Source: Escherichia phage vB_EcoM_WFL6982 | Sequence record: MK373774.1 | Reading direction: 5' to 3' (one strand) | Length of the DNA stretch: 64,000 nt | Shown here: one piece after another, positions 1-64,000 of the stretch | Layout: each line of letters starts with the position of its first letter | Position numbering within the stretch: position 1 is the stretch's first letter | Made by a program: the position numbers and the translations under genes | Notes under the pieces: generated by a model | Database searches by the model: none | Told to the model about the DNA's origin: nothing | What the model saw: the letters and a program-made list of their open reading frames with translations, nothing else

Positions 1-1491
1 TCAAACTGGACTGCCGAAATGTCTGGGTCTTCTTCTGGTCTGTCTGCAGTAATTACTATTGATTCCGTTATAATGGATTCGGGTATTCTGTTAACTGAAG
101 TTGAAACTTCTGAAGAAGCTATTACTTCTCTAACTTTCCAAGAATCTATTAAAAAATATGGTGTCCCAGGCATAGTTGCTCTTTATCCTGGTGAACTTGG
201 CGACCAGCTCGAAATTGAAATCGTATCTAAAGCAGACTATGACAAAGGTGCTTCAGCCCAGTTAAAAATTTATCCTGATGGTGGTACTCGTGCATCTACT
301 GCTAAAGCAATCTTTGGGTACGGCCCACAAACTGATGACCAATATGCAATTATCGTTCGTCGTAACGATGCTGTAGTCCAGAGTGTAGTTCTTTCTACTA
401 AACGTGGTGAACGAGATATTTATGGTAGCAATATCTTCATTGATGATTTCTTTGCTAAAGGCGCAAGCAATTATATTTTCGCTACGGCACAAGGTTGGCC
501 AAAAGGTTTCTCTGGTGTAATCAAACTGAATGGTGGCTTATCATCTAATGAAACTGTTGAAGCCGGTGATTTAATGGAAGCTTGGGATTTGTTTGCTGAC
601 CGTGAATCGGTTAATGCACAGTTGTTTATTGCTGGTTCTTGTGCTGGTGAATCTTTAGAAGTTGCTTCTACAGTTCAGAAACATGTTGTAGCAATTGGTG
701 ATTCTCGTCAAGATTGCTTGGTTCTTTGCTCGCCTCCACGTGCAGCTGTAGTTGGTATTCCTGTTAATCGTGCAGTTGATAATCTGGTTGATTGGCGTAC
801 AGCGTCAGGAACTTACACCGATAATAACTTTAATATAAGTTCTACTTATGCTGCTATTGATGGTAACTATAAATATCAATATGACAAATATAACGATGTG
901 AATCGTTGGGTTCCATTAGCTGCTGATATCGCCGGTCTTTGTGCTCGAACAGACAATATTTCTCAGCCTTGGATGTCTCCAGCCGGTTATAACCGTGGAC
1001 AAATTCTTAACGTTATTAAGCTTGCAATTGAAACTCGTCAAGCACAACGAGATCGTTTGTATCAGGAAGCTATTAACCCTGTTACTGGTACCGGTGGTGA
1101 TGGGTATGTTCTGTACGGCGATAAAACTGCCACTTCTGTTCCTTCGCCATTTGACCGTATTAACGTTCGTCGTTTGTTCAATATGGTTAAAACGAACATT
1201 GGTTCAGCATCTAAATATCGCCTTTTTGAATTGAACAACGCATTTACCCGTTCTTCTTTCCGTACAGAGACTTCTCAATATCTACAGGGTATTAAAGCTC
1301 TTGGTGGTGTATATAACTTTAAAGTTGTTTGTGATACTACCAATAACACTCCAGCAGTTATCGACCGTAATGAATTTGTAGCTACTTTCTACTTACAACC
1401 TGCCCGCTCGATAAATTATATTACGTTGAACTTTGTAGCAACAGCAACTGGTGCCGATTTCGACGAACTGATTGGTGCTGTAGGTGGTTAA
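1..1491 (+). CDS. 18: Tail sheath protein gp18, C-terminal part (5' end lies outside window)
   Basis: Open frame from position 1 in phase with ORF 19..1491; position immediately upstream of gene 19 as in T4; followed by hairpin terminator. Confidence 0.85.
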   Translation, partial: SNWTAEMSGSSSGLSAVITIDSVIMDSGILLTEVETSEEAITSLTFQESIKKYGVPGIVALYPGELGDQLEIEIVSKADYDKGASAQLKIYPDGGTRASTAKAIFGYGPQTDDQYAIIVRRNDAVVQSVVLSTKRGERDIYGSNIFIDDFFAKGASNYIFATAQGWPKGFSGVIKLNGGLSSNETVEAGDLMEAWDLFADRESVNAQLFIAGSCAGESLEVASTVQKHVVAIGDSRQDCLVLCSPPRAAVVGIPVNRAVDNLVDWRTASGTYTDNNFNISSTYAAIDGNYKYQYDKYNDVNRWVPLAADIAGLCARTDNISQPWMSPAGYNRGQILNVIKLAIETRQAQRDRLYQEAINPVTGTGGDGYVLYGDKTATSVPSPFDRINVRRLFNMVKTNIGSASKYRLFELNNAFTRSSFRTETSQYLQGIKALGGVYNFKVVCDTTNNTPAVIDRNEFVATFYLQPARSINYITLNFVATATGADFDELIGAVGG

Positions 1492-1503
1492 TAAGACGCC
1501 TGA

Positions 1504-1523
1504 TGGGCTATTTCGGTAGCCCA
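1504..1523 (+). terminator. Hairpin (tgggcta...tagccca) after gene 18
   Basis: Inverted repeat directly downstream of gene 18 stop. Confidence 0.45.
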
Positions 1524-1531
1524 TATAAATA
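1524..1531 (+). promoter_or_regulatory. T4-type late promoter TATAAATA (gene 19)
   Basis: Exact TATAAATA ~70 nt upstream of gene 19 start. Confidence 0.6.
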
Positions 1532-1603
1532 TACTATATCGTTTAAAAATTAATTCTATGGGCATCCGGTTAATCCTAAGCCCATATTACTACAGAGGCT
1601 AAT

Positions 1604-2095
1604 ATGTTTGTAGATGACGTAACTCGTGCCTTCGAATCTGGTGATTTCGCTCGCCCTAACCTGTTCGAAGTAGAAATCTCTTATCTTGGGCAAAACTTTA
1701 GCTTCCAGTGTCGTGCTACTGCTCTTCCTGCTGCGATCGTTGAAAAGGTTCCTGTTTCTTATATGAACCGTAAAATTAACGTGGCCGGTGATCGTACATT
1801 CGATGATTGGACTATTACAGTAATGAATGATGATGCTCATAGCATTCGTCAGAAATTTGTTGATTGGCAAGGTATTGCAGCAGGACAAGGTAATGAAATT
1901 ACCGGTGGTAAACCTGCTGAATATAAAAAGTCTGCTATCGTTCGTCAATTTGCTCGTGATGCTAAAACGGTCACTAAAGAAGTTGAAATTGTCGGCTTGT
2001 GGCCTACTAACGTTGGCGAAGTATCTCTTGACTGGGACAGCAATAACGAGATTGAAACGTTCGAAGTAACTCTTGCTCTTGATTGGTGGGAATAA
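1604..2095 (+). CDS. 19: Tail tube protein gp19
   Basis: 163 aa, same length and synteny as T4 gp19, between 18 and 20. Confidence 0.9.
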   Translation: MFVDDVTRAFESGDFARPNLFEVEISYLGQNFSFQCRATALPAAIVEKVPVSYMNRKINVAGDRTFDDWTITVMNDDAHSIRQKFVDWQGIAAGQGNEITGGKPAEYKKSAIVRQFARDAKTVTKEVEIVGLWPTNVGEVSLDWDSNNEIETFEVTLALDWWE

Positions 2096-2102
2096 TCTGG
2101 TT

Positions 2103-2116
2103 GGGGAGAAATCCCC
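2103..2116 (+). terminator. Hairpin gggga-gaaa-tcccc after gene 19
   Basis: GNRA-loop stem-loop in 19-20 intergenic region. Confidence 0.4.
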
Positions 2117-2143
2117 AGCTTCCCGTGATGACGGAGAAGTCCA

Positions 2144-2151
2144 TATAAATA
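2144..2151 (+). promoter_or_regulatory. Late promoter TATAAATA (gene 20)
   Basis: Exact TATAAATA 29 nt upstream of gene 20 ATG. Confidence 0.6.
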
Positions 2152-2179
2152 TAACTATAATTCCCATTCGGAGAATACA

Positions 2180-3751
2180 ATGAAATTTAATATCTTAAGT
2201 TTGTTTGCTCCATGGGCAAAAATGGACGAACGTGATTACAAAGACCAAGAAAAAGAAAATTTAGAATCTATCACCGCACCAAAATTAGACGACGGCGCTA
2301 AAGAATACGAAGTATCTGAAAATGAAGCACAGCAAACATATAATGCTATGTTTCAGAGAATGTTCGGTAGTCAAGAACCAGGGCTCAAATCAACCCGTGA
2401 ATTAATCGATACGTATCGAAATTTGATGACGAACTATGAAGTGGATAATGCAGTCTCTGAAATAGTTTCCGATGCTATTGTATATGAAGATGATACAGAA
2501 GTCGTTTCTATAAATTTAGACAACACAAAATTTAGTCCAAATATAAAATCAATGATGTTGGATGAATTTAACGAAGTGTTGAATCATTTATCTTTCCAAC
2601 GTAAAGGTTCAGACCATTTTAGGCGTTGGTATGTAGATTCTCGAATTTTCTTCCATAAAATTATTGACCCTAAACGCCCTAAAGAAGGTATTAAAGAGCT
2701 TCGTCGTTTAGACCCACGTCAAGTTCAATATGTCCGTGAAGTTATTACAACCACTGAAGCCGGTGTTAAAATAGTCAAGGGTTATAAAGAATATTTCATT
2801 TACGACACATCACACGAATCTTATGCTTGTGATGGTCGCATATATGAAGCTGGCACAAAAATAAAAATCCCTAAAGCCGCGATTGTTTATGCCCATTCTG
2901 GTTTAGTTGATTGTTGTGGTAAAAATATCATCGGTTATTTGCATCGGGCTATTAAGCCAGCGAACCAATTAAAACTTCTTGAAGATGCTGTCGTAATTTA
3001 TCGTATTACTCGTGCTCCCGATCGTCGTGTATGGTACGTTGATACAGGTAATATGCCTTCAAGAAAAGCAGCAGAACATATGCAACATGTTATGAATACG
3101 ATGAAAAACCGTATTGCATACGATGCTACTACAGGCAAGATTAAAAACCAGCAGCATATTATGTCGATGACCGAAGATTATTGGTTACAACGACGTGATG
3201 GTAAAGCAGTAACAGAAGTTGACACATTACCAGGTGCAGATAATACTGGAAATATGGAAGATGTACGTTGGTTCCGTAATGCGCTTTATATGGCTTTACG
3301 TATTCCTATTACCCGTATTCCAAGTGACCAAGGTGGTATACAGTTTGATGCTGGTACTTCTATTACACGAGATGAATTATCATTTGGTAAATTTATTCGT
3401 GAGCTGCAACATAAATTTGAAGAGATATTCCTAGACCCGCTTAAAACTAATTTAATTCTTAAAGGAATTATTACAGAAGATGAGTGGAATGATGAAATAA
3501 ATAATATTAAGATAAAATTTCATCGGGATAGTTATTTCTCGGAATTAAAGGATGCTGAGATTCTGGAGCGTCGCATTAATATGCTTCAGATGGCCGAACC
3601 ATTTATTGGTAAATATATTTCTCACAGAACAGCTATGAAAGATATTCTTCAGATGTCTGACGAGGAAATTGAACAAGAGGCTAAGCAAATTGAAGAAGAG
3701 TCGAAAGAGGCTCGTTTCCAAGACCCCGACCAAGAACAAGAGGATTTTTAA
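2180..3751 (+). CDS. 20: Portal vertex protein gp20
   Basis: 523 aa; T4 gp20-like size and position upstream of 67/68/21/22/23. Confidence 0.92.
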
Positions 3752-3987
3752 TGGACGATTTAATTCAAGCTATTAAATCAAACGACCTCGTTGCTACTCG
3801 AAAGTTTTTTGAAAGTGCAATGGCAGAAAAAACGGTTCGTTTGATTGAAGCACGCAAAGCAGAAATCGCTTCTCAATTTTTGATTGAAGGCGAAGAACCT
3901 GAAGAAGAAAAGAAAGCTAAAGCTTCGGAAGACGACGCTGATGAAGGCGATGACGACGAAGACGAAGATGATGAGGACGATGAATAA
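3751..3987 (+). CDS. 67: Prohead core protein gp67 (acidic C-terminus)
   Basis: 78 aa with poly-Asp/Glu tail, start overlaps gene 20 stop; T4 synteny. Confidence 0.8.
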
Positions 3988-4412
3988 TGTATCTTATCCC
4001 TGAATCTTATGAATTGGTACTCGAAAATGTCGAAGCACTTATTCCTGAAGCACAGGGCCGAATCGATGCATTGTCTTCTGCTCTCGATATTGACGATATA
4101 AATACTATTATCGAGAACATGCTTGAAACTGAAACGGATTTAGCTGTTGCAATGGCTTCCATTATTAATGAAGAACAGTTAAATGAGTTTATCGTTAAAC
4201 ATGTTTCTTCTCGTGGTGAAGTCACCCGCACTAAAGACCGTAAAACTCGTGAACGTACCGCGTTCCAAACCACCGGTCTTTCTAAAGCAAAACGTAGACA
4301 AATCGCTCGTAAGGTCGTTAAAGCTAAAAAAGCTAACCCTTCAGGCCAAGTTAAAGGCTTGCGTAAGCGTAAAAAAGCTCTTAAACGTCGTAAAGCATTA
4401 GGATTAAGCTAA
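3987..4412 (+). CDS. 68: Prohead core protein gp68
   Basis: 141 aa, basic C-terminus, coupled between 67 and 21. Confidence 0.8.
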
Positions 4413-5053
4413 TGAATAAACCCGAGTTACTTATTGAAACTTGGGGTCAACCCGGTGAGATTATTGATGGTGTTCCAATGTTGGAATCTCATGATGGAAA
4501 AGATTCTGGCTTAAAACCAGGGCTTTATATAGAAGGTATTTTTCTTCAGGCAGAGGTTGTTAACCGAAATAAACGTTTATATCCTAAACGCGTTTTGGAA
4601 AAAGCAGTAAGTGACTATATTAAAGAACAAGTCGCAACCAAACAAGCCCTTGGAGAATTAAACCATCCACCTCGTGCAAATGTTGACCCTATGCAAGCCG
4701 CTATCATTATTGAAGATATGTGGTGGAAAGGAAACGATGTATATGGACGTGCTAGAATTATTGAAGGAGACCATGGTCCCGGTGATAAATTAGCTGCTAA
4801 TATACGAGCTGGTTGGATTCCAGGTGTTTCCTCTCGTGGTCTTGGTTCTTTAACCGACACCAATAAAGGGTACCGTATCGTGAACGAAGGATTTAAATTA
4901 ACCGTCGGCGTAGATGCCGTATGGGGACCTTCTGCTCCAGATGCTTGGGTTACTCCTAAACAAATATCAGAATCAGAAAATTCGGTGGAAATCACCAAAA
5001 ACAGTGCTGACGAAGCATTTAAAGCTCTCGCAGAGAGTTTAAAAGCATTATAA
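4412..5053 (+). CDS. 21: Prohead core scaffold protein and protease gp21
   Basis: 213 aa; N-terminus LLIETWGQPGEIIDGVPMLESHDGKD matches T4 gp21. Confidence 0.9.
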   Translation: MNKPELLIETWGQPGEIIDGVPMLESHDGKDSGLKPGLYIEGIFLQAEVVNRNKRLYPKRVLEKAVSDYIKEQVATKQALGELNHPPRANVDPMQAAIIIEDMWWKGNDVYGRARIIEGDHGPGDKLAANIRAGWIPGVSSRGLGSLTDTNKGYRIVNEGFKLTVGVDAVWGPSAPDAWVTPKQISESENSVEITKNSADEAFKALAESLKAL

Positions 5054-5056
5054 ATA
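5049..5056 (+). promoter_or_regulatory. Late promoter TATAAATA (gene 22)
   Basis: Exact TATAAATA ~30 nt upstream of gene 22. Confidence 0.55.
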
Positions 5057-5086
5057 ATAATGTAATCTAAACCACAGGACACTAAA

Positions 5087-5899
5087 ATGATCAAAGAACA
5101 ACTTTTGAAAGAAGCTCAGAACATCGAGACTTCAGTTGCTCTTAATAGTGTTTTCGAATCAGTAGAACTGTCTCCGGACGTTAAAGCTAATTTCAGCACT
5201 GTATTCGAAGCCACCGTTAAGCAGGAAGCAGTCAAACTTGCTGAATCTCATATCAAAGCCATCGCCGAAAAGGCCGAAGAAGAAGTTGAAAAGGCTAAAG
5301 AAGATGCTGAAGAGAAAGCTGATAAAAAATTGGCTGAACAAGCTTCTAAATTCCTAGACCATCTTGCAAAAGAATGGCTCGCAGAAAACCAAATCGCAGT
5401 TGATAAAGGCATTAAAGCTGATTTGTTCGAATCCATGCTTGGTGGTCTGAAAGAACTGTTTGTTGAACATAACGTTGTTGTTCCAGAAGAATCTGTAGAT
5501 GTTGTAGCAGAAATGGAAGAAGAGCTGGCCGAACATAAAGAAGAAACCGCTCGTTTGTTCGAAGAAGTTACCAAACGTGATGCATATATCAATTACGTTC
5601 AGCGTGAAACCGCTATTAATGAAAGCGTAAAAGACCTGACTGAATCTCAGAAAGAAAAAGTTATTGGCCTGGTTGAAGGTATGGATTATTCTGACGCATT
5701 TGGTACTAAGTTAACTGCTATTGTAGAAATGGTTAAAGGTTCTACTAAAGAAGAAGCCGCTATTACCGAAAGTATAAATACAGTTGACAATGACGCTGCC
5801 GGTCTTAATTTTGTTGCCGAAGCAGTTGACACTACCACAACTCAGGTAGAACAGAATTCTAATGTAAGTTTATATGCGAAAGTCGCATCTCGTTTCTAA
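5087..5899 (+). CDS. 22: Prohead core scaffolding protein gp22
   Basis: 270 aa, Glu/Lys/Ala-rich coiled-coil-like sequence; T4 synteny. Confidence 0.9.
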   Translation: MIKEQLLKEAQNIETSVALNSVFESVELSPDVKANFSTVFEATVKQEAVKLAESHIKAIAEKAEEEVEKAKEDAEEKADKKLAEQASKFLDHLAKEWLAENQIAVDKGIKADLFESMLGGLKELFVEHNVVVPEESVDVVAEMEEELAEHKEETARLFEEVTKRDAYINYVQRETAINESVKDLTESQKEKVIGLVEGMDYSDAFGTKLTAIVEMVKGSTKEEAAITESINTVDNDAAGLNFVAEAVDTTTTQVEQNSNVSLYAKVASRF

Positions 5900-5916
5900 T
5901 TTAAAGGTTAACACAA

Positions 5917-7485
5917 ATGACTACTATCAAAACTAAAGCTCAGCTCGTAGACAAATGGAAAGAACTGCTGGAAGGTGAAGGCCTGCCGGAAATCGCTAAT
6001 AGCAAGCAGGCTATTATCGCTAAAATCTTCGAAAACCAGGAAAAAGATTTCGAAGTATCCCCTGAATATAAAGACGAGAAAATCGCTCAGGCATTTGGTT
6101 CTTTCTTGACCGAAGCTGAAATTGGCGGTGACCACGGTTATAACGCTCAGAACATCGCAGCAGGTCAAACCTCTGGTGCAGTAACCCAAATTGGGCCGGC
6201 AGTTATGGGTATGGTTCGTCGTGCTATTCCTAATCTGATCGCTTTTGATATTTGTGGTGTTCAGCCTATGAACAGCCCTACCGGTCAGGTATTTGCTCTC
6301 CGTGCAGTATATGGTAAAGACCCTATCGCTGCCGGCGCTAAAGAAGCTTTCCATCCGATGTATGCTCCAGATGCGATGTTCTCTGGTCAGGGTGCTGCTA
6401 AGAAATTCCCAGCTCTGGCTGCTAGCACACAAACCACAGTAGGTGATATCTATACTCACTTCTTCCAAGAAACTGGTACTGTATATCTGCAAGCTTCTGC
6501 TGTCGTAACACTTGATTCTGGTGCAACTGATGCAGCTAAATTAGATGCAGAAGTTAAGAAACAAATGGAAGCTGGTGCACTGGTAGAAATCGCTGAAGGT
6601 ATGGCTACTTCTATCGCTGAACTCCAGGAAGGTTTCAACGGTTCTACCGATAACCCATGGAATGAAATGGGCTTCCGTATCGATAAACAAGTTATCGAAG
6701 CTAAATCTCGCCAGCTGAAAGCTGCTTACTCTATCGAATTAGCACAAGACCTCCGTGCAGTACACGGTATGGATGCTGATGCTGAATTGAGTGGTATTCT
6801 GGCTACAGAAATTATGCTAGAAATCAACCGTGAAGTTGTTGATTGGATTAACTACTCTGCACAGGTTGGTAAATCTGGTATGACCCTGACTCCGGGTTCT
6901 AAAGCTGGTGTATTTGACTTCCAGGACCCGATTGATATCCGTGGTGCTCGTTGGGCCGGTGAAAGCTTTAAATCTCTGTTGTTCCAGATTGATAAAGAAG
7001 CAGTTGAAATTGCTCGTCAAACCGGTCGCGGTGAAGGTAACTTCATTATCGCTTCCCGTAACGTAGTTAACGTACTGGCTTCAGTTGATACTGGTATTTC
7101 TTACGCTGCACAGGGTCTGGCTTCTGGTTTTAATACCGACACTACTAAGTCTGTATTTGCCGGTGTCCTTGGTGGTAAATACCGCGTATACATCGACCAG
7201 TATGCTAAACAGGATTACTTCACCGTTGGTTACAAAGGCGCTAACGAAATGGATGCAGGTATCTACTATGCTCCTTACGTTGCACTTACCCCGCTGCGTG
7301 GTTCCGATCCTAAGAACTTCCAGCCGGTAATGGGCTTTAAAACTCGTTACGGTATCGGTGTTAACCCGTTTGCTGAAAGTTCCCTGCAGGCTCCAGGTGC
7401 TCGCATCCAGTCCGGTATGCCGTCTATCCTGAACAGCCTTGGTAAGAACGCTTACTTTAGACGCGTCTACGTTAAAGGAATTTAA
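5917..7485 (+). CDS. 23: Major capsid protein gp23
   Basis: 522 aa; T4 gp23 size; followed by strong hairpin terminator. Confidence 0.95.
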   Translation: MTTIKTKAQLVDKWKELLEGEGLPEIANSKQAIIAKIFENQEKDFEVSPEYKDEKIAQAFGSFLTEAEIGGDHGYNAQNIAAGQTSGAVTQIGPAVMGMVRRAIPNLIAFDICGVQPMNSPTGQVFALRAVYGKDPIAAGAKEAFHPMYAPDAMFSGQGAAKKFPALAASTQTTVGDIYTHFFQETGTVYLQASAVVTLDSGATDAAKLDAEVKKQMEAGALVEIAEGMATSIAELQEGFNGSTDNPWNEMGFRIDKQVIEAKSRQLKAAYSIELAQDLRAVHGMDADAELSGILATEIMLEINREVVDWINYSAQVGKSGMTLTPGSKAGVFDFQDPIDIRGARWAGESFKSLLFQIDKEAVEIARQTGRGEGNFIIASRNVVNVLASVDTGISYAAQGLASGFNTDTTKSVFAGVLGGKYRVYIDQYAKQDYFTVGYKGANEMDAGIYYAPYVALTPLRGSDPKNFQPVMGFKTRYGIGVNPFAESSLQAPGARIQSGMPSILNSLGKNAYFRRVYVKGI

Positions 7486-7512
7486 TGCTTTAACGTTAAA
7501 ATACATAACCTT

Positions 7513-7539
7513 ATGGGAGACTTCGGTCTCCCATTTTTG
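7513..7539 (+). terminator. Rho-independent terminator after gene 23 (atgggagac-ttcg-gtctcccat + T-run)
   Basis: Perfect 9-bp stem with UUCG loop followed by TTTTT. Confidence 0.75.
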
Positions 7540-7542
7540 GTT

Positions 7543-7812
7543 TTATTTCTGTGCAATTTCGATGTAAGTTTTCAAAATATTTTGCCAATTAGGCATACCT
7601 TCTTGGGCATATGCCGGAGAACCATCTTTGTTTTTGAATGATGCAAGTTTATCAGTGGCCCAATAACCTTTAGCTCGAGCTTCAGAATCAACTTTCATCC
7701 ATACTTTGTTGAAGGCATTACCATTAACTTTTGCACCATATTTTTCTACTAACTTAACTGCTTCAGCTTCCAGAACTTTTAAAGTATCTCGTAAGAAACG
7801 TGCTTTAGTCAT
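7543..7812 (-). CDS. Hypothetical early protein (89 aa) antisense between genes 23 and 24
   Basis: ORF preceded by GTTTAC-type early promoter and Shine-Dalgarno GAGGAG; occupies the locus where T4 has segD but has no endonuclease motifs. Confidence 0.55.
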   Translation of the reverse strand: MTKARFLRDTLKVLEAEAVKLVEKYGAKVNGNAFNKVWMKVDSEARAKGYWATDKLASFKNKDGSPAYAQEGMPNWQNILKTYIEIAQK

Positions 7813-7837
7813 TTTGTTTACTCCTCTGTAGTTGATA

Positions 7838-7875
7838 AGTCTATAGTATCACATACCAAATACGTTGTAAACAAT
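7838..7875 (-). promoter_or_regulatory. T4 early promoter (-35 TTTACA, 17 nt, -10 TACTAT)
   Basis: Minus-strand reading gtttacaacgtatttggtatgtgatactat. Confidence 0.5.
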
Positions 7876-7878
7876 CTT

Positions 7879-7886
7879 TATAAATA
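7879..7886 (+). promoter_or_regulatory. Late promoter TATAAATA (gene 24)
   Basis: Exact TATAAATA 28 nt upstream of gene 24. Confidence 0.6.
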
Positions 7887-7913
7887 ATCTATATCACATA
7901 AGGAAAAAATGCA

Positions 7914-9197
7914 ATGAGTAAAATCCAAAAATTATTGCGTGAATCTACAACGTCTACTAGCAACTCAATTGGTCGCCCAAATCTCGTTGCTTTGACTCGC
8001 GCTACGACTAAATTAATATATTCTGACATTGTAGCAACACAAAGAACTAATCAACCTGTTGCTGCTTTTTATGGTATCAAATATCTTAACCCAGATAACG
8101 AATTCACATTTAAAACTGGCGCTACTTATGCTGGTGAAGCTGGATACGTAGACCGAGAAAAAATTACTGAGCTCACAGAAGAATCAAAAGTCACACTAAA
8201 TAAAGGCGATTTTTTCAAATATAATAATATCGTCTATAAAGTGTTAGAAGATACACCATTTGCAGATATTCAAGAAAGTGATCTAGAATTAGCTCTTCAG
8301 ATTGCAGTCGTTCATTTAAAGGTACGGTTATTTTCAGATGCAGCGGTAACAAGCAAATTTGAAAGCTCTGATAGCGAAATTTCTGATGCAAGATTCCAGA
8401 TTAATAAATGGCAAACTTCAGTCAAATCTCGTAAACTTAAAACTGGTCTCACGGTTGAATTAGCGCAAGATTTGGAAGCGAATGGATTTGATGCCCCTAA
8501 CTTCTTAGAAGATTTGCTTGCTACTGAAATGGCAGATGAAATTAATAAAGATATTCTTCAGTCTTTAATTACTGTATCGAAACGTTATAAAGTTACTGGA
8601 ATTACTGACACCGGATTTATTGACTTGAGCTATGCATCCGCTCCAGAAGCAGGTCGTTCGTTATATCGAATGGTGTGTGAAATGGTATCACACATCCAAA
8701 AAGAGACAACTTATACTGCAACGTTTTGTGTAGCCTCAGCTCGTGCAGCTGCTATTCTTGCTGCTTCCGGTTGGTTAAAACATAAGCCAGAAGATGACAA
8801 GTATCTTTCACAAAATGCTTATGGATTCTTGGCAAATGGATTACCTCTTTACTGCGATACCAACAGCCCGTTAGATTATGTTATTGTGGGTGTTGTAGAA
8901 AATCTCGGCGAAAAAGAAATTGTAGGGTCCATCTTTTATGCTCCATACACTGAAGGAGTGGATTTAGATGACCCGGAACATGTCGGTGCATTTAAAGTTG
9001 TAGTTGATCCGGAAAGCTTGCAACCGTCTATTGGATTATTGGTTAGATATGCTTTATCAGCAAATCCTTACACAGTAGCAAAAGATGAAAAAGAAGCGAG
9101 AGTAATTGATGGCGGGGACATGGATAAAATGGCGGGACGTTCAGACTTGTCTGTTTTACTCGGTGTTAAATTGCCTAAAATTATTATAGATGAATAA
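7914..9197 (+). CDS. 24: Capsid vertex protein gp24
   Basis: 427 aa, gp23 paralog, T4 length and position. Confidence 0.92.
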   Translation: MSKIQKLLRESTTSTSNSIGRPNLVALTRATTKLIYSDIVATQRTNQPVAAFYGIKYLNPDNEFTFKTGATYAGEAGYVDREKITELTEESKVTLNKGDFFKYNNIVYKVLEDTPFADIQESDLELALQIAVVHLKVRLFSDAAVTSKFESSDSEISDARFQINKWQTSVKSRKLKTGLTVELAQDLEANGFDAPNFLEDLLATEMADEINKDILQSLITVSKRYKVTGITDTGFIDLSYASAPEAGRSLYRMVCEMVSHIQKETTYTATFCVASARAAAILAASGWLKHKPEDDKYLSQNAYGFLANGLPLYCDTNSPLDYVIVGVVENLGEKEIVGSIFYAPYTEGVDLDDPEHVGAFKVVVDPESLQPSIGLLVRYALSANPYTVAKDEKEARVIDGGDMDKMAGRSDLSVLLGVKLPKIIIDE

Positions 9198-9208
9198 ACA
9201 AAAAAAAA

Positions 9209-9224
9209 GGGACCGTAAGGTCCC
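9209..9224. terminator. Bidirectional terminator hairpin gggacc-gtaa-ggtccc flanked by A-run and T-run
   Basis: Between convergent genes 24 (+) and rnlB (-). Confidence 0.7.
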
Positions 9225-9233
9225 TTTTTTTCG

Positions 9234-10232
9234 TTATGATACTAATTCAATCCATGCAGGACGCAGAACATCTTGCACCATTCGGACTAATTCTTTCTTA
9301 ACAAGATTCGGATTATCAGATGATGTTAATACAATACCTTCACGAGAAGTTTCTTCCAGAATATCTTGAACAGTCAATCCCATCACTTTGCCAAAAGATT
9401 TTGGCGTTACAGCCCCAATCTTAGAAATAACATTATTAACACGATTTAATGTAACATAACAAGCTAGAACATCAAGCAAGTTTTTGTCAATTTCGGTTAA
9501 TGGAACCTGAGTTTTAATAGGCTTATCAGACTTTTTCTTTTCACTGAATTTAGAGTTCTTGCACTTAATAGCTACACGAGTACCGTTTGGCAGCCATTTA
9601 GGGAAACAAGGCTTCAGAACATAACCTTCTGCCGTATTATCGCCAATAACATTAGCATCAAATACACAATTATTTGCTTCGACAAGGTCTTCTGACGCAG
9701 TAGCATTATAAGCGGCTAAGACGGAATCAAGGTCATTTGGAATCATGATAAGAGAATCAAATGTTCCACGACCAAGCATTGGTGCCATTTTAAAACCGAA
9801 TTCATTACAGAAATCTTGCATTTCGTAATCGGTCAAATACGTATTATCACCACTTTCTGTATTGATAAGGATATCGAACACATAAAAATCTTTTTCACCG
9901 TAGTCAACACCTTTCTGGATTCCACCACCAGCAAATTCACCGAATACTTGATATGATACGGCTCGAGCTGTGTACATGAATTCCTGAACGGCTTTAATAG
10001 CTTTATCATACTTCTTGAGTACGATTTCATAACCATAAAAATCTTCTGCTGGAAGAATAGGGCCTGTGCGCTTGGCGCATGTGACGTTGCCACGTTCAAT
10101 TATTAACGAGAAGTTGGTCCCATGGATTTTCTCACGTGCTACCCAAACACCAGTAGTCAAACCATTAGTGTAGAGTTTTTCAATAAACTTAGAGTTGTAG
10201 TGGTTTTCAAGACTGCTGTATTTCTTAAACAT
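9234..10232 (-). CDS. rnlB: RNA ligase 2 (Rnl2)
   Basis: 332 aa; nucleotidyltransferase lysine motif KIHGTN near N-terminus; T4 synteny. Confidence 0.9.
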
Positions 10233-10319
10233 AAATCACCATTATAAATAATAATATCAAAATAATTAGCAGAGACTCTATCTCTGACCGGATGTTTAAT
10301 TTGAATGGATAGAACCTAG

Positions 10320-10352
10320 ATTCATTATACCATCAAAAAATGTAAAGCATAC
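10320..10352 (-). promoter_or_regulatory. Middle promoter (MotA box TGCTTTA + TATAAT)
   Basis: Minus-strand reading tatgctttacattttttgatggtataatg upstream of rnlB. Confidence 0.45.
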
Positions 10353-10603
10353 TAGAACTTGATTTCTATCCAGTGCCCATCACGCTGGTCGTGATTAATT
10401 TTGTACTGAAAGCCGTTATCACGAAGCCATTGACCGACTTGTTCAGTTATAGTTAAATCGTTCTTTGACGGGTAGTACGTGAATTGTGTCTGGCCTTTAT
10501 CAGCGGCTTTCTCTGCTATCACAGAGAAGTTAGTAATAAAATCACTCAACAAATTAGCTTTAGCGGCCAGAGCCCTTTCTCTTAATTCCTGTGCAAAACT
10601 CAT
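10352..10603 (-). CDS. Hypothetical protein (24.2 position)
   Basis: 83 aa ORF, synteny between rnlB and hoc. Confidence 0.55.
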   Translation of the reverse strand: MSFAQELRERALAAKANLLSDFITNFSVIAEKAADKGQTQFTYYPSKNDLTITEQVGQWLRDNGFQYKINHDQRDGHWIEIKF

Positions 10604-10800
10604 TTCTTCACCTTTTTGTTAATCAAACGTTTACGGTATACAACTTTTTCTTTTGCTTTAAACTTTGACCGAGCTGTCTCGGCTTTAGTCCATAGTAATC
10701 CAACTTCTTTAGGTTGTAAACCAATTTTTTGAGCAATTTCTACGAATGAAAATCCCGCCTCATGTAATGTATAAACTTCAACTTCAGCTCTCATAATCAA
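10600..10800 (-). CDS. Hypothetical small basic protein, HTH-like (24.3 position)
   Basis: 66 aa; FSFVEIAQKIGLQPKEVGLLW resembles helix-turn-helix; overlaps next gene by 4 nt. Confidence 0.55.
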   Translation of the reverse strand: MIMRAEVEVYTLHEAGFSFVEIAQKIGLQPKEVGLLWTKAETARSKFKAKEKVVYRKRLINKKVKK

Positions 10801-10875
10801 TCCCGTATTATTTGGTTTGTGCCATTATATACATCAATCTCAAGATGTGTTTTGTATGCTTTAAAAACGAAGAAA

Positions 10876-10889
10876 GGGGCCGAAGCCCC
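10876..10889 (-). terminator. Hairpin ggggc-cgaa-gcccc after hoc
   Basis: Stem-loop followed by T-run on minus strand. Confidence 0.55.
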
Positions 10890-10893
10890 TTGA

Positions 10894-11388
10894 TTATGGA
10901 TATGTATAGATGATACCAGTTTCCAAAGCAGTTTTATGGATGATGTATCCATTACGTGATTCTTGAACATCAACTTCTGGATAGTCTTTCATCATCTTCT
11001 GAAGCGTATAACGATGCAAGTAATACTTACTATCTGGATCTTCAGTTTTCCAATCTTTACCTTCTTCAGTCATTTTTTGGATTTCATCCATAACCCACCA
11101 ACCGCACCAGATGTAAGCTGAAGTACGATGTGGAAGAGGATGAACATAAGGTAATTCACCTTCTGGAACTGTATTTGTTGCAACTACTTTAATAGTCTTT
11201 TGACCGGCAGGTCCTTTTAGTACATAACTAAAAGTTGCTTCAGCTCCATCTTGCGGAACATCATCTACAGACCAAGCATATGTAATAGTTCCACCTCCAG
11301 TTTCACCACCGGGAGTAGCAGTAAACTGCTTAGTCTCATCTATAACTCCAGTAGGTGTTTTAGGAGTTATATCAACTGTAAAAGCCAT
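10894..11388 (-). CDS. hoc: Hoc-like outer capsid protein, short form (one Ig-like domain + capsid-binding domain)
   Basis: 164 aa; N-terminus MAFTVDITPKTPTGVIDETKQFTATP and C-terminus YIWCGWWVMDEIQKMTEEGKDW...IIYTYP match T4 Hoc termini as recalled. Confidence 0.8.
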   Translation of the reverse strand: MAFTVDITPKTPTGVIDETKQFTATPGGETGGGTITYAWSVDDVPQDGAEATFSYVLKGPAGQKTIKVVATNTVPEGELPYVHPLPHRTSAYIWCGWWVMDEIQKMTEEGKDWKTEDPDSKYYLHRYTLQKMMKDYPEVDVQESRNGYIIHKTALETGIIYTYP

Positions 11389-11397
11389 AAGTTATCC

Positions 11398-12066
11398 TTA
11401 TTTTAATGTTACGAAAGAAGAATTACGAGTTTCACGAATTAGAACTGATCCATCGCGATTAATATAATAAATTAAGCTAAATAATGTTTGGTGAGCAGAA
11501 GCGTGCACAAAACTGGTTGGGCGAGATTTCCAATCTGGGGTTTCGGCTATCCATTGATAAATCCACCAAGGAACAGTAACATATCCTGGGCCTTTGCCTA
11601 ATTTAATGAGTGTAGGACTAAAATTTTCAGGCAGAACAAATTTTACTTCTTTATTTACCTCTGGATCAGGCTCTTTTTCAGATTCAACAACCTGAGTAAT
11701 TGCTTCTTCGAATTTATCATGGTCGAATTCTTTTTCTTGTTCGACAACTTCTAATACTTCAACTTGTTCTGTTGGAGAATCAAACAACAGAATAGCTTCT
11801 TCTTTAACTTCTTCGTTGGTGAAATTAACACCGTCCACATCATCTGCGGCAGTAATTAAATCGGTGATAGATAATCCATCGGTTTCAGGTAATGGTTCAT
11901 CAGCCAGTGCGTTAAGAGCTTCTTCGATATCAATAACAATATTATCGAATGATTTTGTTTTCTTAACACTAATGCCAAATTGTTTCGCATATTCGAACAG
12001 TTTAGCTTTGGCTTCCTTTTTATCAGAAAGAGCACGTAACTCTTCAATATAGTCTTTATCGATCAT
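11398..12066 (-). CDS. inh: Inhibitor of prohead protease Inh
   Basis: 222 aa; position after hoc as in T4. Confidence 0.75.
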   Translation of the reverse strand: MIDKDYIEELRALSDKKEAKAKLFEYAKQFGISVKKTKSFDNIVIDIEEALNALADEPLPETDGLSITDLITAADDVDGVNFTNEEVKEEAILLFDSPTEQVEVLEVVEQEKEFDHDKFEEAITQVVESEKEPDPEVNKEVKFVLPENFSPTLIKLGKGPGYVTVPWWIYQWIAETPDWKSRPTSFVHASAHQTLFSLIYYINRDGSVLIRETRNSSFVTLK

Positions 12067-12079
12067 GGTATTTCCTCAT

Positions 12080-12087
12080 TATAAATA
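12080..12087 (+). promoter_or_regulatory. Late promoter TATAAATA (uvsW)
   Basis: Exact TATAAATA 30 nt upstream of uvsW. Confidence 0.55.
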
Positions 12088-12116
12088 TAACTATATTTAT
12101 TACATGGTAATTTGAC

Positions 12117-13631
12117 ATGACTGACATTAAAGTACATTTTTATGATTTTAGTCACGTGCGCATTGAATGCGACGAAAGTACGTTTTACGAACTTCGTGAC
12201 TTTTTTAGCTTTGAAGCTGACGGGTATAAATTTAACCCAAAATATCGCTATGGGAACTGGGATGGTAGAATTCGACTTTTAGATTACAACCGTTTGTTAC
12301 CATATGGACTTGTAGGACAAATAAAAAAGTTCTGTAGCAATATGAGTTATTCTGTATGGATTGACCCTAAAATCTTTGAGACCGAAGACCTTACCAGAGA
12401 AGATTTTGACGCATGGCTTTCTAAACAAGAAATTTATTCAGGCAACGCCAAAATCGAACCACATTGGTATCAAAAAGATGCAGTATATGAAGGACTAGTT
12501 AATCGTCGTCGAATTTTAAACCTTCCGACATCAGCAGGTAAATCACTAATCCAAGCACTTTTAGCTCGATATTATCTAGAGAATTATGAAGGTAAAATTC
12601 TCATTATCGTCCCTACAACAGCATTGACAACCCAGATGGCTAATGATTTTGTTGATTATCGCTTGTTTAGTCATTCGATGATTAAGAAAATTGGCGGTGG
12701 TGCTGATAAAGCAGACAAATCTAAAAACGACGCTCCAATTATTGTTGGCACATGGCAAACAGTAGTTAAGCAGCCTAAAGAATGGTTCTCTCAGTTCGGT
12801 ATGATGATGAACGATGAATGCCACTTAGCAACAGGCAAAAGTATTTCTTCAATCATCGCAGGATTAAATAATTGTATGTTTAAATTCGGTTTATCTGGCT
12901 CATTAAGAGACGGAAAAGCCAATGTAATGCAGTACGTAGGTATGTTCGGCGAAATCTTCCGTCCTGTTAGCACGTCTAAATTAATGGAAGACGGACAGGT
13001 AACTGAGCTTAAGATTAACAGTATTTTCCTTCGTTATCCGGACGAATTCACCGTTAAATTAAAAGGTAAAACATACCAAGAAGAAGTTAAAATTATTACC
13101 GGACTAAAACGACGTACAAAGTGGATTGCTCAACTTTCAGTCAAATTGGCTAAGAAAGACGAGAACGCCTTTGTAATGTTTAAACACGTTACACATGGTA
13201 AAGAAATATTTGAAGCTATTAAAGAGCTTGGATACGAAAAAGTTTATTACGTATCGGGTGAAGTTGATACTGAAACACGTAACGCGCTTAAAGTCATGGC
13301 AGAAAATGGTAAAGGCATTATTATTGTCGCATCATATGGAGTATTCTCTACTGGTATTTCAGTCAAGAATCTTCATCATGTTATTTTCGCTCATGGTGTT
13401 AAATCAAAAATTATCGTACTTCAAACCGTAGGTCGCGTACTTCGTAAGCATGGTTCTAAAGCTGTTGCTACAGTTTGGGATCTCATCGATGACGCAGGTG
13501 TAAAACCTAAATCATTAAATACTAAAAAGAAGTATACTCATCTTAATTACTTGTTAAAACACGGTATTGATCGTATCCAACGTTACGCTGATGAGAAATT
13601 TAACTATGTAATGAAAACAATTAATTTATAA
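12117..13631 (+). CDS. uvsW: UvsW DNA/RNA helicase
   Basis: 504 aa; N-terminal domain and SF2 helicase motifs (LNLPTSAGKS Walker A, DECH box). Confidence 0.92.
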   Translation: MTDIKVHFYDFSHVRIECDESTFYELRDFFSFEADGYKFNPKYRYGNWDGRIRLLDYNRLLPYGLVGQIKKFCSNMSYSVWIDPKIFETEDLTREDFDAWLSKQEIYSGNAKIEPHWYQKDAVYEGLVNRRRILNLPTSAGKSLIQALLARYYLENYEGKILIIVPTTALTTQMANDFVDYRLFSHSMIKKIGGGADKADKSKNDAPIIVGTWQTVVKQPKEWFSQFGMMMNDECHLATGKSISSIIAGLNNCMFKFGLSGSLRDGKANVMQYVGMFGEIFRPVSTSKLMEDGQVTELKINSIFLRYPDEFTVKLKGKTYQEEVKIITGLKRRTKWIAQLSVKLAKKDENAFVMFKHVTHGKEIFEAIKELGYEKVYYVSGEVDTETRNALKVMAENGKGIIIVASYGVFSTGISVKNLHHVIFAHGVKSKIIVLQTVGRVLRKHGSKAVATVWDLIDDAGVKPKSLNTKKKYTHLNYLLKHGIDRIQRYADEKFNYVMKTINL

Positions 13632-13643
13632 GGGCTTCGGCCC
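13632..13643 (+). terminator. Hairpin gggc-ttcg-gccc between uvsW and uvsW.1 (attenuator-like)
   Basis: UUCG-loop hairpin, no T-run; RBS for uvsW.1 follows. Confidence 0.35.
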
Positions 13644-13656
13644 TTAGGAGATAAAA

Positions 13657-13890
13657 ATGGTACTTGAATTTAAACAATTTTTATACGAAGCATCTATTGA
13701 CGAATTCATGGGTAAAATTGCTAGTTGTCATACCTTAGAAGGGCTTGAAGAATTGGAAGCTTATTATAAGAAACGTATAAAAGAAACGGAATTAAAAGAT
13801 ACAGATGATATTTCTGTCAGGGATGCCTTAGCAGGTAAGCGTGCCGAACTTGAAGGCGACGATGATGAGGATGAGGAAGAAGACTTCTAA
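13657..13890 (+). CDS. uvsW.1: UvsW.1 small acidic protein
   Basis: 77 aa; acidic C-terminal tail; T4 synteny. Confidence 0.7.
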   Translation: MVLEFKQFLYEASIDEFMGKIASCHTLEGLEELEAYYKKRIKETELKDTDDISVRDALAGKRAELEGDDDEDEEEDF

Positions 13891-13898
13891 TTAAAAAA

Positions 13899-13921
13899 AG
13901 GCCCTTCCAAAAAGGTCGGGC
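13899..13921. terminator. Hairpin ggccc...gggcc between convergent uvsW.1 and uvsY.-2
   Basis: Inverted repeat in A-rich context. Confidence 0.4.
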
Positions 13922-13947
13922 CAAAACCATAGGCAAAAAAGGTAACA

Positions 13948-14115
13948 CTATAGTAAAAGTTTGGTTTCGTTCAATTGCTCTTCTGAACTTTCTGAAACCG
14001 GCATTTGTTGGACATAATTATAACAAGGCCCAGGATGTGCTGGACCTTTGTCTGTTTCAACAACCAATACAGAATCGATTGGAGTTTTACAGACAACACA
14101 AATCTTATCTGACAT
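13948..14115 (-). CDS. Hypothetical zinc-ribbon-like protein (uvsY.-2 position)
   Basis: Start moved to internal ATG with AAGGAG RBS; CVVC...C motif; minus-strand TATAAATA upstream. Confidence 0.5.
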   Translation of the reverse strand: MSDKICVVCKTPIDSVLVVETDKGPAHPGPCYNYVQQMPVSESSEEQLNETKLLL

Positions 14116-14140
14116 GATTGTCTCCTTTTGAATATAGTAA

Positions 14141-14148
14141 TATTTATA
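14141..14148 (-). promoter_or_regulatory. Late promoter TATAAATA (minus strand)
   Basis: Plus-strand tatttata is TATAAATA on minus strand. Confidence 0.45.
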
Positions 14149-14238
14149 AACCCATTTTAATCCGCATTTCTTGTACACGGATTAAGCAAGCTTCCATCTC
14201 TGCTAATAGTCGAAATACTTCTTTATAATCTGTCATAT

Positions 14239-14466
14239 TTACCCCATATCTCTCATATGCATATCAATGCCCATATCTTTTGTATAAAAATACTCGTCGA
14301 TGTACCCAGCAAACTTCCCTTTAATATAAAGGACGTCTTCACCACAGGGGTGGTCTGCCAGGATACGAATATCCTGACGTCGTAGACGATACTTTTCCAT
14401 TAAGAATTTAATTTCAGTTTCAAATTCTTCATCATTATTAAAGGCATCTTCAATTGAATAACGCAT
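14239..14466 (-). CDS. Hypothetical protein (uvsY.-1 position)
   Basis: 75 aa ORF immediately downstream of uvsY. Confidence 0.55.
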   Translation of the reverse strand: MRYSIEDAFNNDEEFETEIKFLMEKYRLRRQDIRILADHPCGEDVLYIKGKFAGYIDEYFYTKDMGIDMHMRDMG

Positions 14467-14879
14467 TATTGTCCCGCTTCAAATTCTCGCATATCTTGAA
14501 TATGTTTAAGTGCAAAACTACGAGACTTGACTGCATCAAGTGCACCACTACAGAACTCAAGTAAAATTCCCCAGTATTGTAAAGTAGTCTCTATTTTAAG
14601 CACATCTTTATCTGCGGCCAGGACAGTTTTCATTTCAGATTTCTCATATCGGTCCATACTGAATTCATCACCGTCACCTCGTCCCGAGTAGTAGTCTAAT
14701 CTTGCTTTTAGAGCAGTTTTCTTCTGAGTCTCTATACGCAACATTTCTTTACGAATAAATGAGTGCTTACGTAGCCATTTGCTGTATAACTTAACATTAT
14801 TCGCCGTCTCGTATTGCAACTTTGTCGTATCAATAGCTAAGTCTGCGTCTAACTCTTCCTGTAAATCTTCCAGCTTCAT
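14466..14879 (-). CDS. uvsY: UvsY recombination mediator
   Basis: 137 aa from internal ATG (MKLEDLQEEL...); matches T4 UvsY length and sequence; ORF-track N-terminal extension rejected. Confidence 0.88.
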   Translation of the reverse strand: MKLEDLQEELDADLAIDTTKLQYETANNVKLYSKWLRKHSFIRKEMLRIETQKKTALKARLDYYSGRGDGDEFSMDRYEKSEMKTVLAADKDVLKIETTLQYWGILLEFCSGALDAVKSRSFALKHIQDMREFEAGQ

Positions 14880-14959
14880 AATGTTCTCTCTTTTAACTAA
14901 TAATCTCCCGGCTGTATCGGAAGGACCTAAAACCATTATACATAGGTTGCCTTGAAGCA

Positions 14960-15358
14960 TTACACTCTATTGCTTGAAGCCAACTGAAGTTTAATTTGTT
15001 CAATATCGTCAGGGTTGTCTACGACCGAAAATCTAATCTCTACTATAACCGTATAGTCATCATATACTGGCGTTACACTTACAGAAAGTTTGTCGATGCG
15101 TGGCTCATAGTTACGAACAGCTGCCTGGATATTACGCTCAATCGTATCGGCTGTAAGTGGTGTCATGTTCTCGAAAAGTTCATCGACCAAATCACATCCA
15201 AATTCAGGGTCGAAGGGGCGTGAGCCTTTTCTAGTTGTCACTATGCCAAGAAGACTATTTTTAATAGAACGAAGTCCTACAGAACGAGCAACGTCCTTGT
15301 TCCAATCCATACGCATTTCTGGGTCGATATCTGAATAAAGTTTATTGATATTAGACAT
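14960..15358 (-). CDS. 25: Baseplate wedge protein gp25
   Basis: 132 aa, T4 gp25 length and N-terminus. Confidence 0.9.
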   Translation of the reverse strand: MSNINKLYSDIDPEMRMDWNKDVARSVGLRSIKNSLLGIVTTRKGSRPFDPEFGCDLVDELFENMTPLTADTIERNIQAAVRNYEPRIDKLSVSVTPVYDDYTVIVEIRFSVVDNPDDIEQIKLQLASSNRV

Positions 15359-15984
15359 TATAGTAACTCAAAGAATTCTTTGAGGCCTCGTATTGTGTGA
15401 ACGTGTGACGCCCCACATTTGGGACATTTAATAGGGGTTGCTAGATAAATTGACGGTGATACTAAAAGATTTTTAATATTGATCATGTCATCTTCCGTTA
15501 TAAGGCCATAAAGGTCGTTTATTTCTGCTTCAGTTAAATCTTCAACAGGGATGGACTCTCCATTGACAAAAACGGCCTCAATACATGAAGCAATCATTAA
15601 TGCGATATTTTTATCGTCAAATAATTTAGGTTGACGGAACTTAATTTTAATACCACTGAACGAATACCAGGGATCGGCCTGTTCATCTAATTGAGTGTGC
15701 AATAAATTCATATAGACTTGAAATGAATGCCCACAGGAACAATTCCAGGTGTGTTCTTGATTCACTTCACCTAATGAATGGGCCCACAGATTTACCAACA
15801 ATAACTCGGCTTCTTGTTTAGTCAAGTTTTTAGCGTTAGAACAATTAGTGATAATATTGTTCACTGCGGATTCAATAGTACCGGTAGCCCGCGCACCTAT
15901 GAGTCCTAAATATTCTTTTAAAGTAAAGGCTCTACAATTCACTTCTTTATCGCCTAAACGTACGGTAAACGTATATTTGTACAT
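15358..15984 (-). CDS. 26: Baseplate hub protein gp26
   Basis: 208 aa; coupled to gene 25 (1-nt overlap). Confidence 0.85.
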   Translation of the reverse strand: MYKYTFTVRLGDKEVNCRAFTLKEYLGLIGARATGTIESAVNNIITNCSNAKNLTKQEAELLLVNLWAHSLGEVNQEHTWNCSCGHSFQVYMNLLHTQLDEQADPWYSFSGIKIKFRQPKLFDDKNIALMIASCIEAVFVNGESIPVEDLTEAEINDLYGLITEDDMINIKNLLVSPSIYLATPIKCPKCGASHVHTIRGLKEFFELL

Positions 15985-16002
15985 GTTAACTCCTTTATTG
16001 TG

Positions 16003-16014
16003 TATTTATAAATA
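16003..16014. promoter_or_regulatory. Palindromic bidirectional late promoter TATTTATAAATA (genes 26 and 51)
   Basis: 12-nt palindrome giving TATAAATA on both strands between divergent late genes. Confidence 0.55.
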
Positions 16015-16031
16015 ATAGAAAAGGAGTAATT

Positions 16032-16784
16032 ATGGCTAATATAATTCGTTGTAAATTACCGGATGGTGTTCATCGTTTTAAGCCGTTCACCGTGGCGGAT
16101 TATAGAGACTTTTTACTAGTTAGAAATGATATCGAACATCGTTCGCCACAAGAACAAAAAGAAATAATTGCCGATCTGATTGATGATTATTTTGGCGAGT
16201 ACCCTAAAACATGGCAACCATTTATATTCCTGCAAGTTTTTGCAGGCTCTATAGGCAAAACAAAAGTTCCCGTTATTTTCACTTGCCCTAAATGCTCTAA
16301 AGAAAAAACTGCGCCATTTGAGATATATCAAAAAGAACTAGTCGAACCTGAACTTGATGTTGCTGGTATAAAAATACGTTTTTCTTTCCCTGAAAAGTTT
16401 TATGACAACAAAGCATTAATGATAAGTGAAAACATAAAAGAAATATATTATAATGATGAATGGTACCCATGGAATGATTTGACTGAAGAGAACCAAATCC
16501 AAGTAATAGAAGCAATAGACATTGACTCACTCGAGAAGGTTATTGCTTCTATGAACCCTATTAATTTGACCCTTAGATTAGGTTGTTGTGAACGTCATGT
16601 TAAAACATATACTGATATCTTAGAGGTTTTTAAATTGTTAGTTAACCCTGATGAGATTTTTACATTCTATCAGATAAACCATTCACTAGTAAAGAGTCAA
16701 TACACATTGGATTCTATTATGCAAATGATTCCTGTTGAACGTGGTATTGCTTTAACATTAGTAGAAAAGGACCATAAAAAATGA
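16032..16784 (+). CDS. 51: Baseplate hub assembly protein gp51
   Basis: 250 aa; T4 synteny. Confidence 0.85.
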
Positions 16785-17953
16785 CAGTATTCCAACGTCC
16801 AGGATATCCTAACTTAAGCGTTAAATTATACCAAGATTATTCAGCTTGGCAAGAAAATAGATACGTTGAACTCGCGGCAACAATAACAACTTTAACCATG
16901 CGAGATTCGTTATATGGAAGAAATGAAGGGATTCTTCAATTTTATGACACTAAAAACATCCACACTAAAATGGATGGTAGACAGATAGTCCAAATCTCTG
17001 TTTCAAATTCAAACACACCTCTCCAAGTTAGAACTCGAATTTACGGATGCAGACATTATTCTGTGTCTGTGGACTCAAAAGGTGACAATATTATTGCAAT
17101 TGAGCTTGGAACAATACATTCTATAGAGAACCTTAAATTTGGGCGTCCATTCTTCCCGGATGCAGGCGAATCTATACGTGAAATGTTAGGTGTCATATAC
17201 AAAGACCGTGCGTTAATTACTCCGCCAATAAACACTATTAATGCTTATGTTCCTGATATCCCTTGGACAAGCACATTTGATGATTATTTGGCATATGTCA
17301 GAGAATTAGGACTTGCTACAGCGAGTGATAAGTTCGTATTCGTATGGCAAGATATTTTAGGCGTAAACATGATTGACTACGATACTCTTATTGGTCAGGA
17401 AGGCATTAAGATGATTGTAGGTGAGCCAAATACTGTAGGTCAGTATATTCAAGAGCTTGAGTATCCATTAGTATGGGATTTTACCTGGATGACTAAAGCC
17501 AACCAATTTACAAGAGACCCTATTAAAAACGCCACGATATTCGCTCATTCATTTTTAGATACATCTATTCCGGTTATTGTTACAGGCGATGGTGATAATG
17601 CTATTCTTGTGTCAAGATCCGGTGGATATTCCGAAATGACCTATCGTAATGGATTTGAAGAAGCAAGTCGTCTTCAGACAATGGCTCAATATGACGGATA
17701 TGCTAAATGCACTACTACAGGCAATTTTAACATAACGCCTGCTACTAAAATTATATTTGTTGACCAAAAGAACCAATTCAAATCCGAATTTTACGTAGAT
17801 GAAGTTATTCATGAGTTATCAAATAACAACTCACAAACTCATCTGTACATGTTTACCAACTCAATGGTGTTAGAACCTGTTAACCCAGTTAAGGTTAAAA
17901 ATGAACTTAAATCTGATTCTACCTCTAAAGAAAATAATTCTACCACAGTCTAA
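16781..17953 (+). CDS. 27: Baseplate hub protein gp27
   Basis: 390 aa; T4 synteny. Confidence 0.9.
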
Positions 17954-18434
17954 TAAAAAGGTAATGATTCCTAAATTAGGGCTCAAACATTATAATCTTT
18001 TAAAGGACGTTAAAGGCCCTGATGAAAACATGAAAATCTTAGCTGATTCTATTTGTAAAAATATGAGTCCCGCAGATTTTGATTTTGCATGTCTACACAT
18101 ATTGGAATTTAATAACAAACTTAAGTCTGAAGTTGAAAAAGATGGATTCACTTATAAACTAGATGACGTCTATGTATGCCAACGAACAGAATTCCAATTC
18201 CAAGGTAATACTTTTTATTTTAGACCCCCAGGCAAATTTGAACAATTCGCTACAATCAGTGAAATGCTATCAAATTGCTTAATAAAAGTTAATGACGAAG
18301 AGAAAGAAATTTCTTTCCTTGAGATGCCTGCTTTTGTAATCAAATGGGCAGAAGACCTTTCGACAACTATTGCTATTCCAGGCCCTAATGGTCCTATTAA
18401 GGGTATAGCAGAAATTATTGGATTGCTTGAATGA
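17901..18434 (+). CDS. 28: Baseplate hub distal protein gp28
   Basis: 177 aa (T4 length); overlaps gene 27 end by 53 nt; alternative start at 17964 possible. Confidence 0.75.
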
Positions 18435-20203
18435 AACCTGAAGAAATGAAATCCATGCGTAGAAATAAGGTCATTGCCGATAATAAACCACAAAAAGTAG
18501 CTGCAACAGCAGCTACCGATTCATTAGAAGCATTGAATGACATTTCATCAAAACTAGACGATGTCCAAGCCGCGTCTGAACTCACATCACAAAGTGTAGA
18601 AGATAAAGGCAATGGAATTATTGAATCAATTGGAGACTTAAAGAATTCGACAGATAATACTGCTGAAGGCACAGAGCTTATCGCAGAAGTTATTGAAAAA
18701 CAAACTGAAGTCACTAAAAGTATAAACGAAGTTTCTAGTGCAATAAGCTCTAAGTTAGACCGATTAGCTACATTATTAGAGCAAAAATTACAAACATCTA
18801 CCGCTATTCAAAATACAGGAGGCACCTCTCTTGAAGTAATTGAGAACGCAATACCTGTTAAAGTTGTTGAGAATGAAACTTCTGATGAGCTGTTTAAAGC
18901 ATTCCCTACACCTGAAAAGATTGATAATAAGCCAGACGAAGATTTCTTCCCAGCACCGGTTCAAGAAAGTGCTAATTCTACTTCTGATTCTAAAGGCGGA
19001 ATTAGCTTTAAATTGAGCGATAAAATTGCAATGCTCACCAAAACAGTTCAAGCCGGGTTTAATAAATCAATATCAATTTCAGACAGAATTGCTGGAATGC
19101 TTTTCAAATACACTATAACGGCTGCTATTGAAGCAGCAAAAATGGCCGCACTTATTCTTGGTATTGTTATCGGTATTGATTTATTGATAGTCCATTTCAA
19201 ATATTGGACAGACAAGTTCACTTCTGCCTGGGATTTATTTGATGAAAACTTTACTAAATTCTCTGATGAAGCTAAAGAGTGGGGTAAATTCTTAAGTGAT
19301 ATATTCACTTCTATTGACTCTATAAAACAATTGTGGGAAGCTGGAGACTGGGGTGGTTTAACCGTTGCTATTGTCAAAGGTGTAGGAACAGCATTAATGA
19401 ACTTAGGTGAACTAATTCAATTAGGAATGGCTAAACTCTCTGCGTCTATATTGCGTGCTATAGGTTTTGGCGATACCGCGGACGAAATAGAAGGACGTGC
19501 TTTAGAAGGATTCCAAGAAACTACTGGGAACAAATTAAAGAAAGAAGACCAAGAGAAAGTCGCTAAATATCAAATGAAACGTGACGATGGGGAATTAGGA
19601 ACCGTTTCTAAAGGTCTTGATATGTTACAACGCGGCAAAACATTCGTTACTAACTGGGTTCGTGGTAATGACAATAAAGAAGAGTTTAGTACAAGCGATG
19701 AGCGTGCTGCGGAATCAGCAAAATTAAAAGAGTTACCTGAAGAGGAGCGTAAAGAGGCGTATATAAAAGCTAATGAAACTCGTGCGGCACTGGTTAGATT
19801 TGAGGATTATATCGATAAAATCGATATGACTAACCCAGAAAATGCTAAAAACGTCGAGAAGTCTTATGCTGATTTAAGTAAACTTATTAAAGACCCTGAA
19901 CTTAATAAAACTCCTGCTGTTAAAAAGGAAATAGATGCTAGATTTGAAAAGCTAAATAATAAAATGGCTGAAGCCAAAAAGGCTCAGACAACAGTTAAGC
20001 CTGAATCTTCGTCTAAATCTCCGGAAGCAAAACAAGTTCAGTCAATAGAGAAAGGACGTGCTTCTGAATCTAAACAACAGCAACCGGTAGCGGCGATTAG
20101 TAACACAAATAATGTCGTCAAAAAGAATACCGTAGTCCAGAATATGACCCCTGTAACAAGTACAACGGCTCCTGGAATTTTCCATGCCACCGGTGTTAAT
20201 TAA
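18431..20203 (+). CDS. 29: Baseplate hub / tail length determinator gp29
   Basis: 590 aa; T4 gp29 length. Confidence 0.88.
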   Translation: MKPEEMKSMRRNKVIADNKPQKVAATAATDSLEALNDISSKLDDVQAASELTSQSVEDKGNGIIESIGDLKNSTDNTAEGTELIAEVIEKQTEVTKSINEVSSAISSKLDRLATLLEQKLQTSTAIQNTGGTSLEVIENAIPVKVVENETSDELFKAFPTPEKIDNKPDEDFFPAPVQESANSTSDSKGGISFKLSDKIAMLTKTVQAGFNKSISISDRIAGMLFKYTITAAIEAAKMAALILGIVIGIDLLIVHFKYWTDKFTSAWDLFDENFTKFSDEAKEWGKFLSDIFTSIDSIKQLWEAGDWGGLTVAIVKGVGTALMNLGELIQLGMAKLSASILRAIGFGDTADEIEGRALEGFQETTGNKLKKEDQEKVAKYQMKRDDGELGTVSKGLDMLQRGKTFVTNWVRGNDNKEEFSTSDERAAESAKLKELPEEERKEAYIKANETRAALVRFEDYIDKIDMTNPENAKNVEKSYADLSKLIKDPELNKTPAVKKEIDARFEKLNNKMAEAKKAQTTVKPESSSKSPEAKQVQSIEKGRASESKQQQPVAAISNTNNVVKKNTVVQNMTPVTSTTAPGIFHATGVN

Positions 20204-20211
20204 GGATTATT

Positions 20212-21321
20212 ATGATTAGTGTAAAAGAAATAGTAGTAGATGCAAAGGATTTAAATAAAGCGATACCAGTCACAGAAAGTGCTGGGCAAAGCACTAAAAC
20301 CGAAACAACTACTAAAACTTATGTTGCTCAATTTCCTACAGGAAGAGCAGCCGGAAATGACTCCACAGGAGACTTCCAGGTAACAGACCTTTATAAGAAT
20401 GGATTATTATTTACCGCGTACAATATGTCTGCACGCGATTCAGGATCCCTCAGGAATTTACGTCCGGCGTATGCCGGGACTTCATCTAATGGTATCATAT
20501 CAGATTTAACTGATAACGTGAAAGATGCAGTGACTAAATTCTCAAATGGCTTGCTTCCTGCCGGAGCTAATAAGTCTACTATAAACAAAACTCCTGTTGC
20601 TAATATACTTTTGCCACGTTCCAAATCTGATGTTGATACAACTTCACATCGTTTTAATGATATCGGTGATAGCCTTATTACTAAAGGTGGAGGTACTGCT
20701 ACGGGTGTTTTAAGTAACATTGCTTCTACTGCAGTTTTTGGTGCATTAGATTCTATTACTCAAGGGCTTATGGCTGATAATAACGAACAGATTTATACGA
20801 CTTCTCGTAGTATGTATGGCGGTGCTGAGAACCGTACTAAAGTCTTTACATGGGATTTAACTCCACGTTCAACTGAAGACCTTATGGCTATTATAAACAT
20901 TTACCAGTATTTTAACTATTTCTCATATGGTGAGACCGGTAAATCACAGTACGCCCAAGAGATTAAAAGTTATTTAGACGAATGGTACCGTTCAACGTTT
21001 ATTGAGCCTATGACGCCAGATGATGCAGTAAAAAATAAGACATTGTTTGAAAAGATTACTGCGTCATTAACAAATGTATTAGTTGTAAGCAACCCTACAA
21101 TTTGGATGGTTAAAAACTTTGGTTATACGTCTAAATTTGATGGATTAACTGACGTATTTGGTCCATGCCAAATTCAAAGCGTACGTTTTGATAAAACTCC
21201 AAATGGACAATTTAATGGTCTTGCTGTTGCTCCTAACTTACCATCAACATTTACGTTAGAGATAACAATGCGAGAAATTATTACATTAAACCGTTCTTCA
21301 CTTTATGCGGGGACTTTCTAA
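20212..21321 (+). CDS. 48: Baseplate tail tube cap gp48
   Basis: 369 aa; synteny. Confidence 0.85.
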   Translation: MISVKEIVVDAKDLNKAIPVTESAGQSTKTETTTKTYVAQFPTGRAAGNDSTGDFQVTDLYKNGLLFTAYNMSARDSGSLRNLRPAYAGTSSNGIISDLTDNVKDAVTKFSNGLLPAGANKSTINKTPVANILLPRSKSDVDTTSHRFNDIGDSLITKGGGTATGVLSNIASTAVFGALDSITQGLMADNNEQIYTTSRSMYGGAENRTKVFTWDLTPRSTEDLMAIINIYQYFNYFSYGETGKSQYAQEIKSYLDEWYRSTFIEPMTPDDAVKNKTLFEKITASLTNVLVVSNPTIWMVKNFGYTSKFDGLTDVFGPCQIQSVRFDKTPNGQFNGLAVAPNLPSTFTLEITMREIITLNRSSLYAGTF

Positions 21322-22283
21322 TGTACTCTTTAGAAGAATTTAATAACCAAGCTATAAATGCAGATTTCCAACGAAACAATATGTTTAGTTGTGTATTTGC
21401 TACTACACCATCAACCAAATCGTCTTCACTAATTTCGTCAATTGGTAGTTTTGCTTATAATAACTTAGGGTTGGATTCAGATTGGCTAGGATTGTCTCAA
21501 GGTGATATCAATCAGGGCGTAACAACCCTGATTACAGCAGGAACACAGAAATTAATTCGAAAATCAGGTATAAGTAAATATCTGATTGGAGCAATGAGTC
21601 AACGTACGGTACAAAGCTTGTTAGGTGAGTTCACAGTAGGAGCTTATCTGATAGACTTCTTCAATATGGCATATAATAATACAGGTTTAATGATTTATTC
21701 TGTAAAAATGCCTGAGAACCGATTATCTTATGAAACGGATTTCAACTATAACTCACCGAACATCCGAATTACCGGCCGTGAAATGGACCCGTTAGTAATA
21801 AGCTTTAGAATGGATTCCGAAGCATCTAACTTTAGAGCAATGCAAGACTGGGTAAACTCAGTCCAAGACCCTGTAACAGGTCTTCGCGCTTTACCACAAG
21901 ACGTCGAAGCAGATATTCAGGTTAATTTACATGCACGAAATGGTTTACCACATACCGCTGTCATGTTCACTGGATGTATTCCTGTTAGTGTCTCTTCTCC
22001 TGAGTTAACGTATGATGGTGATAATCAGATAACAGTTTTTGACGTAACATTTGCCTATCGCGTTATGCAATCAGGTGCTGTAAATAGACAGGCTGCTTTA
22101 GAATGGCTGGAATCAGGACTTATTAGTAGTGTTTCAGGAATGTTTGGAAATAATCAGAATGATTCTGGACTAGGAAGTGCAGTATCAAGACTTTCTAGAT
22201 TAGGTGGGACTGCTGGTGGTGTGTCTAATATAAACACATTGACAGGTGTGGTGAATTCTGCGTCAAGAGTTTTAGGACTATAA
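21321..22283 (+). CDS. 54: Baseplate tail tube initiator gp54
   Basis: 320 aa (T4 length); synteny. Confidence 0.88.
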   Translation: MYSLEEFNNQAINADFQRNNMFSCVFATTPSTKSSSLISSIGSFAYNNLGLDSDWLGLSQGDINQGVTTLITAGTQKLIRKSGISKYLIGAMSQRTVQSLLGEFTVGAYLIDFFNMAYNNTGLMIYSVKMPENRLSYETDFNYNSPNIRITGREMDPLVISFRMDSEASNFRAMQDWVNSVQDPVTGLRALPQDVEADIQVNLHARNGLPHTAVMFTGCIPVSVSSPELTYDGDNQITVFDVTFAYRVMQSGAVNRQAALEWLESGLISSVSGMFGNNQNDSGLGSAVSRLSRLGGTAGGVSNINTLTGVVNSASRVLGL

Positions 22284-22289
22284 GAAAAA

Positions 22290-22306
22290 GGGAGACGTTG
22301 TCTCCC
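22290..22306. terminator. Bidirectional hairpin gggagac-gtt-gtctccc
   Basis: Between convergent gene 54 (+) and minus-strand early genes. Confidence 0.6.
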
Positions 22307-22315
22307 TTTAGGGGT

Positions 22316-22609
22316 TTATTTACGGAATGAAAGGAATGCTGGTGCTCGGAATGGAGTATCATCTTTAGAGTATTTAACTAATACGACCATTGGTACCTCT
22401 GTTTCTAAATGACCTGTCACTACACCGACAAAAATTTGATCAGTGTGCTCAGGGTCACGAAAGTTTTTAAGAGGTTCCATAGCAATATGGAATGCACCTG
22501 GGAATACTCGATTCAATTCGTCAATCACAGCTTCGTTAAAAACATCATCTGCCGGGATAGCATCTTCAACTACTAGTTCTTGACCATTAAAGCGAAGCAT
22601 AGATTTCAT
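22316..22609 (-). CDS. Hypothetical early protein (alt.-1 position)
   Basis: Start moved to internal ATG (MKSMLRFNG...) because early promoter and GAGGAAA RBS lie within the ORF-track N-terminal extension. Confidence 0.55.
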   Translation of the reverse strand: MKSMLRFNGQELVVEDAIPADDVFNEAVIDELNRVFPGAFHIAMEPLKNFRDPEHTDQIFVGVVTGHLETEVPMVVLVKYSKDDTPFRAPAFLSFRK

Positions 22610-22635
22610 AACGTTTTCCTCATGTTGTTGATAGG

Positions 22636-22670
22636 ATAATAGTATCACACATCCATGTGTTTGTAAACTA
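22636..22670 (-). promoter_or_regulatory. T4 early promoter with spacer inverted repeat
   Basis: Minus strand gtttacaaacacatggatgtgtgatactat. Confidence 0.5.
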
Positions 22671-24755
22671 TCCTTGGACAAATTTAAACGGAACTGATTC
22701 TAAATCCATTAAAGATGCTAACAATTTCAAACCTTTAGGTGCACTAGTTTTTTCTACAAATGAAGAGAACGATACCGGCTCATCCGATTCGATTTCACCC
22801 GTCATAGCAACCACCTCGCCTGTTTCCATGAGAACATCACCATCGTAAATGACAGCTTCATCCAACTGGTCTGAGGACATGACTTCAGCTTGAATAAATT
22901 TAAGGTTAGATTCTAAACCTGCACCAGTGTCAGATGACGCATCTGTAATTTTATTTATCTGCAAGAGAATGCCTCTAGGCAAAATAATTTCTTGCTCATT
23001 AGGGTGATTACTCAACTGTCCTGGATAAATCACGTTAACTTTATGGGCGCCGTCAATAGCCCATCCAACGTTAACACGGATTTGTTCTGGCGCATGCATA
23101 GCGGTACGCACCAGACTAGGAGAAATAGTAACACCTTCATCATTATTGTCAATGTTAAGCTCTTTGCGAACTTCTTCAGGAGCAAGTCCAAGGGCAACGT
23201 TCTCTTTAAACCCACCGAAAATAATAGGAGCTAGTGAAGTGGAAACATAGTTTCTGAAGTAGAATACCTTATTTTTAACCATTGCTTCGTAAATAGGCAT
23301 TCTGATAGACTGAGCTCTATATAACGTTAGTCCTTCAGGTAAACGGTCTCCATTTAAAAACGCCGAATCAAGACCATCAATAGCGCGTTTAACTTCATCT
23401 TCATCTGCAACATCGTAAAAATCTGGTTTATAACGACCTAACAACATATTATTGATATCGGTATACGCAGAAGAGGCATATTCACGAATAGCTCGTTTTT
23501 CAGCAACAGAGTATTGTTTAGGGTCCCGATTCATTGTTATATTAAAGGTGCCTCTAGCCGATTCTCGTGCATAAGTATACATCACACTAGACAAGAACGC
23601 TGATTTACGTTGTTTCCAAGTTTTTTCAGATACTTCAGCTAAAACATCGTCGGCCAGTTGGAAATTATCACGTCTAAAATCTTCAAACCATTCGTCTTTA
23701 ATAGAGTCCGCAATTTCGTTTGCAGCTTCAACAAAAGCAGCTAATGCTTTAACAGATGTTGTTTTTTCAGTTTTAATTTTCTTAGCAAACTTTTCTAAAG
23801 TTGGCTTAATAACACTACCATAAGAAACTTCATCAGCAAATCTAAAGGATTCATCAATACGATTATAAATCTTATTTTCGATATCAGCAACTAAAGTGCC
23901 TTTTGCTGTGGATGATGCTTGGGCTAGTACGATTTCATATGCTTCAGGAAGTAATTCGGCTGTAGCCGGGCCACTAACTTCTTTAGCAGAATTTTCGTAT
24001 TTCTGGAATAACTCACCTTCTTGGCGGTCAGCTTCTAAAGATTGGCTTGCGGCAATAGCACGACGAGAAATTTTAGTACGAGCAATAACAGGCTTATCTT
24101 TACGTTTTTCTTCTACAGCAGCAATAGAACCGGCGATAGCCGTTTCTTTGGTGACCTTTTCGCCAGTCTTTTTACTCACATAAACTTCGCCAACATCAGA
24201 ATCTACTTTCGCGTACAACTCTGTGTTAATGTTAGGGATGCCTTTAATATCTTCAATGTTGGCATTTTTACGAACCATCATCACATAGGTGTGTTTACCT
24301 GTGAATTGATACATTGCCGACAATACTTTAAAACGACCACCGGTTTTAGTAGAAACTAAACGAGCAAGAAGAGTTTGAAGCTGCTGTCCACGTCCTTTCA
24401 ATTTCTTGGTAGGGAATCGGAATAGAACCGCATCCATACGAAGAGCTTTAACCTGTTCATATACTGTATTGAAAATGGTGTTGATTGCATCAATAGGAGC
24501 AGGACCAAGGCCATTTTTCAATTCAGCGAGATTACCCTTTTCAGACAGACTCATAATAACAACATGAGCGTATTTGTCGCCAAGTTTAACTTGTTTTACA
24601 GCGTCGCCTTCGGAAAGGTAAGAGAATAAACGAACTACGATGTTTGTATCAACATCACCAATTTTCCAGACTTGTGGAACTTTAGCTTTAGGGTTCAAAT
24701 TGACGACAGGAAGACTGCCTTCAGATTCAAACACTTCATTTAATTGTTCAGACAT
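22668..24755 (-). CDS. alt: Alt ADP-ribosyltransferase (packaged early-acting enzyme)
   Basis: 695 aa; size and position between gene 30 and gene 54 as in T4. Confidence 0.85.
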   Translation of the reverse strand: MSEQLNEVFESEGSLPVVNLNPKAKVPQVWKIGDVDTNIVVRLFSYLSEGDAVKQVKLGDKYAHVVIMSLSEKGNLAELKNGLGPAPIDAINTIFNTVYEQVKALRMDAVLFRFPTKKLKGRGQQLQTLLARLVSTKTGGRFKVLSAMYQFTGKHTYVMMVRKNANIEDIKGIPNINTELYAKVDSDVGEVYVSKKTGEKVTKETAIAGSIAAVEEKRKDKPVIARTKISRRAIAASQSLEADRQEGELFQKYENSAKEVSGPATAELLPEAYEIVLAQASSTAKGTLVADIENKIYNRIDESFRFADEVSYGSVIKPTLEKFAKKIKTEKTTSVKALAAFVEAANEIADSIKDEWFEDFRRDNFQLADDVLAEVSEKTWKQRKSAFLSSVMYTYARESARGTFNITMNRDPKQYSVAEKRAIREYASSAYTDINNMLLGRYKPDFYDVADEDEVKRAIDGLDSAFLNGDRLPEGLTLYRAQSIRMPIYEAMVKNKVFYFRNYVSTSLAPIIFGGFKENVALGLAPEEVRKELNIDNNDEGVTISPSLVRTAMHAPEQIRVNVGWAIDGAHKVNVIYPGQLSNHPNEQEIILPRGILLQINKITDASSDTGAGLESNLKFIQAEVMSSDQLDEAVIYDGDVLMETGEVVAMTGEIESDEPVSFSSFVEKTSAPKGLKLLASLMDLESVPFKFVQG

Positions 24756-24795
24756 AGTGTTTTCCTTTTAGTAATAATTTATATTTATGCCAAAA

Positions 24796-24811
24796 AGAGC
24801 CCGAAGGCTCT
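24796..24811 (-). terminator. Hairpin agagcc-cgaa-ggctct + T-run (minus)
   Basis: Downstream of small ORF 24811..24999. Confidence 0.5.
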
Positions 24812-24999
24812 TAATCCACAATCGGAAGCAAAGTACGATAAACTTCAAAATTAGAGCCTTTTTCGTACTTATCGAAATTGTCCATAAAAATATGATAGGA
24901 ATCGTTATTAGGAAAATCTAATATAATCTGAGAGCAAGAGGTGGAAACATCTCCACCATCCTTCTTAGCTACAATAACTGTTTCTAAATAAGCTTTCAT
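24811..24999 (-). CDS. Hypothetical small protein coupled to DNA ligase stop (TAATG overlap)
   Basis: 62 aa from internal ATG overlapping ligase stop; followed by terminator. Confidence 0.45.
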   Translation of the reverse strand: MKAYLETVIVAKKDGGDVSTSCSQIILDFPNNDSYHIFMDNFDKYEKGSNFEVYRTLLPIVD

Positions 25000-26492
25000 T
25001 ATAAACCTGTCTGGGACCACGGTCCAAATACGTCTTCAAACGAATCCGCTTCTGTTTTATCAAAACGGAACCCTTTAATAATTGGGAGGAAAATACCTAC
25101 AGTGCCTTCACGTCCTTTAGAATGAACCCAACCATTGCATTCACAATCAGCAATACGTCCAATCAATTTACCTTCACGAGCTTCGGTCATTAATCGTTCA
25201 CGGTCCAAATCATGTCGCTCATCTAAAGGAATAAGAACCTTTACACCATCAACTGTTTTATGAGTTGTATCTTTAAACCCTGAACCACAATCGGTTGTAA
25301 TACGACGACAACGTGATACGAGTTCGACACCACCTAATTTGTTAGGGTCTTTAGAGTGTTCATAGTATCCTACAACTTCTAAAGCGATATCAATAACTTC
25401 TTTAAATTTAATTAGGTTCTTAGAACGTTTGTTTTCCCAATATGAATCACGGTTTTTAAGGATAATACCTTCAAGACCTTGGTCAACATATTTTTTATAA
25501 ACCACTTTAGCTTCGTCAAGATTACGAACTAACTGATTTTCAATTGGCTCAATTCGTTTAAAGCCTTCAGCCATATTTTCAAGAGCAGCAAAACGAACAT
25601 CGTATTTCTGACCTTTAATTTTGCCATCAGAATAGACTTCATCTAAAGGAACATAGTCCCAGGCTTGAAGAACCATACCTTCAGCTTCTTTAGGAGAAAT
25701 AGTCCCTTGAAGAGATTTATTTGCTAAACCGTTTGAAGTGCTACGGTCCGCAACTTGTACTTCTTCGGATTCTTCATTATCACCAAATAAGAACGACAGG
25801 TCATTTCCTGAGCTCACAGCCTTTTTAATATCAAATGAATGGTAAACTAATTCACCGTCGATTAAAACCCCATTAGGGTGTCTTTCACGAGCTTCTTTAG
25901 TCATTTCCATTAGTTCATCCGCTAATAGAGTAAGACCATGATATTCGTTGCCGGCACGAGAAAAGAATTGAACACCATCATCGCGAACTTCAGCGAAACA
26001 ACGAGCACCATCTGCTTTTAATTGGGCAAATGCGGGCCATTTAATATTTTTAGTAATCAATTTCTCGTCATATGCAGATGCTAACATCTGTGGTTGCAAT
26101 TGAATAAGTCCAGGCCACACCTTATTCGCGATAGACACTGAAGCACCTACTTCAAGATCGCGCATCATTACACGACGAAGGACTTCTACATCATCAGGTT
26201 TACCATCAGCGATATAACCCATGAGCTCTTTAATTGCAGCATTACCAGTGAGTTTACGAGTGGCTAATGTGAACTCAATAAAATCCAACATGTCATCTAA
26301 TTCAAGAAGACCATACGCTTGAGACCTTTCACCTGGTCCTGGCCATTTCTTAATATAATACTGGATACCACGTGCATATGTTAAACGATACACACGTTCA
26401 AGTAATTTGTTGTCCTTATTTTTCTTAAGGATTTCCTGTTTTGTTTTAGTAGAACCAATCGCAGCTATTTGGTTTAAAATATCTAAAATCAT
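24999..26492 (-). CDS. 30: ATP-dependent DNA ligase gp30
   Basis: 497 aa; active-site motif KADGAR; N-terminus matches T4 ligase. Confidence 0.95.
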   Translation of the reverse strand: MILDILNQIAAIGSTKTKQEILKKNKDNKLLERVYRLTYARGIQYYIKKWPGPGERSQAYGLLELDDMLDFIEFTLATRKLTGNAAIKELMGYIADGKPDDVEVLRRVMMRDLEVGASVSIANKVWPGLIQLQPQMLASAYDEKLITKNIKWPAFAQLKADGARCFAEVRDDGVQFFSRAGNEYHGLTLLADELMEMTKEARERHPNGVLIDGELVYHSFDIKKAVSSGNDLSFLFGDNEESEEVQVADRSTSNGLANKSLQGTISPKEAEGMVLQAWDYVPLDEVYSDGKIKGQKYDVRFAALENMAEGFKRIEPIENQLVRNLDEAKVVYKKYVDQGLEGIILKNRDSYWENKRSKNLIKFKEVIDIALEVVGYYEHSKDPNKLGGVELVSRCRRITTDCGSGFKDTTHKTVDGVKVLIPLDERHDLDRERLMTEAREGKLIGRIADCECNGWVHSKGREGTVGIFLPIIKGFRFDKTEADSFEDVFGPWSQTGL

Positions 26493-26758
26493 TTGATGTC
26501 CTCGATTTTGGTTACGGTTCTATTATAAGCCACTTCATCTAGAAGCGATTTCAGCGTTTTCTGATAAGTTGTAATCCATTTACCGAGTCCTTCAACATAG
26601 TATTCTGAAATGTAGATGAACCCTTGTTCAACACACTCTTTAAATATTTCTGCGTCTTTTACTGAACGAAACAATGGCCAGTCTCGAAAGAACATGTTAA
26701 CGTGACCGTAGTCACGTGTGGTATTTTTGCCATCTGTAATATCATGAACTACAAACAT
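26489..26758 (-). CDS. Hypothetical protein (30.1 position)
   Basis: 89 aa, coupled to ligase start. Confidence 0.55.
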   Translation of the reverse strand: MFVVHDITDGKNTTRDYGHVNMFFRDWPLFRSVKDAEIFKECVEQGFIYISEYYVEGLGKWITTYQKTLKSLLDEVAYNRTVTKIEDIK

Positions 26759-26767
26759 AATTAACCC

Positions 26768-27592
26768 TTAACAATTTATAGACCAAGTCCATTTAGACGA
26801 ATCTAAAGGAAAGTTTTGAATCGTCCACCACGGCTGCATATCAGTTGGTCCTGGGGTTCGCCAGGTATATGGAGTACGTGTTGTCGAGGGGCCACCAATT
26901 TGATTAGGCCATGCACCTGGACTTGTTGCACCAGATTCTTTAAGCAAATCCGCCAATCGTTTTAAAAGGTCTTCACGATCTGAATCTGAATTATTCTTAG
27001 GCAGAACCAAACGAGATTCAATATCATCCCACGTGTGTACACGTTGTGCAGTACGAGGAATGGCATCACGTTCACCACGAGCCAACCAATAAATCGGTAC
27101 ATTAAGAATTTCTGCCGCATGGTCACAATGATGAGCTAAATCGTCAACGTAACAAATTACGTTATATTTTGTTTTAGCTAGTTCGAATAATTGTTCCTTT
27201 GAAGAATCATGACCACACATCATTACTTCAGAGAAAGCGCCTGGGAACAAAGCATTCAAATTAAATTGTCTATTCAATCGAGCATCAATTGAATCACCTA
27301 GCGCCGTCACGGCTACAAAATTATAGTCTTCTTTTAGTTTATTGATAACTCGAAGAGCATCAGAATAAGGCGCTAAGTAACGAATAAAATCAGAGCTATT
27401 ATATTTTTCTATTAATTGTTTACCAAGGTTATCGTCGGTGTTGAACAGTTTACCAGGAGAAATAAATTTTTCGTCCTGAATCATTTTTAAAATATGTTCT
27501 AATGGAAGGTTATATTTTTGGGCAAAATAAGGAAGTCCAGATTGCCAGCTTAAACATACACCATCAATATCAGTCAAAATAGTAGGCTTCAT
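26768..27592 (-). CDS. HAD-superfamily hydrolase-like protein (30.2 position)
   Basis: 274 aa; N-terminal ILTDIDGV (DxDx[TV] HAD motif I). Confidence 0.6.
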   Translation of the reverse strand: MKPTILTDIDGVCLSWQSGLPYFAQKYNLPLEHILKMIQDEKFISPGKLFNTDDNLGKQLIEKYNSSDFIRYLAPYSDALRVINKLKEDYNFVAVTALGDSIDARLNRQFNLNALFPGAFSEVMMCGHDSSKEQLFELAKTKYNVICYVDDLAHHCDHAAEILNVPIYWLARGERDAIPRTAQRVHTWDDIESRLVLPKNNSDSDREDLLKRLADLLKESGATSPGAWPNQIGGPSTTRTPYTWRTPGPTDMQPWWTIQNFPLDSSKWTWSINC

Positions 27593-28056
27593 AAAGAGTC
27601 TCTTAATAGGTTTAACACGTCAATAAATTCATCTTCAGTTAGTATTGTATCATCTTTTGTTAGGTGGCTGGCCATGCTGTGCTTCAAAATTTTTCCTTTA
27701 GAGGCTTGTAAGGCATCACGAAACCCCTTGTTTTGGATCGCGGCTTCAAAATATGCATTTGTGTATAATTCTTTCCATGCTTCGGAGTATCTTGAAAATG
27801 GAACTCCTAACCAGAAGAGAGTCCCACGGTCCTGAGCTCTTGCGTAAGACCTTCCAGCTTGCTGTGCAGCCAATCCAGACAACCAAAATATACGTCTTTG
27901 TTGTTCAACATTTTTCACCTTACATCCTTGGAGAAATCCTTCAAGACCTCCGAATTGAATACCATCCATAACAAAAGGCCATTGAGCAAAGTTACTTAAT
28001 GCACATGACGGCCATTTGAAATTACTTCTTATTTCTAATTCAGACATCTTTAACAC
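27589..28056 (-). CDS. NADAR/YbiA-like (DUF1768) protein (30.3 position)
   Basis: 155 aa; LSNFAQWPFVMDGIQFGGLEGFLQ and YFEAAIQNKGFRD resemble NADAR signatures. Confidence 0.6.
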   Translation of the reverse strand: MLKMSELEIRSNFKWPSCALSNFAQWPFVMDGIQFGGLEGFLQGCKVKNVEQQRRIFWLSGLAAQQAGRSYARAQDRGTLFWLGVPFSRYSEAWKELYTNAYFEAAIQNKGFRDALQASKGKILKHSMASHLTKDDTILTEDEFIDVLNLLRDSL

Positions 28057-28258
28057 TTATAATTTCAACATCAGCCCAATGTCCGTATCCAGGTATACGG
28101 TCTTCGATAGATAAATTTCTGTCATTTTTAGGCATTTTAATTGACGTAACGTATGGTTCTAAACGGTTTTCCGCGTAATATGGAAAAACGTCGGTTACAC
28201 GATAAGTAACTTCAATCATTTCCGTACCAAACAATTTCTGGATTAATTTATTCAACAT
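28040..28258 (-). CDS. Hypothetical protein
   Basis: 72 aa ORF in 30.x early cluster. Confidence 0.45.
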   Translation of the reverse strand: MLNKLIQKLFGTEMIEVTYRVTDVFPYYAENRLEPYVTSIKMPKNDRNLSIEDRIPGYGHWADVEIISVKDV

Positions 28259-28445
28259 GTTTCAACCCTTTAATAGGAGATAACTCTTTACCCATACGTA
28301 TGTCAGAAGTCCCATCAACCCATTGAACAGCATACGCTTCATTGATAATTCCAGCGGCAGTTTTAAATTCGTTGAGAACTTTAAAAATCATCCCAGGGAT
28401 TCCAACACCTTTTAATTGGACTGTTTGTGCTATTAAAAATTTCAT
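28248..28445 (-). CDS. Hypothetical protein
   Basis: 65 aa ORF downstream of early promoter. Confidence 0.45.
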   Translation of the reverse strand: MKFLIAQTVQLKGVGIPGMIFKVLNEFKTAAGIINEAYAVQWVDGTSDIRMGKELSPIKGLKHVE

Positions 28446-28467
28446 ATTTTTCCACTTACTAAAGAAA

Positions 28468-28500
28468 TCATTATACTCTAATCCGTCCTTGGATGTACAC
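28468..28500 (-). promoter_or_regulatory. Early promoter variant (-35 GTGTAC / -10 TATAAT)
   Basis: Minus strand gtgtacatccaaggacggattagagtataat. Confidence 0.4.
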
Positions 28501-29114
28501 TACTTAATGAAATTAATTTCTACCGGATGAACAACAGGTTGAGCAGTGATATATTGAGTAATTGCTTTCATGACTAGAGCTTCAGAACCAGGATTTTTCT
28601 CAACGAATTCACGTGCTAGGTTATGAGCTTCGAGTTCACTCAATAAACCGGAACGCTGGCATCCACGGTCTTGAGTACCCTGTTCAGATAAAAGGACTAC
28701 TACATATTTTTCATCGTCGTAGGGCTTAGCCAGTTGAGCAAATGTTCCTTTACTTCCAAAAGGAGAGTTATGTCGCCACATCACGCCGTGAGGAGTTTCA
28801 ACCTTCGTATATTCGTGCGGTCCATTTTTCTTAGTTTCTTGATGTGGAACTTCATAGACTTTAGGGTTAGGACATTCAATAAAATGCTCATCTAAATCGG
28901 TCGAGAATATTAAAGTAAAACAATTACTGAATTTACCAACACCGGCCTGATAAATTTTACCTTCAGAAGTTCTAATTTCACAAACTGAGCCGGCATCAGT
29001 AACTTCTAAAACTTCAAAAGGCTCAATAAGGTCATATGAGAACATGTTTTTAAGGCGTGGAGTAATATCCCCATTTTTAAAATTCATTTTATAAAAAGTA
29101 TTAACTTTAAACAT
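28500..29114 (-). CDS. Hypothetical protein (30.5/30.6 region)
   Basis: 204 aa from internal ATG (MFKVNT...); ORF-track extension overlaps terminator hairpin. Confidence 0.55.
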   Translation of the reverse strand: MFKVNTFYKMNFKNGDITPRLKNMFSYDLIEPFEVLEVTDAGSVCEIRTSEGKIYQAGVGKFSNCFTLIFSTDLDEHFIECPNPKVYEVPHQETKKNGPHEYTKVETPHGVMWRHNSPFGSKGTFAQLAKPYDDEKYVVVLLSEQGTQDRGCQRSGLLSELEAHNLAREFVEKNPGSEALVMKAITQYITAQPVVHPVEINFIK

Positions 29115-29126
29115 AATTTCCTCAGT

Positions 29127-29142
29127 GGGAGCCGAAGCTCCC
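29127..29142 (-). terminator. Hairpin gggagc-cgaa-gctccc
   Basis: GC stem with GNRA-like loop after upstream ORF stop. Confidence 0.5.
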
Positions 29143-29149
29143 AATTAAT

Positions 29150-29515
29150 TTAGATATCAAATTCGTTAAGAACTACATCAAAGATTGCTTCGAGATGTTC
29201 AGGTTTAGCTCGGTTACTCAGGATATGACGAATCCAAGTTTTAACCAGAAGTTTACGATTAACACCATTCCAGCAAGGATGAGTACCTAAATCACGCTGA
29301 CGGAAATCATCATCTAATGCAATTTTAAAATTTGAACCTTCCATCGTGATTGAAACCGTGATACCATTTTCAAATCGCATATAAACGTAATTAGGAGTCA
29401 TGCACTGTTCGATTTCACAAACTGTACCGTTTTCGTGTTTCCATAAGCAAATAACTTCAGAAGAACCAGCAATACCGTTAGAAACATATTTACGTTCGAA
29501 GTTGGTGTAGTTCAT
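29150..29515 (-). CDS. Hypothetical protein (30.7-like, 121 aa)
   Basis: Start moved to internal ATG with GGAG RBS; early promoter lies within ORF-track extension. Confidence 0.55.
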   Translation of the reverse strand: MNYTNFERKYVSNGIAGSSEVICLWKHENGTVCEIEQCMTPNYVYMRFENGITVSITMEGSNFKIALDDDFRQRDLGTHPCWNGVNRKLLVKTWIRHILSNRAKPEHLEAIFDVVLNEFDI

Positions 29516-29539
29516 TTTATTCTCCAGATGTTTAAGTTG

Positions 29540-29578
29540 TTTGTTGGTACAGGTCTCTATAATAACATAACCTGTACC
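29540..29578 (-). promoter_or_regulatory. Early promoter (TTTACT ... ATTATA)
   Basis: Minus strand gtttactttggtacaggttatgttattatag. Confidence 0.45.
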
Positions 29579-29591
29579 AAAGTAAACTGTT

Positions 29592-29960
29592 TTATGCAAC
29601 TTTAATCCAATTGTCTAAATTTAAAACACCTTTGGCTTTCATTTTTTCTATCAGGTTATCTGCTGTAATGCGTCCATTTTGATACCATGTAACATCTTCA
29701 GAGTAACCAGTTTCTTCGTCAACATATGTTTCTGAACGAATTTTACCGGTAATAATAGTTTTTAATTCGTATGTGTCACCTGTGAAAAAGTTTGCTAACA
29801 CAATTTTCCAAGAGAAATCATCAGAAGGACCTTCAGGGGTCATACAACCTACGAACTCAAATTGCTCTTTGTATAACATCCACTGGAATTCTTTAATTTC
29901 GATAGCTTTATAACCATCGTGGTCTTTACATTTGATGTATGAGTTCAGATTGATTTTCAT
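29592..29960 (-). CDS. Hypothetical protein (30.8/30.9 region)
   Basis: 122 aa ORF preceded by early promoter. Confidence 0.55.
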   Translation of the reverse strand: MKINLNSYIKCKDHDGYKAIEIKEFQWMLYKEQFEFVGCMTPEGPSDDFSWKIVLANFFTGDTYELKTIITGKIRSETYVDEETGYSEDVTWYQNGRITADNLIEKMKAKGVLNLDNWIKVA

Positions 29961-29999
29961 TTTGTTCTCCAGGTTGTTTTATTGATTAGATGGTACAAG

Positions 30000-30033
30000 T
30001 CTATAGTAACACATCCTACAGGAGAGTAAACAT
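30000..30033 (-). promoter_or_regulatory. Early promoter with spacer inverted repeat
   Basis: Minus strand gtttactctcctgtaggatgtgttactatag. Confidence 0.5.
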
Positions 30034-30067
30034 CTTTTTAAACTTTTTCTGCCCTAAACGCACAAAA

Positions 30068-30085
30068 GGGAGACCGAAGTCTCCC
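30068..30085 (-). terminator. Terminator hairpin gggagac-cgaa-gtctccc + T-run (minus)
   Basis: Immediately downstream of 59-aa basic ORF stop. Confidence 0.6.
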
Positions 30086-30090
30086 TAAAA

Positions 30091-30270
30091 TTATGCAACA
30101 ACCTTTCCAAAACGAGAAGCATCATCTCGAAGAACTGCACGTGCTCTGCGCATGATCTTCTCAACTGTTTGATTAATACGAGAGTTCGACCCACGCTTGT
30201 ATCCAGCGCGTTTAGAGGTACCATCAACTTTCTTTTCAACTGCTTTCTTTGCTTTAGCTTGTTTTGCCAT
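30091..30270 (-). CDS. Hypothetical small Lys/Arg-rich protein (59 aa), not in ORF track
   Basis: Manual translation MAKQAKAKKAVEKKVDGTSKRAGYKRGSNSRINQTVEKIMRRARAVLRDDASRFGKVVA; ATG to TAA; terminator follows. Confidence 0.5.
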   Translation of the reverse strand: MAKQAKAKKAVEKKVDGTSKRAGYKRGSNSRINQTVEKIMRRARAVLRDDASRFGKVVA

Positions 30271-30565
30271 TATAAATTCTCTTTAAATGAAAATGCAGGA
30301 CTTATTGACATTGCCTGCGCAAGCCCTCAAGGGGAACATAGGTTTTGGATATTTAACGACAGGATAACCATAAACCCGTCATCATACCAACCACGACTTA
30401 GACAGATAACCTTTTTCTGACGCGTGATAGTACAAAATACATTCAAGAGGTACACCGTAAAACTGCCGGGGCCTTAAAACTATAATGATTCGCAAATCAT
30501 TAATCAGACAGTTCGACGGCTCCTCGATTTTCTAGCCGCACTTAAGGTAGCGAATCACCTAAAAC

Positions 30566-30814
30566 TTATTTAAGGGTAATAACAAAATGACGTACTGCTT
30601 TACGAGCTGCAGAAGCCAAAGGCTTAGCATATTTCAGTTCATCTTTTGCTTCCAGTTCAGAGGCCAAAGCTGCCTGTACCGGGTTCAGATGTTTGAAATA
30701 ATGCAGGATTTCCAGTGCTTCGGCTTCAACATCAATCGACGCGCCGTAGTTTTCGTGACCGTTATTCCATGCGTTTCGTTGCAGTTCAAGAGCGTGTTGT
30801 AATTGTTTAATCAT
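30566..30814 (-). CDS. rIII: rIII lysis-inhibition accessory protein (by position and size)
   Basis: 82 aa (T4 rIII length), immediately downstream of gene 31. Confidence 0.65.
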   Translation of the reverse strand: MIKQLQHALELQRNAWNNGHENYGASIDVEAEALEILHYFKHLNPVQAALASELEAKDELKYAKPLASAARKAVRHFVITLK

Positions 30815-30930
30815 TTTAAATTCTCAATTCGAGATAATATTTAGTAGCCACGTTCGTCTGAATTTCACCTTCTTTCGACAAGTCTCTCAGTTGTAGGCTA
30901 CCGCTTAGAAGAGTGTTCTCTTCATATAGT

Positions 30931-30938
30931 TATTTATA
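30931..30938 (-). promoter_or_regulatory. Late promoter TATAAATA (minus strand) upstream of rIII
   Basis: Plus-strand tatttata just after gene 31 stop. Confidence 0.4.
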
Positions 30939-31271
30939 TCACTTATAAAGACACGGAATAGCTTTATAGTGGCATGTTACGAATTTCTGTTTAATTTCTT
31001 TAGGTTGTTTAAGTCCCAAAGCCACAAATGGATGTGGAACATTTCGAATTTGTCCAACTGGTAGTGGAGTCAAATCACCGACTTCAACAAAACCTTCAGG
31101 AACATCAGGACCTACAGAATGAACTACACATAGTTCAGGAACTTCACCTTGAACACGTTTACCAATCACAAGTCCTGATTCGGTAACTTCTTCATCACCT
31201 GCTTGAGCGGGTTCAGAAACCAGAATGACATATTCACCAACAGCACGAATTGGGAGTTGTACTTCAGACAT
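30939..31271 (-). CDS. 31: Co-chaperonin for GroEL (gp31)
   Basis: 110 aa; [34 protein letters not shown] matches T4 gp31. Confidence 0.92.
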
Positions 31272-31289
31272 CTTATTTCCTTGTTGTTT

Positions 31290-31328
31290 GACGATAGATT
31301 AATAATACCATACTATTCGTAAAGCATA
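31290..31328 (-). promoter_or_regulatory. Middle promoter (MotA box TGCTTTA) upstream of gene 31
   Basis: Minus strand tatgctttacgaatagtatggtattatta. Confidence 0.45.
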
Positions 31329-31637
31329 TTACATAAGAAGCAAACGTTCTACCGGAGTACCATCAACCGAAATTACTTTATCAAGGCGGAAAGAACGCCA
31401 CTGACCTAACTTGGTATCGAATGCTCGAACTGATTCACGAGGTTCAGAACGAACTTCTGATGCCGGATTGTTATTTTCATATTTGACTTCAAGTTCATCG
31501 CGAGAAGCAAACATAGTGCGTACCTCACCGTTAGCCTTTTCAAATACAACACAATGAACGCCTACAGACAGAATAGTTTTAATACGTTCACGAAGAACCA
31601 TAGTTTCTTGTTCAGTTAAAATCATATTATTCACCAC
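31329..31637 (-). CDS. Hypothetical protein (31.1 position)
   Basis: 102 aa ORF between cd and gene 31. Confidence 0.55.
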   Translation of the reverse strand: MVNNMILTEQETMVLRERIKTILSVGVHCVVFEKANGEVRTMFASRDELEVKYENNNPASEVRSEPRESVRAFDTKLGQWRSFRLDKVISVDGTPVERLLLM

Positions 31638-32208
31638 AAAAGTTTCGGATTTGTTCCCAATTCAGAGAACGAAGATTATTACGAGAGTACTGAATTACTT
31701 CAATACCGGCTTGTTTTAGAATGTCTGCCCAATTTTCAGGAGATCGGTCGTATAATTCTGCATATACAACCTTTTTAATACCTGACTGTGTAATAGCTTT
31801 AGTGCAATCAGGACACGGAGAAAGCGTCGTATATAACGTAGCACCTTCAATAGAATTACCTTTACGAGCTGCAAATAAAATTGCATTCAGTTCAGCATGG
31901 ATTTCATTATTAGCAGACCATGCACTATGAGCGGCCCGATGTTCTTTAGCCAAAACAAAATTATCCACCCGTCCAAATGCTGTAGTGCCTTCTTTATGCC
32001 CAGCAACGATGACCGGGCTTGGTTTATTCTTCAACCAACCGTTTTCGGATGCATGTTCGCAACAGTTTGTACCACCTGAAGGAGAGCCATTATAACCTGT
32101 AGAAATAATGCGTCCATCTTTTTCAATGACGGCGCCAACTTTCCATGAACAACATTTTGATTCTTGAGAAATCAGATATGCAATCTGAAGGTATGTGCTA
32201 GCTTTCAT
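31627..32208 (-). CDS. cd: dCMP deaminase
   Basis: 193 aa; zinc-binding deaminase motifs HAE...PCxxC. Confidence 0.92.
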   Translation of the reverse strand: MKASTYLQIAYLISQESKCCSWKVGAVIEKDGRIISTGYNGSPSGGTNCCEHASENGWLKNKPSPVIVAGHKEGTTAFGRVDNFVLAKEHRAAHSAWSANNEIHAELNAILFAARKGNSIEGATLYTTLSPCPDCTKAITQSGIKKVVYAELYDRSPENWADILKQAGIEVIQYSRNNLRSLNWEQIRNFCGE

Positions 32209-33200
32209 TATTGAACCTTATTAATATAAGTTAACAGCTCTTTAGTTTGTTCCCAACTGATGCACGCATCGGTAACGGAAACGCCATAGGACATATTATC
32301 AGAAATTTTTTGATTTCCTTCATGTAGGAACGATTCTATCATAATTCCTTTGACCAAATCATTAGCTGCTAAATTTTTACCAATACCAATTTGATTGCTA
32401 TAATGCCCATCAGCGTTTGCATGGCTACAGTCAACCATTACATAATGATTCAGACCTACTGCCCTTGCTTTGTTAGAAGCTTCTTGAATATCAGAAGAAT
32501 GATAGTTCGGGCCGTTGGTCCCGCCACGCAATACGATATGCGTATTCTGATTACCTTCAGCTTCAACAATGCCTACAGTACCATCGACGTCCATACCCAT
32601 ATACCGATGAGGCCAGGCGGCACTATACATCGCGTCTATAGCTACTTTAATAGAACCATTGGTTGCGTTCTTGAAGCCTACGCACATCGGTAGACCTGAA
32701 GCAATTTCACGATGTGTCTGACTTTCAGTCGTACGGGCGCCAATAGCAACCCATGAGAAAATACCAGAAAGATACTTAATCGTGAATGGGTCTAATACTT
32801 CAGTTGCTAATGGAAGTCCCATACGTAGAAGTTTACGACACAATGTTCGTGCAACTATAAGACCGTGGTTCATATCAAAACTTCCGTCAAGATATGGATC
32901 ATTTACAAGACCTTTCCAACCTACGGTAGTTCGAGGCTTTTCAAAATAAACGCGCATCACTAACAGAACATTAGGAAGACGAGTTTGAAGTTCAGCCAGA
33001 CGTTTGCCGTATTCAACAGCAGCAATAGGGTCATGAATTGAACAAGGACCTACAACGATAAGTTTGCGTGGGTCTTCACCATTCATAATCGAATTAACTT
33101 GTTCGCGATGAGAAGCCACTTGTGATGCGTAAGCTTCCGACAAAGGAATAATCTCAGCCAGTTCTTTTGGAGAAATAAGTTTTCCGACGACAGGTAACAT
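32208..33200 (-). CDS. 3-deoxy-D-arabino-heptulosonate-7-phosphate (DAHP) synthase, class I-alpha (AroG/AroF-like)
   Basis: 330 aa; motif blocks LIVVGPCSIHD, MRVYFEKPRTTVGWKGL, AIGARTTESQTHRE, VMVDCSHANA, IMIESFLHEGNQ, VSVTDACISWE; AGGA RBS; 1-nt coupling to cd. Confidence 0.9.
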   Translation of the reverse strand: MLPVVGKLISPKELAEIIPLSEAYASQVASHREQVNSIMNGEDPRKLIVVGPCSIHDPIAAVEYGKRLAELQTRLPNVLLVMRVYFEKPRTTVGWKGLVNDPYLDGSFDMNHGLIVARTLCRKLLRMGLPLATEVLDPFTIKYLSGIFSWVAIGARTTESQTHREIASGLPMCVGFKNATNGSIKVAIDAMYSAAWPHRYMGMDVDGTVGIVEAEGNQNTHIVLRGGTNGPNYHSSDIQEASNKARAVGLNHYVMVDCSHANADGHYSNQIGIGKNLAANDLVKGIMIESFLHEGNQKISDNMSYGVSVTDACISWEQTKELLTYINKVQ

Positions 33201-33208
33201 AACAATCC

Positions 33209-33334
33209 TTAGGAGATATAAACAGATTCTGATTCAACAATACCTTTAACCGGATTAGACAGGCTAAGTTGGTAGTGCTCAGATTTATGACCATTCTCGA
33301 TAGTAATGAGATAGCTCTCATTATAGTGTTCCAT
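33209..33334 (-). CDS. Hypothetical small protein (start uncertain)
   Basis: ORF-track 33209..33397 overlaps upstream gene; shortened to internal Met. Confidence 0.3.
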   Translation of the reverse strand: MEHYNESYLITIENGHKSEHYQLSLSNPVKGIVESESVYIS

Positions 33335-33557
33335 ATACTCGAGTTGCTTCAACAAGACCATCACTGCATAATTTAAGATTAGTAATTTGGTCACCATCTT
33401 TAGGATTAACGATTATGAGAAAAGAACGTGGAGATTCTTGAATAACTCGTAATGTTGCATCTTGGAAACGTTCAGACACTTTATTGATGAGTGCTTGAGC
33501 AAATTCTTTTACTTTAATCTGAAATTCGTGTACTGTAATTGGGTTTTCACTTAGCAT
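33321..33557 (-). CDS. Hypothetical early protein (cd-pseT ORFan cluster)
   Basis: 78 aa; preceded by early promoter and conserved leader ccaacaaatgaggaaa. Confidence 0.5.
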   Translation of the reverse strand: MLSENPITVHEFQIKVKEFAQALINKVSERFQDATLRVIQESPRSFLIIVNPKDGDQITNLKLCSDGLVEATRVYGTL

Positions 33558-33582
33558 TTCTATTTCCTCATTTGTTGGTAGA

Positions 33583-33616
33583 GTTATAGTATCACAACTC
33601 CACCATGTTGTAAACC
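33583..33616 (-). promoter_or_regulatory. Early promoter with spacer inverted repeat
   Basis: Minus strand gtttacaacatggtggagttgtgatactat. Confidence 0.5.
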
Positions 33617-33617
33617 A

Positions 33618-33893
33618 TTAAATTGCTTTGCATTCAATTTTTTGTGTACCGAAATTGATATCACATTGGATAACTAAATCGCCGTCAAGATCAAATACCA
33701 CGATGACGTGTGCAGACCCAGGGAGAAGAGTAATAGCAATAGAATCTACTTGGTCTGGGAGCAAAGCATTGAGTACATGAGTTACTTGAGCATGAACTCT
33801 GAGTTCGGCTGCATTATCAAGCACTTCAAACATATTATTAGCAATAATCTGACTGAAGACTACCTTTACAATTTCAGAATAAGTTGGGAACAT
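33618..33893 (-). CDS. Hypothetical protein (cd-pseT ORFan cluster)
   Basis: 91 aa ORF. Confidence 0.5.
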   Translation of the reverse strand: MFPTYSEIVKVVFSQIIANNMFEVLDNAAELRVHAQVTHVLNALLPDQVDSIAITLLPGSAHVIVVFDLDGDLVIQCDINFGTQKIECKAI

Positions 33894-33900
33894 AATTACC

Positions 33901-34125
33901 TCAGTGCACAGTATTTACTTTAACTCGAACAACAAATCGCTCGGTTGGTTCACCTACAGGAACAAACTCTACATGATATTCACCTTTGTAACGAGTATTC
34001 AGATCATTACGAATTCCTGCGAGTTTGTTGATTAATGTAGGACTCATATTAAGTCCCACTAGTTTACGAAGCATTTTGTATGCTTCATCTTCGATTTCAT
34101 GATGTTTATCGTACATAGTTTTCAT
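33901..34125 (-). CDS. Hypothetical protein (cd-pseT ORFan cluster)
   Basis: 74 aa ORF. Confidence 0.5.
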   Translation of the reverse strand: MKTMYDKHHEIEDEAYKMLRKLVGLNMSPTLINKLAGIRNDLNTRYKGEYHVEFVPVGEPTERFVVRVKVNTVH

Positions 34126-34297
34126 TTAACCATTCAATTGCCTGGTCGACGTTATCAAATATACCGCCGTCCAAACGTTCTTCATGCTCATAGTCCAGCA
34201 CATCAATACCGAACTGTCCATTTACTAAAGGCCAGGCAACAAACAAATATTCTTTATGCTGTTCGATGGCCTCAATCACTTCATATAATCGTTTCAT
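34106..34297 (-). CDS. Hypothetical acidic protein (cd-pseT ORFan cluster)
   Basis: 63 aa ORF coupled to pseT stop. Confidence 0.45.
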   Translation of the reverse strand: MKRLYEVIEAIEQHKEYLFVAWPLVNGQFGIDVLDYEHEERLDGGIFDNVDQAIEWLNENYVR

Positions 34298-35384
<1,087 letters not shown>

Positions 35385-35385
<1 letters not shown>

Positions 35386-35684
35386 TATTTGATTCCTAAG
35401 AAAGCTTCAAGAATACGAATGTTGAGTTCGCGCCGGTCTTTATTAATTTCAGCAACGTTTTTATTAATTGACGTACTTCTAACGTTTGAAGAAATAAATT
35501 TAATCATATGACTTTTGAGTTGTTGCAAATCCAACCCTTTTTCTTTAGCAGCTTTACGAAGAGCTTTACCTGCTTCATCTAGTGCCTTTGCTGCATCTTT
35601 GTCATAATCTACAAGTGTCATTCCACGGCAGATATCAATATACTCATCAGACCGTTTGATGTAATTCTCTAGTAATGTTTTCAT
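35385..35684 (-). CDS. Hypothetical protein
   Basis: 99 aa ORF preceded by early promoter. Confidence 0.5.
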
Positions 35685-35709
35685 TTAGATTTCCTCAATT
35701 ATCCATAGG

Positions 35710-35743
35710 AGCATTATACTCTGCTCCCGAGAGTTTGTAAACT
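35710..35743 (-). promoter_or_regulatory. Early promoter (-35 TTTACA, 17 nt, -10 TATAAT)
   Basis: Minus strand gtttacaaactctcgggagcagagtataat. Confidence 0.55.
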
Positions 35744-35966
35744 ATTTTACTAAAGATTCAATATACTCATGAAGAGCTTTAGTCGCTACTGCCCACTTAT
35801 TCTGATATTCATTTTTCAGATTAGCACGAGACTGAACTAACAAGCGGTCATTAGTCGGAGGCAAAGATTCTAATCGTTGAATCTGGCGTCCATAAATCAT
35901 AGCCGCCATTTCAGATTCATAGATAAGCCCTTTAATGTATTCATGCTGTTCTTTAGTCATTGGCAT
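35742..35966 (-). CDS. Hypothetical protein
   Basis: 74 aa ORF. Confidence 0.5.
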   Translation of the reverse strand: MPMTKEQHEYIKGLIYESEMAAMIYGRQIQRLESLPPTNDRLLVQSRANLKNEYQNKWAVATKALHEYIESLVK

Positions 35967-36247
35967 TTTTCCTCTTTTAAACCACTACGATAATAACATA
36001 ACATAGTCTTCTGGTCATGTATATATCTTTTTACGTCGTTTAACCAGATACGAAATTCTTGAGAGTCTTCAAATGGCATTCCAACCCACGGATTACCATC
36101 AATAACCTTTACTTGCCATTTCTGGTTGTATTCGGAAATAGGCGTAGGCCATGAAGGATGTAAAGTTTCTTTAGGGCTTACTGGCACATCCTGAGTACAT
36201 CCAACTAGGAGACCAATAGATAATACAGCCACAGTTAATTTAATCAT
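35957..36247 (-). CDS. Outer-membrane spanin lipoprotein (Rz1-like o-spanin)
   Basis: 96 aa; signal peptide plus lipobox LLVGC; adjacent to i-spanin; corresponds to T4 pseT.2 position. Confidence 0.7.
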   Translation of the reverse strand: MIKLTVAVLSIGLLVGCTQDVPVSPKETLHPSWPTPISEYNQKWQVKVIDGNPWVGMPFEDSQEFRIWLNDVKRYIHDQKTMLCYYRSGLKEEKCQ

Positions 36248-36600
36248 TCTGAGAGCTTCCTGAGGTCTTCTGCAAAGGAATCGAAGGACCTGTTGATTTG
36301 TTTTTCGACCAATCCTGGCTTACTTGCCACCACGTTCTTCTTCTTCGAATCCTTACGGAGCTTTTCATTTTCAGCCTTAAGTTGGTCAACTAAAACACGG
36401 TTCTTATAAGTCATTTCTTCGATTGACTGATATTGAATCTTGAAGTCGTCTAATACTTTAGCATTGTTTTTAGCAGTCTCTTTAACAGAAGCCAATTCAG
36501 TATTCAGCGAATCGACTTTATGGTTCAGAAATGCTATTGTTACAGTAGCAACAACTGCAAAAGCTGCCACTACAATATATGATGCATTTACTTTAAGCAT
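36244..36600 (-). CDS. Inner-membrane spanin (Rz-like i-spanin)
   Basis: 118 aa; N-terminal TMD YIVVAAFAVVATVTIAFL, then coiled-coil-like region; corresponds to T4 pseT.3 position. Confidence 0.7.
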   Translation of the reverse strand: MLKVNASYIVVAAFAVVATVTIAFLNHKVDSLNTELASVKETAKNNAKVLDDFKIQYQSIEEMTYKNRVLVDQLKAENEKLRKDSKKKNVVASKPGLVEKQINRSFDSFAEDLRKLSE

Positions 36601-37088
36601 GTTTGAATAATCTCAATGATTTCGTCTCGGGATAATCCATTGATAAGAACTGTTTTAGGCCCGTCAGTTTGGATTTTGTATGATTCAAACAATACACACA
36701 ACTCTTCTGCTGTATGATATGGGCTTGAGATTCCGAGACGGTTGAATTTGTCGGTAAGAGGGTCGCAAATAATATAGAATTTGATACCTGCGATATGTAC
36801 GTTTGGTTGACTAATATTAATGAACACATTAGCGTCATATTTAGTCAAATTGTTTTGAAGAAATTCTACCATAGAATTAACTGCTTCTGGCATCGCTTCG
36901 CGTTTCTCTTCAGCGTATCGGGTTGAATACTCTTTTTGTTTTACTTTCTTTTTAAGATTTTTGGCCAGTGTAACACGTAGGTCAGTAAGATAACCAACTG
37001 GACGTCCTTTCTTAAAGACCCGGATTCCGTCAGTTGTGTCTCCAAAAGCGTTTACGACCATATCGTTAGTAATCAATTGCATATTCAT
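36588..37088 (-). CDS. alc: Alc (inhibitor of host transcription on dC-DNA), by position and size
   Basis: 166 aa from internal ATG with GAGGAG RBS; ORF-track extension covers promoter/leader. Confidence 0.7.
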   Translation of the reverse strand: MNMQLITNDMVVNAFGDTTDGIRVFKKGRPVGYLTDLRVTLAKNLKKKVKQKEYSTRYAEEKREAMPEAVNSMVEFLQNNLTKYDANVFINISQPNVHIAGIKFYIICDPLTDKFNRLGISSPYHTAEELCVLFESYKIQTDGPKTVLINGLSRDEIIEIIQTCLK

Positions 37089-37114
37089 AATTTTCTCCTC
37101 GTGTTGTTGATAAA

Positions 37115-37148
37115 CCCATAGTATCACCATCCTTGGTGTTTGTAAACC
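37115..37148 (-). promoter_or_regulatory. Early promoter with spacer inverted repeat
   Basis: Minus strand gtttacaaacaccaaggatggtgatactatgg. Confidence 0.5.
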
Positions 37149-37149
37149 G

Positions 37150-38283
<1,134 letters not shown>

Positions 38284-38297
38284 TCAGTTAGTTTTTT

Positions 38298-38331
38298 TAA
38301 ATTGTACCACAATCCTTGTGGTATGTAAACT
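38298..38331 (-). promoter_or_regulatory. Early promoter (TTTACA ... TACAAT) with 8-bp spacer palindrome
   Basis: Minus strand gtttacataccacaaggattgtggtacaat. Confidence 0.5.
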
Positions 38332-38740
38332 ACTTTTTCTTATGTTGGATATTCCAAGGCGGGTTGAACTTTTTGATAAAAAGTGGTTCTTCAAGGTCCA
38401 TTGTTGCGATGGTCATTGAACCAAGTTCGTTGGTGACTGAAAGGTCAAAACATTGGCGGGCCCAGAATTCAACCTTTTTGCCTTGCATTAAGGCATCCAA
38501 AATCATAAGTGATTTTCTTGAATCTGAAGTCTGGTCTTTTCGATTTATGGCTGTTCGATAATAGTTAATGCGTTTCTTTAAATTCTTGGTTTTACCAATA
38601 TACACGAGTTCGTCATCTATAGCAATAGCATATATGACATTTTTCTTATTAGGGACATCAACTGTTTTAATTGTTGCATCTTCTAATAGCTCCAATTCTG
38701 TATATTTAATAAAGGAATATTCGGCGGCGATATCTTTCAT
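38330..38740 (-). CDS. denA: Endonuclease II (GIY-YIG family)
   Basis: 136 aa; VIYAIAIDDELVYIGKTKNLKKRINYYR GIY-YIG-type motif. Confidence 0.85.
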   Translation of the reverse strand: MKDIAAEYSFIKYTELELLEDATIKTVDVPNKKNVIYAIAIDDELVYIGKTKNLKKRINYYRTAINRKDQTSDSRKSLMILDALMQGKKVEFWARQCFDLSVTNELGSMTIATMDLEEPLFIKKFNPPWNIQHKKK

Positions 38741-38748
38741 AATAAAGT

Positions 38749-38762
38749 GGGACCGAAGTCCC
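38749..38762 (-). terminator. Hairpin gggacc-gaa-gtccc after nrdB
   Basis: Stem-loop just downstream of nrdB exon 2 stop. Confidence 0.5.
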
Positions 38763-38766
38763 GTCC

Positions 38767-39269
38767 TTAGAAATATTTTTTGTATGAATTGATTACATTT
38801 TGGTCTACATCATTATCAATTTGTGCGACAAGATAAGAACTGATTTCAACTTCCTGAGGAGCTGCTTGAACTAAATCAGAGTTCAGATATTCACGAATCC
38901 AAGGATACGGATGCTTGGTCGGAGCATCCGTAATTGGACATGGCAAACCACACTGTTTCATACGAGACACAGTCAAGTAATCAACAAAAGCACACATACT
39001 CTGCGTATTGATACCTGGACATGTACCATCTTTAAAGAGGTGTGCAGCCCATTCCTTCTCTTGACTATTTACTTCCATAAAAATGTCAACTGCTTCTTGT
39101 TCACATTCTTTAGCAATTTGAACCCACTCATCACCGTCAGTACCAGATTGAAGTTGACGGATAATGTACTGAGTACCCTTGAGATGGAGTTGTTCGTCAC
39201 GAGCAATGAACTTCATAATCTTTGCATTGCCTTCCATAATTTCCATATTCTTGTGGAAGTTAAAGGTAC
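38767..39269 (-). CDS. nrdB: Ribonucleotide reductase small subunit NrdB, exon 2
   Basis: Frame continues TFNFHKNMEIMEGNAKI...; joined to exon 1 gives FYVSFA-C-TFNFHKN, colinear with E. coli R2 FYVSFACSFAFAERELMEG. Confidence 0.85.
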
Positions 39270-40360
39270 CGTTATGTTCGATTGAGCTCGCTAATTCTCA
39301 ACCCGTTCTCTTATGAACTGCTACATATTACTATGCAGACCAGACTATATCACAATCCCAGAGGGATTCTCCCCATTTCGAGTCGCTTGACCCTACGTCC
39401 GAAGACTAGTCGTTGAACCTTGCTTTGCAATTGTCGCCGTGCCATCGTTTATATGTTGATGGTGATAAATCTTTCTTATCACAATATGGACAATTCAATT
39501 GAATTCTATTTGGATTTAATTTACATCTGTCATTATGTTTTAGATAAAATCCAGGACCTTTACCAATGTGACCACAAAAATCACACGTGATTTCTTTTTG
39601 TGCAGGATGGGTCCCGTTCTTAACCATTTCTAATGTTTTTGCTGATGTTCTTTTCTTATGGTCTTCTGATAAGAAATGATGTGAACCGTCATTTACCCGT
39701 TTTGATTGAGTTTCTGACTGCATTTTACCACCGCAAAATACATGAGTACCTTCTTTTATAGCTGCAATATTGCGTTCTTTAACTTTTGCAATATGCTCAG
39801 CTTGTTGAAAATTATGTATACCTAATGCAACTCTATTTAAATTAGATTTACGCTGTATTTCACCGTCTAAAAGATGAAATGTACCATTTTCTATCTTAGA
39901 TTTAATAGAGGCAATATTTTTAGCTCGTACTTCAGGGATATTAAAAATCTGGATTTCTCTAGATTTTGCGGCTTTAGAAGCTAATTCAGAAATTTCTTCA
40001 GGAGAATATTTCATTCTAAGCTTTATAGCATGACAAGCCTGGTAATCTTTTTGAGCTAAATGTATATCATAATGTTCCTGTATAGAAAGGCACATCAAAT
40101 TATCTAAATCATTATTTTCACGGTTACCGTCTTTATGATGGATTTCATATGTTCTTCCATCAGAATCTTTAGGTATAGGTCCGTTAGCATCTATCCAAAT
40201 TTTTCTATAGTTCAATTGTGCATCCTCTTAAAAGTATAATCATATTTATATTATACTAATTAAAGGTGCAAGCAAAACCTTGGCTGCTAGTTTTCCTATA
40301 AAGGACTTTCCAGCAATTAAAGGAGTTTTCGATAAACGTTACCGTTTAAAGGCGCATTTT
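39270..40360 (-). mobile_element. Group I self-splicing intron in nrdB (about 1091 nt) carrying HNH endonuclease ORF
   Basis: Interrupts nrdB; 3' core cgtagggtcaagcgactcgaaa and 3' end gaacataacG resemble T4 td intron P7-P9 and terminal G; 5' exon ends in U. Confidence 0.8.
39406..40215 (-). CDS. I-TevIII: Intron-encoded HNH homing endonuclease (I-TevIII-like, full length)
   Basis: 269 aa; HNH motif EIHHKDGNRENNDLDNLMCLSIQEH; C-terminal Cys-rich zinc-finger-like region; inside nrdB intron. Confidence 0.85.
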   Translation of the reverse strand: MNYRKIWIDANGPIPKDSDGRTYEIHHKDGNRENNDLDNLMCLSIQEHYDIHLAQKDYQACHAIKLRMKYSPEEISELASKAAKSREIQIFNIPEVRAKNIASIKSKIENGTFHLLDGEIQRKSNLNRVALGIHNFQQAEHIAKVKERNIAAIKEGTHVFCGGKMQSETQSKRVNDGSHHFLSEDHKKRTSAKTLEMVKNGTHPAQKEITCDFCGHIGKGPGFYLKHNDRCKLNPNRIQLNCPYCDKKDLSPSTYKRWHGDNCKARFND

Positions 40361-41036
40361 ACGCAAAAGATACATAAAAACGAATAGCTTCTAAGGCATT
40401 AATAACGTGCAAACAGAGGTAAAGAGATTTCATTAGCTCACGCTTCCAATATGTCTCATGCTCAATAGCATCTTCAATAACGTCTTCGTCTGCATTAATT
40501 TCTTTTTGGTATTCGATATCGGCTTTAGCGTTTTCCCAATAACGAGTTTTAACCAGAACATCATCGTAATATTTACCTATTGATTCAGCTCGTTTCATGA
40601 TTGCTTCGTCTAATACAATCTCATCAAATACCTTAGATGGGTCTGTATAAAGATTTCGCATAATATGAGTGTACGAACGAGAGTGAATAGTTTCACTGAA
40701 TGTCCATGTTGCAACCCATGTATCTAATGAAGGGTCGGAAATCAGTGCCATAAGTACCGCAGATGGGGCCCTGCCTTGGATAGAATCTAATAATGATTGA
40801 TACTTAAGATTGTTTGTAAAGATGTCCTGTTGGAACTGAGGAAGCTTATTGAACTGCGCAGAGTCCAACATCAAGTTTACCTCTTCTGGGCGCCAGAAAA
40901 ATGACAATTGCTTTTCAATAAGTTCTTCAAAAACTTTATGTCGCTGAATATCATAACGTGCGAGGCCAAGACCAGAACCAAAGAACATTGGTTCATTCAA
41001 AACATCGACTTGTTGTGTGTTAAAAACTGTACTCAT
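40361..41036 (-). CDS. nrdB: Ribonucleotide reductase small subunit NrdB, exon 1
   Basis: 225 aa segment ending ...EAIRFYVSFA; di-iron R2 family N-terminal half. Confidence 0.88.
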
Positions 41037-41091
41037 TATATTTTCTCACTTAGTTATTAACTCATCCATGAGTAAATTATAATCAAAAGTC

Positions 41092-43356
41092 TTAAAGCTT
41101 ACAAGCAGAACAATCTTCAGCTTTAGGTGTTTCTAATTCATAGTCATCTGTACCTGACCCATCACGAGTGTTATGATAGTAGAGGTTTTTTCCGCCAAAG
41201 TACCAGAAGTAAAGCAGATCGTCAAGCATTACCGACATTGGCACTTTACCTTTCTCAAATACTGCAGGGTCATAGTAAGTATTAGCAGAAGCAGATTGGC
41301 ACACCCATTTCAACATGATAGCAACTTGGGTCAAATAAGGTTTATTACCTTTCTTAGCAAGTTTCCACGCGTAGTCGTAAAGACTCATGTTATGTTCTAT
41401 ATTAGGAACAACCTGTCGGAAGTTGCCTTCTTTAGATTCTTTAATACTTACTGGACCGCGTGGGGGCTCAATCCCGTTTGTAGAGTTCGATACTTGACTG
41501 CTTGACTCACAAGGCATGAGTGCAGACAACGTTGAGTTACGAATTCCATGTTCTTTGAGTTCAGCTCGAAGTTCTTCCCAATCACATACGTAGTTCGGGG
41601 CTGCGATTTGGTCAATCTTTTTATTGTACCAGTCGATAGGTAATTCGCCTCTAGACCATTTAGTGTCTGAATAATACTCGCAACATCCTTTTTCTTTGGC
41701 GAGTTTGATTGAAGCTTTGATAAGGCCATATTGCAATCTCTCAAACAATTCATGAGTCAAATCGTTAGCGTCTTCATATGAAGCGAAGTTAGAAGCTAAC
41801 CATGCAGCATAGTTCGTAACACCAACACCAAGATTACGACGCTTTTTGGCTTTTAAAGCTTCTGGAACCGGATAATCTTGATAGTCTAACAGGTTATCAA
41901 GTGCACGTACTTGTACTTCAGCAAGTTCATTAATTTTATCTTGGTCTTGCCAATCAAATTTATCTAACACGAATGCAGATAACGTGCATAAACCAATTTC
42001 AGCATCAGGACCATTCACATCATTAGTTGGAATAGCGATTTCACAACATAAGTTACTCTGACGAATTGGAGCTTTTTCACGAATAAACGGAGTGTAGTTA
42101 TTCGTGTTATCAACAAACTGTGGATAAATTCGAGCAGTACCAGAGCGTTCAGTCATGAACAATTCAAAGAGTTCTAGTGCTTTGATTCTTTTCTTTCTGA
42201 TTGTTGGGTCTTTTTCAGCTTTCTCATAAAGCTCACGGAATTTATCTTGATCTTCAAAGAACGAGTAGTATAGTTCGCCTGACATTTCGTGAGGGCTAAA
42301 TAAAGTAATATAATCATTTTTACCAAGGCGTTCCATCATAAGGTCATTAATCTGAATTCCGTAGTCCATATGTCGAATACGGTTTTCATCCACGCCTTTG
42401 TTATTTTTCAGAACTAATAGGTTCTCTACTTCTAAGTGCCACATCGGATAATACGCTGTAGCAGCACCACCACGAATACCACCTTGAGAACAAGATTTTA
42501 CTGCAGTTTGGAAATGTTTCCAGAATGGAATAACACCCGTATGTCGAACTTCACCCATACCGATCTTAGAACCTTCTGCACGAAGCATACCAACGTTGAT
42601 ACCAATACCAGCTCGTTTAGAAATATATTCAATAATTGATGCTGAAGTTTTGTTAATAGATTTTAACGAATCACCGGCTTCAATAACTACACAACTAGAG
42701 AACTGGCGAGTTGGAGTACGAGCACCTGCCATAATTGGGGTTGGCAATGAAACTTGATGAGTAGAAACGGCATTATAAAAACGAATAATATGTTTCAAAC
42801 GGTCATGAGTTTCGTCTTGGTGTAAGGCCATGCCAATAGCCATGATAGCAAACTGGGGAGTTTCATAAATCTTCCCAGTTGTTTTATCTTTAACTAGATA
42901 TTTTTCTTTAAGCTGCATAGCACCAGCATAAGTCAGGTCAAAGTCTCGTTCATGTTTAATCTGTGAATCGAGATAAATGATTTCTTCTGCTGAATATTGA
43001 GACAACAGCTCAGGGTCATATTTGCCTTCATTAACACAATAAGAAATATGGTCGATAAAAGCAGGCGGTTCAAACTGCCCATATACATCTTTACGAAGTG
43101 CAAACATTAGCCCTTTGGCGGCGACATACTGATAATCAGGTTCTTCGACAGAAATCGAGTTAGCTGCAACTTTAATACAAATCTTCTGGATATCTTTGGT
43201 GCTCATCCCGTCGACAAGATGGGTCTTAATTTCTTCATACAATTCATATGGGTCAATTTGTGTTCCTTCACATTGCCAAGTTAAGACTTGAATAATTTTC
43301 TGTGCATCAAAATTTTGGGATACACCTGAATTTTTCACTACTTTAAAATTATACAT
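41092..43356 (-). CDS. nrdA: Ribonucleotide reductase large subunit NrdA
   Basis: 754 aa; class Ia RNR; C-terminal CSACKL. Confidence 0.95.
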   Translation of the reverse strand: MYNFKVVKNSGVSQNFDAQKIIQVLTWQCEGTQIDPYELYEEIKTHLVDGMSTKDIQKICIKVAANSISVEEPDYQYVAAKGLMFALRKDVYGQFEPPAFIDHISYCVNEGKYDPELLSQYSAEEIIYLDSQIKHERDFDLTYAGAMQLKEKYLVKDKTTGKIYETPQFAIMAIGMALHQDETHDRLKHIIRFYNAVSTHQVSLPTPIMAGARTPTRQFSSCVVIEAGDSLKSINKTSASIIEYISKRAGIGINVGMLRAEGSKIGMGEVRHTGVIPFWKHFQTAVKSCSQGGIRGGAATAYYPMWHLEVENLLVLKNNKGVDENRIRHMDYGIQINDLMMERLGKNDYITLFSPHEMSGELYYSFFEDQDKFRELYEKAEKDPTIRKKRIKALELFELFMTERSGTARIYPQFVDNTNNYTPFIREKAPIRQSNLCCEIAIPTNDVNGPDAEIGLCTLSAFVLDKFDWQDQDKINELAEVQVRALDNLLDYQDYPVPEALKAKKRRNLGVGVTNYAAWLASNFASYEDANDLTHELFERLQYGLIKASIKLAKEKGCCEYYSDTKWSRGELPIDWYNKKIDQIAAPNYVCDWEELRAELKEHGIRNSTLSALMPCESSSQVSNSTNGIEPPRGPVSIKESKEGNFRQVVPNIEHNMSLYDYAWKLAKKGNKPYLTQVAIMLKWVCQSASANTYYDPAVFEKGKVPMSVMLDDLLYFWYFGGKNLYYHNTRDGSGTDDYELETPKAEDCSACKL

Positions 43357-43996
43357 AATAATTCCATGTTGGATAATTTGATGATTTTAGCCGGCGTCTA
43401 ACCGTTTGGGTGCTCATAGATAAAACTATTGACGCTTCATTTAATGTATCATATATTACGTCGTTTATAATTACTTTCTTTGCAAATGGATTCTTGGCTC
43501 CTATCATAGCATTAGAAATAGCTTGCTTAGTTGATTCTTTTAATGGGACTCCTTTAGAAATTTTTGTTTTAATTTTTATATTGTATTGTCCGCGTTTTTT
43601 ACCTAATAAAGAATTTCGTATCTTTTCTTTAGTCTCTTCAGATTTAACATGTCCTAGTTTGGAACGAGATATTTTATCTTTTGTTTTTTGGTCTAATTTT
43701 CGCCCTTTAAGCAAATCAACCATTTTTGCTCTAGCCCATCCAAATTCTTTATTATTTCTAGAACTCATTAAATTAACCGCGGTTGCTAAACCTAAATTGT
43801 TCGGATATATTTTTAATAAAAGAAGATGAGCCAAATAATGTTCTGAATATGTTAATTTAACTAGATTGTATGACTCATTGGTGCCACCTAAACATTTTGG
43901 GATTATATGATGCCATTCACCATCTATATCTTCAAAATTTCTTTCTTTATTTACCAAGTTTTTATATATTTTTAAATAATCCATAGTATAATCCAC
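43349..43996 (-). CDS. Free-standing HNH homing endonuclease with NUMOD3-like repeats (Mob-like)
   Basis: 215 aa; HNH motif GEWHHIIPKCLGG...N...EH; repeated KISRSKLGH / KIRNSLLGKKRG / ISNAMIGAKNP; stop overlaps nrdA start by 8 nt. Confidence 0.8.
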   Translation of the reverse strand: MDYTMDYLKIYKNLVNKERNFEDIDGEWHHIIPKCLGGTNESYNLVKLTYSEHYLAHLLLLKIYPNNLGLATAVNLMSSRNNKEFGWARAKMVDLLKGRKLDQKTKDKISRSKLGHVKSEETKEKIRNSLLGKKRGQYNIKIKTKISKGVPLKESTKQAISNAMIGAKNPFAKKVIINDVIYDTLNEASIVLSMSTQTVRRRLKSSNYPTWNYYV

Positions 43997-44011
43997 TTTG
44001 TAGTATCAACG

Positions 44012-44040
44012 GGATAGTATTTATCCCGTTAATTTATTAT
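44012..44040. repeat. Perfect 9-bp inverted repeat aacgggata-gtatt-tatcccgtt
   Basis: In intergenic gap just upstream of HNH endonuclease start. Confidence 0.5.
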
Positions 44041-44059
44041 ACACTTTTAAACTGAAGCG

Positions 44060-44314
44060 TTAATTATCCACAGCAATAATTTCTTCATATTCTTTAGGTG
44101 TCAAGACTGTGATATTGAAATAAACCAACGGTTCTTTTTCTATACCGAATCCACCACAAAATTCACGATATTCATAAATTCGTTCATGTGAATAGCAAAT
44201 GAATCGTTCACCTTTAACTGTGATTTCACTATTCGGTGAAGGGATATCTAGTTCGGTAGGATTTTTCATTTCAAAAATTGTGGTGCCATATGAATTAATA
44301 AAACGTAAAATCAT
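44060..44314 (-). CDS. Hypothetical protein (nrdA.1 position)
   Basis: 84 aa ORF coupled to td stop. Confidence 0.5.
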   Translation of the reverse strand: MILRFINSYGTTIFEMKNPTELDIPSPNSEITVKGERFICYSHERIYEYREFCGGFGIEKEPLVYFNITVLTPKEYEEIIAVDN

Positions 44315-45175
44315 TTATACCGCCATTTTAGCTTTGATAGTTGGATGAGATTCATAATTTTTAAGAACGAAATCAGAATGTGTCATAGTTCCAGTAACCC
44401 AGTCCATTTGGATTTTTGTAGGCCAATTCTCAAAATTACTAGGCCAATTAATTTCAAGAGAACATAACTCTTTAGGTTCACGACGAAGAACTTCTTTGCA
44501 TTGTTCTATATGATTGCTGTAGATATGCGTGTTGCCGCCTGAGAACACTAAATCACCTGGGATAAGATTACACATCTTAGCCACAATATGCGTCAAGGCA
44601 GCGTACGAGGCAATGTTGAATGGCAATCCCAAGAAAACATCTACACTGCGTTGATACCATTGTAAATCAAGATGCCCATTACGCACATTAAATTGATAGA
44701 ACATATGACAAGGAGGAAGAGCCATTTGGTCAATTTCGGCCGGGTTCCATGCAGAAACTATTTGACGACGATCATTAGGAAGAGCTTTAATACGGTCGAT
44801 AGTTTTGTCCAATTGGTCTACACCACCAAAATCACGCCATTGCTTACCATAAATAGGACCAAGTTCGCCGCTATGATACCCAAGGTCTTTTGCCTGATTT
44901 TCATAGTTGTCGTCCCAAATAGTTTTACCTTGAATAAGACTACCATGAGTACGAATACGCAAATCATTAACATTGGTAGAACCAGACATGAACCACAGTA
45001 ACTCGGCAATACAAGCTTTCCACGCTAATTTCTTAGTTGTTACCGCAGGGAATCCTTTAGTCAGATCCCAACGTAATTTAGTTCCGAACAGGGCAATTGT
45101 TCCTGTGCCTGTACGGTCGTCTGTTTCGTAGCCATTTTCTAGGATATCATTAATCAGGTATTGGTATTGTTTCAT
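44315..45175 (-). CDS. td: Thymidylate synthase (uninterrupted, no intron)
   Basis: 286 aa contiguous ORF with TS active-site motif ALPPCHMFYQF. Confidence 0.95.
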   Translation of the reverse strand: MKQYQYLINDILENGYETDDRTGTGTIALFGTKLRWDLTKGFPAVTTKKLAWKACIAELLWFMSGSTNVNDLRIRTHGSLIQGKTIWDDNYENQAKDLGYHSGELGPIYGKQWRDFGGVDQLDKTIDRIKALPNDRRQIVSAWNPAEIDQMALPPCHMFYQFNVRNGHLDLQWYQRSVDVFLGLPFNIASYAALTHIVAKMCNLIPGDLVFSGGNTHIYSNHIEQCKEVLRREPKELCSLEINWPSNFENWPTKIQMDWVTGTMTHSDFVLKNYESHPTIKAKMAV

Positions 45176-45759
45176 TTATATACGCTCTCAGTAATTTCGG
45201 TGAGTTCATCGATTCTGTAGTAATGAGATTCTACCATAGAACGTTGAAGCATAATATCTTGGACGAAATCTTTATCAAGTTGAACATCGGAATTAACACG
45301 ACATTTCTTAATGATTTTAGTCATCACGATTTCATCGGCATAAGGCAGTGCTTGTTTTAATAGAGCAGGACCGCCGATAACAGATACATTAACATGTTCA
45401 GTAGAAAGTTTAAACGGTACATCAGTTGCAGGGCTAAACAGGTTAATTTCACCACCTGTTACCAAGGTAATAAATTCAGATTGGGTGATATAGAACCGTG
45501 CAAGTTCATCAGTTTTAGTCCTAGGCAGTTTTCTGGCCATATCAGTGACAACCACATGAGTACGATCTGGGAGTAGACGAGGTAATGATGCAAAAGTCTT
45601 AGCACCCATAACCATTACAGTGTTTTTAGTGCGAGCAACAAAGTTACTCATATCTTGTTTGATATGCTTCCATGGAAGTCCATCACCTAATCCAAAAGCA
45701 TATTCCAGTTTATCATCAACTGTTTTAGATGGTGCGCATGCGAATACTAATTTAAGCAT
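45172..45759 (-). CDS. frd: Dihydrofolate reductase
   Basis: 195 aa; T4 Frd-like (LEYAFGLGDGLPW...), coupled to td. Confidence 0.9.
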   Translation of the reverse strand: MLKLVFACAPSKTVDDKLEYAFGLGDGLPWKHIKQDMSNFVARTKNTVMVMGAKTFASLPRLLPDRTHVVVTDMARKLPRTKTDELARFYITQSEFITLVTGGEINLFSPATDVPFKLSTEHVNVSVIGGPALLKQALPYADEIVMTKIIKKCRVNSDVQLDKDFVQDIMLQRSMVESHYYRIDELTEITESVYK

Positions 45760-46002
45760 TTTTAAGTCCTTTAATAACTTTTTGGATTTGTGATTTAGAC
45801 GAAACTAGTTCTGTCTGAATTTCCAAACCATCGGTTTGGTCAAATGTTGTAACACAAACACGAGGTTTTGTTGTGTATCATCCAGACAAATCAAATGCAT
45901 CACCAATGAATTCGGCCAAATCCGGATGGTCTAAATTAACTGAAGTATAAACTTCATATCCGACATCAGCGCCTTGAGAGTATTCAACAACAACATTCAT
46001 AA

Positions 46003-46314
46003 TTATTTCCTCAGATTTTTCTTAACAACTTTCCAATCGGCTTTGAACATTTCAACATCAGAGTGGCAAATCCAGAATCCTGCACTTTCACCATCTTCGT
46101 AGAGTGGACATCCATCACATTCTTCGTTCCAACCCATTTCGCGTAAAGCTTCTTCAGCTTGTTCAAGGAGTTCAGCATCTTTACCAACGATGTTGAAGTA
46201 CCATTTACCTCTAACTTCAGAATCTTTGATGCTCTGTCGTTGCAATCTCATTTTATTCTCCTTCACTTTTGATTTGATAGGGCTACTATAACATAACCCT
46301 ATCTGATTGTACAC
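46003..46314 (-). CDS. Hypothetical protein (frd.2 position)
   Basis: 103 aa ORF. Confidence 0.5.
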   Translation of the reverse strand: MYNQIGLCYSSPIKSKVKENKMRLQRQSIKDSEVRGKWYFNIVGKDAELLEQAEEALREMGWNEECDGCPLYEDGESAGFWICHSDVEMFKADWKVVKKNLRK

Positions 46315-46706
46315 TACTTTTTAAAAGTTTTTTGCAAAAGTTCGATGATTTCGTCGACGTTGGTTTCATCTACGATACAATGGATTTTTGTTACACCTAA
46401 AGCTATACCTTCGTTAGTAGGTTGAGGCTTTACTATATCTACCTCAGTAAAGTATTTGAACTCGTCAGGATAAATCTCAAAATAAGTTTCAATTTCACCA
46501 CCGGCAGAACATACAGTACCATCTTCCATAGTTACACTTACTACGTTTGACGTATCGCTATCATAATCAGGTTCCATTCCGTTTACAACAAAACTAGGCC
46601 CGTGAAGTTCAATCAATTTTAACATCTTAGCGTTATTGTGTGGTGCTTCTTGAACAAAGTCATCTTTAAATAAAGGGTTAATGATATAAGATTTTCCGAT
46701 TTCCAT
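46314..46706 (-). CDS. Hypothetical protein (frd.3 position)
   Basis: 130 aa ORF preceded by early promoter and conserved leader. Confidence 0.5.
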   Translation of the reverse strand: MEIGKSYIINPLFKDDFVQEAPHNNAKMLKLIELHGPSFVVNGMEPDYDSDTSNVVSVTMEDGTVCSAGGEIETYFEIYPDEFKYFTEVDIVKPQPTNEGIALGVTKIHCIVDETNVDEIIELLQKTFKK

Positions 46707-46733
46707 TTTGATTTCCTCATGTTGTTGATAGGT

Positions 46734-46766
46734 CTATACTAACACATCCAGGGAAGAAGTAAACAA
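46734..46766 (-). promoter_or_regulatory. Early promoter
   Basis: Minus strand gtttacttcttccctggatgtgttagtatag. Confidence 0.5.
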
Positions 46767-46795
46767 CTTTTTCGGCAATTTACAGATACTCAAAA

Positions 46796-46813
46796 GGGAG
46801 ACCGAAGTCTCCC
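46796..46813 (-). terminator. Terminator hairpin gggagac-cgaa-gtctccc after gene 32
   Basis: Perfect GC stem downstream of gene 32 stop. Confidence 0.6.
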
Positions 46814-46819
46814 AATTTA

Positions 46820-47722
46820 TTATAAACCAGCTAACAGGTCATCGAGGTCGCCATCATCAGAGGATGAGGTAGAGCTCATGAAGTCATCTTCAGTTTTTGC
46901 AGAACTAAAGGCTTCCATGTCTTTATCAAAATCGTCAAGGTCAGAAGCAACTTTATCTGCAACAGAAGCTGCTGCGGCTGCTGCACCACCAAGAGCGGCA
47001 GTACCAAGAACCTTAGCGAAAGATTCATTTAATTTTTCAAAGGATTTGAACTGGTCTTTAGCCGTCAAAGTAGTAAGGTCTACCATCTGGTCATATAGTT
47101 CTTTCTGGAATGCTTCATCATTAATACGAGGAATTTCAGATTGACCCAAGAATTTAGATTCGTCATAGTTGCTAAAACCGGAAACCTGCTTAGCTTTCAG
47201 AACGAAGTTGGCACCTTCAAACGGACAAGTAACATCAACTGGAGTTTCACCCATTTCGGTATCAACAGCAATCATTGCATTGATTTTGTCCCAAATCTTT
47301 TTACCGAAACGATATTTAAATACTTTACCTTCGTTATCTGGAGCTTGAGGGTCTTTAACAACCAGAATATTAGCCCAATAAGAAGTTTTACGTTTCAGTT
47401 GAGAATATTCATTTTTGTTGGTATTGTACAGGTCATTTTTACTAATGTACTGACATACAGGACAAGAGTCATAATCACCATGTGTAGAAGAGCAATTTTC
47501 AATATACCATTTACCATTTTTCTTGAAACCGTGGTTAACAAGAATTGCAAATGGTAGTGCATCATCAGTTTTTGCTGGCAAGAAACGAATTACCGCTTGA
47601 CCATTACCGGATGCATCTAGCTTCAGCTTCCATTCGCCTTTATCTTCTGAAGAGAAACCTTTGTTACCATTCAGTTTAGCCATTTGAGCAGCGAGGTCAG
47701 CAGTAGATTTACGTTTAAACAT
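46820..47722 (-). CDS. 32: Single-stranded DNA-binding protein gp32
   Basis: 300 aa; zinc-binding region and acidic C-terminus; T4 gp32-like. Confidence 0.95.
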
Positions 47723-47815
47723 GGATTATTACCTTTTATTTAGATTATTTAATTTATTTACAGTTGGTTGCTACGACACTTATACCTCGTAGCTGGTATG
47801 TTTTATTTATACGGT
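47723..47815 (-). promoter_or_regulatory. Gene 32 leader: A/U-rich translational operator with upstream hairpin, and late promoter TATAAATA
   Basis: Minus strand gctacga-ggtataagtgt-cgtagc hairpin then AU-rich tract before ATG; TATAAATA at 47804..47811. Confidence 0.5.
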
Positions 47816-47840
47816 AATTCTAACACAGATAAAATAAAGC

Positions 47841-48494
47841 TTAATACTTACATGATTTGATTGTTTCTATGAACAATTTCTTAGCAGCATTTCCATCGAT
47901 TTGAAGTATTTTTCGATATGCCTTTAATTTGATAGAATAATTTTGCCAGACTAAGTTATCGGTGAGTTCGTCGTGCTTATTTATAATATTCAAAAACGAG
48001 TCCAACAATAAGAAAGTCTCAAATGAAATTATATTGCTTTGTAGCAATTTGAATATGTAGCTCGACTGAACGTTGTTATTATAATCAAATATCTCTTGAA
48101 GCGCACTAACTTCAACTTTCTTACTGAAATAGTAGATGTTGCGTACGTCTTCAGCAAACGTCTCTTTAGCTTGTTTGAGACGTCCAATATATTCCCTATA
48201 GAAAACTAATGCATCAGCGTCTGATATCTCACCAATCCATGCGTCTTGGTTAGCAACTAAGTTGCTTATGAATATCAAGGTGAGTTCCTTCAATTTATAT
48301 TTCTCTGCTAGTTTTTCAAAGAAATATTTATCTCGGCGTTTTTGATACGCATTATCCGAAACACGCATGCACCAGTTATATTTGATTACGTCATACCGAC
48401 CATTAAAATGTTGTTTGCACATCAAGTATAGTTTGTATACCGATTTTCCGTTAATATAACGTTCTCCATCAGGAGGCATGCGTATTTTAATCAT
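47841..48494 (-). CDS. 59: Helicase loader gp59
   Basis: 217 aa (T4 length); synteny. Confidence 0.9.
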   Translation of the reverse strand: MIKIRMPPDGERYINGKSVYKLYLMCKQHFNGRYDVIKYNWCMRVSDNAYQKRRDKYFFEKLAEKYKLKELTLIFISNLVANQDAWIGEISDADALVFYREYIGRLKQAKETFAEDVRNIYYFSKKVEVSALQEIFDYNNNVQSSYIFKLLQSNIISFETFLLLDSFLNIINKHDELTDNLVWQNYSIKLKAYRKILQIDGNAAKKLFIETIKSCKY

Positions 48495-48829
48495 AATAAG
48501 AAATCTAACGTATTAGTTTTTTCACCACGAGCAACTGATGGGCGAAGCATGTTTTCGTCAATTGCTTCGCTTGTAATTTTTTCAACAATTCCTGTAGGAA
48601 TAAATTTAGCAAATTGTGTTTCTGGAATAGAATTTTCTTCCAAGAAAGCAGTTGTTGCTTCTAAATAAGACATACCAAATTGTTCAACCATGGATTCGAT
48701 AATGAATCCGTTTTCTTGTCGGTCAAGCAATTTAGCGATATCATCTTTATCGTGTTTTACTGCTAATTCTTGTTCAGATAAACCGGCCTCATCAACCGGT
48801 TTAATATCACTTAGTGAAAACTGTGTCAT
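48491..48829 (-). CDS. 33: Late transcription accessory protein gp33
   Basis: 112 aa (T4 length); synteny. Confidence 0.88.
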   Translation of the reverse strand: MTQFSLSDIKPVDEAGLSEQELAVKHDKDDIAKLLDRQENGFIIESMVEQFGMSYLEATTAFLEENSIPETQFAKFIPTGIVEKITSEAIDENMLRPSVARGEKTNTLDFLL

Positions 48830-49076
48830 AAAGCTCGACTACCTCTTCATTTTCAGCTTCAAATTGATCACGAGCGTCTTTATGATAAAGAGCTAACAAA
48901 CGATTAAACATTTTTCCATCGACACCAAGCTCTTCTTTAGCACGAGTACGAATGTCTTTAATCAGTTCATTATAACCAGAAATTTTAAGTTTGTTATCGG
49001 AAGCTTCCTTGACTAGTTTAGCCAGTTCTTCACCGTGCACATCTTGATTAAATTCAACTGCTTCTTTCTTAGCCAT
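48807..49076 (-). CDS. dsbA: dsDNA-binding protein DsbA
   Basis: 89 aa from internal ATG with GAGG RBS; position between rnh and 33. Confidence 0.7.
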   Translation of the reverse strand: MAKKEAVEFNQDVHGEELAKLVKEASDNKLKISGYNELIKDIRTRAKEELGVDGKMFNRLLALYHKDARDQFEAENEEVVELYDTVFTK

Positions 49077-49083
49077 GTTTACC

Positions 49084-50001
49084 TCAGAATTCATTAATTA
49101 CACTTGTTAATTTAGAAAGACCAGATTTTACAAAGTATGAATAAATCTTGCCTTTAGGTTGTTGTTTATATGAGTTATAATACTCTATAATGGTTGAAGC
49201 AATATTATCAGGGATATAATCAAAATCAATGAGAACCAAATTTTCTTGATACCGTTTATATTCTTCAGCACTTAATAATACTTCAGCTTGAGAACGGTCA
49301 TTGGCAATTGCTTCAATAATCGATGTTTTCATACTCGGAGTTCGTTCACCATCAACTCTGGTAAACCAGAAGTCGCCACGAACTCGAACAGATGCAACAC
49401 CATCCTTACGGTCACCTTTAAGAATTTTAGTCATGCAATCAATTTCAGCAGAACCATTCTTAATTTTAACCCATTTTTTCTGTGGTGGCGACCACTGTTT
49501 AACGTTAGGATATTTGTGTAATTGTGTAAAGTCACCATCTGATGCAACAATACATACTTTATGTCCAGCTAATGACAAATATTTAGTTAATACACCGATA
49601 TGGTCATCCGCTTCATACTTGTCAATATCCATTACAACGTATGGCATGTATTTCTTAATCTCATCAACAACTTGATGGAGTGCAGTAAAATATCCTTCCC
49701 AATCCCACTTTGAAGCTTCACGATCGGTTTTACGATTTTTCTTGTAATAGTAAGCAAAGTCACGACGCCAATAACCCGAAGTAGCATTATCCATACACAA
49801 TACAAATTTTGTATAGCCTTGCTTACGGAACATCACTACGTTTTTACGAATTGAATTCAAGATTACATGGCGAACCATCGGAACGGTAATTTTATCGCCG
49901 TCTTCAAAGTTGTTTAATGCGGCTGCCAATGCAATGTTACTAAAGTCAGCAAGTGCAATACCTTCTTTGTAATCTTCATCCAACATCATTTCTAAATCCA
50001 T
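49084..50001 (-). CDS. rnh: RNase H (5'-3' exonuclease / flap endonuclease)
   Basis: 305 aa (T4 length); synteny. Confidence 0.93.
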   Translation of the reverse strand: MDLEMMLDEDYKEGIALADFSNIALAAALNNFEDGDKITVPMVRHVILNSIRKNVVMFRKQGYTKFVLCMDNATSGYWRRDFAYYYKKNRKTDREASKWDWEGYFTALHQVVDEIKKYMPYVVMDIDKYEADDHIGVLTKYLSLAGHKVCIVASDGDFTQLHKYPNVKQWSPPQKKWVKIKNGSAEIDCMTKILKGDRKDGVASVRVRGDFWFTRVDGERTPSMKTSIIEAIANDRSQAEVLLSAEEYKRYQENLVLIDFDYIPDNIASTIIEYYNSYKQQPKGKIYSYFVKSGLSKLTSVINEF

Positions 50002-50040
50002 ATGAACCTCTTGTTCAGTTAGTCAACTTGTCTATAGTAA

Positions 50041-50074
50041 CACACTCATTTGAAAGCGTAAATAGTCTTTTACT
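50041..50074 (-). promoter_or_regulatory. Early promoter
   Basis: Minus strand tttacgctttcaaatgagtgtgttactatag. Confidence 0.5.
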
Positions 50075-50088
50075 CATTTATAAATAGT

Positions 50089-50096
50089 AAAATAGA
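50089..50096 (+). promoter_or_regulatory. Late promoter TATAAATA (gene 34)
   Basis: Exact TATAAATA 25 nt upstream of gene 34. Confidence 0.6.
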
Positions 50097-50120
50097 ACAC
50101 ATAATGATAAGAGGACTACC

Positions 50121-53100
50121 ATGGTTGACATCAAACGTAAGTTCAGGGCCGAAGATGGTCTTGATGCAGGCGGTGATAAGATAGTTAACGTTGCGCTTGC
50201 CGACCGCACAGTTGGCACCGATGGCGTGAACGTTGACTTTTTGGTGCAAGAAAACACCGTACAGAATTATGACGATACGCGCGCGTATACAAAAGATTTT
50301 ATTGTTCTTTATAATAATCGTTTTTATCAAGCTTTAAGCGATATTCCAGCTCCGGCAGGCCCTTTCTCTTTGGTTAAATGGAAGGCAACTCGTGCAGATG
50401 CAGAATGGATTACAGTTCAAGGCGGAGATTTCCAATTATCAGTAGGTAACTCTATTGCGGTTGATACTTCAGCTGGCACTGATATTAATTTCACTTTGCC
50501 TCAAAATCCTTTAGATGGCGATACAGTTATTTTGTCTGATATTGGCGGTAGAGTAGGCTATGTAAAAGTTCAAATTACGGCAGAGGCTCAAAGTATTGTA
50601 AACTTTAGAGGACAACAGGTTCGTTCAGTTTTAATGACGCACCCAAAATCTAAAATGGTCTTCATTTTTAGCAACCGCCTATGGCAAATGTATGTTTCTG
50701 ATTACGAACGTAATGCAGTCACAGTAACTCCTGCTACGCCATATCAAGCACAACCTAATGATTTTATCATTCGACGTTTTACATCAGCCGCTCCTATTAA
50801 TATTACATTGCCTCGTAATGCTAATAATGGCGATATTATTAATTTAGTGGATTTAGACAAATTAAACCCATTATATCACACAATTGTCAAAACTTACGAT
50901 GATACAACTTCTATACGAGAAGCTGGTGTTCATGTAGCAGAAGGACGTAATTTTGCTGATGCTCTTTTTATTTTTGATGCAGCATCTAGTTTGTGGAGAG
51001 TTTGGGAAGGTGACCAGAAATCTCGTTTACGTATAGTTCGTAATGATACTGATTTACGCCCTAATGAAGAAGTTCTTGTTTTTGGAACTGATAATAATAC
51101 AATCTCGACGGTAAATCTTACTTTGCCTACAGATATTTTGTCTGGCGATACTGTTAAAATATCGTTGAATTATATGCGTAAAGGGCAAACTGTAAAAATT
51201 AAAGCTGCTGAAGGCGATACAATTGCTAGCAGTATTTCTTTATTACAGTTCCCAAAACGTTCGGAGTATCCACCTGATGCACAATGGGTTTCTGTTAGTG
51301 AGCTGGAATTTAATGGCGATACTTCGTATGTACCTGTACTTGAGTTAGCTTATATAGAAGATTATTCATCTGAAACAAAATATTGGGTAGTTCAACAAAA
51401 CACTGTAACCGTCGAACGAGTCGATGCATCGAGCAATACAACTCGAGCTCGTTTAGGTGTTATTGCTCTTGCTTCTCAAGCGCAAGCAAATGTTGATTTA
51501 GAAAATGCTCCTGGTAAAGAACTGGCTATTACTCCGGAAACATTAGCAAATCGTACAGCAACTGAAACTCGTCGTGGTATTGCTCGTATTGCAACAACTG
51601 CACAAGTTAACCAGAATACCGATTTTGCATTCCAAGACGACTTGATTATTTCTCCTAAGAAATTGAACGAACGTACAGCAACTGAAACCCGTAGAGGTGT
51701 TGCTGAAGTTGCAACTCAGGCTGAAACTAATGCTGGAACAGATGATACCACTATTATTACTCCTAAGAAATTGGATGCCCGTCAAGGTTCTGAAGTTTTA
51801 TCTGGTATTGTAAAATACACATCTACGACTGGTACTACAGCTGCTACTATTCGTGGTAATGCTGGGACTAACGTTTATAACAAAGCCGTAGATAATTTAA
51901 CTATTTCTCCAAAGGCCCTTGACCAATATAAAGCTACCCCTACTCAGCAGGGTGCAGTAATTCTTGCTATTGAAAGCGAAGTTATCGCTGGCGAATCACA
52001 AGCTGGTTGGGCTAATGCTGTAGTGACCCCTGAAACTCTGCATAAGAAAACTTCTACTGATGGACGTATTGGTTTAATTGAAATTGCTACGCAAGCAGAA
52101 ACTAACACTGGAACTGATTATACTAGAGCAGTAACGCCTAAGACGTTAAATGATAGGAAAGCTACGGAAGGATTATCTGGCATAGCCGAAATTGCTACGC
52201 AAGTTGAATTTGATACTGGAACTGACGATACTCGTATCTCGTCTCCACTGAAAATTAAAACTCATTTTGATTCTTCTGACCGTACCAGTGTTAATTCTGA
52301 TTCCGGACTTATTGAAGAAGGAACCTTGTGGAACCATTATACTCTTGATATTTCTAAAGCAAATGAAACACAACGTGGTACACTTCGTGTAGCGACCCAA
52401 GCTGAATCTAATGCAGGAACTTTAGATGACGTTCTTATTACTCCTAAAAAGCTTTTAGGGACTAAGTCCACTGAAACGTCTGAAGGCGTAATTAAGGTTG
52501 CTACTCAGGCTGAAACTGTAACAGGAACTTCTGCTAATACTGCTGTATCTCCTAAGAATTTAAAATGGATTGTTCAATCAGAACCATCATGGACTGCTAC
52601 TACGGCAATTCGTGGATTCGTTAAAACTTCATCTGGTTCTATTACATTTGTTGGTAATGATACAGTTGGTTCAACACAATCTTTAGAATCATATGAGAAA
52701 AATAGCTATGCGGTATCACCATATGAATTAAACCGTGTACTTGCTAACTACTTACCGTTGAAAGCTAAAGCAGCTGATAGTAATTTGTTAGATGGTCTAG
52801 ATTCTCTTCAGTTCATCCGTAGAGACATCGACCAGACGGTTAATGGTTCTTTAAGTCTTACTAAACAGACCAACCTGAGTGCTCCTTTAGTATCTACAAG
52901 CACTGCTTCTTTTGGTTCCGAAGCATCTGTTACTCGTAGATTAACTCTTAATGACTCTAGCGGTTCCGAAATATTTTTCACTAAAGGAACCCAATCTCTT
53001 AGTAATAAAGAGAATTTCGTTGTTAGAGCATGGGGCAATAGCGCTACAGATGGTGCCCGTGATACAGTATTTGAAGCGGGTGACGAAACCGGATACCATT

Positions 53101-53954
53101 TCTATTCTCAGCGCGCTGCTGATAATAAAGTATCATTTAATATTAATGGAACACTTTATTCAACAGGTATTGTTTCTACAAATGGATTAAATGTTACAGG
53201 TGTTTCTACCTTTACAGGGCCTATTAGTGCTACAGGCGAAATTGTTTCTAGTTCTCCTATTGCATTCAGAGCTATTAATGGTAACTATGGTGTTATGCTT
53301 TATAATGCTGGTAACAGTTCTTATATTGCATTAACTAACTCAGGTGACCAGACCGGGACGTTTAATAACTTACGCCCGATCACGATTAACAACGCCACAG
53401 GCTTAGTTCGTCTTGACAATGGTGTTCAAATCACGAGTGGTGCAACAATAACTACCGGTGGGTTAACTGTAAATAACAGAATTATTTCTAACGGCGTTAA
53501 AACCGCCACTGTTTATACCGATAAACCAACAGCTTCTACTGTAGGTTTTTGGTCTATTGACATTAACGATTCTGCTGTATATAGCCAATTCCCTGGATAC
53601 TGGACGCGTGATAACAAAGGTAACCGTGACCAAGAAATTAAATATCCTGGTACTTTGACTCAATTCGGCAATAGCTTAGATTCGCTTTATCAGGATTGGA
53701 TTTGTTATCCTACAGGTGCAAATGGCGGTAGCATTCGATATACTCGTACCTGGCAGAAAAATAAAGATGCTTGGACTTCATTTGCAATGGTATTTGATAG
53801 TGGCAACCCACCTTCACCTAGCGATGTCGGTGCTATCCCATCTGATAATGCTGTTATTGGAAACCTTACTATTCGAGACTTCTTACAATTAGGAAATGTG
53901 AGAATTGTTCCAGACCCGGTTAACAAAACAGTTAAATTTATATGGGTTGAATAA
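50121..53954 (+). CDS. 34: Long tail fiber proximal subunit gp34
   Basis: 1277 aa; internal ~40-aa repeats; synteny 34-35-36-37. Confidence 0.93.
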   Translation: MVDIKRKFRAEDGLDAGGDKIVNVALADRTVGTDGVNVDFLVQENTVQNYDDTRAYTKDFIVLYNNRFYQALSDIPAPAGPFSLVKWKATRADAEWITVQGGDFQLSVGNSIAVDTSAGTDINFTLPQNPLDGDTVILSDIGGRVGYVKVQITAEAQSIVNFRGQQVRSVLMTHPKSKMVFIFSNRLWQMYVSDYERNAVTVTPATPYQAQPNDFIIRRFTSAAPINITLPRNANNGDIINLVDLDKLNPLYHTIVKTYDDTTSIREAGVHVAEGRNFADALFIFDAASSLWRVWEGDQKSRLRIVRNDTDLRPNEEVLVFGTDNNTISTVNLTLPTDILSGDTVKISLNYMRKGQTVKIKAAEGDTIASSISLLQFPKRSEYPPDAQWVSVSELEFNGDTSYVPVLELAYIEDYSSETKYWVVQQNTVTVERVDASSNTTRARLGVIALASQAQANVDLENAPGKELAITPETLANRTATETRRGIARIATTAQVNQNTDFAFQDDLIISPKKLNERTATETRRGVAEVATQAETNAGTDDTTIITPKKLDARQGSEVLSGIVKYTSTTGTTAATIRGNAGTNVYNKAVDNLTISPKALDQYKATPTQQGAVILAIESEVIAGESQAGWANAVVTPETLHKKTSTDGRIGLIEIATQAETNTGTDYTRAVTPKTLNDRKATEGLSGIAEIATQVEFDTGTDDTRISSPLKIKTHFDSSDRTSVNSDSGLIEEGTLWNHYTLDISKANETQRGTLRVATQAESNAGTLDDVLITPKKLLGTKSTETSEGVIKVATQAETVTGTSANTAVSPKNLKWIVQSEPSWTATTAIRGFVKTSSGSITFVGNDTVGSTQSLESYEKNSYAVSPYELNRVLANYLPLKAKAADSNLLDGLDSLQFIRRDIDQTVNGSLSLTKQTNLSAPLVSTSTASFGSEASVTRRLTLNDSSGSEIFFTKGTQSLSNKENFVVRAWGNSATDGARDTVFEAGDETGYHFYSQRAADNKVSFNINGTLYSTGIVSTNGLNVTGVSTFTGPISATGEIVSSSPIAFRAINGNYGVMLYNAGNSSYIALTNSGDQTGTFNNLRPITINNATGLVRLDNGVQITSGATITTGGLTVNNRIISNGVKTATVYTDKPTASTVGFWSIDINDSAVYSQFPGYWTRDNKGNRDQEIKYPGTLTQFGNSLDSLYQDWICYPTGANGGSIRYTRTWQKNKDAWTSFAMVFDSGNPPSPSDVGAIPSDNAVIGNLTIRDFLQLGNVRIVPDPVNKTVKFIWVE

Positions 53955-53962
53955 GAGGTTAT

Positions 53963-55087
53963 ATGGAAAAATTTATGGCAAGGTTTGGACAGGGATACGT
54001 CCAAACGCCGTTTTTATCGGAAAGCAATTCAGTTAGATTTAAGCTAAGTATAGCGGGTTCATGCCCGCTTTCAACAACTAATCCGTATATTTTATTCCAA
54101 AATGAGCCTTTAGGGTTGCAGTCTTTTGGTATTGGACTAAATGTTAGGGTGATAAATCCGGAAAATGGAACTATAGTTGATAGTAAATTATACAATTTTG
54201 CGCCTACAAATAATGCAACTTCAGCTGCATTTATTTCGTTTGTTAATACATACGCAGATAATTTCATTTTCGCATTTATTTCCAATAACAAATTTAATTT
54301 GCCACCAGAAATAATTGAATGGTTTAAAGCTGCTGGGAGTTCAGTTATACCGTCAATTGAAGTTGCTAGTCTTGTTGATATTTCATATTCAGCGTTTTAT
54401 GTTTCAGGTAAAAATACTATTGCATTAGAACACATAAAATACAGTAATAAGAAAACAATTTCTGATTACGCAACTCCATTAGATATTGTATATGACTCTA
54501 TTGCTGATATAGGTGCTACCGGCTATCCTAGACGTACATATGAAGCTCTAGAAACGTTTTTATCTCCTGTTGGAGGAACTAACAATGAAATAAAAAGGAT
54601 GCCTACATCATCCCTTGTTACTCCTATCGCAAACTATGGATTAAAGCCTACAGATTTTCTTTATTTGAAATTTCAATTAATGGCTGATGAAGCATTACTA
54701 GAGGAAGGAACCGCAAGACTTTCAATTCGTTTCTTTAAGACTCCATCTAGCTCTCCTATATCATCTAAAGATATAAACTTTGATGGAACTGCTGGTGAAT
54801 GGAAGTTATACGAAGAATATGTTGAAATACCAGCCGAAGCCGATGGCTTTACGGTATATTGTTACCGTACGGCCCCAGTCGGTCAAGGTGGACTAAGAAA
54901 TGTTATTTTCACTGAAGTATCATGTAACGGAAGTATAGCAAAACCTGCTGAGTTTGGTATAAACGGTATTCGTGTTAATTACATTGATGAATCATTAACC
55001 GGTAATGATATAATGGACTTGCCTACTCAGTTATCTAACGACACAGGTAAGGTATTTGGGCAGGAATTTAAAGAGTACACAGAATAA
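53963..55087 (+). CDS. 35: Long tail fiber hinge connector gp35
   Basis: 374 aa; synteny. Confidence 0.85.
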   Translation: MEKFMARFGQGYVQTPFLSESNSVRFKLSIAGSCPLSTTNPYILFQNEPLGLQSFGIGLNVRVINPENGTIVDSKLYNFAPTNNATSAAFISFVNTYADNFIFAFISNNKFNLPPEIIEWFKAAGSSVIPSIEVASLVDISYSAFYVSGKNTIALEHIKYSNKKTISDYATPLDIVYDSIADIGATGYPRRTYEALETFLSPVGGTNNEIKRMPTSSLVTPIANYGLKPTDFLYLKFQLMADEALLEEGTARLSIRFFKTPSSSPISSKDINFDGTAGEWKLYEEYVEIPAEADGFTVYCYRTAPVGQGGLRNVIFTEVSCNGSIAKPAEFGINGIRVNYIDESLTGNDIMDLPTQLSNDTGKVFGQEFKEYTE

Positions 55088-55088
55088 A

Positions 55089-55108
55089 GGAGACTTCGGT
55101 CTCCTTTT
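55089..55108 (+). terminator. Terminator hairpin ggagac-ttcg-gtctcc + T-run
   Basis: After gene 35. Confidence 0.6.
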
Positions 55109-55112
55109 CGCG

Positions 55113-55120
55113 TATAAATA
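55113..55120 (+). promoter_or_regulatory. Late promoter TATAAATA (gene 36)
   Basis: Exact TATAAATA upstream of gene 36. Confidence 0.6.
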
Positions 55121-55146
55121 CTTTAATATTAATAAGGAGACACGAA

Positions 55147-55803
55147 ATGGCCGATTTAAAAGCCGGAAGTACAGTTGGTGGTTCCGTCATATGGCATCAA
55201 GGCAATTTTCCTTTAATGCCAGCTGGCGATGACATCCTATATAAAACATTTAAATTATACACCGAATATAACAAGCCAAAAGCGGCTGATAACGATTTCG
55301 TATCTAAAGCAAATGGTGGGACATATCTCAAAAAGGTAATCTTTAACGAAGGTGTTGCAGTCAAAACAGCAGATGACCAAACGAATGGCATTTTTTCTGG
55401 CGGTGGTGACGCCGCGACATTCGACCAAACAAACATGGATATTGTTTCGTGGTATGGTATTGGGTTTAAATCATCTCAAGGTACAGGTGAAAGAACTGTT
55501 GTAATTGATACTCGCACCGGTAATATAAGTTCTAAAGGCGTTATTGAAGCATCTCAATTCAGAGCCACAACGTTAGCACCTTTAAATAATTACGACCTTA
55601 CTCGCAAAGATTATGTTGATAGTCAAATAAATACAGTTAATGCTAATGCAAACAGTCGTGTACTCCGTTCAGGAGATACGATGACCGGCGCGCTAACCGC
55701 CCCAAACTTTTTCTCACAGAATCCTGCATCTCAACCCTCGCATGTTCCACGATTTGACCAAATTGTTATTAAGGATTCTGTTCAAGATTTCGGCTATTAT
55801 TAA
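55147..55803 (+). CDS. 36: Long tail fiber distal connector gp36
   Basis: 218 aa; synteny. Confidence 0.85.
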   Translation: MADLKAGSTVGGSVIWHQGNFPLMPAGDDILYKTFKLYTEYNKPKAADNDFVSKANGGTYLKKVIFNEGVAVKTADDQTNGIFSGGGDAATFDQTNMDIVSWYGIGFKSSQGTGERTVVIDTRTGNISSKGVIEASQFRATTLAPLNNYDLTRKDYVDSQINTVNANANSRVLRSGDTMTGALTAPNFFSQNPASQPSHVPRFDQIVIKDSVQDFGYY

Positions 55804-55811
55804 GAGGACTT

Positions 55812-58800
55812 ATGGCTACTTTAAAACAAATACAATTTAAAAGAAGCAAAACTGCAGGAGCACGTCCTGCCGCTTCAGTATTAGCCGAAGGTGAATTGGC
55901 TATAAACTTAAAAGACCGTGTACTTTTTACTAAAGATGACCAAGGAAATATTATTGATCTGGGTTTTGCTAAAGGTGGTAGTATTGACGGGAATGTTATT
56001 CATACTGGCAATTATAACCAAACTGGCGATTATACTTTAAATGGCACCTTCACTCAGACAGGTAATTTTAATTTAACCGGTATTGCTCGAGTAACACGTG
56101 ATATTATTGCCGCTGGGCAGATTACGACTGAAGGCGGAGAACTTATTACAAAAAGTTCAGGTACAGCACATGTTCGTTTTCATGATTCGGCTGATCGTGA
56201 ACGTGGCATTATTTATTCACCGGCTAATGATGGATTAACTACGCAAGTAGTTAATATCCGCGTTAAAGACTACGCCGCTGGTGATGAAAGCACCTATGCA
56301 TTTTCGGGCAGTGGACTATTTACTTCACCTGAAGTATCAGCATGGAAATCTATGTCAACTCCTCAGATTTTGACAAATAGAGTTATTACTAATAATAAAT
56401 CTACGAGCGATTATGACATTTATTCTATGGCAGACAACGTTCCATTGTCTGAAAGCACTACTGCTATTAATCATCTCCGTGTTATGCGCAATGCTGTAGG
56501 CGCTGGTGTATTCCATGAAGTTAAAGATAATGATGGAATAACTTGGTATACTGGAGATGGCTTAGACACTTATCTTTGGTCGTTTACCTGGTCCGGTGGA
56601 TTGAAAGCAGGCCATTCTATTTCTGTTGGTACTCCTGGTGGCAATAAAGGATACTCTGAATTAGGGACTGCTTCAATTTCTCTTGGTGATAATGATACTG
56701 GATTTAAATGGCATCAGGATGGATATTTCCATACAGTAAACAACGGAACAAGAACTTTCATTTACGGTCCTGCGGAAACACAAAGCCTTAGAAAAATGGT
56801 TATGGGTTATTCTCCGGATGGTGTTCTTATGACAACGCCACCGACAGAAAACTATGCTTTGGCTACTGTTGTTACTTACCATGATAATAATGCATACGGC
56901 GATGGTCAAACACTTTTAGGATATTATCAAGGTGGTAATTACCACCACTATTTCCGTGGTAAAGGCACTACAAATATTAACACTGCAGGCGGATTGTTAG
57001 TTACTCCAGGCAATATTGACGTTATTGGTGGTTCTGTTAATATCGATGGTAGAAATAATTCTTCTACGCTGATGTTTAGAGGTAACACAACAGGATACAG
57101 CTCAGTTGATAATATGGATATTAAAGTTTGGGGTAATACGTTTGTTGATCCAAGCGGAGGTATCCGTAAAAACATTATGGAAATTTCTGATGCAACTAGC
57201 TGGATGAGCTATATTCAAAGACTTACTACTGGCGAAGTAGAAATGAACGTTAATGGTTCATTTGAATCATCTGGTGTTACTGCTGGAGATAGAGGAGTTC
57301 ACACAACAGGTGAAATTTCATCTGGAGCAGTGAATGCTCTTCGTATTTGGAACGCAGATTATGGAGCCATTTTTAGACGTTCAGAAGGAAGTCTTCATAT
57401 TATTCCAACTGCTTATGGCGAAGGCAAAGATGGCGATATTGGTCCACTTCGCCCGTTTAGTATGGCTTTAGATACCGGTAAAGTTACTATTCCAGATTTA
57501 CAATCAAGTTACAATACGTTTGCTGCTAACGGTTATATTAAATTTGTTGGTCATGGAGCGGGTGCCGGCGGTTATGACATTCAATATGCTCAAGCGGCTC
57601 CTATTTTCCAGGAAATTGATGATGATGCTGTAAGCAAATATTATCCTATTGTTAAACAGAAGTTTTTAAATGGTAAAGCTGTTTGGTCTTTAGGTACTGA
57701 AATTAGTTCAGGTACATTCGTTATTCATCATCTGAAAGAAGATGGTTCACAAGGCCATACGTCTCGTTTTAATCAAGACGGTACTGTTAACTTCCCAGAT
57801 AACGTTTCTGTCGGCGGCGGTGAAGCTACTATTGCTCGCAATGGTAATATCTGGTCTGATATCTGGAAAACGTTTACTTCAGCAGGCGACGTAACTAATA
57901 TTCGCGATGCAATAGCTACTCGTGTTGCTAAAGAAGGTGATACGATGACCGGTAGGTTGACTTTATCTGCTGGAAATGATGCCCTTGTTTTAACTGCAGG
58001 CACGGGCGCTTCATCGCACATCCGTAGTGATGTAGGTGGTACAAATAATTGGTTTATAGGCAAAGGCGGCGGTGACAATAGTATAAGTTTTTACAGTTAC
58101 ATTACACAAGGCGGTGTAAACATAACAAATAACGGCGAAATAGCGCTTTCTACTCAAGGACAAGGAACATTTAATTTTAATAGAGACCGCCTTCATATAA
58201 ACGGTACACAATGGACCGCACACCAGGCTGGCGATTGGGGAAATCAATGGCGCCAGGAAGCTCCTGTATTTGTGGATTTTGGTAATGTCGGTAATGATAG
58301 TTATTATCCTATTATTAAAGGAAAATCTGGTATTACTAATGAAGGGTATATATCTGGTGTAGATTTTGGTATGCGACGCATTCCTAATAACTGGGCACAA
58401 GGTATTATTCGTGTAGGTAATCAGGAAAACGGTTCCGACCCACAAGCTATCTTCGAATTCCACCATAATGGAAACATGTACGTTCCTGACATGGTTAAAG
58501 CTGGAGTAAGAATATCAGCTGGTGGAGGTGACCCTGCATGGACAGGCGCATGTGTTGTTATTGGTGATAATGACACCGGATTAGTTCATGGTGGTGACGG
58601 CCGAATCAATATGGTTGCCAATGGTATACATATTGCAAACTGGGGAGCAGGCTATCAATCTCATCCTGGGCTTTGGGATTCAACCGGTGCTTTTTGGACA
58701 GAAGTTGGAAGAGCTATCGTTTCTCATGGGCATCTCGTTCAGGCAAATGATAGTTATTCAACGTTTGTCCGTGATGTTTATGTCCGTTCTGATATTCGTG

Positions 58801-59123
58801 TTAAAAAAGACCTTGTTAAATTTGAAAATGCTTCTGAGAAGCTTTCAAAAATTAATGGTTACACTTATATGCAGAAGCGAGGCCTAGATGAAGAAGGTAA
58901 TCAAAAATGGGAACCTAATGCCGGTTTAATTGCCCAAGAAGTTCAAGCTATTTTACCTGAATTAGTTGAAGGCGATCAGGATAGTGAAGCTTTACTTCGT
59001 TTGAACTATAACGGTGTAATTGGTTTAAATACAGCTGCAATCAATGAGCATACTGCAGAAATTGCAGAACTTAAATCAGAAATTGAAGAACTTAAAGCAT
59101 TAGTTAAATCATTGTTAAAATAA
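55812..59123 (+). CDS. 37: Long tail fiber distal subunit gp37 (T2 type, with C-terminal intramolecular chaperone domain)
   Basis: 1103 aa; last ~111 aa begin at SDIRVKK and contain [15 protein letters not shown], resembling peptidase S74 self-cleaving chaperone domains. Confidence 0.93.
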
Positions 59124-59128
59124 TAAGA

Positions 59129-59142
59129 GGGGCTTCGGCCCC
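59129..59142 (+). terminator. Hairpin ggggc-ttcg-gcccc between 37 and 38
   Basis: UUCG tetraloop hairpin; RBS GGAGG follows. Confidence 0.45.
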
Positions 59143-59949
59143 TTGGAGGTTTATATGGCAGTAACAGGACCGTGGGTAGGATCGTCTGCAGTAGTTAATA
59201 CAGGACAAAATTGGATGGGCGGCGCGGCCCAACGATTAAGAATGGGTGCTCCATTTTGGATGAGTAATATGATAGGTCGATCTGTTGAAGTAATTCACAC
59301 GCTTGGAGCAGACCATAACTTCAATGGTCAATGGTTCCGAGATAGATGTTTTGAGGCAGGTAGTGCACCTATAGTGTTTAATATTACTGGAGATTTAGTA
59401 TCATATTCTAGAGATGTGCCACTTTTCTTTATGTATGGGGATACGCCTAATGAATATGTTGTTCTTAATATTCATGGTGGTGTTCATATGTGGGGTCGTG
59501 GTGGTAATGGTGGATACACTCACTCAGGAGGCGACGGTAACGGTACACAAGGCGGTCATGTTATTCAAAATGATATCGGTGGACGGCTTCGTATTTGGAA
59601 CTACGGTGTTATAGCTGCTGGTGGTGGCGGTGGTGGTGGTATTGCATATCGTCCACACTCAGGGGCAAACTGGCAAGATATCGGTGGCGGTGGTGGTCGA
59701 CCTTTCGGTGGCGCTGGCGGCGGCGGCGTACGTGGCGGTGGAGCTTCTTATGAAGGTCCGGGTGGTGGATATAACTATGGTAACGCTCACTCTGGGCAGG
59801 GTGGCAATGCTGGTGCAGCCGGACAAAACGCGTGGTCTGACGGCGGTAAAGTTCTAAAAGTTGGAGCAGGTGGTGCGTCTGGTCATGCAGTGTTTGGATC
59901 TTCTCCAACTTGGGGTGCTGTTGGAACAATTTACGGACCAAGAGTATAA
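59143..59949 (+). CDS. 38: Tail fiber adhesin gp38 (T2/T6 type with glycine-rich motifs)
   Basis: 268 aa; poly-Gly islands GGGGGGG, GGGGG, GGAGGGG separating variable segments. Confidence 0.88.
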
Positions 59950-59979
59950 TTTGAATAAATATCCTTAAAAGGAGGGTCT

Positions 59980-60636
59980 ATGGCAGCACCTAGAATATCA
60001 TTTTCGCCCTCTGATATTCTGTTGGGTGTTCTAGATCGCTTGTTCAAAGATAATGCTACCGGGAAAGTTCTTGCTTCCCGGGTAGCTGTCGTAATTCTTT
60101 TGTTTATAATGGCGATTGTTTGGTATAGGGGAGATAGTTTCTTTGAGTACTATAAGCAATCAAAGTATGAAACATACCGTGAAATTATTGAAAAGGAAAG
60201 AAATGCACGCTTTGAATCTGTCGCCCTGGAACAACTCCAGATAGTTCATATATCATCTGAGGCAGACTTTAGTGCGGTGTATTCTTTCCGCCCTAAAAAC
60301 TTAAACTATTTTGTTAATATTATAGCATACGAAGGAAAATTACCTTCAACAATAAGTGAAAAATCACTTGGAGGATATCCTGTTGATAAAACTATGGATG
60401 AATATACAGTTCATTTAAATGGACGTCATTATTATTCCAACTCAAAATTTGCTTTTTTACCAACTAAAAAGCCTACTCCCGAAATAAACTACATGTACAG
60501 TTGTCCATATTTTAATTTGGATAATATCTATGCTGGAACAATAACTATGTACTGGTATAGAAATGATCATATAAGTAATGACCGCCTTGAATCAATATGT
60601 GCTCAGGCGGCCAGAATATTAGGAAGGGCTAAATAA
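59980..60636 (+). CDS. t: Holin T
   Basis: 218 aa; N-terminal TMD VAVVILLFIMAIVW and large periplasmic domain; T4 T-like. Confidence 0.93.
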   Translation: MAAPRISFSPSDILLGVLDRLFKDNATGKVLASRVAVVILLFIMAIVWYRGDSFFEYYKQSKYETYREIIEKERNARFESVALEQLQIVHISSEADFSAVYSFRPKNLNYFVNIIAYEGKLPSTISEKSLGGYPVDKTMDEYTVHLNGRHYYSNSKFAFLPTKKPTPEINYMYSCPYFNLDNIYAGTITMYWYRNDHISNDRLESICAQAARILGRAK

Positions 60637-60909
60637 TTATTTGTTCGTATACATCTCTAGATATCGATATACACTCTCAAACCCCTCGTTGAATTCGTCG
60701 ATGAGGGTTTTCTTATCTTCTTGAGTTAATTCAGAAACAATTTTACGGAATGAATTCTGATTTAATTTTCTACCTTCATGCGTTACTCCAATCTCATTCA
60801 GAAATGCAATAAAATTAGCACGATTTTCAACAATATCTTCTCTGGAAAATTTAATCAAAATAGATGCAACAGTAATAATTTCACGAACTGTATCAATGTT
60901 TTTATTCAT
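60637..60909 (-). CDS. asiA: Anti-sigma-70 factor AsiA
   Basis: 90 aa; MNKNIDTVREIITVASILIKFSREDIVENRANFIAFLNEIG matches T4 AsiA. Confidence 0.93.
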   Translation of the reverse strand: MNKNIDTVREIITVASILIKFSREDIVENRANFIAFLNEIGVTHEGRKLNQNSFRKIVSELTQEDKKTLIDEFNEGFESVYRYLEMYTNK

Positions 60910-60921
60910 TAACTATACCAC

Positions 60922-61074
60922 TCAATTAGTTGACTTTGTTATAATATCATCAGACACTTGATTTGTAAACTGGTCTGTGTTATTTTCTTCAAAAATTTTT
61001 TCTACGAATTCCTTGAACGACTCACGTTCCTGAGCTGCATTATGCTCGATTACCATTTCAAGATTATGACTCAT
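60922..61074 (-). CDS. Hypothetical small protein (asiA.1 position), not in ORF track
   Basis: Manual translation MSHNLEMVIEHNAAQERESFKEFVEKIFEENNTDQFTNQVSDDIITKSTN (50 aa); ATGA overlap with arn stop. Confidence 0.45.
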   Translation of the reverse strand: MSHNLEMVIEHNAAQERESFKEFVEKIFEENNTDQFTNQVSDDIITKSTN

Positions 61075-61349
61075 TCGAAATAATCTTCAATTTCGTAATC
61101 ATGGACATAAATCATTATAGTTTTTAATACATCATCAATACTTTTTCCTGGAGCTGGAATTACGTAAAAATATCCTGCTTTTGAGAGGTCTTTATAAGTT
61201 CCAACCAAGAAATCATTATTCTCGAGATGTAGTTCTTCAACTAATTCATTAACAATTGAGTGGTATAAATTTGGTAGAAACTTATATAGCTTTTCTAGAA
61301 TATCAATTTTGATTGTGTATTGAACCACAGACTGAGAATCAATAATCAT
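61071..61349 (-). CDS. arn: Arn, anti-restriction (McrBC inhibitor)
   Basis: 92 aa; T4 Arn length and position after motA cluster. Confidence 0.8.
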   Translation of the reverse strand: MIIDSQSVVQYTIKIDILEKLYKFLPNLYHSIVNELVEELHLENNDFLVGTYKDLSKAGYFYVIPAPGKSIDDVLKTIMIYVHDYEIEDYFE

Positions 61350-61432
61350 AGACCTTCCCCTTATGTTTCTGTTTGCGATTAGATTCTTTAAACGCTTTCT
61401 TCTTATCTTTATGAACAGAAGCTTTATTAAAA

Positions 61433-61651
61433 TTATGTTTTGCGACTAAATTGTTCATAGTGCTGAATTACCTCTCTCAAACATTTGCATGTGAATGAAA
61501 ACTTTTTAGCTACACCACATTCAAATATATGTTCTCTTAAATCACATGTATCGGTATATCCCATCTCAACAATAAAATGCCGTATTAGATTTTTATCTTT
61601 ATCATTGAGAGAATTAAAATAATCAGATTTTGAATTAATTTCCCTGGCCAA
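61433..61651 (-). CDS. Hypothetical Cys-containing protein (arn.x position)
   Basis: 72 aa ORF. Confidence 0.5.
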   Translation of the reverse strand: MAREINSKSDYFNSLNDKDKNLIRHFIVEMGYTDTCDLREHIFECGVAKKFSFTCKCLREVIQHYEQFSRKT

Positions 61652-61931
61652 ATTGAATCACCTTCAGTTGACGTTTTAGTTCTTTTATCATTTCTTCGTT
61701 CATCGCAATATAAAGATCGCGTAAAGCAGGTTTTAGCATTCCATTTACCGGAGAACTAAATGGGCATACATAATCTTTTCCTACGAGCTTTTTAGTGAAT
61801 TCCATATCACAGAACTGAAATGCCGGTTCATTGGCATAAATTCCCCAATTAGTTGACATCATTTTATTGGCATATTCCAACGCCTGGATTTGATTCATAA
61901 TTCCATCAATTTGAAACTTTTTAATATTCAT
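61635..61931 (-). CDS. Hypothetical protein (arn.x position)
   Basis: 98 aa ORF. Confidence 0.5.
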   Translation of the reverse strand: MNIKKFQIDGIMNQIQALEYANKMMSTNWGIYANEPAFQFCDMEFTKKLVGKDYVCPFSSPVNGMLKPALRDLYIAMNEEMIKELKRQLKVIQFGQGN

Positions 61932-62392
61932 TAATAAAGGTCCTCTGAATAAAGTTCTTTCTCACTTCCACCACGTTCAATACGTACCTGTCCAGCATAT
62001 GTTGCAATAATCATTGCTTCTTCACGCGTCCAGTAATTAGAGTATTGGTCAATAAAACCTTGGTCGTCACCACAAACTTGTTGCGAGACTAATTGAGGAC
62101 CAACTATATCAAGTACTTCAGCCATATCTTTAGAGTAATGACGAACTCCAGGAATAATCAGAGTTCCGCCGCTCTTCAATTTAAACCTATTAGCTGCACA
62201 TACTATAACACGTTGAACTTTTTGGTCATTGTTCCAATAGCACGTTTGCCAACAGATTTCAGGAACTTCATTCATTATATCATCAGCAGAATAATTATAA
62301 CCGTAGGACTGGAATTTTTCTGCTAGACTTTCAGGAGTCTCACGAGACAAGGCCAAATCTAATAGCTCTAAACGTTCTTTAAATGATTTCAT
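61931..62392 (-). CDS. Hypothetical protein, possible nucleotide-binding fold
   Basis: 153 aa; [24 protein letters not shown] segment. Confidence 0.5.
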
Positions 62393-62718
62393 TTAAACCA
62401 TTCCTTAATACGTTGCCAAATAGATTTTTGTGCTTGTTTATTTACACCAATCGAACGAATAACCGGTTGTGATTGCTGATATTCTTTATAATCTTCTTTA
62501 TAGATTTCGTAAGCCGCATCAACAAATGAACTGATCGCTGCCATGTAGTTTTTACGAAGGCCAAATGGCGCATCATTATTTTCACGAATAACCATATATT
62601 GGCCTGCTTTAATCTTTACAATTGTCCCTAAATAAGCCCCGTGGTACCAAATATCCCATCCTTCCTGAGTAGGTTCTGCACATTTACGAAGTTCGTTAAT
62701 AATATTCAGCTTATTCAT
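62389..62718 (-). CDS. Hypothetical protein (motA.1 position)
   Basis: 109 aa ORF coupled to next gene. Confidence 0.5.
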
Positions 62719-62728
62719 TATGTATTCC

Positions 62729-63361
62729 TCACAGTACGTTAGTTACAAGGGTAATGATTTCTTTGGACACATTAGGGAAGTCAATGTAAGTATATTTACC
62801 ACCGATCTTAATCTTAACATCATTTTCAAGAGAAGTAAACAGCTTTGATTCAGTTTCTGACATGTTGTATGCAAAGATTCTAAGAGCGCCATCTCGACGA
62901 ATTTCGATCTGACGAATACCTAGAACTCGTTTTGCAAATCGAACTTCCAAGTTACTACGGTTTTCACCAATTTCCTTAACTTCAACTTTATCTTTAATAT
63001 TTTCAAAAACAAAGTTTGCTAGTTCATGCATTTCAGGAGTAACTCCACGTGCTTTTCTAGTGTTACGTTTCTGAAGAAGTTCTGGAGCATTTTCTTGAGC
63101 AAATAGGTCTGCAGCTTTTTGGATAATATCCATTGCTTCGCCTGTTGCTACAAGTCCATCACCAGATTTTTCGACTAAACCTTTCTTAATCAATACACCA
63201 ATGTTAGAGTTAACAACCGATGCATTGTATTCTGCTTCCAGAGCTTCACGGACATTGGCAGCAGTGGTGAAGTTGTTCTTAATGATATAAACCATTATTG
63301 CAGCAGTTTTTTCATTCAGAACGTTTTCAGAAGCTTTGATGATGTAAGTAACTTTAGACAT
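62729..63361 (-). CDS. motA: Middle transcription activator MotA
   Basis: 210 aa; N-terminus MSKVTYIIKAS... and VNSNIGVLIKKGLVEKSGDGL match T4 MotA. Confidence 0.9.
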   Translation of the reverse strand: MSKVTYIIKASENVLNEKTAAIMVYIIKNNFTTAANVREALEAEYNASVVNSNIGVLIKKGLVEKSGDGLVATGEAMDIIQKAADLFAQENAPELLQKRNTRKARGVTPEMHELANFVFENIKDKVEVKEIGENRSNLEVRFAKRVLGIRQIEIRRDGALRIFAYNMSETESKLFTSLENDVKIKIGGKYTYIDFPNVSKEIITLVTNVL

Positions 63362-63396
63362 TTTATTTCTCCAATTTGGTTGTTTTGTTTTGATAG

Positions 63397-63431
63397 GTCT
63401 ATAATATCATGTTTTAAGCACATGTAAACTG
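63397..63431 (-). promoter_or_regulatory. Early promoter (TTTACA ... ATTATA) for motA
   Basis: Minus strand gtttacatgtgcttaaaacatgatattatag. Confidence 0.5.
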
Positions 63432-63454
63432 TTTTGTGAGAAAAATGCACAAAA

Positions 63455-63470
63455 GGGAGCCGAAGCTCCC
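63455..63470 (-). terminator. Terminator hairpin gggagc-cgaa-gctccc + T-run after gene 52
   Basis: GC stem followed by TTTTGTG on minus strand. Confidence 0.55.
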
Positions 63471-63546
63471 TAATCATGCTTGTCCAACCAATACAGCCAA
63501 ATCACTAGTGCAGCTATTGCACCGAGAAATCCTAAGGCTAGGGCAC

Positions 63547-64000
63547 TCAAAGTGCCTCCAAGTCTTTAGTGTACTCTGTCACAACATCAGTAGACTTCCA
63601 ATACTCATTTTCTTCTTTCTTAGCTTTAGCTTCTTCTGCTAGTTTACGTGCTTCATCGGAAGTGATATGGAAGATGTTAAGTCCTACCAGTTTATCGACA
63701 TGTTCTTTATACATTTCGATTTGTGCTAGCTCTTCAGTCAAAGCTTTACGGGTCTTGCCCTGAATCACAATTTCGCCACTGATAACTTTTTTGATGAAGT
63801 GTGCCTTAGCAAAAGCAAGTTTAAATGCTTTTTCAGATTCAAGGATTTTGTTATCAATACGTTTCTGAACGTAAGTCTTACGGACTTCAACAAAATCTTT
63901 GATTAAGTCCACTACGTTATCGTAGACCGCTAATTTACCCTTTTCATTAATCACTGTGATGTTTTGTGAACGACGTTCGATGAGACTAAAATCTTTCATG
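63547..64000 (-). CDS. 52: DNA topoisomerase II medium subunit gp52, C-terminal part (5' end outside window)
   Basis: Open to window edge; position upstream of motA as in T4. Confidence 0.8.
   Translation of the reverse strand, partial: MKDFSLIERRSQNITVINEKGKLAVYDNVVDLIKDFVEVRKTYVQKRIDNKILESEKAFKLAFAKAHFIKKVISGEIVIQGKTRKALTEELAQIEMYKEHVDKLVGLNIFHITSDEARKLAEEAKAKKEENEYWKSTDVVTEYTKDLEAL

Follow-up and report, generated by a model that had tools for sequence, protein, structure and literature searches.

A small reading frame running antisense between two capsid genes raises the questions of whether it is a gene at all, when it would be expressed, how it came to lie there and what its product might do. 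Such a frame is found in the window, i.e. the whole 64,000-nt stretch of Escherichia phage vB_EcoM_WFL6982 (MK373774.1) that was analysed, where the end of gene 23 (7485) and the start of gene 24 (7914) are separated by a 428-bp gap containing ORF 7543..7812 on the minus strand. An earlier note, drawn from the letters alone, had described an 89-aa basic antisense ORF with its own early-type promoter and a strong Shine-Dalgarno sequence, with the gene 23 terminator on one side and the gene 24 late promoter on the other. All of these elements were located: the ORF exactly at 7543..7812 (-), with a product of pI 9.62 (K+R = 16, D+E = 10); the hairpin at 7513-7534 and the late promoter at 7879-7886 (+) on its two sides; GAGGAG 8 nt from the ATG; and GTTTACA-17-TG-A-TACTAT as the promoter. 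The features of the slot, in order of position, are the following.

5917..7485, plus strand: gene 23 (major capsid protein), bounding the slot upstream; a 522-aa ORF, annotated thus in the identical record MK373775, with 95% amino acid identity to T4 gp23
7513..7544 (hairpin 7513-7534), strand unspecified: gene 23 intrinsic terminator, also the 3' boundary of the antisense cassette; 9-bp stem with a cUUCGg tetraloop (+), followed by TTTTTGGTTTT
7543..7812, minus strand: antisense ORF (PHROG 6003, type A); ATG start, 89 aa, intact, from the ORF list
7821-7826, minus strand: Shine-Dalgarno sequence GAGGAG, 8 nt upstream of the ATG, read from the sequence
7843..7872, minus strand: T4-type early (sigma-70) promoter; GTTTACA, 17 nt, TG-A-TACTAT
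7879-7886, plus strand: gene 24 late promoter TATAAATA, 27 nt before the ATG at 7914 and back to back with the early promoter
7914..9197, plus strand: gene 24 (capsid vertex protein), bounding the slot downstream; a 427-aa ORF, annotated, with 95% amino acid identity to T4 gp24

The segment 7300-8100, used as an 801-bp query, is 100% identical to Escherichia phage vB_EcoM_WFK (Mosigvirus, RB69-like T-even), in which the exact 89-aa protein has the accession QBQ77196.1 (WFK_00174) and the description 'hypothetical protein'. The gene therefore already has a GenBank entry, and it is catalogued as PHROG 6003. A search of 7300-8100 against Rfam returned no match.

Two features of the surroundings are recorded in their own right. 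Compared with T4 over 5087-10232, the window has a sharp mosaic boundary, with gp23 and gp24 95% identical and the adjacent gp22 and RnlB 77% and 75% identical, respectively; the capsid shell genes may have been swapped with the Tequatrovirus lineage, or may be unusually constrained relative to that lineage. Moreover, gene 24 is duplicated in tandem (24a, 24b) beside the cassette in Dhakavirus/Gaprivervirus-type phages (VR7, JS98 and contigs L010 and L013), and is single-copy in Mosigvirus and T4.

Coding status and dispensability of the antisense ORF

AT-rich phage DNA is rich in short ORFs, and when the 428-bp gap was shuffled 5000 times, an ATG-initiated ORF of at least 89 codons appeared in 40 of the shuffles (0.8%); this is what could be said for a chance open reading frame and no gene. 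Against this, the frame is kept in six lineages whose mutual identity is 28-70%, at a near-constant length of 267-282 nt (89-94 codons including the stop). Within types, pairwise pN is 0.20-0.30 compared with a saturated pS of 0.59-0.81, and dN/dS is 0.08-0.16 in four of the five pairs with computable dS and 0.31 in the fifth. A full-length profile match and a confident structure prediction, both described below, speak against chance as well. Because frame, length and the large excess of pS over pN are conserved across six lineages, ORF 7543..7812 is, on this comparative evidence, a real protein-coding gene under purifying selection; judged by the same conservation data, the chance reading is effectively refuted and its probability practically nil. 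In addition, the product has a pI of 9.2-9.9 in all 14 T-even-type members examined. The ORF diverges far faster than its neighbours, with 34-35% identity where gp23 has 84%.

Conservation of the gene does not extend to every carrier. In the RB69 reference genome the copy is decayed and has two frameshifts, one of +1 in a scrambled patch and another from the loss of 1 nt (L009 492-732, corresponding to NC_004928 109291-109531 (-)); it is annotated as RB69ORF189c plus RB69ORF188c. RB69ORF188c is the name that other genomes cite as the homologue of their intact gene. In the copy of phage mogra one nucleotide is missing from an A-run, possibly through a sequencing error, and the product in 310Ecol104PP is shortened to 64 aa. 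Since the RB69 copy is decayed and the mogra and 310Ecol104PP copies are interrupted, the gene is, as read from these genomes, dispensable for growth on laboratory hosts.

Early promoter, gene 24 late promoter and hairpin

On the minus strand, the promoter scan places TTTACA at 7871-7866, a 17-nt spacer and TACTAT with a TG extended -10 at 7848-7843, so that the form of a T4-type early promoter (-35 GTTTAC(A/T), 16-18 nt, TG-extended TAnnnT) is found at 7872-7843 (-). Transcription of the ORF is predicted to start near 7836 (-). With generic sigma-70 criteria, the scan of this AT-rich stretch gave 2 sites where 2.2 would be expected, no more than chance; the phage-specific motif GTTTACW-N16-18-TANNNT occurs 14 times in the 64-kb window against an expectation of 1.83 +/- 1.25, none of the shuffles reaching 14, and 13 of the 14 sites are on the minus strand. 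The GTGATACTAT -10 region of the ORF promoter is common to three further early-promoter sites in the window. Because the motif is enriched, biased to the minus strand and shares its -10 with other sites, the ORF promoter belongs to the ordinary set of early promoters of this phage. The 14 sites are probably that set, and they provide a probable map of the early transcription units of the window. Further early-promoter sites, all on the minus strand, were noted at 10692-10721, 22639-22668, 33586-33615 and 37118-37147.

Two other promoter classes were considered for the ORF and set aside. No MotA-box (TGCTT), as expected of a middle promoter, was seen upstream, and the only late-promoter candidate on the ORF strand is a 7/8 match, TATAAAGA, produced by reading the region of the gene 24 promoter in reverse.

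An alignment of the upstream regions of the window, RB69, the metagenomic phages L010, L012 and L013, JS98, VR7 and T4 segD shows the -35 and -10 elements to be kept while the spacer varies. The shared order is TATTTATA, 3-5 nt, a -35 of G/A-TTTACA, 17 variable nt, a -10 of TA(C/T)TAT and GGAG, the exceptions being the -35 of L010 (GTGTACA) and the -10 of VR7 (CATAAT, without TG). The GGAG core stands upstream of every homologue examined, as well as of T4 segD. TATTTATA is the complement of the late promoter, and TATTTATA-AAG(A)TT-GTTTACA is kept in four genera. The late promoter motif TATAAATA itself is present in 18 copies in the window, compared with 7.5 expected. Elsewhere in the window two TATAAATA motifs overlap on opposite strands, at 16003-16010 (-) and 16007-16014 (+), an arrangement that suggests a divergent pair of late promoters at 16003-16014.

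The hairpin is located between the stop codons of gene 23 and of the antisense ORF. Its folding energy is -18.9 kcal/mol on the plus strand (z -5.5) and -17.8 kcal/mol on the minus strand (z -5.0), and it is kept from genus to genus, the stems of VR7 and T4 showing compensatory changes. In VR7 a T-run follows it on the ORF strand; in the window no U-run follows it on the minus strand, and as the hairpin lacks a U-tract there, the 3' end of the ORF transcript is uncertain.

A narrow phage family and an exchangeable slot

The earlier note had called the protein an ORFan, and this part of its description did not hold. Residues 1-89 match positions 1-90 of the 90-position PHROG 6003 profile at E 1.5e-44, and for eight other members, including the distant P0021, P0023 and ABPH49 proteins, PHROG 6003 is likewise the sole significant PHROG. 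The family, of unknown function, includes RB69ORF188c/189c, JS98 orf173, VR7ORF190c and WFK_00174, and it does not differ from the window protein in length, basic charge, or position and strand between genes 23 and 24. A tblastn search of the phage collection found the protein in 240 phage records, about 117 of them at 95% identity or more and about 120 at 30-38%; those examined in the latter group are Gaprivervirus, Dhakavirus or Mosigvirus-backbone phages. In Mosigvirus, Gaprivervirus and Dhakavirus the ORF always lies antisense between genes 23 and 24, and the same place and orientation are found in VR7, JS98, EAWsc9 and three metagenomic T4-like contigs. The homologue in Mosigvirus AV110 is WPK33856.1.

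Beyond the T-even type, a profile search of 1.84 billion representative proteins returned this small family and two more distant single-domain members. One of them, P0021, is encoded in a run of small same-strand ORFs on contig L006, and its closest isolate relative, in Acinetobacter phage ABPH49 (Vequintavirinae), also lies within a run of small unknown ORFs. The other, P0023, is encoded on contig L007 after the tail genes, which include lambda J-like ones; L006 and L007 are unclassified phage contigs. Scans of IMG/VR and metagenomes yielded no more than 15 loci; their ORF identities are of the T-even type throughout, and the majority lie on contigs of about 170 kb. PHROG 6003 is a narrow, phage-only family in accessory positions.

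Several candidates were rejected in the course of these searches. The giant proteins P0022 (1347 aa, 8 stretches) and P0024 (3916 aa, 11 stretches) were matched through tandem surface repeats, read as Ig-like, and are summed-score artefacts, and P0020 (160 aa) has a 33-residue identical patch in unrelated sequence and is probably a chimeric metagenomic call. Two annotations attached to homologues, 'glycosyl hydrolase family 25' (EAWsc9, L004 2501-2782) and 'NADPH-dependent curcumin reductase CurA' (P0006), were unsupported in any search and are apparently errors. In a literature search, no mention of the RB69, VR7 and JS98 ORF names or of the PHROG number was found, and the text of a 2026 preprint on AV110 early-expressed proteins contains neither the word 'capsid' nor WPK33856.1.

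A comparison of the 23-24 gap across T-even phages, proposed earlier as a check, reveals gaps that are empty, that hold segD or that hold the ORF cassette. In RB3 the gap is 83 bp and consists of the late promoter, 17 nt and the hairpin, the early promoter being absent; about 470 Tequatrovirus records share this layout, without any insert. Empty gaps are also found in Winklervirus CHI14 (88 bp) and Jiaodavirus JD18 (81 bp). Because the gap is empty (81-88 bp overall) in most relatives, namely most Tequatrovirus, Winklervirus and Jiaodavirus, the promoter-ORF unit is an insertion between hairpin and late promoter, in keeping with the suggestion in the earlier note that the ORF was inserted into a late structural cluster.

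That T4 carries segD in this slot, as had been stated, is borne out: segD is found in the same slot and on the same strand in T4 and about 50 relatives. The T4 locus resembles that of the window in slot, strand, the back-to-back gene 24 late promoter, GGAG and the 3' hairpin, and its promoter, positionally equivalent, has the composition TTTACA, 17 nt, TG-n-TA(C/T)TAT. The cargo is what differs, a 222-aa GIY-YIG nuclease in T4 and an 89-aa protein without nuclease motif in the window. The best promoter-scan site upstream of T4 segD is TTTACA-17-TATTAT with TG, with 10 of 12 matches (L005 7254-7282, corresponding to NC_000866 ~107253-107281 (-)). T4 segD appears, from the comparison between genera, to use the early promoter of the cassette. 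A 2010 review stated, however, that no segD-specific promoter is identifiable and that transcripts of segD are likely to be extremely scarce (PMC2988022). This statement is in conflict with the promoter as read here from the T4 sequence, and a conserved early promoter before T4 segD thus bears on the published claim. In a 2022 omics study, T4 segD RNA was classed as early, in a class that is broad (215 of the classified genes), and SegD protein was detected (PMC9697503 supplement). The position of segD behind what appears to be the early promoter of the cassette would explain this class.

The ORF itself occurs as two alleles. Type A comprises the window, L012 (69% identical to the window) and L010 (60%), and type B comprises VR7, JS98 and L013, with a mutual identity of 54-60%; between types the identity is 28-38%. 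Type B is found in Dhakavirus, Gaprivervirus and some Mosigvirus. The allele type does not track the flanks: gp23 and gp24 of the window are 95% identical to those of T4, which has no ORF, and L010 has Dhakavirus/Gaprivervirus-like gp23 and gp24 (91-94% identity, gene 24 duplicated) yet carries a type A ORF, 60% identical to that of the window versus 28-29% to those of VR7 and JS98.

In LF82-3, the sequence matches that of the window through the promoter to GAGGAG and again from the hairpin on, as compared by eye. The insert between these matches (L021 2001-2930) holds a type B ORF and a 219-aa GIY-YIG endonuclease that starts 4 nt past the ORF-B stop and is 57% identical to T4 SegD (E 3e-86). 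ORF-B and a SegD-like endonuclease stand in tandem in 38 records, and because these genomes carry both, the ORF and segD are separate genes. Among the records listed as matching ORF and hairpin only, with no endonuclease between, all 17 are Dhakavirus-type.

Promoter, Shine-Dalgarno sequence, ORF and hairpin make up a cassette, placed in a 23-24 gap that is otherwise empty, and its alleles have passed from one lineage to another, on the simplest reading through recombination at the hairpin and at the promoter/Shine-Dalgarno region. As to the direction of these events, we infer that a SegD-like endonuclease would have been inserted between the ORF-B stop codon and the hairpin and, in spreading, would drag ORF-B along, since types A and B are too divergent for recombination inside the ORF. 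The Mosigvirus backbone with ORF-B plus endonuclease accordingly looks, in its arrangement, like homing with co-conversion, and T4 could be derived from such an arrangement by loss of the ORF, with promoter and endonuclease retained.

Proposed role of the product

Early expression of ORF 7543..7812 is what the promoter class, the conservation of the promoter and the early classification of T4 segD RNA together point to. Features of the product itself come from its predicted structure. The AlphaFold model, built on a 14-sequence alignment, has a pLDDT of 88.9 and a pTM of 0.76, with helices at 3-25 and 31-48, a beta-hairpin at 56-60/66-70 and a helix at 76-88. In BFVD a type-B family member with the same fold was found (TM 0.78), and no other match was returned. 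Across 13 sequences, down to 30% identity, M1, K3, F6, G31, N32, N35 and Q70 are invariant, and L14, L21, N30, A45 and S57 are at least 90% conserved. N30 is present in 12 of the 13, giving an N-G-N-x-x-N signature at the turn into helix 2.

The earlier suggestion of a Foldseek search on an AlphaFold model thus led to a confident model without an informative neighbour, nothing in the PDB being found below E 0.38. Similarly, the absence of a nuclease or other recognisable motif, remarked on before, was upheld by the searches made: no match in a PDB sequence search, no nuclease match in Pfam, no family of anti-phage defence proteins in PADLOC-DB at E up to 1, and a probability of 1.1% when the family profile was aligned with T4 SegD by hhalign, which places the protein outside the GIY-YIG/SegD group. 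Pfam DUF4859 scored 16.7 bits (E 0.0072), its gathering threshold being 22.6; just 2 of the 14 family members gave any hit to it, and it was taken as a chance match.

It is rather likely that the gene is a non-essential early accessory gene of Mosigvirus, located in an exchangeable cassette, whose product binds a host macromolecule. Host sigma-70 RNA polymerase would most likely transcribe the ORF from its own promoter in the first minutes of infection, and the small basic protein, neither structural nor catalytic, would bind a host protein or nucleic acid, thereby aiding takeover or countering host defence. The early-accessory binding class is favoured because of the early promoter, small size, conserved charge, fast divergence, patchy distribution and dispensability. 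T-even phages carry many short prereplicative ORFs behind early promoters, and several of their products inhibit host proteins or defences. The window gene is like these small early genes in size, early-type promoter, GGAG, dispensability, patchiness and fast divergence, and differs from them in standing alone within a late structural cluster rather than in a long early-gene array. By analogy with other small T-even early proteins, binding to a host macromolecule would be the most likely mode of action. A bolder version is somewhat unlikely, namely that PHROG 6003 represents a new class of early effector (anti-defence or takeover) with a novel fold, carried in a swappable cassette that supplied both the landing site and the promoter of SegD.

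Other explanations share part of this evidence. A more specific form of the host-binding explanation would make the product a winged-helix-like DNA/RNA-binding regulator that targets the nucleoid, or the transcription of host or phage, early in infection. This would fit the basic pI across the family and the modelled order of helix, short G-N-x-x-N turn, helix and beta-hairpin, and the weak Foldseek list leans the same way (DnaD N-terminal domain, ORC2 winged-helix, Cdt1, a possible archaeal transcriptional regulator and a LOTUS domain), at TM 0.2-0.3. Superposition on winged-helix folds gave no significant structural match, and a regulator of this kind, as far as the model goes, seems unlikely. 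It is quite improbable that the ORF is tied functionally to the SegD-like endonuclease, be it as a regulator, a specificity or immunity factor or a carrier of the homing site. Such a tie is suggested by the slot and promoter type, the same as those of T4 segD, by the 38 genomes with the endonuclease gene 4 nt past the ORF stop in one transcription unit, and by the co-conversion-like replacement of ORF-A by ORF-B plus endonuclease in a Mosigvirus backbone. However, the ORF mostly occurs without an endonuclease (about 117 type A records, together with the 17 listed ones that match ORF and hairpin only, all Dhakavirus-type), T4 has segD without the ORF, and the hhalign probability of 1% indicates no sequence relation to SegD. 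Moreover, the neighbours of the homologues on L006 and L007 have no nuclease Pfam match, those in ABPH49 are all unannotated hypotheticals, and hitch-hiking suffices for the tandem arrangement, given that the divergence of types A and B precludes recombination within the ORF.

The remaining explanations concern the flanking capsid genes. If the antisense transcript rather than the protein mattered, read-through of the hairpin into gene 23 would modulate the capsid gene; the ORF does converge on gene 23, and the minus-strand hairpin has no U-run in the window. This is nevertheless very improbable in light of the strong purifying selection on the protein and the conserved strong ribosome-binding site, of a stable hairpin (-17.8 kcal/mol) between ORF and gene 23 together with the VR7 T-run on the ORF strand, and of the absence of the unit from phages with about 95% identical gp23. 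T4 early sigma-70 promoters, furthermore, are shut off before gene 23 is transcribed, which also counts against it. A role in head assembly or capsid structure would account for the ORF lying strictly between genes 23 and 24 in every T-even carrier, but an early-class promoter instead of TATAAATA on the ORF strand, the lack of the ORF in Tequatrovirus although T4 gp23 and gp24 are 95% identical, the decayed copy in the viable RB69 and homologues in other phages that do not adjoin capsid genes render it highly improbable. The early accessory gene in an exchangeable cassette is thus the reading that is preferred.

What is added here to the existing annotation is the cassette structure, the two alleles, the genomes with ORF and endonuclease in tandem, and the early promoter shared with segD. 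The gene itself represents ordinary accessory-gene plasticity of T-even phages, one more uncharacterised small early gene. The Mosigviruses that carry ORF-B and a SegD-like endonuclease in an ORF-A backbone could be used to find the target of the endonuclease. Among very close phages the cassette is present, absent or allelic, and as one gene with its own promoter it would lend itself readily to experiments by deletion, swap and competition.

Follow-up and report, generated by a model that had tools for sequence, protein, structure and literature searches.

The decoration protein Hoc of phage T4, of which each expanded gp23* hexamer carries a single copy, is 376 aa long, in agreement with the figure of about 376 aa that an earlier note on this DNA had given. 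The tandem Ig domains of Hoc proteins are arranged linearly, as seen in the RB49 crystal structure and the T4 model, and the C-terminal domain, which folds autonomously into an alpha/beta structure around a hydrophobic core of its own, docks in the central groove of expanded gp23* hexamers and binds expanded capsids only (PMC10385173). Hoc is dispensable for growth and its effect on capsid stability is marginal; the number of Ig domains varies from 1 to 10, and one-Ig Hocs, such as the short Hoc of Enterobacter phage PG7 (233 aa), have been published (PMC10385173). Residue D246, located in domain 3 of T4 Hoc, adapts under mucus selection (PMC9271167). Outside the family, T5 pb10 may be likened to the Hoc described here by architecture; pb10 is also a two-module decoration protein, made of a capsid-binding domain and one Ig-like domain, that binds at the hexamer centre, but its domain order and anchor fold differ and its Ig domain is complete (PMC5292684). 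In this report, we describe a hoc gene of a Mosigvirus phage that is an ordinary mutant allele of this well-known protein, and neither a designed 'mini-fibre' nor a new kind of system.

The hoc locus and its expression signals

The window, that is, the whole stretch of 64,000 nucleotides that was analysed, is 100% identical to GenBank MK373775.1 (Escherichia phage vB_EcoM_WFK; Straboviridae, Mosigvirus; from sewage, Germany), and the gene and its product are named after this phage below. The following features were located in and around the gene.

10894..11388, minus strand: hoc deletion allele, 164 codons plus TAA stop (open reading frame list, phrog_1149, T4 Hoc match, annotation)
11161..11388, minus strand: remnant of Ig-like domain 1, codons 1-76, with strands A, B, C, E and F and no G strand (AV111 nucleotide match, T4 Hoc amino acid match, AlphaFold2)
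10897..11160, minus strand: complete capsid-binding C-terminal domain, codons 77-164, equivalent to T4 Hoc 289-376 (86/88 aa, 16 contact or conserved residues, Foldseek, 0/273 nt mismatches to vB_EQ1)
11160..11166, minus strand: deletion junction with one copy of the direct repeat CCAGAAG, hoc nt 223-229, reading CTTCTGG on the plus strand (alignment to relatives, direct reading)
11395..11399, minus strand: Shine-Dalgarno-like motif AAGGA, which overlaps the stop codon of inh and precedes the hoc ATG by 6 nt (direct sequence reading)
10874..10891, minus strand: intrinsic-terminator-like hairpin AAGGGGCTTCGGCCCCTT with a T-rich tail, 3 nt past the hoc stop (terminator scan; putative terminator in MK373775.1)

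The open reading frame starts with ATG and encodes a product of 18.5 kDa (T4 Hoc, 40 kDa); it corresponds to WFK_00179 in MK373775.1, where it is labelled 'hypothetical protein'. The gene order rnlB, 24.2-like, 24.3-like, hoc, inh, uvsW matches the T4 arrangement, and hoc occupies its conserved genomic position, with inh upstream (Inh matches phrog_1051, E=9.5e-91) and the homologues of 24.3, 24.2 and rnlB downstream, where a DUF2774 protein (24.3-like) and, later, RNA ligase 2 (Pfam RNA_ligase and T4_Rnl2_C) are encoded; uvsW lies on the strand opposite to hoc and inh. The location between inh and 24.3 is shared with T4 Hoc (PDB 8T1X/5VF3; Fokine et al. 2023, PMC10385173). The reading frame, ribosome-binding site and terminator are all intact, the hairpin 3' of hoc being GC-rich and followed by a T tract, and the overlap of AAGGA with the inh stop codon implies that hoc may be translated within an inh-hoc unit. 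Directly upstream of inh-hoc on the minus strand, no exact copy of the T4 late-promoter motif TATAAATA was found, only AATAAATA at ~12090-12098, and the inh-hoc promoter is therefore not obvious from the consensus.

Several further observations concern this neighbourhood. The window contains 18 copies of the motif TATAAATA, where 7.5 would be expected, and one copy (12080-12087, plus strand) is situated upstream of uvsW. The inh/uvsW spacer of WFK is 50 nt long (window 12067-12116); neither WFK nor any other Mosigvirus examined has a segE-type homing endonuclease gene in this place, where T4 (L006 4058-4675) and HMD-9 (L003 144-761) carry one. The rnlB gene is an intact 332-aa open reading frame in WFK (window 9234-10232, minus strand), is annotated as two CDS in AV111 (L015 12040-13039) and has a homologue of 286 aa in a phage contig from a Shigella assembly (L009).

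A complete capsid-binding domain

The protein was assigned to Hoc by its PHROG match (phrog_1149, 'Hoc-like head decoration', E=1.4e-75) and by a phmmer search against PDB sequences, in which T4 Hoc (5vf3/8t1x) was the sole match (E=2.6e-110). In the alignment, query residues 1-77 correspond to T4 Hoc 1-77 and query residues 71-164 to T4 Hoc 283-376 (domain i-E=8.5e-60), and residues 4-75 also weakly echo T4 Hoc Ig domains 2 and 3. Residue by residue, the N-terminal part (1-76) is identical to T4 Hoc 1-76 at 70 of 76 positions and the C-terminal part (77-164) to T4 Hoc 289-376 at 86 of 88, with an offset of 212 residues; the protein includes the block YIWCGWWVMDEIQKMTEEGKDW...IIYTYP. The residues of T4 Hoc that contact gp23* or are conserved (Y293, H295, H299, R300, Y304, W306, W309, W310, D313, Q354, E355-G359 and Y360; list from PMC10385173) are all identical in WFK (16/16, positions 81-148). 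In addition, the C-terminal half of the AlphaFold2 model superposes on the C-domain of T4 Hoc as bound to the gp23* capsomer (8t1x_X; best Foldseek match, E=7.6e-11, TM(target) 0.74), and homology extends over T4 Hoc 281-376 with only the equivalents of linker residues 281-286 missing. These results bear out the earlier note both in calling the 164-aa product a Hoc homologue and in identifying its C-terminal part as the capsid-binding domain. The Pfam Big_2/Ig check that it had proposed gave no such return: a Pfam-A search of the open reading frame found nothing significant (best DUF4384, E=0.042), and this check is therefore uninformative on the WFK Hoc sequence. Because the C-domain is intact, WFK Hoc most likely still decorates the capsid, docking in the middle of gp23* hexamers once the capsid has expanded.

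Next to hoc, the C-terminal ~85 aa of Inh, the prohead-protease inhibitor (window 11398-11650, minus strand), resemble the Hoc capsid-binding domain (10897-11160) and may be its remote paralogue. The PHROG cross-matches are reciprocal (Hoc against the Inh family, E=0.007; Inh against the Hoc family, E=1e-4), and the motifs of the two domains are collinear (VPWWIYQWIAETPDWK with CGWWVMDEIQKMTEEGKDWK, and IRETRNSSFV with VQESRNGYII); direct comparison gave a BLASTP E-value of 1.1 and a shallow profile-profile (hhalign) E-value of 0.053 at a probability of 1%.

An in-frame deletion between short direct repeats

Mosigvirus relatives encode Hoc proteins of 282 aa (AV111, 2 Ig), 376 aa (G2469 and MRostami-2023e, 3 Ig) and 472 aa (vB_EQ1, 4 Ig), the terminal parts of which are identical or nearly so to WFK at the nucleotide level, and the hoc flanks of close relatives are 97-98% identical to WFK over 1.9 kb. 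Over its first 37 kb, the window aligns collinearly with AV111 (~97.7% identity), and the gap in hoc is the only large one. The span from inh to 24.2 is 1901 nt in WFK; among the 40 closest records listed, it is 2257 nt in AV111 only, ~2540 nt in most and ~2826 nt in about ten (maximum 2828), and hoc is longer than in WFK in all 40.

When hoc was aligned to the relatives from both ends, the left match reached nt 229, with 0/229 mismatches to AV111 hoc, and the right match started at nt 223, with 0/273 mismatches to vB_EQ1 hoc. The 7-bp sequence CCAGAAG occurs once in WFK, within the junction-spanning sequence ...ACAGTTCCAGAAGGTGAATTACC..., and twice in hoc of AV111, G2469, MRostami-2023e and EQ1. 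In these relatives, copy 1 (...ACAGTT CCAGAAG CTGAAGCT...) is located at the end of strand F of Ig domain 1, and copy 2 (...CCGGAA CCAGAAG GTGAATTACC...) is located in the linker preceding GELPYVHPL. The protein junction reads ...GQKTIKVVATNTVPE|GELPYVHPLPHR... (...KVVATNTVPE|GELPYVHPL...), and the tryptic peptide across it is VVATNTVPEGELPYVHPLPHR.

With a repeat at both parental endpoints, one copy kept and collinear flanks, WFK hoc is, judged by its junction, a microhomology-mediated in-frame deletion allele, the parent of which was an ordinary Mosigvirus hoc. Slippage or illegitimate recombination would have joined the CCAGAAG copy in the F-G turn of Ig domain 1 to the copy in the linker before the capsid-binding domain, with a loss of 354, 636 or 924 nt from a 2-, 3- or 4-Ig parent; the frame would be kept in all three cases. 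Deletions between short direct repeats are classical in T4-type phages, as in the rII deletion work, and the WFK allele follows the same pattern, with a short direct repeat at the parental endpoints and one copy left in the product. Compared with these classical deletions, there is nothing notable about the WFK event, which is in frame and in a dispensable structural gene. Since the flanks show no divergence from the relatives and no substitutions followed the deletion, the event must be recent. An identical 164-aa protein is recorded for vB_EcoM_WFL6982 (QBQ76940.1), a phage of 164,279 bp obtained from the same sewage sample, on the same host strain and in the same month as WFK and sequenced separately (174x coverage; WFK, 455x); the allele is therefore older than the split between WFK and WFL6982. 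Junction 23-26-mers had 0 matches in IMG/VR, JGI metagenomes and GTDB genomes, which says little because a parental-sequence control matched just one IMG/VR contig.

The length variants of the relatives have a different make-up. The hoc gene of AV111 (L004 797-1645) is a domain-2/domain-3 hybrid joined at TATDYD, and in vB_EQ1 (L005 795-2213) domain 2 is tandemly duplicated in 288-nt units that are 76% identical; the 3-Ig gene of G2469 lies at L007 798-1928. About 27 of the 40 closest records listed have three Ig domains, about 10 have four and one has two. The AV111 and EQ1 variants arise in register and leave whole domains, whereas the junction in WFK was formed out of register and leaves a domain truncated.

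Ig domain 1 is left incomplete

The WFK cut misses the domain boundary and falls inside Ig domain 1. As a parent-like reference we used the AlphaFold2 model of Hoc from AV111, the closest 2-Ig relative, residues 1-76 of which are the same as in WFK. In that model, domain 1 comprises strands at residues 4-8, 13-15, 19-27, 34-41, 52-56, 62-73 and 80-91, with pLDDT >90. The WFK model has strands at 4-8, 19-27, 34-41, 52-56 and 66-73 and low confidence thereafter, its pLDDT being 81-87 for residues 1-70, 62 for the block 71-80 and 53 for the block 81-90. The A' strand (13-15) is present in the AV111 model but is not predicted in the WFK model; in Ig folds, this short strand normally pairs with the last strand. 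The WFK deletion removes the entire G strand (ETAEASTTITVQ, residues 80-91), in which T89 is at least 90% conserved across 35 two-Ig Hocs, together with every later Ig domain and nearly all of the linker, the KVAPEPE of relatives being reduced to PE, which is shared with the VPE of domain 1. Relative to a complete domain 1 and linker, ETAEASTTITVQN plus KVAPEPE are absent, and WFK Hoc has neither a complete N-terminal Ig-like domain nor a flexible linker from the last Ig domain to the capsid-binding domain. In comparison with T4 Hoc, the equivalents of residues 77-288 are missing, that is, the last strand (G) of domain 1, the whole of domains 2 and 3 with D246, and most of the linker.

In WFK, strand F is now followed by GELPYVHPLP, a segment with three prolines for which no strand is predicted; replacement of the G strand in cis is therefore unlikely. 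A Foldseek search of the WFK model against the PDB returned no Ig/PKD match to the N-terminal part above threshold (best Ig-type E at least 0.04). At E<=0.001, the WFK model had one match (to the C-domain) and the intact 2-Ig relative 727, a comparison that is merely indicative because two domains outscore one. Judging from these models, residues 1-76 probably form a destabilised stub, disordered in part, and not a working Ig module. The Ig remnant could be more stable than this, as AlphaFold2 still draws a five-strand sandwich; AlphaFold2 is insensitive to destabilising truncations.

The linear arrangement of Hoc Ig domains means that the last strand must end at the pole opposite the N-terminus. 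Without the G strand, the chain would exit the Ig remnant at the N-terminal pole, and Ig topology together with the linear domain arrangement suggests that the remnant is tethered upside-down, flush against the C-domain. The BC loop (residues 28-34), which is retained in WFK, is located at that N-terminal pole.

These results divide what the earlier note had said about the fibre. The in-frame internal deletion that it proposed is supported by the absence of T4-equivalent residues 77-288 and by the 7-bp repeat junction. Its equation of the N-terminal ~80 aa with T4 Ig domain 1 holds for the identity over residues 1-76 but not for the domain as a unit, which lacks its G strand. Its description of a protein 'reduced to one Ig-like domain' is not supported, as the junction lies inside domain 1, strand 80-91 is lost and the linker is down to PE.

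Comparison with natural one-Ig Hoc proteins

In addition to PG7, natural one-Ig Hocs are found in Shewanella phage Thanatos-1 (179 aa), Aeromonas phage PS49 (185 aa) and metagenomes (183-198 aa). Like WFK Hoc, they consist of a single N-terminal Ig-type unit followed by the conserved capsid-binding domain. We aligned 17 natural forms of 179-198 aa (Thanatos-1, PS49 and metagenomic forms) with WFK Hoc. All 17 retain the last strand (...ETAExxxxLTV...) and a Pro-rich linker of 6-15 residues, and WFK has a gap of ~20-35 columns precisely across the G strand and linker. Without these two elements, WFK Hoc is ~20 residues shorter than the natural one-Ig Hocs, and it falls outside the natural single-Ig subclass, which has a seven-strand Ig domain, a linker and the C-domain in ~179-233 aa.

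Functional consequences and alternative explanations

We consider it probable, with moderate confidence, that WFK hoc is a very recent deletion allele encoding a capsid-bound stub with a destabilised Ig remnant and a partial loss of the fibre. The remnant, destabilised or floppy, would be held near the capsid in a flipped orientation, with no projecting fibre. Most of the 180-angstrom acidic fibre is gone from WFK Hoc, the net charge at pH 7 being -8, compared with -14 for T4 Hoc and -21 for the Mosigvirus 3-Ig form, and the D246 site is absent. The partial loss of the Hoc fibre would thus concern its reach, its negative charge and most of its glycan-binding surface. As Hoc is dispensable and affects the stability of the capsid only marginally, the phage would tolerate such an allele.

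A more severe outcome would be an effective null, in which the protein misfolds, aggregates or is degraded, or in which the lost linker blocks docking, leaving capsids essentially Hoc-less; we regard this as unlikely, though still to be taken seriously. The missing edge strand leaves the core and the F-strand edge exposed, loss of the linker could sterically hinder C-domain docking, Hoc is dispensable (PMC10385173), and hoc is disrupted elsewhere, as by a frameshift in Bas41 and in several records that annotate it as two CDS. However, the C-domain folds autonomously around its own hydrophobic core (PMC10385173), 86 of its 88 residues are identical to those of T4 with every contact residue in place, and the reading frame, ribosome-binding site and terminator of the gene are undamaged.

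The opposite proposal, that the 76-residue N-terminal part is a usable Ig-like module on a very short stalk, with changed adherence or display geometry and perhaps under selection, appears quite doubtful to us. AlphaFold2 does keep a beta-sandwich-like core with pLDDT 81-87, natural one-Ig Hocs exist (PG7, Thanatos-1, PS49) and two isolates share the allele; moreover, the retained BC-loop region 28-34 would correspond to the aa29-33/T34 region of phiPNJ-6 Hoc, which has been implicated in MUC2/fucose binding (PMC13248984). Against this, the G strand and linker are gone from WFK Hoc yet kept in every natural one-Ig Hoc aligned, the replacement segment GELPYVHPLP is rich in prolines and not predicted as a strand, and the N-terminal part has only sub-threshold Foldseek Ig/PKD matches (the intact 2-Ig relative, 727 matches at E<=0.001). 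The allele is known only in two sibling isolates from one sample and has zero sequence divergence after the deletion, so that nothing shows its maintenance by selection. A functional shortened fibre with altered adherence, as the earlier note had envisaged, is therefore doubtful, because the G strand and linker that natural one-Ig Hocs keep are both lost; the likelier outcome is an intact anchor that bears a defective stub.

It is very improbable, in our estimate, that the remnant is a selected functional form, either with its open sheet edge completed in donor-strand style, the strand coming in cis from the N-terminal end of the capsid-binding domain or in trans from a different protein or from the Hoc of a second virion, or as an escape variant that has lost immunodominant or sensed Ig domains. 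If the donor-strand reading were true, WFK Hoc would act as an adhesin lying close to the capsid or would make particles cluster, and its properties would differ from those of the normal fibre.

Finally, a sequencing or assembly artefact in which repeated Ig-coding units collapsed, the risk that the earlier note had named, is scarcely credible: tandem Ig-coding repeats do exist in hoc, and some relatives' records annotate repeat_regions, but the deletion endpoints do not fall at matching positions of the Ig repeats and share only 7 bp, which is far under the scale of SPAdes k=55 or PacBio reads and cannot collapse the PacBio HGAP or SPAdes k=55 assemblies that were made, with coverage checked, by Korf et al. 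2019 (PMC6563267), within the hoc genes of relatives no long repeat comes near identity (the best reaches 76% over 288 nt, in the 4-Ig gene only), WFK was covered 455x, and WFL6982, a second genome assembled independently, encodes the same protein.

Other disrupted hoc alleles

Singleton internally deleted hoc alleles encoding 130-232 aa occur at the same syntenic position in phage contigs from Shigella/E. coli isolate assemblies and in metagenomes (loci L009 3001-3549, L011 3001-3393 and L012 716-1117; proteins P0019, P0064, P0028, P0022 and P0072). Four of them are, like WFK, out of register: P0019 (182 aa) has a complete domain 1 fused at YVHPL, and P0064, P0028 and P0022 are 130, 133 and 232 aa long. 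The capsid-binding domain is in frame in all of these alleles, which were found via C-domain homology and may therefore carry an ascertainment bias, and several are cut within an Ig domain. The junctions of P0019, P0064 and P0028 have 0-3 bp of microhomology or are ambiguous, because proxy and not true parents were compared. In addition, the hoc gene of Escherichia phage FriedrichZschokke (Bas41, BASEL collection; L008 1501-2627) has a frameshift just before the capsid-binding domain; the annotated CDS stops at 2337, and homology runs on out of frame. Unless this frameshift reflects an error in sequencing, Bas41 may produce a Hoc that cannot attach to the capsid. Together, the deleted and frameshifted alleles fit relaxed constraint on hoc in isolates.

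Significance

The WFK allele appears to be undescribed, and Hoc is not mentioned in Korf et al. 2019 (PMC6563267). It reveals no new mechanism and no new protein architecture maintained by selection, and its practical value is modest. One immediate use is a correction of the annotation from 'hypothetical protein' to 'Hoc, internal deletion allele'. As a natural allele that parts the Hoc anchor from almost all of its fibre, it is a possible control for mucus-adherence (BAM model) and pH-clustering experiments, and it bears on phage-display design with regard to the minimum Hoc needed on the capsid. For the biology of these phages, the WFK allele, the 2-, 3- and 4-Ig variants and the singleton deletions mark hoc as a hotspot of length change in Mosigvirus and Tequatrovirus.

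Follow-up and report, generated by a model that had tools for sequence, protein, structure and literature searches.

The described proteins closest to the enzyme considered here are the E. coli DAHP synthase (DAHPS) AroF (6AGM/6AGL), which has the paralogs AroG and AroH, the engineered feedback-resistant alleles of AroG and AroF, and the phage proteins of PHROG 5045. In the window, by which is meant the whole 64,000-nt stretch of Escherichia phage vB_EcoM_WFL6982 (MK373774.1) that was analysed, a DAHPS gene encoded a protein that was alignable with AroF over the full length, shared its fold (TM 0.95 to class I-alpha structures), and was identical in the metal ligands, the KPRT motif, and the PEP residues; it also had the beta6a/beta6b hairpin and, at the position of AroG 211, the Tyr-type Gly. 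It differed from AroF in being 20 to 26 residues shorter, with the first approximately 9 N-terminal residues absent, and in carrying P150I, Q151K, D155G, S180P, F209Y, and T223A (AroG numbering). The alterations included positions 150, 151, 180, and 209, at which changes in laboratory alleles abolish or weaken inhibition (PMC9529685); such alleles are exemplified by AroG P150L, S180F, and D146N and by aroF-fbr. The expected consequence is alike, namely that carbon enters the shikimate pathway without regulation, which for the window protein is a prediction. Unlike these alleles, the window protein is natural, combines several changes with an N-terminal truncation, and has I, K, P, and Y instead of L and F, its insensitivity being predicted.

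The window protein was a direct member of PHROG 5045 (E=1.9e-182), with no substantive difference from the phage DAHPS therein. Phage auxiliary metabolic genes, of which cyanophage transaldolase and CP12 are examples, follow the same concept of a single host-derived enzyme that acts at a control point and is expressed in infection, but the cyanophage-type genes serve another pathway, and the role of DAHPS in infection is a predicted one. In a paper on the Kanagawavirus KLB31, phage DAHPS was treated as an auxiliary metabolic gene (PMC11845039). The host-type enzyme resided in bona fide phage genomes, where it was conserved and selected (212 records, five genera, dN/dS 0.15-0.21).

A class I-alpha DAHP synthase with complete catalytic residues in the pseT-cd block

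The ORFs of the window indicated that the pseT-cd block of this RB69-like E. coli phage (Mosigvirus) carried a DAHP synthase gene, with the following features.

32208-33200, minus strand: DAHP synthase coding sequence, class I-alpha, AroF-like (330-aa ORF with profile and structure matches)
33206-33210, minus strand: ribosome binding site AAGGA, with the ATG (33198-33200) 5 nt downstream, read from the sequence
31627-32208, minus strand: cd (dCMP deaminase), the start of which overlaps the DAHPS stop (TAATG)
34298-35197, minus strand: pseT (polynucleotide kinase/phosphatase), the upstream limit of the conserved pseT-cd interval

The first-pass annotation had described a class I-alpha DAHP synthase with a good ribosome binding site, a stop overlapping the cd start, and cd and the small ORFs between cd and pseT as neighbours. 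All of this was borne out: AAGGA was suitably placed ahead of the ATG, the stop TAA (32208-32210) and the cd start ATG (32206-32208) had one base in common, and cd, cd.2/cd.3, and pseT were located as it had described. In-frame stops were observed 11 codons 5' of the DAHPS ATG with no start codon in between; thus, the short N-terminus is real.

PF00793 (Pfam) matched the window protein with E=6e-76 and 255 bits against a cut-off of 25.5, covering positions 8-269 of the 270 in the profile, and the four NCBIfam matches were all to DAHPS models, with TIGR00034 aroFGH (NCBIfam) at 430.6 bits (cut-off 173.2). The protein passed PRK12755, the AroF-type subfamily model (456 vs 343), and fell under the cut-offs of the AroH model (389 vs 463) and the AroG equivalog (365 vs 568). 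E. coli AroF 6AGM matched residues 8-327 with E=1e-105, and by these best matches the protein appears to be closest to AroF. In KDO8P synthases, a KANRS-type motif stands in place of KPRT. When the protein was checked against AroF/AroG/AroH and KdsA models, the DAHPS models matched and no KdsA model did, and KPRT was invariant; a KDO8P synthase or other non-DAHPS enzyme was therefore ruled out.

The six DAHPS motif blocks claimed at first pass were all found, at residues 47, 82, 152, 254, 286, and 307, as were the four metal ligands (C53, H260, E289, and D311) and the PEP-binding Arg/Lys set (R83, R156, K177, and R225); the E4P motif was K88-P89-R90-T91 (KPRT). The 10 PEP/E4P-binding residues and the 4 metal ligands were invariant in 25 of 25 phage-clade sequences. 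The AF2 model was a (beta/alpha)8 barrel (pLDDT 91.3, pTM 0.91) that Foldseek matched to the N. meningitidis and E. coli DAH7PS with TM 0.95 and rmsd 1.6 Å, and it kept the beta6a/beta6b hairpin as strands 198-203 and 209-214, which align to the AroG 207-223 region. Phage DAHPS was under purifying selection (dN/dS 0.15-0.21), which together with the invariant active site argues for retained catalysis, and the window protein is predicted with high confidence to be an active DAHP synthase.

Distribution and origin of the insert

The DAHPS gene was present in 212 phage records, in most of which it was correctly annotated. In many records of Mosigvirus, proteins with 99.7% identity bore the name phospho-2-dehydro-3-deoxyheptonate aldolase, and the WFK record carried the entry "hypothetical protein". 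The prospect, raised at first pass, that the gene might prove real but not novel in T4-like phages was largely confirmed, the gene being already known as an annotation in these records and in PHROG 5045, but it did not extend to experimental characterization: a literature search for an experimental study of phage DAHPS found none and one annotation-level mention (PMC11845039). A survey of the cd-pseT locus in T4-like phages showed DAHPS to be syntenic between pseT and cd in five genera, Mosigvirus, Kanagawavirus, Marfavirus, Winklervirus, and Bragavirus; the gene was missing from T4, in agreement with the first-pass statement that it is not part of the canonical T4 set. In a phylogeny with phage homologs, the phage sequences formed a monophyletic clade, which has diverged to 56% identity internally.

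The best cellular matches of the window protein were at approximately 53% identity, with none above 55% to bacterial proteins, and were spread over many phyla, and the NJ grouping of the phage clade with enterobacterial AroF had a bootstrap of 13/200; the comparison thus pointed to no particular bacterial donor. GC3 (0.299 vs 0.285±0.056) and phage-referenced CAI (0.651 vs 0.671±0.052) were near the window values, and thus the gene matches its neighbours at synonymous sites, but its overall GC of 0.413 exceeded the mean of 0.378 for the window and ranked 55th among the 58 ORFs. The first-pass description of the gene as AT-rich like its neighbours holds at synonymous sites. The possibility that the gene had recently been captured from E. 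coli, the host, was rejected, since identity was 51% to AroF, 47% to AroG, and 43% to AroH, and GC3 (0.30 vs 0.50-0.57) and CAI (0.65 vs 0.45-0.50) both differed. Because bacterial identity did not exceed 55% and GC3 and CAI were phage-like, the gene is old in phages and no recent host pick-up. Long residence, as proposed at first pass, applies to the pool of T4-like phages but does not extend to Mosigvirus, in which DAHPS is an accessory 1.1-kb insert; in RB69 and mar005P1, cd.2 directly abuts cd and DAHPS is absent.

The features at the borders of the insert and upstream of it were as follows.

33321-33557, minus strand: resident cd.2 (DUF7320), directly upstream of the insert
33209-33316, minus strand: 3'-end relic of a foreign cd.2, SYLITIENGHKSEHYQLSLSNPVKGIVESESVYIS followed by a stop, recognized by a DUF7320 match and local alignment
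33312-33324, minus strand: upstream junction of the insert, with the left copy, ATAATGAGAGCTA, of an imperfect direct repeat of 13 nt (cd.2 stop and duplicated cd start)
32199-32211, minus strand: downstream junction of the insert, with the right copy, ATAATGAAAGCTA, of this repeat (DAHPS stop and true cd start)
33586-33614, minus strand: sigma-70-like promoter candidate nearest to DAHPS on the upstream side, TTTACA-17-TACTAT with TG, upstream of cd.2, a consensus match only

Pfam DUF7320 matched the ORF at 33209-33397, which overlaps the relic, with E=2e-06, and in local alignment the relic scored 62-73 to the Kanagawavirus/Marfavirus cd.2 C-termini vs 30 to the cd.2 of the window itself. This relic of another phage's cd.2 came in with DAHPS and is now only the leader and ribosome binding site region. 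Judging from the TAATG overlap, DAHPS and cd are likely co-transcribed and translationally coupled. No late-promoter TATAAATA was found on the minus strand between 30938 and 40243, and no dedicated DAHPS promoter in the 110-nt leader. As a sigma-70-like scan of the region gave 17 matches vs 18.8 in shuffles, only a candidate, the one upstream of cd.2, was assigned. A tRNA scan of the window found none.

The aromatic amino-acid inhibitor site in two phage lineages

What this analysis adds is the rewritten feedback "off switch", which the first-pass annotation had missed. When 98 cellular and 25 phage enzymes were compared over 314 aligned core positions (AroG numbering), only 6 positions were fixed differently in the two groups, and all of them lay within the inhibitor site for aromatic amino acids or next to it. 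These were P150 (I141 in the window protein; P in 91 of 98 cellular and I in 24 of 25 phage enzymes), Q151 (K142; Q in 98/98 cellular, K/R in 25/25 phage), D155 (G146; D in 95/98 cellular, G in 24/25 phage), S180 (P171; S/T in 98/98 cellular, P in 25/25 phage), F209 (Y200; F in 97/98 cellular, Y in 25/25 phage), and T223 (A214; T in 98/98 cellular, A in 25/25 phage). A review describes the AroG variants P150L and S180F as feedback-resistant and names Q151/Q152 and S180/S181 as residues in contact with the inhibitor (PMC9529685). Four of the six diagnostic positions were among the 10 feedback-resistance or contact positions named there (P=7.7e-6), and five were among 11 when D155 was counted (P=1.1e-7).

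The N-terminal segment bearing AroG D6/D7 was missing in all 25 phage sequences, which had at most 52 residues before the metal Cys vs at least 58 in the 98 cellular enzymes. In the AroG-Phe structure, D6/D7 provide inhibitor contacts to the partner subunit, and N-terminal engineering for feedback resistance was reportedly carried out by Zhang et al. in 2014. A literature lookup of AroF N8K found nothing. As far as can be judged from sequence comparison, phage DAHPS has probably lost feedback inhibition.

An ordinary regulated isozyme of the AroF type, that is, one more Tyr-sensitive DAHPS in which the pocket changes are lineage noise, would agree with the best matches to PRK12755 and E. coli AroF 6AGM and with the retention in the phage enzyme of the hairpin, of L179 and V221 in the hydrophobic pocket, and, at the position of AroG 211, of a Gly as found in Tyr-regulated enzymes. 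We nevertheless consider it unlikely, because the Q151 and S180 contacts present in 98/98 cellular enzymes were replaced in 25/25 phage enzymes, P150, where the P150L change abolishes inhibition, was altered, no N-terminal contact segment was present, and the differences clustered in the pocket (P about 1e-5 to 1e-7) and recurred in an independent phage clade.

This second clade consisted of the DAHPS of Aeromonas phage HJ05 together with three relatives from metagenomes. All catalytic residues looked at were intact in it, and the changes were P150A, Q151H/S, D155P, S180P, and F209V, at positions where the 117 nearest cellular homologs had near-invariant P, Q, D/E, S, and F. The HJ05 enzyme shared 38% identity with the window protein, to which 212 of 212 cellular homologs scored closer than it did; it is an independent acquisition. 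Both are phage-borne class I-alpha enzymes with an intact active site and five common allosteric positions altered, but the HJ05 protein has 387 aa and a long N-terminus, and its phage is 79 kb and not T4-like. DAHPS matches labelled "Acinetobacter phage MD-2021a" had normal pocket residues and cobS neighbours and were set aside as bacterial DNA. The DAHPS of a gut "Bacteriophage sp." contig, MT837410, was also without Q151 and S180; its phage origin is putative and it was left out of the evidence.

Within the T4-like phage clade, the pocket had a mean entropy of 0.51 vs 0.95 for random position sets, 143 of 10,000 sets being as low, which is consistent with a site that retains some function, be it as dimer-interface structure or for another ligand, and a carboxylate could still be bound by the Lys that replaces Q151. 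Given a convergent rewriting in at least two phage lineages and a pocket that is fixed in the T4-like one, the site might have been re-wired for a new phage-relevant effector, not merely de-regulated, the remodelled pocket binding an aromatic keto-acid, chorismate/prephenate, a nucleotide, or a phage protein. The fixation of I141, K142, G146, P171, Y200, and A214 across a clade at 56% identity, with the pocket over-conserved, and the change in charge (D6/D7 and D155 lost, K142 gained) point in this direction, the latter suggesting an altered type of ligand instead of decay. However, HJ05 changed the same positions to H/S, P, V, and A, with S180P as the only common change, and the lack of a common new chemistry fits loss better than a common new ligand; moreover, the conservation is also explicable by the place of the pocket at the dimer interface. 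Re-wiring is thus a doubtful reading of the pocket.

Predicted role during infection

The best explanation, in which we have moderate confidence, is that the gene encodes an active, feedback-insensitive DAHPS that would feed the shikimate enzymes of the host. Expressed with the prereplicative pseT-cd.2-cd block, and probably coupled to the translation of dCMP deaminase, this class I-alpha enzyme is predicted to convert erythrose-4-P and PEP to DAHP; with its aromatic amino-acid inhibitor site apparently dismantled, it may be nature's counterpart of the feedback-resistant aroG/aroF alleles of metabolic engineering. The portions of one related genome's annotation that were examined contained no further gene assigned to the shikimate pathway, so that DAHPS would have to feed the remaining six enzymes of the host. 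Carbon would continue to flow into this pathway once host transcription has ceased, Phe/Tyr/Trp levels notwithstanding, and aromatic amino acids and/or chorismate-derived cofactors (folate, quinones) would be sustained as the presumed products. When shikimate flux is to be increased, the standard approach is to overexpress a feedback-resistant DAHPS (PMC11802643, PMC11206799). Against this explanation, RB69, mar005P1, and T4 manage without the gene.

Alternatively, DAHPS might act as a carbon-flux valve, draining E4P and PEP and reshaping pentose-phosphate flux toward pentoses for nucleotides and, in Mosigvirus, toward the arabinose of arabinosyl-hmC DNA. The location of the gene among nucleotide-metabolism genes, next to cd, is in keeping with such a role, as is the presence in Mosigvirus genomes of arabinose-5-P isomerase and phosphoheptose isomerase, Mosigvirus DNA being arabinosylated (PMC6024577, PMC8594841). 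Co-occurrence of DAHPS and arabinose-5-P isomerase was, however, only partial: both were present in Mosigvirus, Kanagawavirus, Winklervirus, EcS1, and Erwinia phages, but Klebsiella phages had 25 records with DAHPS and at most 3 with the isomerase, Acinetobacter phages had 57 records with the isomerase and none with T4-type DAHPS, and RB69 and mar005P1 had the isomerase and lacked DAHPS. Being partial both ways, this distribution leaves an obligate coupling of DAHPS with the arabinosyl-hmC sugar genes unsupported, and the DAHPS gene went unmentioned in the papers on RB69 arabinosylation and on BASEL (PMC6024577, PMC8594841). Diversion of E4P would also waste carbon that transaldolase would turn into pentoses, and a flux valve is accordingly quite improbable. 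A changed substrate or non-catalytic role (KDO8P-type activity with arabinose-5-P, a moonlighting structural function, or anti-defence), an idea prompted by arabinose-5-P isomerase in the same genomes with nothing direct in its favour, is extremely improbable, as KPRT and the metal ligands were invariant, no KDO8P model matched, and dN/dS and active-site invariance favour retained catalysis.

The gene call itself changes nothing, as databases already hold DAHPS. If the predicted feedback insensitivity is true, the phage enzymes would represent evolution-tested feedback-resistant DAHPS that are stable with several pocket changes and may provide templates for shikimate engineering. They would also offer a testable example, with two lineages converging, of phage metabolic genes that keep catalysis and shed host regulation, and the natural presence/absence pairs (WFK-type vs RB69/mar005P1, 1.1-kb insert) make the question of benefit to the phage experimentally easy.

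Gene, signals and existing annotation

The ORF for the 330-aa class I-alpha DAHP synthase (DAHPS) lay exactly where the first-pass annotation had placed it. All six motif blocks quoted there were present, and the good ribosome-binding site and the overlap with cd were both found, the stop codon of DAHPS and the cd start having one base in common (TAATG). In-frame stops 11 codons upstream of the ATG ruled out a longer N-terminus. The 4.2-kb stretch around the gene was 100% identical to that of Escherichia phage vB_EcoM_WFK (MK373775.1), and its close relatives are classed as Mosigvirus, the RB69-like T-even phages. The features of the locus were as follows.

32208..33200 (-): DAHPS CDS, ORF of 330 aa
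5 nt upstream of the DAHPS ATG (-): AAGGA ribosome-binding site, read from sequence
Neighbours: cd (dCMP deaminase), small ORFs cd.2 and cd.3 (DUF7320, DUF7355), pseT (polynucleotide kinase/phosphatase)
36574-36599, 34581-34605 and 31302-31326 (-): MotA-box-like middle-promoter matches, motif TGCTTNA-N10-14-TANNNT
33586-33614 (-), before cd.2: candidate sigma-70-like site, TTTACA-17-TACTAT

The late-promoter motif TATAAATA had no match on the minus strand from 30938 to 40243; window-wide, it occurred 18 times (7.5 expected), clustering on the plus strand at 868-12087, where the structural genes lie, gp23 (5917-7485) among them. T4-type middle-promoter-like motifs also numbered 18 in the window (6.4 expected), and sigma-70-like sites around DAHPS were no more frequent than in shuffled sequences. 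DAHPS probably shares a prereplicative transcript with cd.2 and cd. Inside the gene, a strong antisense sigma-70-like match at 32376-32404 (+) (TTTACC-17-TATAAT with TG, 10/12) was followed by a weak terminator-like hairpin at 32526-32543 (+); since such sites were not above shuffles overall, the match is probably due to chance.

Of 50,697 phage records searched by tblastn, 212 carried the DAHPS protein, 139 at ≥95% identity (Mosigvirus), 47 at 60-80% and 26 at <60%. Most records name it phospho-2-dehydro-3-deoxyheptonate aldolase, DAHP synthase, AroG or aroF, the WFK record labels it 'hypothetical protein', and phage DAHPS forms a family of its own, PHROG 5045 (E=1.9e-182), classed under 'moron, auxiliary metabolic gene and host takeover'. 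As a gene, DAHPS is already known: public phage annotations include and name it. The possibility raised at first pass, a real gene that is not novel, therefore largely holds, for annotation but not for experimental characterisation: full-text literature searches turned up no experimental work on any DAHP synthase of phage origin, and the sole mention, in a Klebsiella phage survey of 2025 (PMC11845039), was a paragraph at annotation level about a Kanagawavirus.

Identity of the enzyme and its allosteric site

The window protein matched Pfam PF00793 (E=6e-76) and exceeded the cut-offs of NCBIfam TIGR00034 (aroFGH; 430.6 bits, cut-off 173.2) and PRK12755 (456, cut-off 343), scoring below both the AroG and AroH equivalog cut-offs of NCBIfam. 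Its identities to E. coli AroF, AroG and AroH were 51%, 47% and 43%, about the distance among those three paralogs themselves, and the closest solved structure by sequence was that of the Tyr-sensitive isozyme AroF (6AGM; E=1e-105; residues 8-327 versus AroF 17-344). An AlphaFold model, for which 30 sequences were aligned, was confident (pLDDT 91.3, pTM 0.91), superposed on solved class I-alpha DAH7PS structures (TM 0.95, 1.6 Å) and kept the beta6a/beta6b hairpin. The metal ligands C53, H260, E289 and D311 and ten PEP/E4P-binding residues, KPRT included, were invariant in all 25 sequences examined from the phage clade to which the window protein belongs. A KDO8P synthase was rejected, as no model of that enzyme was among the NCBIfam matches, TIGR00034 and PRK12755 were passed and KPRT was invariant; within the limits of sequence evidence, the earlier claim of a catalytically competent DAHP synthase is supported.

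The 25 sequences of the phage clade were aligned with 98 homologs from cellular organisms, the three E. coli enzymes AroF, AroG and AroH among them. The first ~9 residues were missing from all phage copies (25/25), leaving at most 52 before the metal Cys versus at least 58 in cellular enzymes, and the missing segment aligned with AroG D6/D7, a stretch that in the AroG-Phe structure caps the inhibitor in the partner subunit. Among 314 core positions, screened without reference to function for one residue in ≥90% of cellular sequences and a different one in ≥92% of the phage clade, only six were diagnostic: P150I, Q151K, D155G, S180P, F209Y and T223A in AroG numbering (window-protein residues I141, K142, G146, P171, Y200 and A214). 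AroG P150L and S180F are feedback-resistant, F209A/S are resistant, Q151/Q152 and S180/S181 are inhibitor contacts, and a salt bridge of D155 stabilises the inhibitor site (PMC9529685). Four of the six positions were among the ten resistance/contact positions of that review (hypergeometric P=7.7e-6), or five among eleven when D155 was counted (P=1.1e-7). A broader list of 21 positions matched five of the six (P=4.7e-6); because it was drawn up after the alignment had been seen, the review-only test is the stricter. Mean entropy of the pocket within the phage clade was 0.51 versus 0.95 overall, and 143 of 10,000 random position sets were as conserved; the pocket is not decaying.

A second phage clade comprised Aeromonas phage HJ05 (79 kb, not T4-like) and three metagenomic relatives. 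The HJ05 enzyme (OQ594355.1, 3899-5062; 387 aa), annotated 'hypothetical protein' among neighbours that are all unannotated, has a long His- and Lys-rich N-terminus. This clade shared 38% identity with the window protein and at most 46% with any cellular enzyme; since all 212 cellular homologs scored closer to the window protein than the HJ05 clade did, the two clades are independent acquisitions. All ten catalytic residues checked were kept, together with P150A, Q151H/S, D155P, S180P and F209V, at which the 117 nearest cellular homologs had P in 107, Q in 105, D/E in 116, S in 109 and F in 110. The alignments thus give statistical support to a specific, convergent signature, by which phage copies would have lost or rewritten feedback control.

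Two further phage-labelled sequences were encountered. A very divergent DAHPS (36% identity) in the unverified gut 'Bacteriophage sp.' MT837410.1 (4746-5795) had a short N-terminus and G and D in place of Q151 and S180; these residues may reflect convergence or inheritance, and the sequence was left out of the evidence for convergence. That of 'Acinetobacter phage MD-2021a' (CAKLQH020000056.1, 140-1324), adjoining cobS and alpha-ribazole phosphatase genes, was rejected as a phage gene because all its regulatory residues were normal and of bacterial type; the contig looks like a piece of bacterial chromosome wrongly labelled as phage.

Origin and insertion history

A search of 5.8 billion proteins showed a sharp boundary between phage-associated sequences (319-343 aa, 55-98% identity to the window protein) and cellular enzymes of many phyla (341-388 aa, ≤55%). 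The 25-member phage clade was a bipartition in 200/200 neighbour-joining bootstraps and grouped with enterobacterial AroF in only 13/200. GC3 of the gene was 0.299 (window mean 0.285±0.056) and its phage-referenced CAI 0.651 (versus 0.671±0.052), the values for E. coli aroF/G/H being 0.50-0.57 and 0.45-0.50, respectively. Its synonymous sites are fully phage-like. The first-pass description of a gene as AT-rich as its neighbours was therefore correct for GC3 and CAI but not for overall GC, which was somewhat high (0.413, rank 55/58) because codon positions 1 and 2 are constrained. Together with a dN/dS of 0.15-0.21, the phage-like synonymous sites point to long residence in AT-rich phages under purifying selection. 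Atypical composition (GC3 0.53, phage-referenced CAI 0.47) was seen in a 203-aa ORF at 1556-2167 (-) lacking a Pfam match, most likely a spurious frame rather than a foreign gene, as it is antisense within the plus-strand late-gene region.

Five genera carry DAHPS between pseT and cd: Mosigvirus, Kanagawavirus (Entb_45, PEi26), Marfavirus (VAC36), Winklervirus (X20) and Bragavirus (phiP4-3). T4 lacks it, in keeping with the first-pass statement that it is not part of the canonical T4 gene set. In the Mosigvirus phages RB69 and mar005P1, cd.2 directly adjoins cd; DAHPS is accessory within Mosigvirus. Homology between WFK and mar005P1 broke off at window position 33312 and resumed at 32211, bounding an insert of ~1.1 kb with these features.

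33312-33324 (-): upstream copy of an imperfect 13-nt direct repeat flanking the insert, ATAATGAGAGCTA
32199-32211 (-): downstream copy of the repeat, ATAATGAAAGCTA
33209-33316 (-): putative cd.2 relic forming the DAHPS leader, from alignment to foreign cd.2 C-termini

This leader fills the ~110 nt that separate the resident cd.2 from DAHPS. One of its frames reads SYLITIENGHKSEHYQLSLSNPVKGIVESESVYIS*, with a weak Pfam DUF7320 match and alignment scores of 62-73 to the cd.2 C-termini of Kanagawavirus and Marfavirus versus only 30 to the resident cd.2. The Kanagawavirus cd.2 ends 9 nt upstream of the DAHPS start, the geometry of the leader relic. We infer that the Mosigvirus copy came from another T4-like phage, with one crossover in the donor's cd.2, at a short microhomology, and a second in cd, bringing along a now-defunct cd.2 3′-end as the source of the DAHPS ribosome-binding site. 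Relic leader and flanking repeat look like the recombination scar of a phage-to-phage cassette transfer. The long residence proposed at first pass therefore applies to the T4-like gene pool but not to Mosigvirus. Beside the insertion point, cd (31627-32208, -) is 193 aa in the window and mar005P1 but annotated as 169 aa in RB69 (6743-7252), which looks like either the choice of another start codon or a genuine difference at the N-terminus.

Possible role in infection

The best-supported reading of these sequences is an active DAHP synthase unresponsive to aromatic amino acids. The retained beta6a/beta6b hairpin and hydrophobic pocket, and the fixation of the remodelled pocket across the phage clade, leave room for binding of a new effector instead of simple deregulation. 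An obligate link to the arabinosyl-hmC sugar pathway was considered because both pathways draw on pentose-phosphate intermediates, and Mosigvirus genomes also encode arabinose-5-P isomerase and phosphoheptose isomerase, in a cluster that includes a large ORF, lies between uvsX and gene 43 (NC_025437.1 27840-30728) and is linked to arabinosyl-hmC DNA (PMC6024577, PMC8594841); it was not supported, co-occurrence being partial in both directions (Klebsiella phage records, 25 with DAHPS versus ≤3 with isomerase; Acinetobacter phage records, 57 with isomerase and no T4-type DAHPS; RB69 and mar005P1, isomerase only). The equivalent cluster in MK373775.1 lies around 29790-30422, outside the window.

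For a deregulated enzyme, the products that matter may be the aromatic amino acids themselves or cofactors made from chorismate, for example folate. Phe+Tyr+Trp made up 9.6% of window ORFs of ≥100 aa (Tyr 4.0%) versus ~8.2% of the E. coli proteome, weak support for aromatic supply and equally true of phages without DAHPS. Entry into the shikimate pathway is regulated at the DAHPS step. Expression of a feedback-resistant allele is the standard means of raising shikimate flux (PMC11802643, PMC11206799), and therefore a single phage gene could suffice to supply the host shikimate enzymes during infection without further phage genes. What goes beyond the existing annotation of phage DAHPS is the allosteric-site signature, which suggests that feedback control has been lost or rewritten in the phage copies.

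Follow-up and report, generated by a model that had tools for sequence, protein, structure and literature searches.

The DAHP synthase gene between pseT and cd

The window, by which we mean the whole stretch of 64,000 nucleotides analysed from the T4-like coliphage Escherichia phage vB_EcoM_WFL6982 (MK373774.1), carries on its minus strand a gene for a DAHP synthase, the enzyme at the head of the shikimate pathway, with pseT, for polynucleotide kinase, on one side and cd, for dCMP deaminase, on the other. In the list of open reading frames, the coding sequence occupies 32208-33200 and specifies 330 amino acids plus the stop. The features that define the gene and its surroundings are given here, with the basis of each in brackets.

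31627..32208, minus strand: cd, dCMP deaminase, whose ATG overlaps the DAHP synthase stop by 1 nt (TAATG) (ORF list, sequence; the same arrangement is found in phage APCEc01)
32208..33200, minus strand: DAHP synthase coding sequence (ORF list, TIGR00034, NF009395, PF00793, phrog_5045, 6agm)
33030..33050, minus strand: GPCSIHD motif, residues 51-57, whose Cys53 corresponds to AroG Cys61 as metal ligand (alignment and sequence)
33586..33614, minus strand: candidate T4 early-type promoter, TTTACA-17-TACTAT with an upstream TG, before the small ORFs that precede the gene (consensus scan, weak)
34581..34605, minus strand: MotA-box-like middle-promoter pattern inside pseT, upstream of the gene and on its strand (pattern level only)

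The family assignment is supported by several profile searches. The protein scores 430.6 bits with TIGR00034 (aroFGH; cut-off 173.2) and 255 bits with PF00793 (cut-off 25.5), and its best family match is the AroF-type subfamily NF009395 (PRK12755), at 456.4 bits against a cut-off of 343. It falls short of both the AroG equivalog NF006723 (365 bits vs 568) and the AroH subfamily NF009396 (388.8 bits vs 463). Residues 1-330 align with positions 8-337 of the 341 in phrog_5045 (E 1.9e-182), a phage family annotated as 'phospho-2-dehydro-3-deoxyheptonate aldolase' in the auxiliary-metabolic-gene category. Relatives in the PDB include AroF (6agm, E 1e-105), the Neisseria meningitidis enzyme and AroG, with E values ranging from 1e-105 to 1e-92. 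When aroG, aroF and aroH were taken from the E. coli K-12 chromosome and aligned with the phage protein (alignment A1), identities of 47-54% were obtained, AroF giving about 52% by tblastn.

The catalytic apparatus is complete. In AroG numbering, the phage protein keeps the metal ligands Cys61, His268, Glu302 and Asp326, the KPRT motif, and the PEP- and E4P-binding residues Arg92, Lys97, Arg99, Arg165, Lys186 and Arg234. None of the 13 metal, PEP and E4P residues that were checked varies across 25 phage-clade and 98 bacterial sequences. The gene product is almost certainly a type I-alpha DAHP synthase, predicted to form DAHP from PEP and erythrose-4-phosphate.

The gene is widespread among related phages. 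Region 32000-33600 is 100% identical to that of Escherichia phage vB_EcoM_WFK and at least 95% identical to about 140 deposited phage genomes. Between pseT and cd, homologues are also found in Kanagawavirus, Winklervirus, Marfavirus, Kagamiyamavirus and Bragavirus; in all, at least six genera have the gene there. Members of phrog_5045, to which the present gene belongs, have been annotated in Mosigvirus, Kanagawavirus, Winklervirus, Bragavirus and other T4-like phages; the gene itself matches about 140 deposited phage genomes at 98-100% identity. Papers have already listed the phage DAHP synthase gene among auxiliary metabolic genes (PMC11845039, PMC8022965). The annotations and papers that we found on the phage gene make no mention of N-terminal shortening, an altered inhibitor site or regulation, and a literature search for the biochemistry of any phage DAHP synthase returned only papers noting the presence of the gene.

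Several features of the locus bear on its expression. In addition to the overlap with cd, the candidate early promoter lies ahead of the small upstream ORFs, and it is to be taken only as a hint because the number of sites found by a sigma-70-type promoter scan around the gene is not above shuffled expectation. The MotA-box-like pattern occurs 14 times in the window, where 5.3 would be expected. The T4 late-promoter motif TATAAATA does not occur on the strand of the gene between 30939 and 40242, an interval that takes in 7 kb upstream. Taken together, the cd overlap, the lack of a late motif and the early and MotA-like sites suggest that the gene is expressed before replication, together with genes of nucleotide metabolism. 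No companion chorismate mutase or further shikimate gene turned up among the small upstream ORFs, which match DUF7320, DUF7355 and PHROGs of unknown function.

A shortened N-terminus on a conserved fold

The original prediction started from the N-terminus of the enzyme, encoded at 33038-33200 on the minus strand (residues 1-54 of the 330-residue ORF). It placed the cysteine of GPCSIHD at residue 53, against about residue 61 in AroG, and stated that there is no in-frame ATG further upstream. Both statements hold, the former in alignment A1 and by direct reading of the sequence. The features around the start are these.

33171..33200, minus strand: codons 1-10 (MLPVVGKLIS), the shortened N-terminus (alignment A1, indel list, 25 phage-clade N-termini; coil in the model)
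33206..33211, minus strand: TAAGGA, in which the stop of an upstream 41-aa ORF overlaps the Shine-Dalgarno sequence AAGGA, 5 nt ahead of the ATG (direct read)
33234..33236, minus strand: in-frame TGA lying 12 codons upstream of the ATG and so bounding any extension of the N-terminus (translation)

Reading downstream from this TGA, the ATG at 33198-33200 is the first ATG, GTG or TTG; the 11 codons in between translate as IRICLYLLRIV and offer none of the three. An upstream non-ATG start, set in advance as an outcome that would speak against the prediction, is excluded in this way, and any alternative upstream start fails for the same reasons and for the Shine-Dalgarno sequence already in place. 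Even a rare ATC or ATT start, were it used, would leave the bacterial N-terminal motif absent. The 41-aa ORF ends with a TAA at 33209-33211, 8 nt before the DAHP synthase ATG. In the Mosigvirus APCEc01, which is 99.5% identical, the RefSeq annotation has the same DAHP synthase start, and so do all related genera compared. The short N-terminus is thus real, given the in-frame TGA, the absence of another start, the spacing of AAGGA and the matching RefSeq start. That it is an artefact of annotation or start-codon choice, concealing a true protein of full length, can be dismissed for practical purposes: the stop codon, the correctly spaced ribosome-binding site, the upstream ORF closing just before the ATG and the start shared between genera all contradict it, and nothing was found in its favour.

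What is missing can be stated precisely. Met1-Leu2 corresponds to AroG Ile10, and AroG residues 2-9 (NYQNDDLR) have no counterpart (alignment A1, indel list). To place this difference in context, homologues were assembled from the 120 best matches of a search through 5.8 billion proteins together with AroF, AroG and AroH of E. coli, giving 98 bacterial and 25 phage-clade sequences. In that search the phage clade stands sharply apart, at 57% identity or more and 319-343 aa, whereas the bacterial proteins are all at or below 55%. The number of residues before the cysteine is 48-52 in the phage clade and 58-95 in the bacteria, with no overlap. A motif corresponding to AroG 6-10, [D/E/N/Q]-[D/N]-[L/I/V]-x-[I/V], is present in every bacterial sequence (98/98) and in none of the phage clade (0/25). 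An independent sample of 80 GTDB bacterial species genomes and 10 T4-like IMG/VR loci divides in the same manner: the bacterial N-terminal pattern was found in 78 of the 80 species, the two exceptions being artefacts of the first-ATG rule for calling ORFs, and the phage pattern in all 10 loci. Because the same split recurs in both collections, the shortening is neither due to chance nor a one-off.

The fold around this terminus appears to be conserved. An AlphaFold2 monomer model built from a 54-sequence alignment (pLDDT 90.8, pTM 0.91) has residues 1-10 as coil, helices at 11-17 and 22-39, and hairpin strands at 198-203 and 209-214. It superimposes on solved type I-alpha enzymes from N. meningitidis, E. 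coli and Francisella tularensis with TM scores of 0.94-0.96 and rmsd values of 1.4-1.6 A. Barrel, N-terminal extension and beta6a/beta6b hairpin are all present in the model, the extension being short by its first 8 residues only. Since the model matches the solved folds, the architecture would seem to be kept, with only specific regulatory contacts gone.

The first residues matter in the bacterial enzymes, in which the N-terminal extension and the beta-hairpin form the Phe site at the tight-dimer interface. Asp6 and Asp7 of the partner AroG subunit reportedly contact the bound Phe, and AroF without its first seven residues is said to be insensitive to Tyr. The AroF variant Asn8Lys of Jossek et al. 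2001, which falls within the N-terminal motif, is Tyr-insensitive (PMC11843938). In a Foldseek table of N. meningitidis chains, which gives counts only, the inhibitor-bound ('regulated') chains have 344-348 observed residues and the unliganded ones 333-336; the lengths fit a terminus that becomes ordered upon inhibitor binding, in a suggestive way only.

The original prediction also had the C-terminus about 12 residues shorter than in the host enzyme, and this did not survive the alignment: it is 5 residues shorter than in AroG, 9 than in AroF and 4 than in AroH. The 20-residue deficit relative to AroG is made up of 8 residues lost at the N-terminus, 1 at position 86, 5 at 289-293, 2 at 315-316 and 5 at the C-terminus, with 1 residue gained at 239. 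A C-terminal truncation of some 12 residues as a second regulatory loss was therefore discarded, only 4-9 residues being missing there and the remaining deficit lying in the N-terminus and internal loops. The length of the C-terminus plays no part in the interpretation of feedback insensitivity.

Substitutions in the inhibitor site

Every alignment column was scanned for positions at which the two clades are each near-fixed for a different residue. Eight columns qualify: the substitutions P150I, Q151K, D155G, L156I, S180P, F209Y and T223A (AroG numbering, bacteria to phage) and a deletion at 292. The corresponding phage residues are Ile141, Lys142, Gly146, Ile147, Pro171, Tyr200 and Ala214, and they are located as follows.

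32760..32795, minus strand: LDPFTIKYLSGI, residues 136-147, a rewritten inhibitor-site segment with Ile141 (P150), Lys142 (Q151), Gly146 (D155) and Ile147 (L156) (column scan)
32688..32690, minus strand: Pro171 in place of AroG Ser180 / AroF Ser181 (column scan, sequence)
32559..32609, minus strand: residues 198-214, the beta6a/beta6b regulatory hairpin, kept, with Tyr200 (F209) and Ala214 (T223) (model strands, substitutions)

An inhibitor site published without reference to phages comprises AroG residues 147, 151, 155, 179, 180, 209, 211, 212 and 214 (PMC9529685). Four of the seven substitution columns (151, 155, 180 and 209) fall within these nine residues (hypergeometric p = 9e-6 over 328 shared columns), and when the list is extended to 14 positions by those of published feedback resistance, five of the seven lie inside (p = 1e-6). 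Retention of the inhibitor-site residues had been named beforehand as a check on the prediction; they are not retained, with Q151K, D155G, S180P, F209Y and P150I fixed in the phage clade. The intact inhibitor site of the regulated AroF, AroG and AroH is accordingly not found in the phage protein, which has K151, G155, P180, Y209 and I150 and is without the N-terminal motif.

The roles of these residues have been worked out in bacterial enzymes. Gln151/152 and Ser180/181 bind the main chain of the inhibitor, and a salt bridge of Asp155/156 stabilises the site (PMC9529685). Feedback-resistant AroG alleles include P150L, S180F and F209A/S, and in Corynebacterium glutamicum Q159A and S188F abolish Tyr inhibition in vitro (PMC9529685); in AroF, P148L and Q152I are feedback-resistant (PMC11843938).

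The residues replaced in the phages are highly constant in bacteria. Among the 80 GTDB species, P150, S180, F209 and T223 are present in all and Q151 in all but one, which has Glu; all 10 T4-like IMG/VR loci carry the phage residue set. Lys151, Pro180 or Tyr209 was found in none of about 180 bacterial sequences examined. Position 150 is less strict, as it is not always Pro in regulated enzymes, being Gly in AroH and Val in six bacterial sequences. Other residues of the site are unchanged or AroF-like in the phage protein (D146, P147, L179, G211, V221), and the tetramer-interface salt-bridge positions AroG 24 and 124 are variable in both clades.

The segment at 144-156 differs from the rest of the protein in its history. 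Its mean pairwise identity is 0.39 between phages and bacteria, 0.71 among bacteria and 0.96 among phages, and the values for the remaining barrel are 0.55, 0.63 and 0.68, respectively. Judged from these alignments, the segment underwent a single episode of heavy rewriting and has stayed frozen ever after, which argues against neutral decay. Such freezing would fit a new ligand, or else a structural requirement such as that of locking the dimer interface in its active form.

Intermediate forms offer a glimpse of how the site may have changed. In a rough neighbour-joining tree without support values, a metagenomic sequence from a T4-like contig (P0022) lies at the base of the T4-like clade; it keeps P150 and has K151, P180 and Y209. 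In the same rough tree, again without support values, a homologue on a 262-kb IMG/VR contig (L108) is sister to the T4-like clade; it has P150, N151, H155, P180 and Y209, with 58 residues before the cysteine. These sequences suggest a stepwise order in which S180P and F209Y would have come before loss of the N-terminal motif, and P150I last. Aeromonas phage HJ05 has A150, H151, P180 and V209 together with a long N-terminus. Homologues in giant-virus MAGs keep the canonical site and the N-terminal motif, ruling out that all viral DAHP synthases are deregulated; the change of the site is therefore specific to this phage lineage rather than general for viral copies. Contigs labelled 'Acinetobacter phage MD-2021a' were set aside as further phage examples, as they look bacterial. 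A recent bacterial donor did not come to light among 185,579 species genomes, where identity peaks at 53%, or in the set of 5.8 billion proteins, whose bacterial members reach at most 55%.

Predicted insensitivity to aromatic amino acids

That the N-terminal loss may free the phage enzyme from feedback was the central suggestion of the original prediction, and the missing motif and the pocket substitutions support it as far as sequences can. The phage enzyme is probably an active DAHP synthase with a dismantled feedback site, predicted to be insensitive to Phe, Tyr and Trp. The inhibitor of bacterial AroF, AroG and AroH binds at the tight-dimer interface. Its pocket there comprises the beta3-alpha3 segment (144-156), residues 175-180 of a helix, the beta6a/beta6b hairpin and, from the partner subunit, the N-terminal strand. 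In the phage, barrel, hairpin and both N-terminal helices are kept and the N-terminal motif is absent. Both residues reported to hold the inhibitor main chain are replaced (Gln151 by Lys, Ser180 by Pro), the salt-bridge Asp155 has become Gly, and Pro150, Phe209 and Thr223 have given way to Ile, Tyr and Ala. The expected outcome is that none of the three aromatic amino acids inhibits the enzyme. Because it would be made from phage pre-replicative transcripts, as proposed, the enzyme should also lie outside the host repression of aroF, aroG and aroH. Carbon could then keep entering chorismate during infection, whatever the pools of aromatic amino acids. The purpose may be to sustain the supply of chorismate when the host isozymes are inhibited or no longer made, and the chorismate product needed may be aromatic amino acids, folate via pABA (for thymidylate and hydroxymethyl-dCMP synthesis) or quinones.

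Two other readings have to be weighed against this one, and they differ in what they make of the pocket. An enzyme that some aromatic amino acid still inhibits, perhaps less strongly or with a changed specificity, the changes being tolerated variation, would be in keeping with an AroF-type subfamily as the best family match, with the AroF-like Pro147 and Gly211, with the retained D146, L179 and V221, and with the latitude that AroH (Gly) and some bacteria (Val) show at position 150. We consider it improbable: the phage protein has lost the conserved N-terminal motif as well as Q151 and S180, both reported to hold the inhibitor main chain, and a single change at any one of these sites is enough to desensitise the E. 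coli or C. glutamicum enzymes. The residues Lys151, Pro180 and Tyr209 are moreover foreign to the bacterial sequences surveyed. Somewhat less unlikely, if still a minority view, is an allosteric site that has been re-purposed, such that the remodelled pocket (Lys142, Pro171, Tyr200, Gly146, Ala214 and the shortened partner strand) binds another effector and the enzyme remains regulated. Such an effector might be an acidic intermediate of the pathway (chorismate or prephenate, for example) or else a metabolite characteristic of infected cells.

It is the conservation of the altered site that gives this last possibility its appeal. Phage genera with an overall identity of 57-77% have the replaced residues fixed (96-100%), and the gap in segment 144-156 between phage-phage identity (0.96) and phage-bacteria identity (0.39) is what one expects of a functional shift kept by purifying selection rather than of decay. 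Simple loss of function would predict less conservation than this: the segment stays at about 96% identity in phage genera that elsewhere share about 68%, which makes a new ligand or a structural function conceivable. The hairpin and the N-terminal helices, which help build the site, are kept in the model, and the change from Gln to Lys puts a positive charge where the main chain of the inhibitor is bound. Yet no result points to any candidate ligand, loss of the N-terminal motif takes away part of the pocket wall, and the conservation may equally be structural, as the stretch belongs to the tight-dimer interface and is linked to the active site, with E143 and D146 lying in it. It is conceivable, although we doubt it, that the DAHP synthases of T4-like phages are a natural subclass whose aromatic site has been converted, either to serve a different effector or to keep the dimer locked active. 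If the site has been converted, the phage itself would control entry into the shikimate pathway, independently of host amino acid pools.

Returning to the preferred reading, loss of aromatic feedback, its nearest parallels in function are feedback-resistant alleles that were engineered or selected. The phage protein shares with E. coli AroF (6AGM/6AGL), AroG and AroH the family, the fold, the metal, PEP and E4P residues, the N-terminal helices and the hairpin. It differs in being without AroG 2-9, in having I/K/G/P/Y/A at 150/151/155/180/209/223, in small internal deletions (86, 289-293, 315-316) and in a C-terminus shorter by 4-9 residues. The alleles compared are AroG P150L, S180F, F209A/S and D146N, AroF N8K, P148L and Q152I, and C. 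glutamicum AroF Q159A, S188F and P155L; the fixed differences of the phage clade coincide with them at 150, 151, 180, 209 and the N-terminal motif, where one such change abolishes or weakens inhibition. The phage residues themselves (Ile, Lys, Pro, Tyr) are not those of the laboratory alleles; they occur naturally and in combination, and the genera share them. Instability or weak activity has been seen in some of the laboratory variants (C. glutamicum Q159A and S188F), whereas the phage combination is evidently maintained by selection. As a multi-site combination kept stable in this way across many genera, it could, should the prediction prove right, provide a ready-made, robust feedback-resistant DAHP synthase for the production of aromatics. 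If the prediction is correct, phages have naturally arrived at the solution of metabolic engineers, who altered aroG and aroF at positions 150, 151, 180 and the N-terminus. The gene would also be an auxiliary metabolic gene that removes host allosteric control at the committed step of a pathway, beyond adding enzyme copies, and the question of why a T4-like phage needs chorismate would become a testable one. For enzymology, it would be a natural test of which type I-alpha allosteric elements are needed for inhibition.

Another parallel is found in Pseudomonas aeruginosa, where PhzC (PaeDAH7PS PA1901, type IIB) and PA2843 have omitted or abbreviated elements outside the barrel that remove or narrow aromatic inhibition, and serve a demand decoupled from amino acid pools. 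Unlike the phage enzyme, both are type II proteins with less than 10% identity to type I, are chromosomal and belong to secondary metabolism; the elements they have lost are helices alpha2a and alpha2b or part of a 75-residue extension.

Viral homologues and the inhibitor site

Among solved type I-alpha structures, the chains of N. meningitidis DAH7PS in the PDB have 344-348 observed residues in the inhibitor-bound ('regulated') state versus 333-336 when unliganded, a difference suggestive of roughly 10 residues gaining order upon inhibitor binding.

Type I-alpha DAHP synthase homologues are also carried on many contigs of Nucleocytoviricota metagenome-assembled genomes (IMG/VR GVMAG, loci L112-L170), at 41-49% identity. 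These giant-virus homologues retain both the canonical inhibitor-site residues P150/Q151/S180/F209 (AroG numbering) and the N-terminal motif. Several of their ORFs reach 630-680 aa, suggesting that DAHP synthase is fused to another domain in these cases.

A partial version of the phage signature, comprising P180, Y or V at position 209 and a replaced Q151, occurs alongside a retained long N-terminus at the following loci:

L108/L109: IMGVR_UViG_3300028829_003504, a phage-like contig of 262 kb
L008: Aeromonas phage HJ05

In a rough neighbor-joining tree, L108 is the sister of the T4-like clade.

The phage-collection record 'Acinetobacter phage MD-2021a' contributed two further loci, L014 (CAKLQH020000056.1) and L015 (CAKLQH020000043.1). 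As its aroF_1 and aroF_2 genes adjoin cobS and bioH and its locus tags are numbered near 3900, the record looks like a bacterial genome assembly, and the DAHP synthases it encodes do not belong in a tally of phage genes.

Junctions and small ORFs around the gene

Several features lie within or next to the DAHP synthase gene:

32206-32210 (-): TAATG overlap at the DAHP synthase stop and dCMP deaminase start
32391-32693 (+): antisense ORF of 100 aa within the DAHP synthase gene
32782-32949 (+): antisense ORF of 55 aa within the DAHP synthase gene
33212-33334 (-): ORF of 41 aa adjoining the DAHP synthase gene upstream
33324-33557 (-): ORF of 78 aa immediately preceding the 41-aa ORF

Because the stop and start codons share one base, the downstream junction suggests that the DAHP synthase and dCMP deaminase genes are translationally coupled. 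Both antisense ORFs are most likely chance occurrences. On the upstream side, the 78-aa ORF is a complete member of DUF7320/phrog_1504, whereas its 41-aa neighbor matches the C-terminal half only (positions 44-76 of 78). The shorter ORF looks like a truncated tandem paralogue, and it is possibly a recombination scar marking the edge of an inserted DAHP synthase gene.

Promoter motifs across the window

No tRNA genes were found anywhere in the window. T4-type promoter motifs are over-represented in the window relative to expectation: TATAAATA occurs 18 times versus 7.5 expected, a count that none of the shuffles reached, and there are 14 matches to the MotA-box-like pattern TGCTTNA-N10-13-TANNNT versus 5.3 expected.

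Follow-up and report, generated by a model that had tools for sequence, protein, structure and literature searches.

A very probable RB3-type group I intron with an intact I-TevIII gene and a donor-type exon tract in nrdB of a Mosigvirus phage

The closest described relative of the locus analysed here is the nrdB intron of phage RB3, which carries the gene of the homing endonuclease I-TevIII (Eddy & Gold 1991; Robbins et al. 2007, PMC1865063). In that enzyme each of the substitutions H26A, H27A, N39A and H48A abolishes cleavage, two zinc fingers, marked by the cysteine pairs C211/C214 and C242/C245, are required for DNA binding, and the C-terminal region with the zinc fingers mediates dimerisation (PMC1865063). 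RB3 I-TevIII is reported to be weak and labile, with low specific activity and affinity, and homing of the RB3 intron reached 4.3% per recipient, more than 40-fold over the T4 control (PMC1865063). The nrdB intron of T4 lacks 491 nt of the same ORF (positions 40147..39657 of the stretch analysed here), lost between short CATA repeats (...ACATA / ...CCATA); its frame stops directly after codon 22, the endonuclease is dead and mobility depends on MobE, which drives trans-homing of the T4 intron (PMC2790892). The nrdB introns of PD112 and DCP80 are non-autonomous; their whole endonuclease gene (785 nt) is absent, and ACAATTG repeats bound the break. The T4 td intron is of the same class (IA in the T4 record) and follows the same logic, with an ORF looped out of the ribozyme, a late promoter and a hairpin that sequesters the RBS, but it sits in a different host gene and encodes I-TevI, a GIY-YIG monomer that cuts at -23/-25, whereas I-TevIII is an HNH dimer that cuts at -14/-16. 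According to a review (PMC2988022), intron ORFs are preceded by middle/late promoters, early and middle read-through transcripts hide the RBS, and late transcripts start within the hairpin and are translatable.

We analysed a stretch of 64,000 nt from Escherichia phage vB_EcoM_WFL6982 (MK373774.1), hereafter the window, in which an earlier note made from the letters alone had proposed a group I intron in nrdB. The window is 100% identical in sequence to Escherichia phage vB_EcoM_WFK (MK373775.1; classed in its record as Mosigvirus, Tevenvirinae), window coordinates being equal to the coordinates of that record minus 95998. The positions that the note had given for both exons and for the insert were correct to the base, on the minus strand, and the locus is laid out as follows:

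40361..41036, minus strand: nrdB exon 1, 676 nt, with 225 codons and the first base of a Cys codon
39270..40360, minus strand: group I intron (predicted subgroup IA), 1091 nt, from AAAAUGCGCC... to ...GAACAUAACG, with omega-G at 39270
39406..40215, minus strand: I-TevIII homing endonuclease gene, 269 aa, TTG start, TAG stop
38767..39269, minus strand: nrdB exon 2, 503 nt including the stop codon

The insert is almost certainly the known mobile intron (group I, subgroup IA) that T4-like phages have in nrdB, here undeleted and of the RB3 type. It shares gene, insertion site and length (1091 nt) with the RB3 intron and is 99.5% identical to it over 1091/1091 nt; RB3 differs in having mobE upstream of nrdB, where the window has no adjacent mobE, and the host genome of the window is a Mosigvirus with exons only ~79% identical to those of RB3. 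Junctions and ribozyme are also those of the T4 nrdB intron (98.2% identity over the common parts), as is the region of the promoter, hairpin and RBS, and the ribozyme and insertion site recur in the introns of PD112 and DCP80, which are RF00028 members. The 785-nt deletion of PD112 corresponds to window positions 40212..39428, and the DCP80 copy is 91.5% identical. The statement in the note that T4 has a deleted and RB3 an intact copy agrees with annotation and literature. In the public record MK373775, nrdB is split into two separate "subunit beta" CDS with a hypothetical protein, I-TevIII, between them, the intron is unannotated, and the exon-2 CDS begins at an internal ATG, leaving out CTFNFHKN and onward; correcting this is where the analysis has annotation value. 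The plus-strand ORFs over the intron are short (42-56 aa).

The exon-1 half matched the Pfam family Ribonuc_red_sm (PF00268) with an E-value of 3.4e-19 (profile positions 9-141 of 281) and the exon-2 half matched it with an E-value of 4.2e-13 (positions 174-271 of 281). In the list of open reading frames, the ORF of the N-terminal half of the RNR small subunit spans 41036..40359 (minus strand); in unspliced RNA the exon-1 frame ends at a TAA made of the last exon base, T, and intron bases 1-2, AA. The 5' exon was said to end in U, and the last base of exon 1 is indeed T. At its 3' end the insert reads ...GAACATAACG, whose last base, G, is position 39270. Joining the exons yields 1179 nt that translate into 392 aa with zero internal stops; the junction codon T/GT encodes Cys and the product reads ...AIRFYVSFA-C-TFNFHKNMEIMEGNAKI....

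The colinearity that the earlier note expected to be restored by these junctions is observed directly, in three independent comparisons. In the T4 annotation nrdB consists of two joined pieces around a 598-nt intron with the same boundaries as in the window (...TTTGCGT/AAAATGCGCC... and ...GAACATACG/GTACCTTT..., the slash marking the junction), and in the RB3 annotation, too, the pieces of nrdB are joined, the intron between them being 1091 nt long and at the identical position. The spliced nrdB aligns ungapped from end to end, at 98.0-98.4% identity, with the uninterrupted nrdB of sister Mosigvirus phages (NicPhage, G53, AV110 and others). Against E. coli R2 the product of the joined exons is colinear (E-value of 6e-128, residues 3-388), and the block AIRFYVSFAC(T/S)F..MEGNAKI runs unbroken over the junction in this alignment. 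On these three lines of sequence comparison the proposed junctions appear to be right. By homology, the intron would be spliced in the window phage, and its near-identity to the T4 and RB3 introns points to guanosine-dependent self-splicing: a free guanosine would attack 3' of the exon-1 U, held as a U.G pair in P1, and the released exon would then attack after the terminal G at 39270, joining ...UUUGCGU to GUACC.... The spliced mRNA would encode a 392-aa class Ia RNR beta subunit.

Scanning the window with Rfam at the gathering threshold gave no match. In E-value mode, RF00028 matched 39561..39321 with 34 bits (GA 50; E-value of 1.2e-6 in a 1.2-kb search and 6.3e-5 for the whole window), and this match covers the 3' part only: the 3' elements (R, S, P8, P9) align well, and the model places the 5' helices, wrongly, in the ORF. 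The T4 nrdB intron likewise falls below GA. Natural copies without an ORF or with a short one scored 68.6 bits (PD112), 74.1 bits (DCP80) and 57.9 bits (SG1) against the same GA of 50. The window's score falls below GA because the ORF, an insertion of ~800 nt, sits in the P6 region. The Rfam comparison that the note had named as a check failed at the threshold for the window sequence itself and succeeded for ORF-less copies of the same intron, so that the covariance-model evidence for the window is indirect. A standard Rfam scan overlooks ORF-bearing introns of the nrdB kind, that of T4 among them.

We aligned six distinct ORF-less cores (the window, which is identical to RB3; PD112; DCP80; S16; SG1; T4). 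PD112 has the window's own ribozyme core without the ORF, apart from one 2-nt indel in the P6a loop, and the window core differs from that of T4 at 8 positions, all of them in loop or joining segments or preserving pairing. A P1-P9.2 model was drawn by hand from these aligned cores, partly guided by covariation, which makes its pair statistics somewhat optimistic: 99.8% of 527 cells are standard pairs over the six variants. Nine compensatory pairs are observed (three in P2, one each in P5, P6a, P7.2 and P9, and two in P9.2), none of 500 shuffles reached the values of the model, and six slid controls gave 0 compensatory pairs each. P3, P4, P7 and P7.1 are invariant in the alignment, where covariation is uninformative; the predicted innermost core (P3, P4, P7) rests on family similarity and not on covariation. 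A P6 register with C99-G166 was dropped, as T4 and DCP80 would mismatch; the register G93-C167...G98-C162 fits 6/6 variants. The elements of the model are as follows:

40273..40364, minus strand: ribozyme 5' half, from the alignment-based structure
40364-40361 with 40355-40352, minus strand: P1, GCGU/AAAAU GCGC, 4 bp, with U(40361).G(40355) at the splice site
40348-40333, minus strand: P2, three compensatory pairs
40325-40320 (5' strand) and 39374-39369 (3' strand), minus strand: P3
40315-40310 with 40290-40285, minus strand: P4
40305-40294, minus strand: P5, one compensatory pair
40283-40273 (5' strand) and 39427-39418 (3' strand), minus strand: P6
39270..39427, minus strand: ribozyme 3' half, from the structure alignment and Rfam
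39411-39407 with 39347-39343, minus strand: P7
39406-39397, minus strand: P7.1, GUC-UUCG-GAC
39393-39380, minus strand: P7.2, GGGUC-AAGC-GACUC, with a compensatory change from U-A to C-G in DCP80
39368-39354, minus strand: P8
39338-39321, minus strand: P9, one compensatory pair
39318-39305, minus strand: P9.1
39303-39280, minus strand: P9.2, two compensatory pairs

With ORF-less natural copies passing RF00028 and nine compensatory pairs in P1-P9.2, the assignment to group I holds. Among the hallmarks of this group we find the U.G pair of P1, omega-G, helices P3-P8 with a P3/P7 pseudoknot that can be drawn, and the R and S elements, to whose consensus GGUUCAACGACUA and GAUAUAGUCU align. Between P7 and the 3' strand of P3 lie P7.1 and P7.2, a hallmark of subgroup IA, and the T4 record has "group 1A intron". 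By inspection, a P10 pairing would have at most 2 bp, none of them convincing. The core strings quoted in the note are present at 39397..39270. Its comparison of the 3' core with that of T4 td also stands: the two introns have strongly similar P7-P9 cores and 3' ends, with the common blocks AACGACTA, GTAGGGTCAAG.GACTCGAAA, GATATAGTCTG and GAACATAA.G, a 3' core that is also common to many phage group I introns.

The full-length 269-aa HNH ORF reported in the note is found at 40215..39406; it carries EIHHKDGNRENNDLDNLMCLSIQEH and matches Pfam HNH_3 with an E-value of 6e-13. The parts of the protein for which functions are known from RB3 were located as follows:

40072..40140, minus strand: H-N-H catalytic motif, with H26, H27, N39 and H48 all present
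39427..39585, minus strand: two CX2CX12-13HX3C zinc fingers, residues 211-231 and 242-263, DNA-binding role taken from RB3

The ORF is identical to RB3 I-TevIII at 268/269 residues without gaps, and WilhelmHis, JK45 and FL31 encode it with 100% identity. Its sole difference from RB3 is Y23 in place of D23, and Y23 is the state in 7/8 copies when codon-23 alleles are compared in phage loci (8 copies); exact-pattern scans of IMG/VR for both codon-23 alleles gave no matches. The zinc-finger residues C211, C214, C242 and C245 are present, so that closer alignment, in which inactivating changes would have counted against the note, leaves the eight tested residues and both zinc fingers intact. A sequence search of the PDB with I-TevIII returned no I-HmuI match, the best E-value being 0.29 for an unrelated enzyme. 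The last ~7 codons of the ORF (CKARFND and stop) also supply the ribozyme with its P6 3' strand, J6/7 and P7 5' strand. In the folded RNA the P6 region would loop out the I-TevIII gene, and by analogy with the RB3 enzyme the protein would bind intronless nrdB as a dimer and may promote homing in the window phage.

Upstream of the TTG start, two putative expression signals overlap:

40220..40269, minus strand: P6a hairpin, predicted to pair the RBS AAGAGG with CCUUU, its loop holding the late-promoter box
40243..40250, minus strand: TATAAATA, T4 late-promoter consensus, 27 nt upstream of the TTG start, function predicted

AAGAGG lies at 40229-40224 with 8-nt spacing to the start codon. The hairpin has a minimum free energy of -14.9 kcal/mol (z=-3.46), and in the alignment of six cores P6a shows, besides its compensatory pair, one G.U change. 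In the window TATAAATA is over-represented: it occurs 18 times where 7.5 would be expected, and most of these sites precede late genes. In transcripts arriving from upstream the RBS would be locked in the hairpin, and late transcripts started at TATAAATA in the loop would lack the 5' arm and be translatable; the T4 literature suggests this timing for the window phage as well. As a separate observation, a putative I-TevIII operator can be pointed out, since the intron sequence GCACCTTTAATTA resembles GTACCTTTAACTT of the 3' exon; the likeness is short enough for chance, and it agrees with a suggestion in the review (PMC2988022).

The flanks of the intron hold a second kind of information. The window nrdB exons are 98.3% identical to those of intronless G53, 79.4% to those of RB3 and 77.9% to those of T4, yet 12/20 of the differences from G53 lie at -58 to -1 from the insertion site (binomial P=3e-11 for this clustering). 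At 12/12 of the clustered sites the window has the base of RB3 and T4, and 20/20 differences from G53 are synonymous. Window and RB3 exons are 100% identical from -74 to +16, against 77-79% elsewhere, so that a donor-type stretch is directly visible in exon 1:

40362..40435, minus strand: co-converted 5' exon tract, Tequatrovirus-type within a Mosigvirus-type nrdB

The I-TevIII cleavage position lies within this tract. In other phages with the intron the tract ends elsewhere, FL31 being RB3-type for at least 170 nt upstream and AV111 and PaulHMueller for more than 100 nt downstream, and these differing ends point to several independent conversion events. We consider it rather probable that the window preserves a natural record of homing across genera, in which an RB3-type intron entered a Mosigvirus nrdB and left a short, upstream-skewed tract of about -74 to +20. 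The Mosigvirus target differs from the Tequatrovirus site by 12 synonymous differences within 58 nt, including -1, -7 and -13, which adjoin the sites of insertion and cleavage. If this reading is true, then together with the tracts of FL31, AV111 and PaulHMueller it would mean that homing by I-TevIII recurs in nature, that the enzyme accepts considerable variation of its target, and that homing exceeds what the weak in vitro activity of the enzyme suggests. The co-conversion tracts would offer a natural illustration of homing between phage genera and could serve to map the target tolerance of I-TevIII.

It is unlikely that the intron splices and has lost autonomous mobility, be it through a weak or unexpressed I-TevIII or in consequence of having arrived by recombination or trans-homing. 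The low affinity and homing frequency of the labile RB3 system point in that direction, as do the mobilisation of the defunct T4 intron by MobE in trans and the many deletion derivatives (T4, SG1, PD112, DCP80), which indicate that the endonuclease gene decays often. In the window, however, the ORF is intact, identical in several unrelated isolates and keeps all tested functional residues, and sequence of the donor type is found only from about -74 to +20, where I-TevIII cuts and the intron is inserted. Trans-homing driven by MobE is unlikely here because the window has no mobE, the nrdA-nrdB spacer measuring only 55 nt, and because the 5' part of nrdB, where MobE nicks, is Mosigvirus-type and not donor-type.

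Two further readings concern the gene and not the mobility of its insert. The nrdA of Aeromonas phage Aeh1 has been described as genes-in-pieces, and the two "subunit beta" CDS of MK373775 with a hypothetical protein between them would fit an nrdB likewise made as two separate polypeptides that assemble; this is barely conceivable here, as the ORF lies between the halves of a complete, conserved group I ribozyme, the first ATG of exon 2 is preceded by 8 codons of a conserved sequence that intronless alleles and E. coli R2 have without a break, and the annotations of T4, RB3 and other phages give a spliced gene for this element. Nor do we give much credit to a decayed, splicing-defective intron that leaves nrdB a pseudogene compensated by the host RNR, which seems very improbable. 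Splicing in the window phage is predicted from sequence, and nrdB is dispensable in laboratory hosts, so that viability of the phage is no proof of splicing. Yet the core is identical to that of RB3, differs from the T4 intron in loops or in ways that preserve pairing, and is flanked by two intact exons in frame, whose differences from G53, being all 20 synonymous, indicate purifying selection on the joined protein. An intein was rejected, as the exon-1 frame hits a TAA at the boundary and 1091 nt is not a multiple of 3. A spliced RB3-type intron is the reading that we retain.

Among ~670 phage records matching nrdB, 128 have the intron, and in 84 of these it is present at 80% of full length or more, these counts including GenBank/RefSeq duplicates; the remaining intron records are T4-type, other deletion derivatives or ORF-less forms. 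With at least 84 near-full-length records, intact I-TevIII is far commoner than the "few relatives" of the note, a statement now outdated. The element has been described before and shows no departure from the RB3 paradigm, and it carries little weight as a discovery, since element, endonuclease, mobility and regulation were described in 1986-2007 and near-identical copies exist in dozens of phages. The only new facts are the intron annotation missing from the record and the clear cross-genus co-conversion tract in the flanks. The td gene in the window is uninterrupted.

The open reading frame of the nrdB intron, which encodes the HNH homing endonuclease I-TevIII, has given rise to at least three independent deletion derivatives in other phages, in T4, in PD112 and DCP80, and in SG1, each bounded by short direct repeats. 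In T4, 491 nt were deleted at CATA repeats (equivalent to 40147..39657 of the window), while the introns of PD112 and DCP80 have lost 785 nt at ACAATTG repeats (window equivalent 40212..39428). SG1 carries an internal deletion distinct from both of these, and together the four phages show stages in the decay of the endonuclease gene. The intron is close to full length, at 1090 nt, in Salmonella phage pSe_SNUABM_01 and Klebsiella phage EI, but in both phages the endonuclease ORF is annotated in a shortened form, which begins at intron position 346 in pSe_SNUABM_01 and at position 160 in EI. This combination of intron length and shortened ORFs suggests that their I-TevIII genes are frameshifted, representing an early stage of decay.

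A group I intron was also identified at about 1420..1590 in the marine Pseudoalteromonas phage pYD6-A (Schitoviridae, NC_020849), within a gene annotated as “ATPase” in the form of a two-piece join. Its 3' end (P7'-P9.2) is 86.5% identical to that of the nrdB intron; the pYD6-A intron scored below the gathering threshold of Rfam and holds a different HNH ORF.

Within the window, nrdB gave the only group I intron signal. Two nearby genes are:
43349..43984 (- strand), free-standing endonuclease gene of 211 aa, directly upstream of nrdA
44315..45175 (- strand), td, uninterrupted

Both the td intron and I-TevI are absent from td, and the spacer between nrdA and nrdB comprises just 55 nt (41037..41091), with neither mobE nor nrdB.1, two respects in which the window differs from T4 and RB3. 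The free-standing endonuclease gene shares its last 8 nt with the beginning of nrdA and occupies the site where T4 has nrdA.1 and nrdA.2. Its product has an HNH-like motif (DGEWHHIIPK...N...H) at the N-terminus and matched NUMOD3 and an I-TevI-type DNA-binding domain in Pfam. The record labels this gene “group I intron endonuclease”, although it lies outside any intron.

Directly upstream of the late promoter, the intron contains GCACCTTTAATTA (40257..40269, - strand), which is similar to GTACCTTTAACTT (39257..39269, - strand), the first bases of nrdB exon 2 and part of the homing site. The resemblance agrees with the I-TevIII operator suggested in a review (PMC2988022), and could be due to chance since the match is short.

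In the public annotation, nrdB (38767..41036; MK373775 134765..137034) is given as two independent CDS, the second beginning at an internal ATG (39237); MK373775 has no intron feature at nrdB and names I-TevIII a hypothetical protein. For the gene of the proximal subunit of the long tail fibre (~50119..54265, + strand; record 146119-150265), the annotation gives a single large CDS together with small fragments assigned the same product, which may reflect a frameshift or an annotation artefact.
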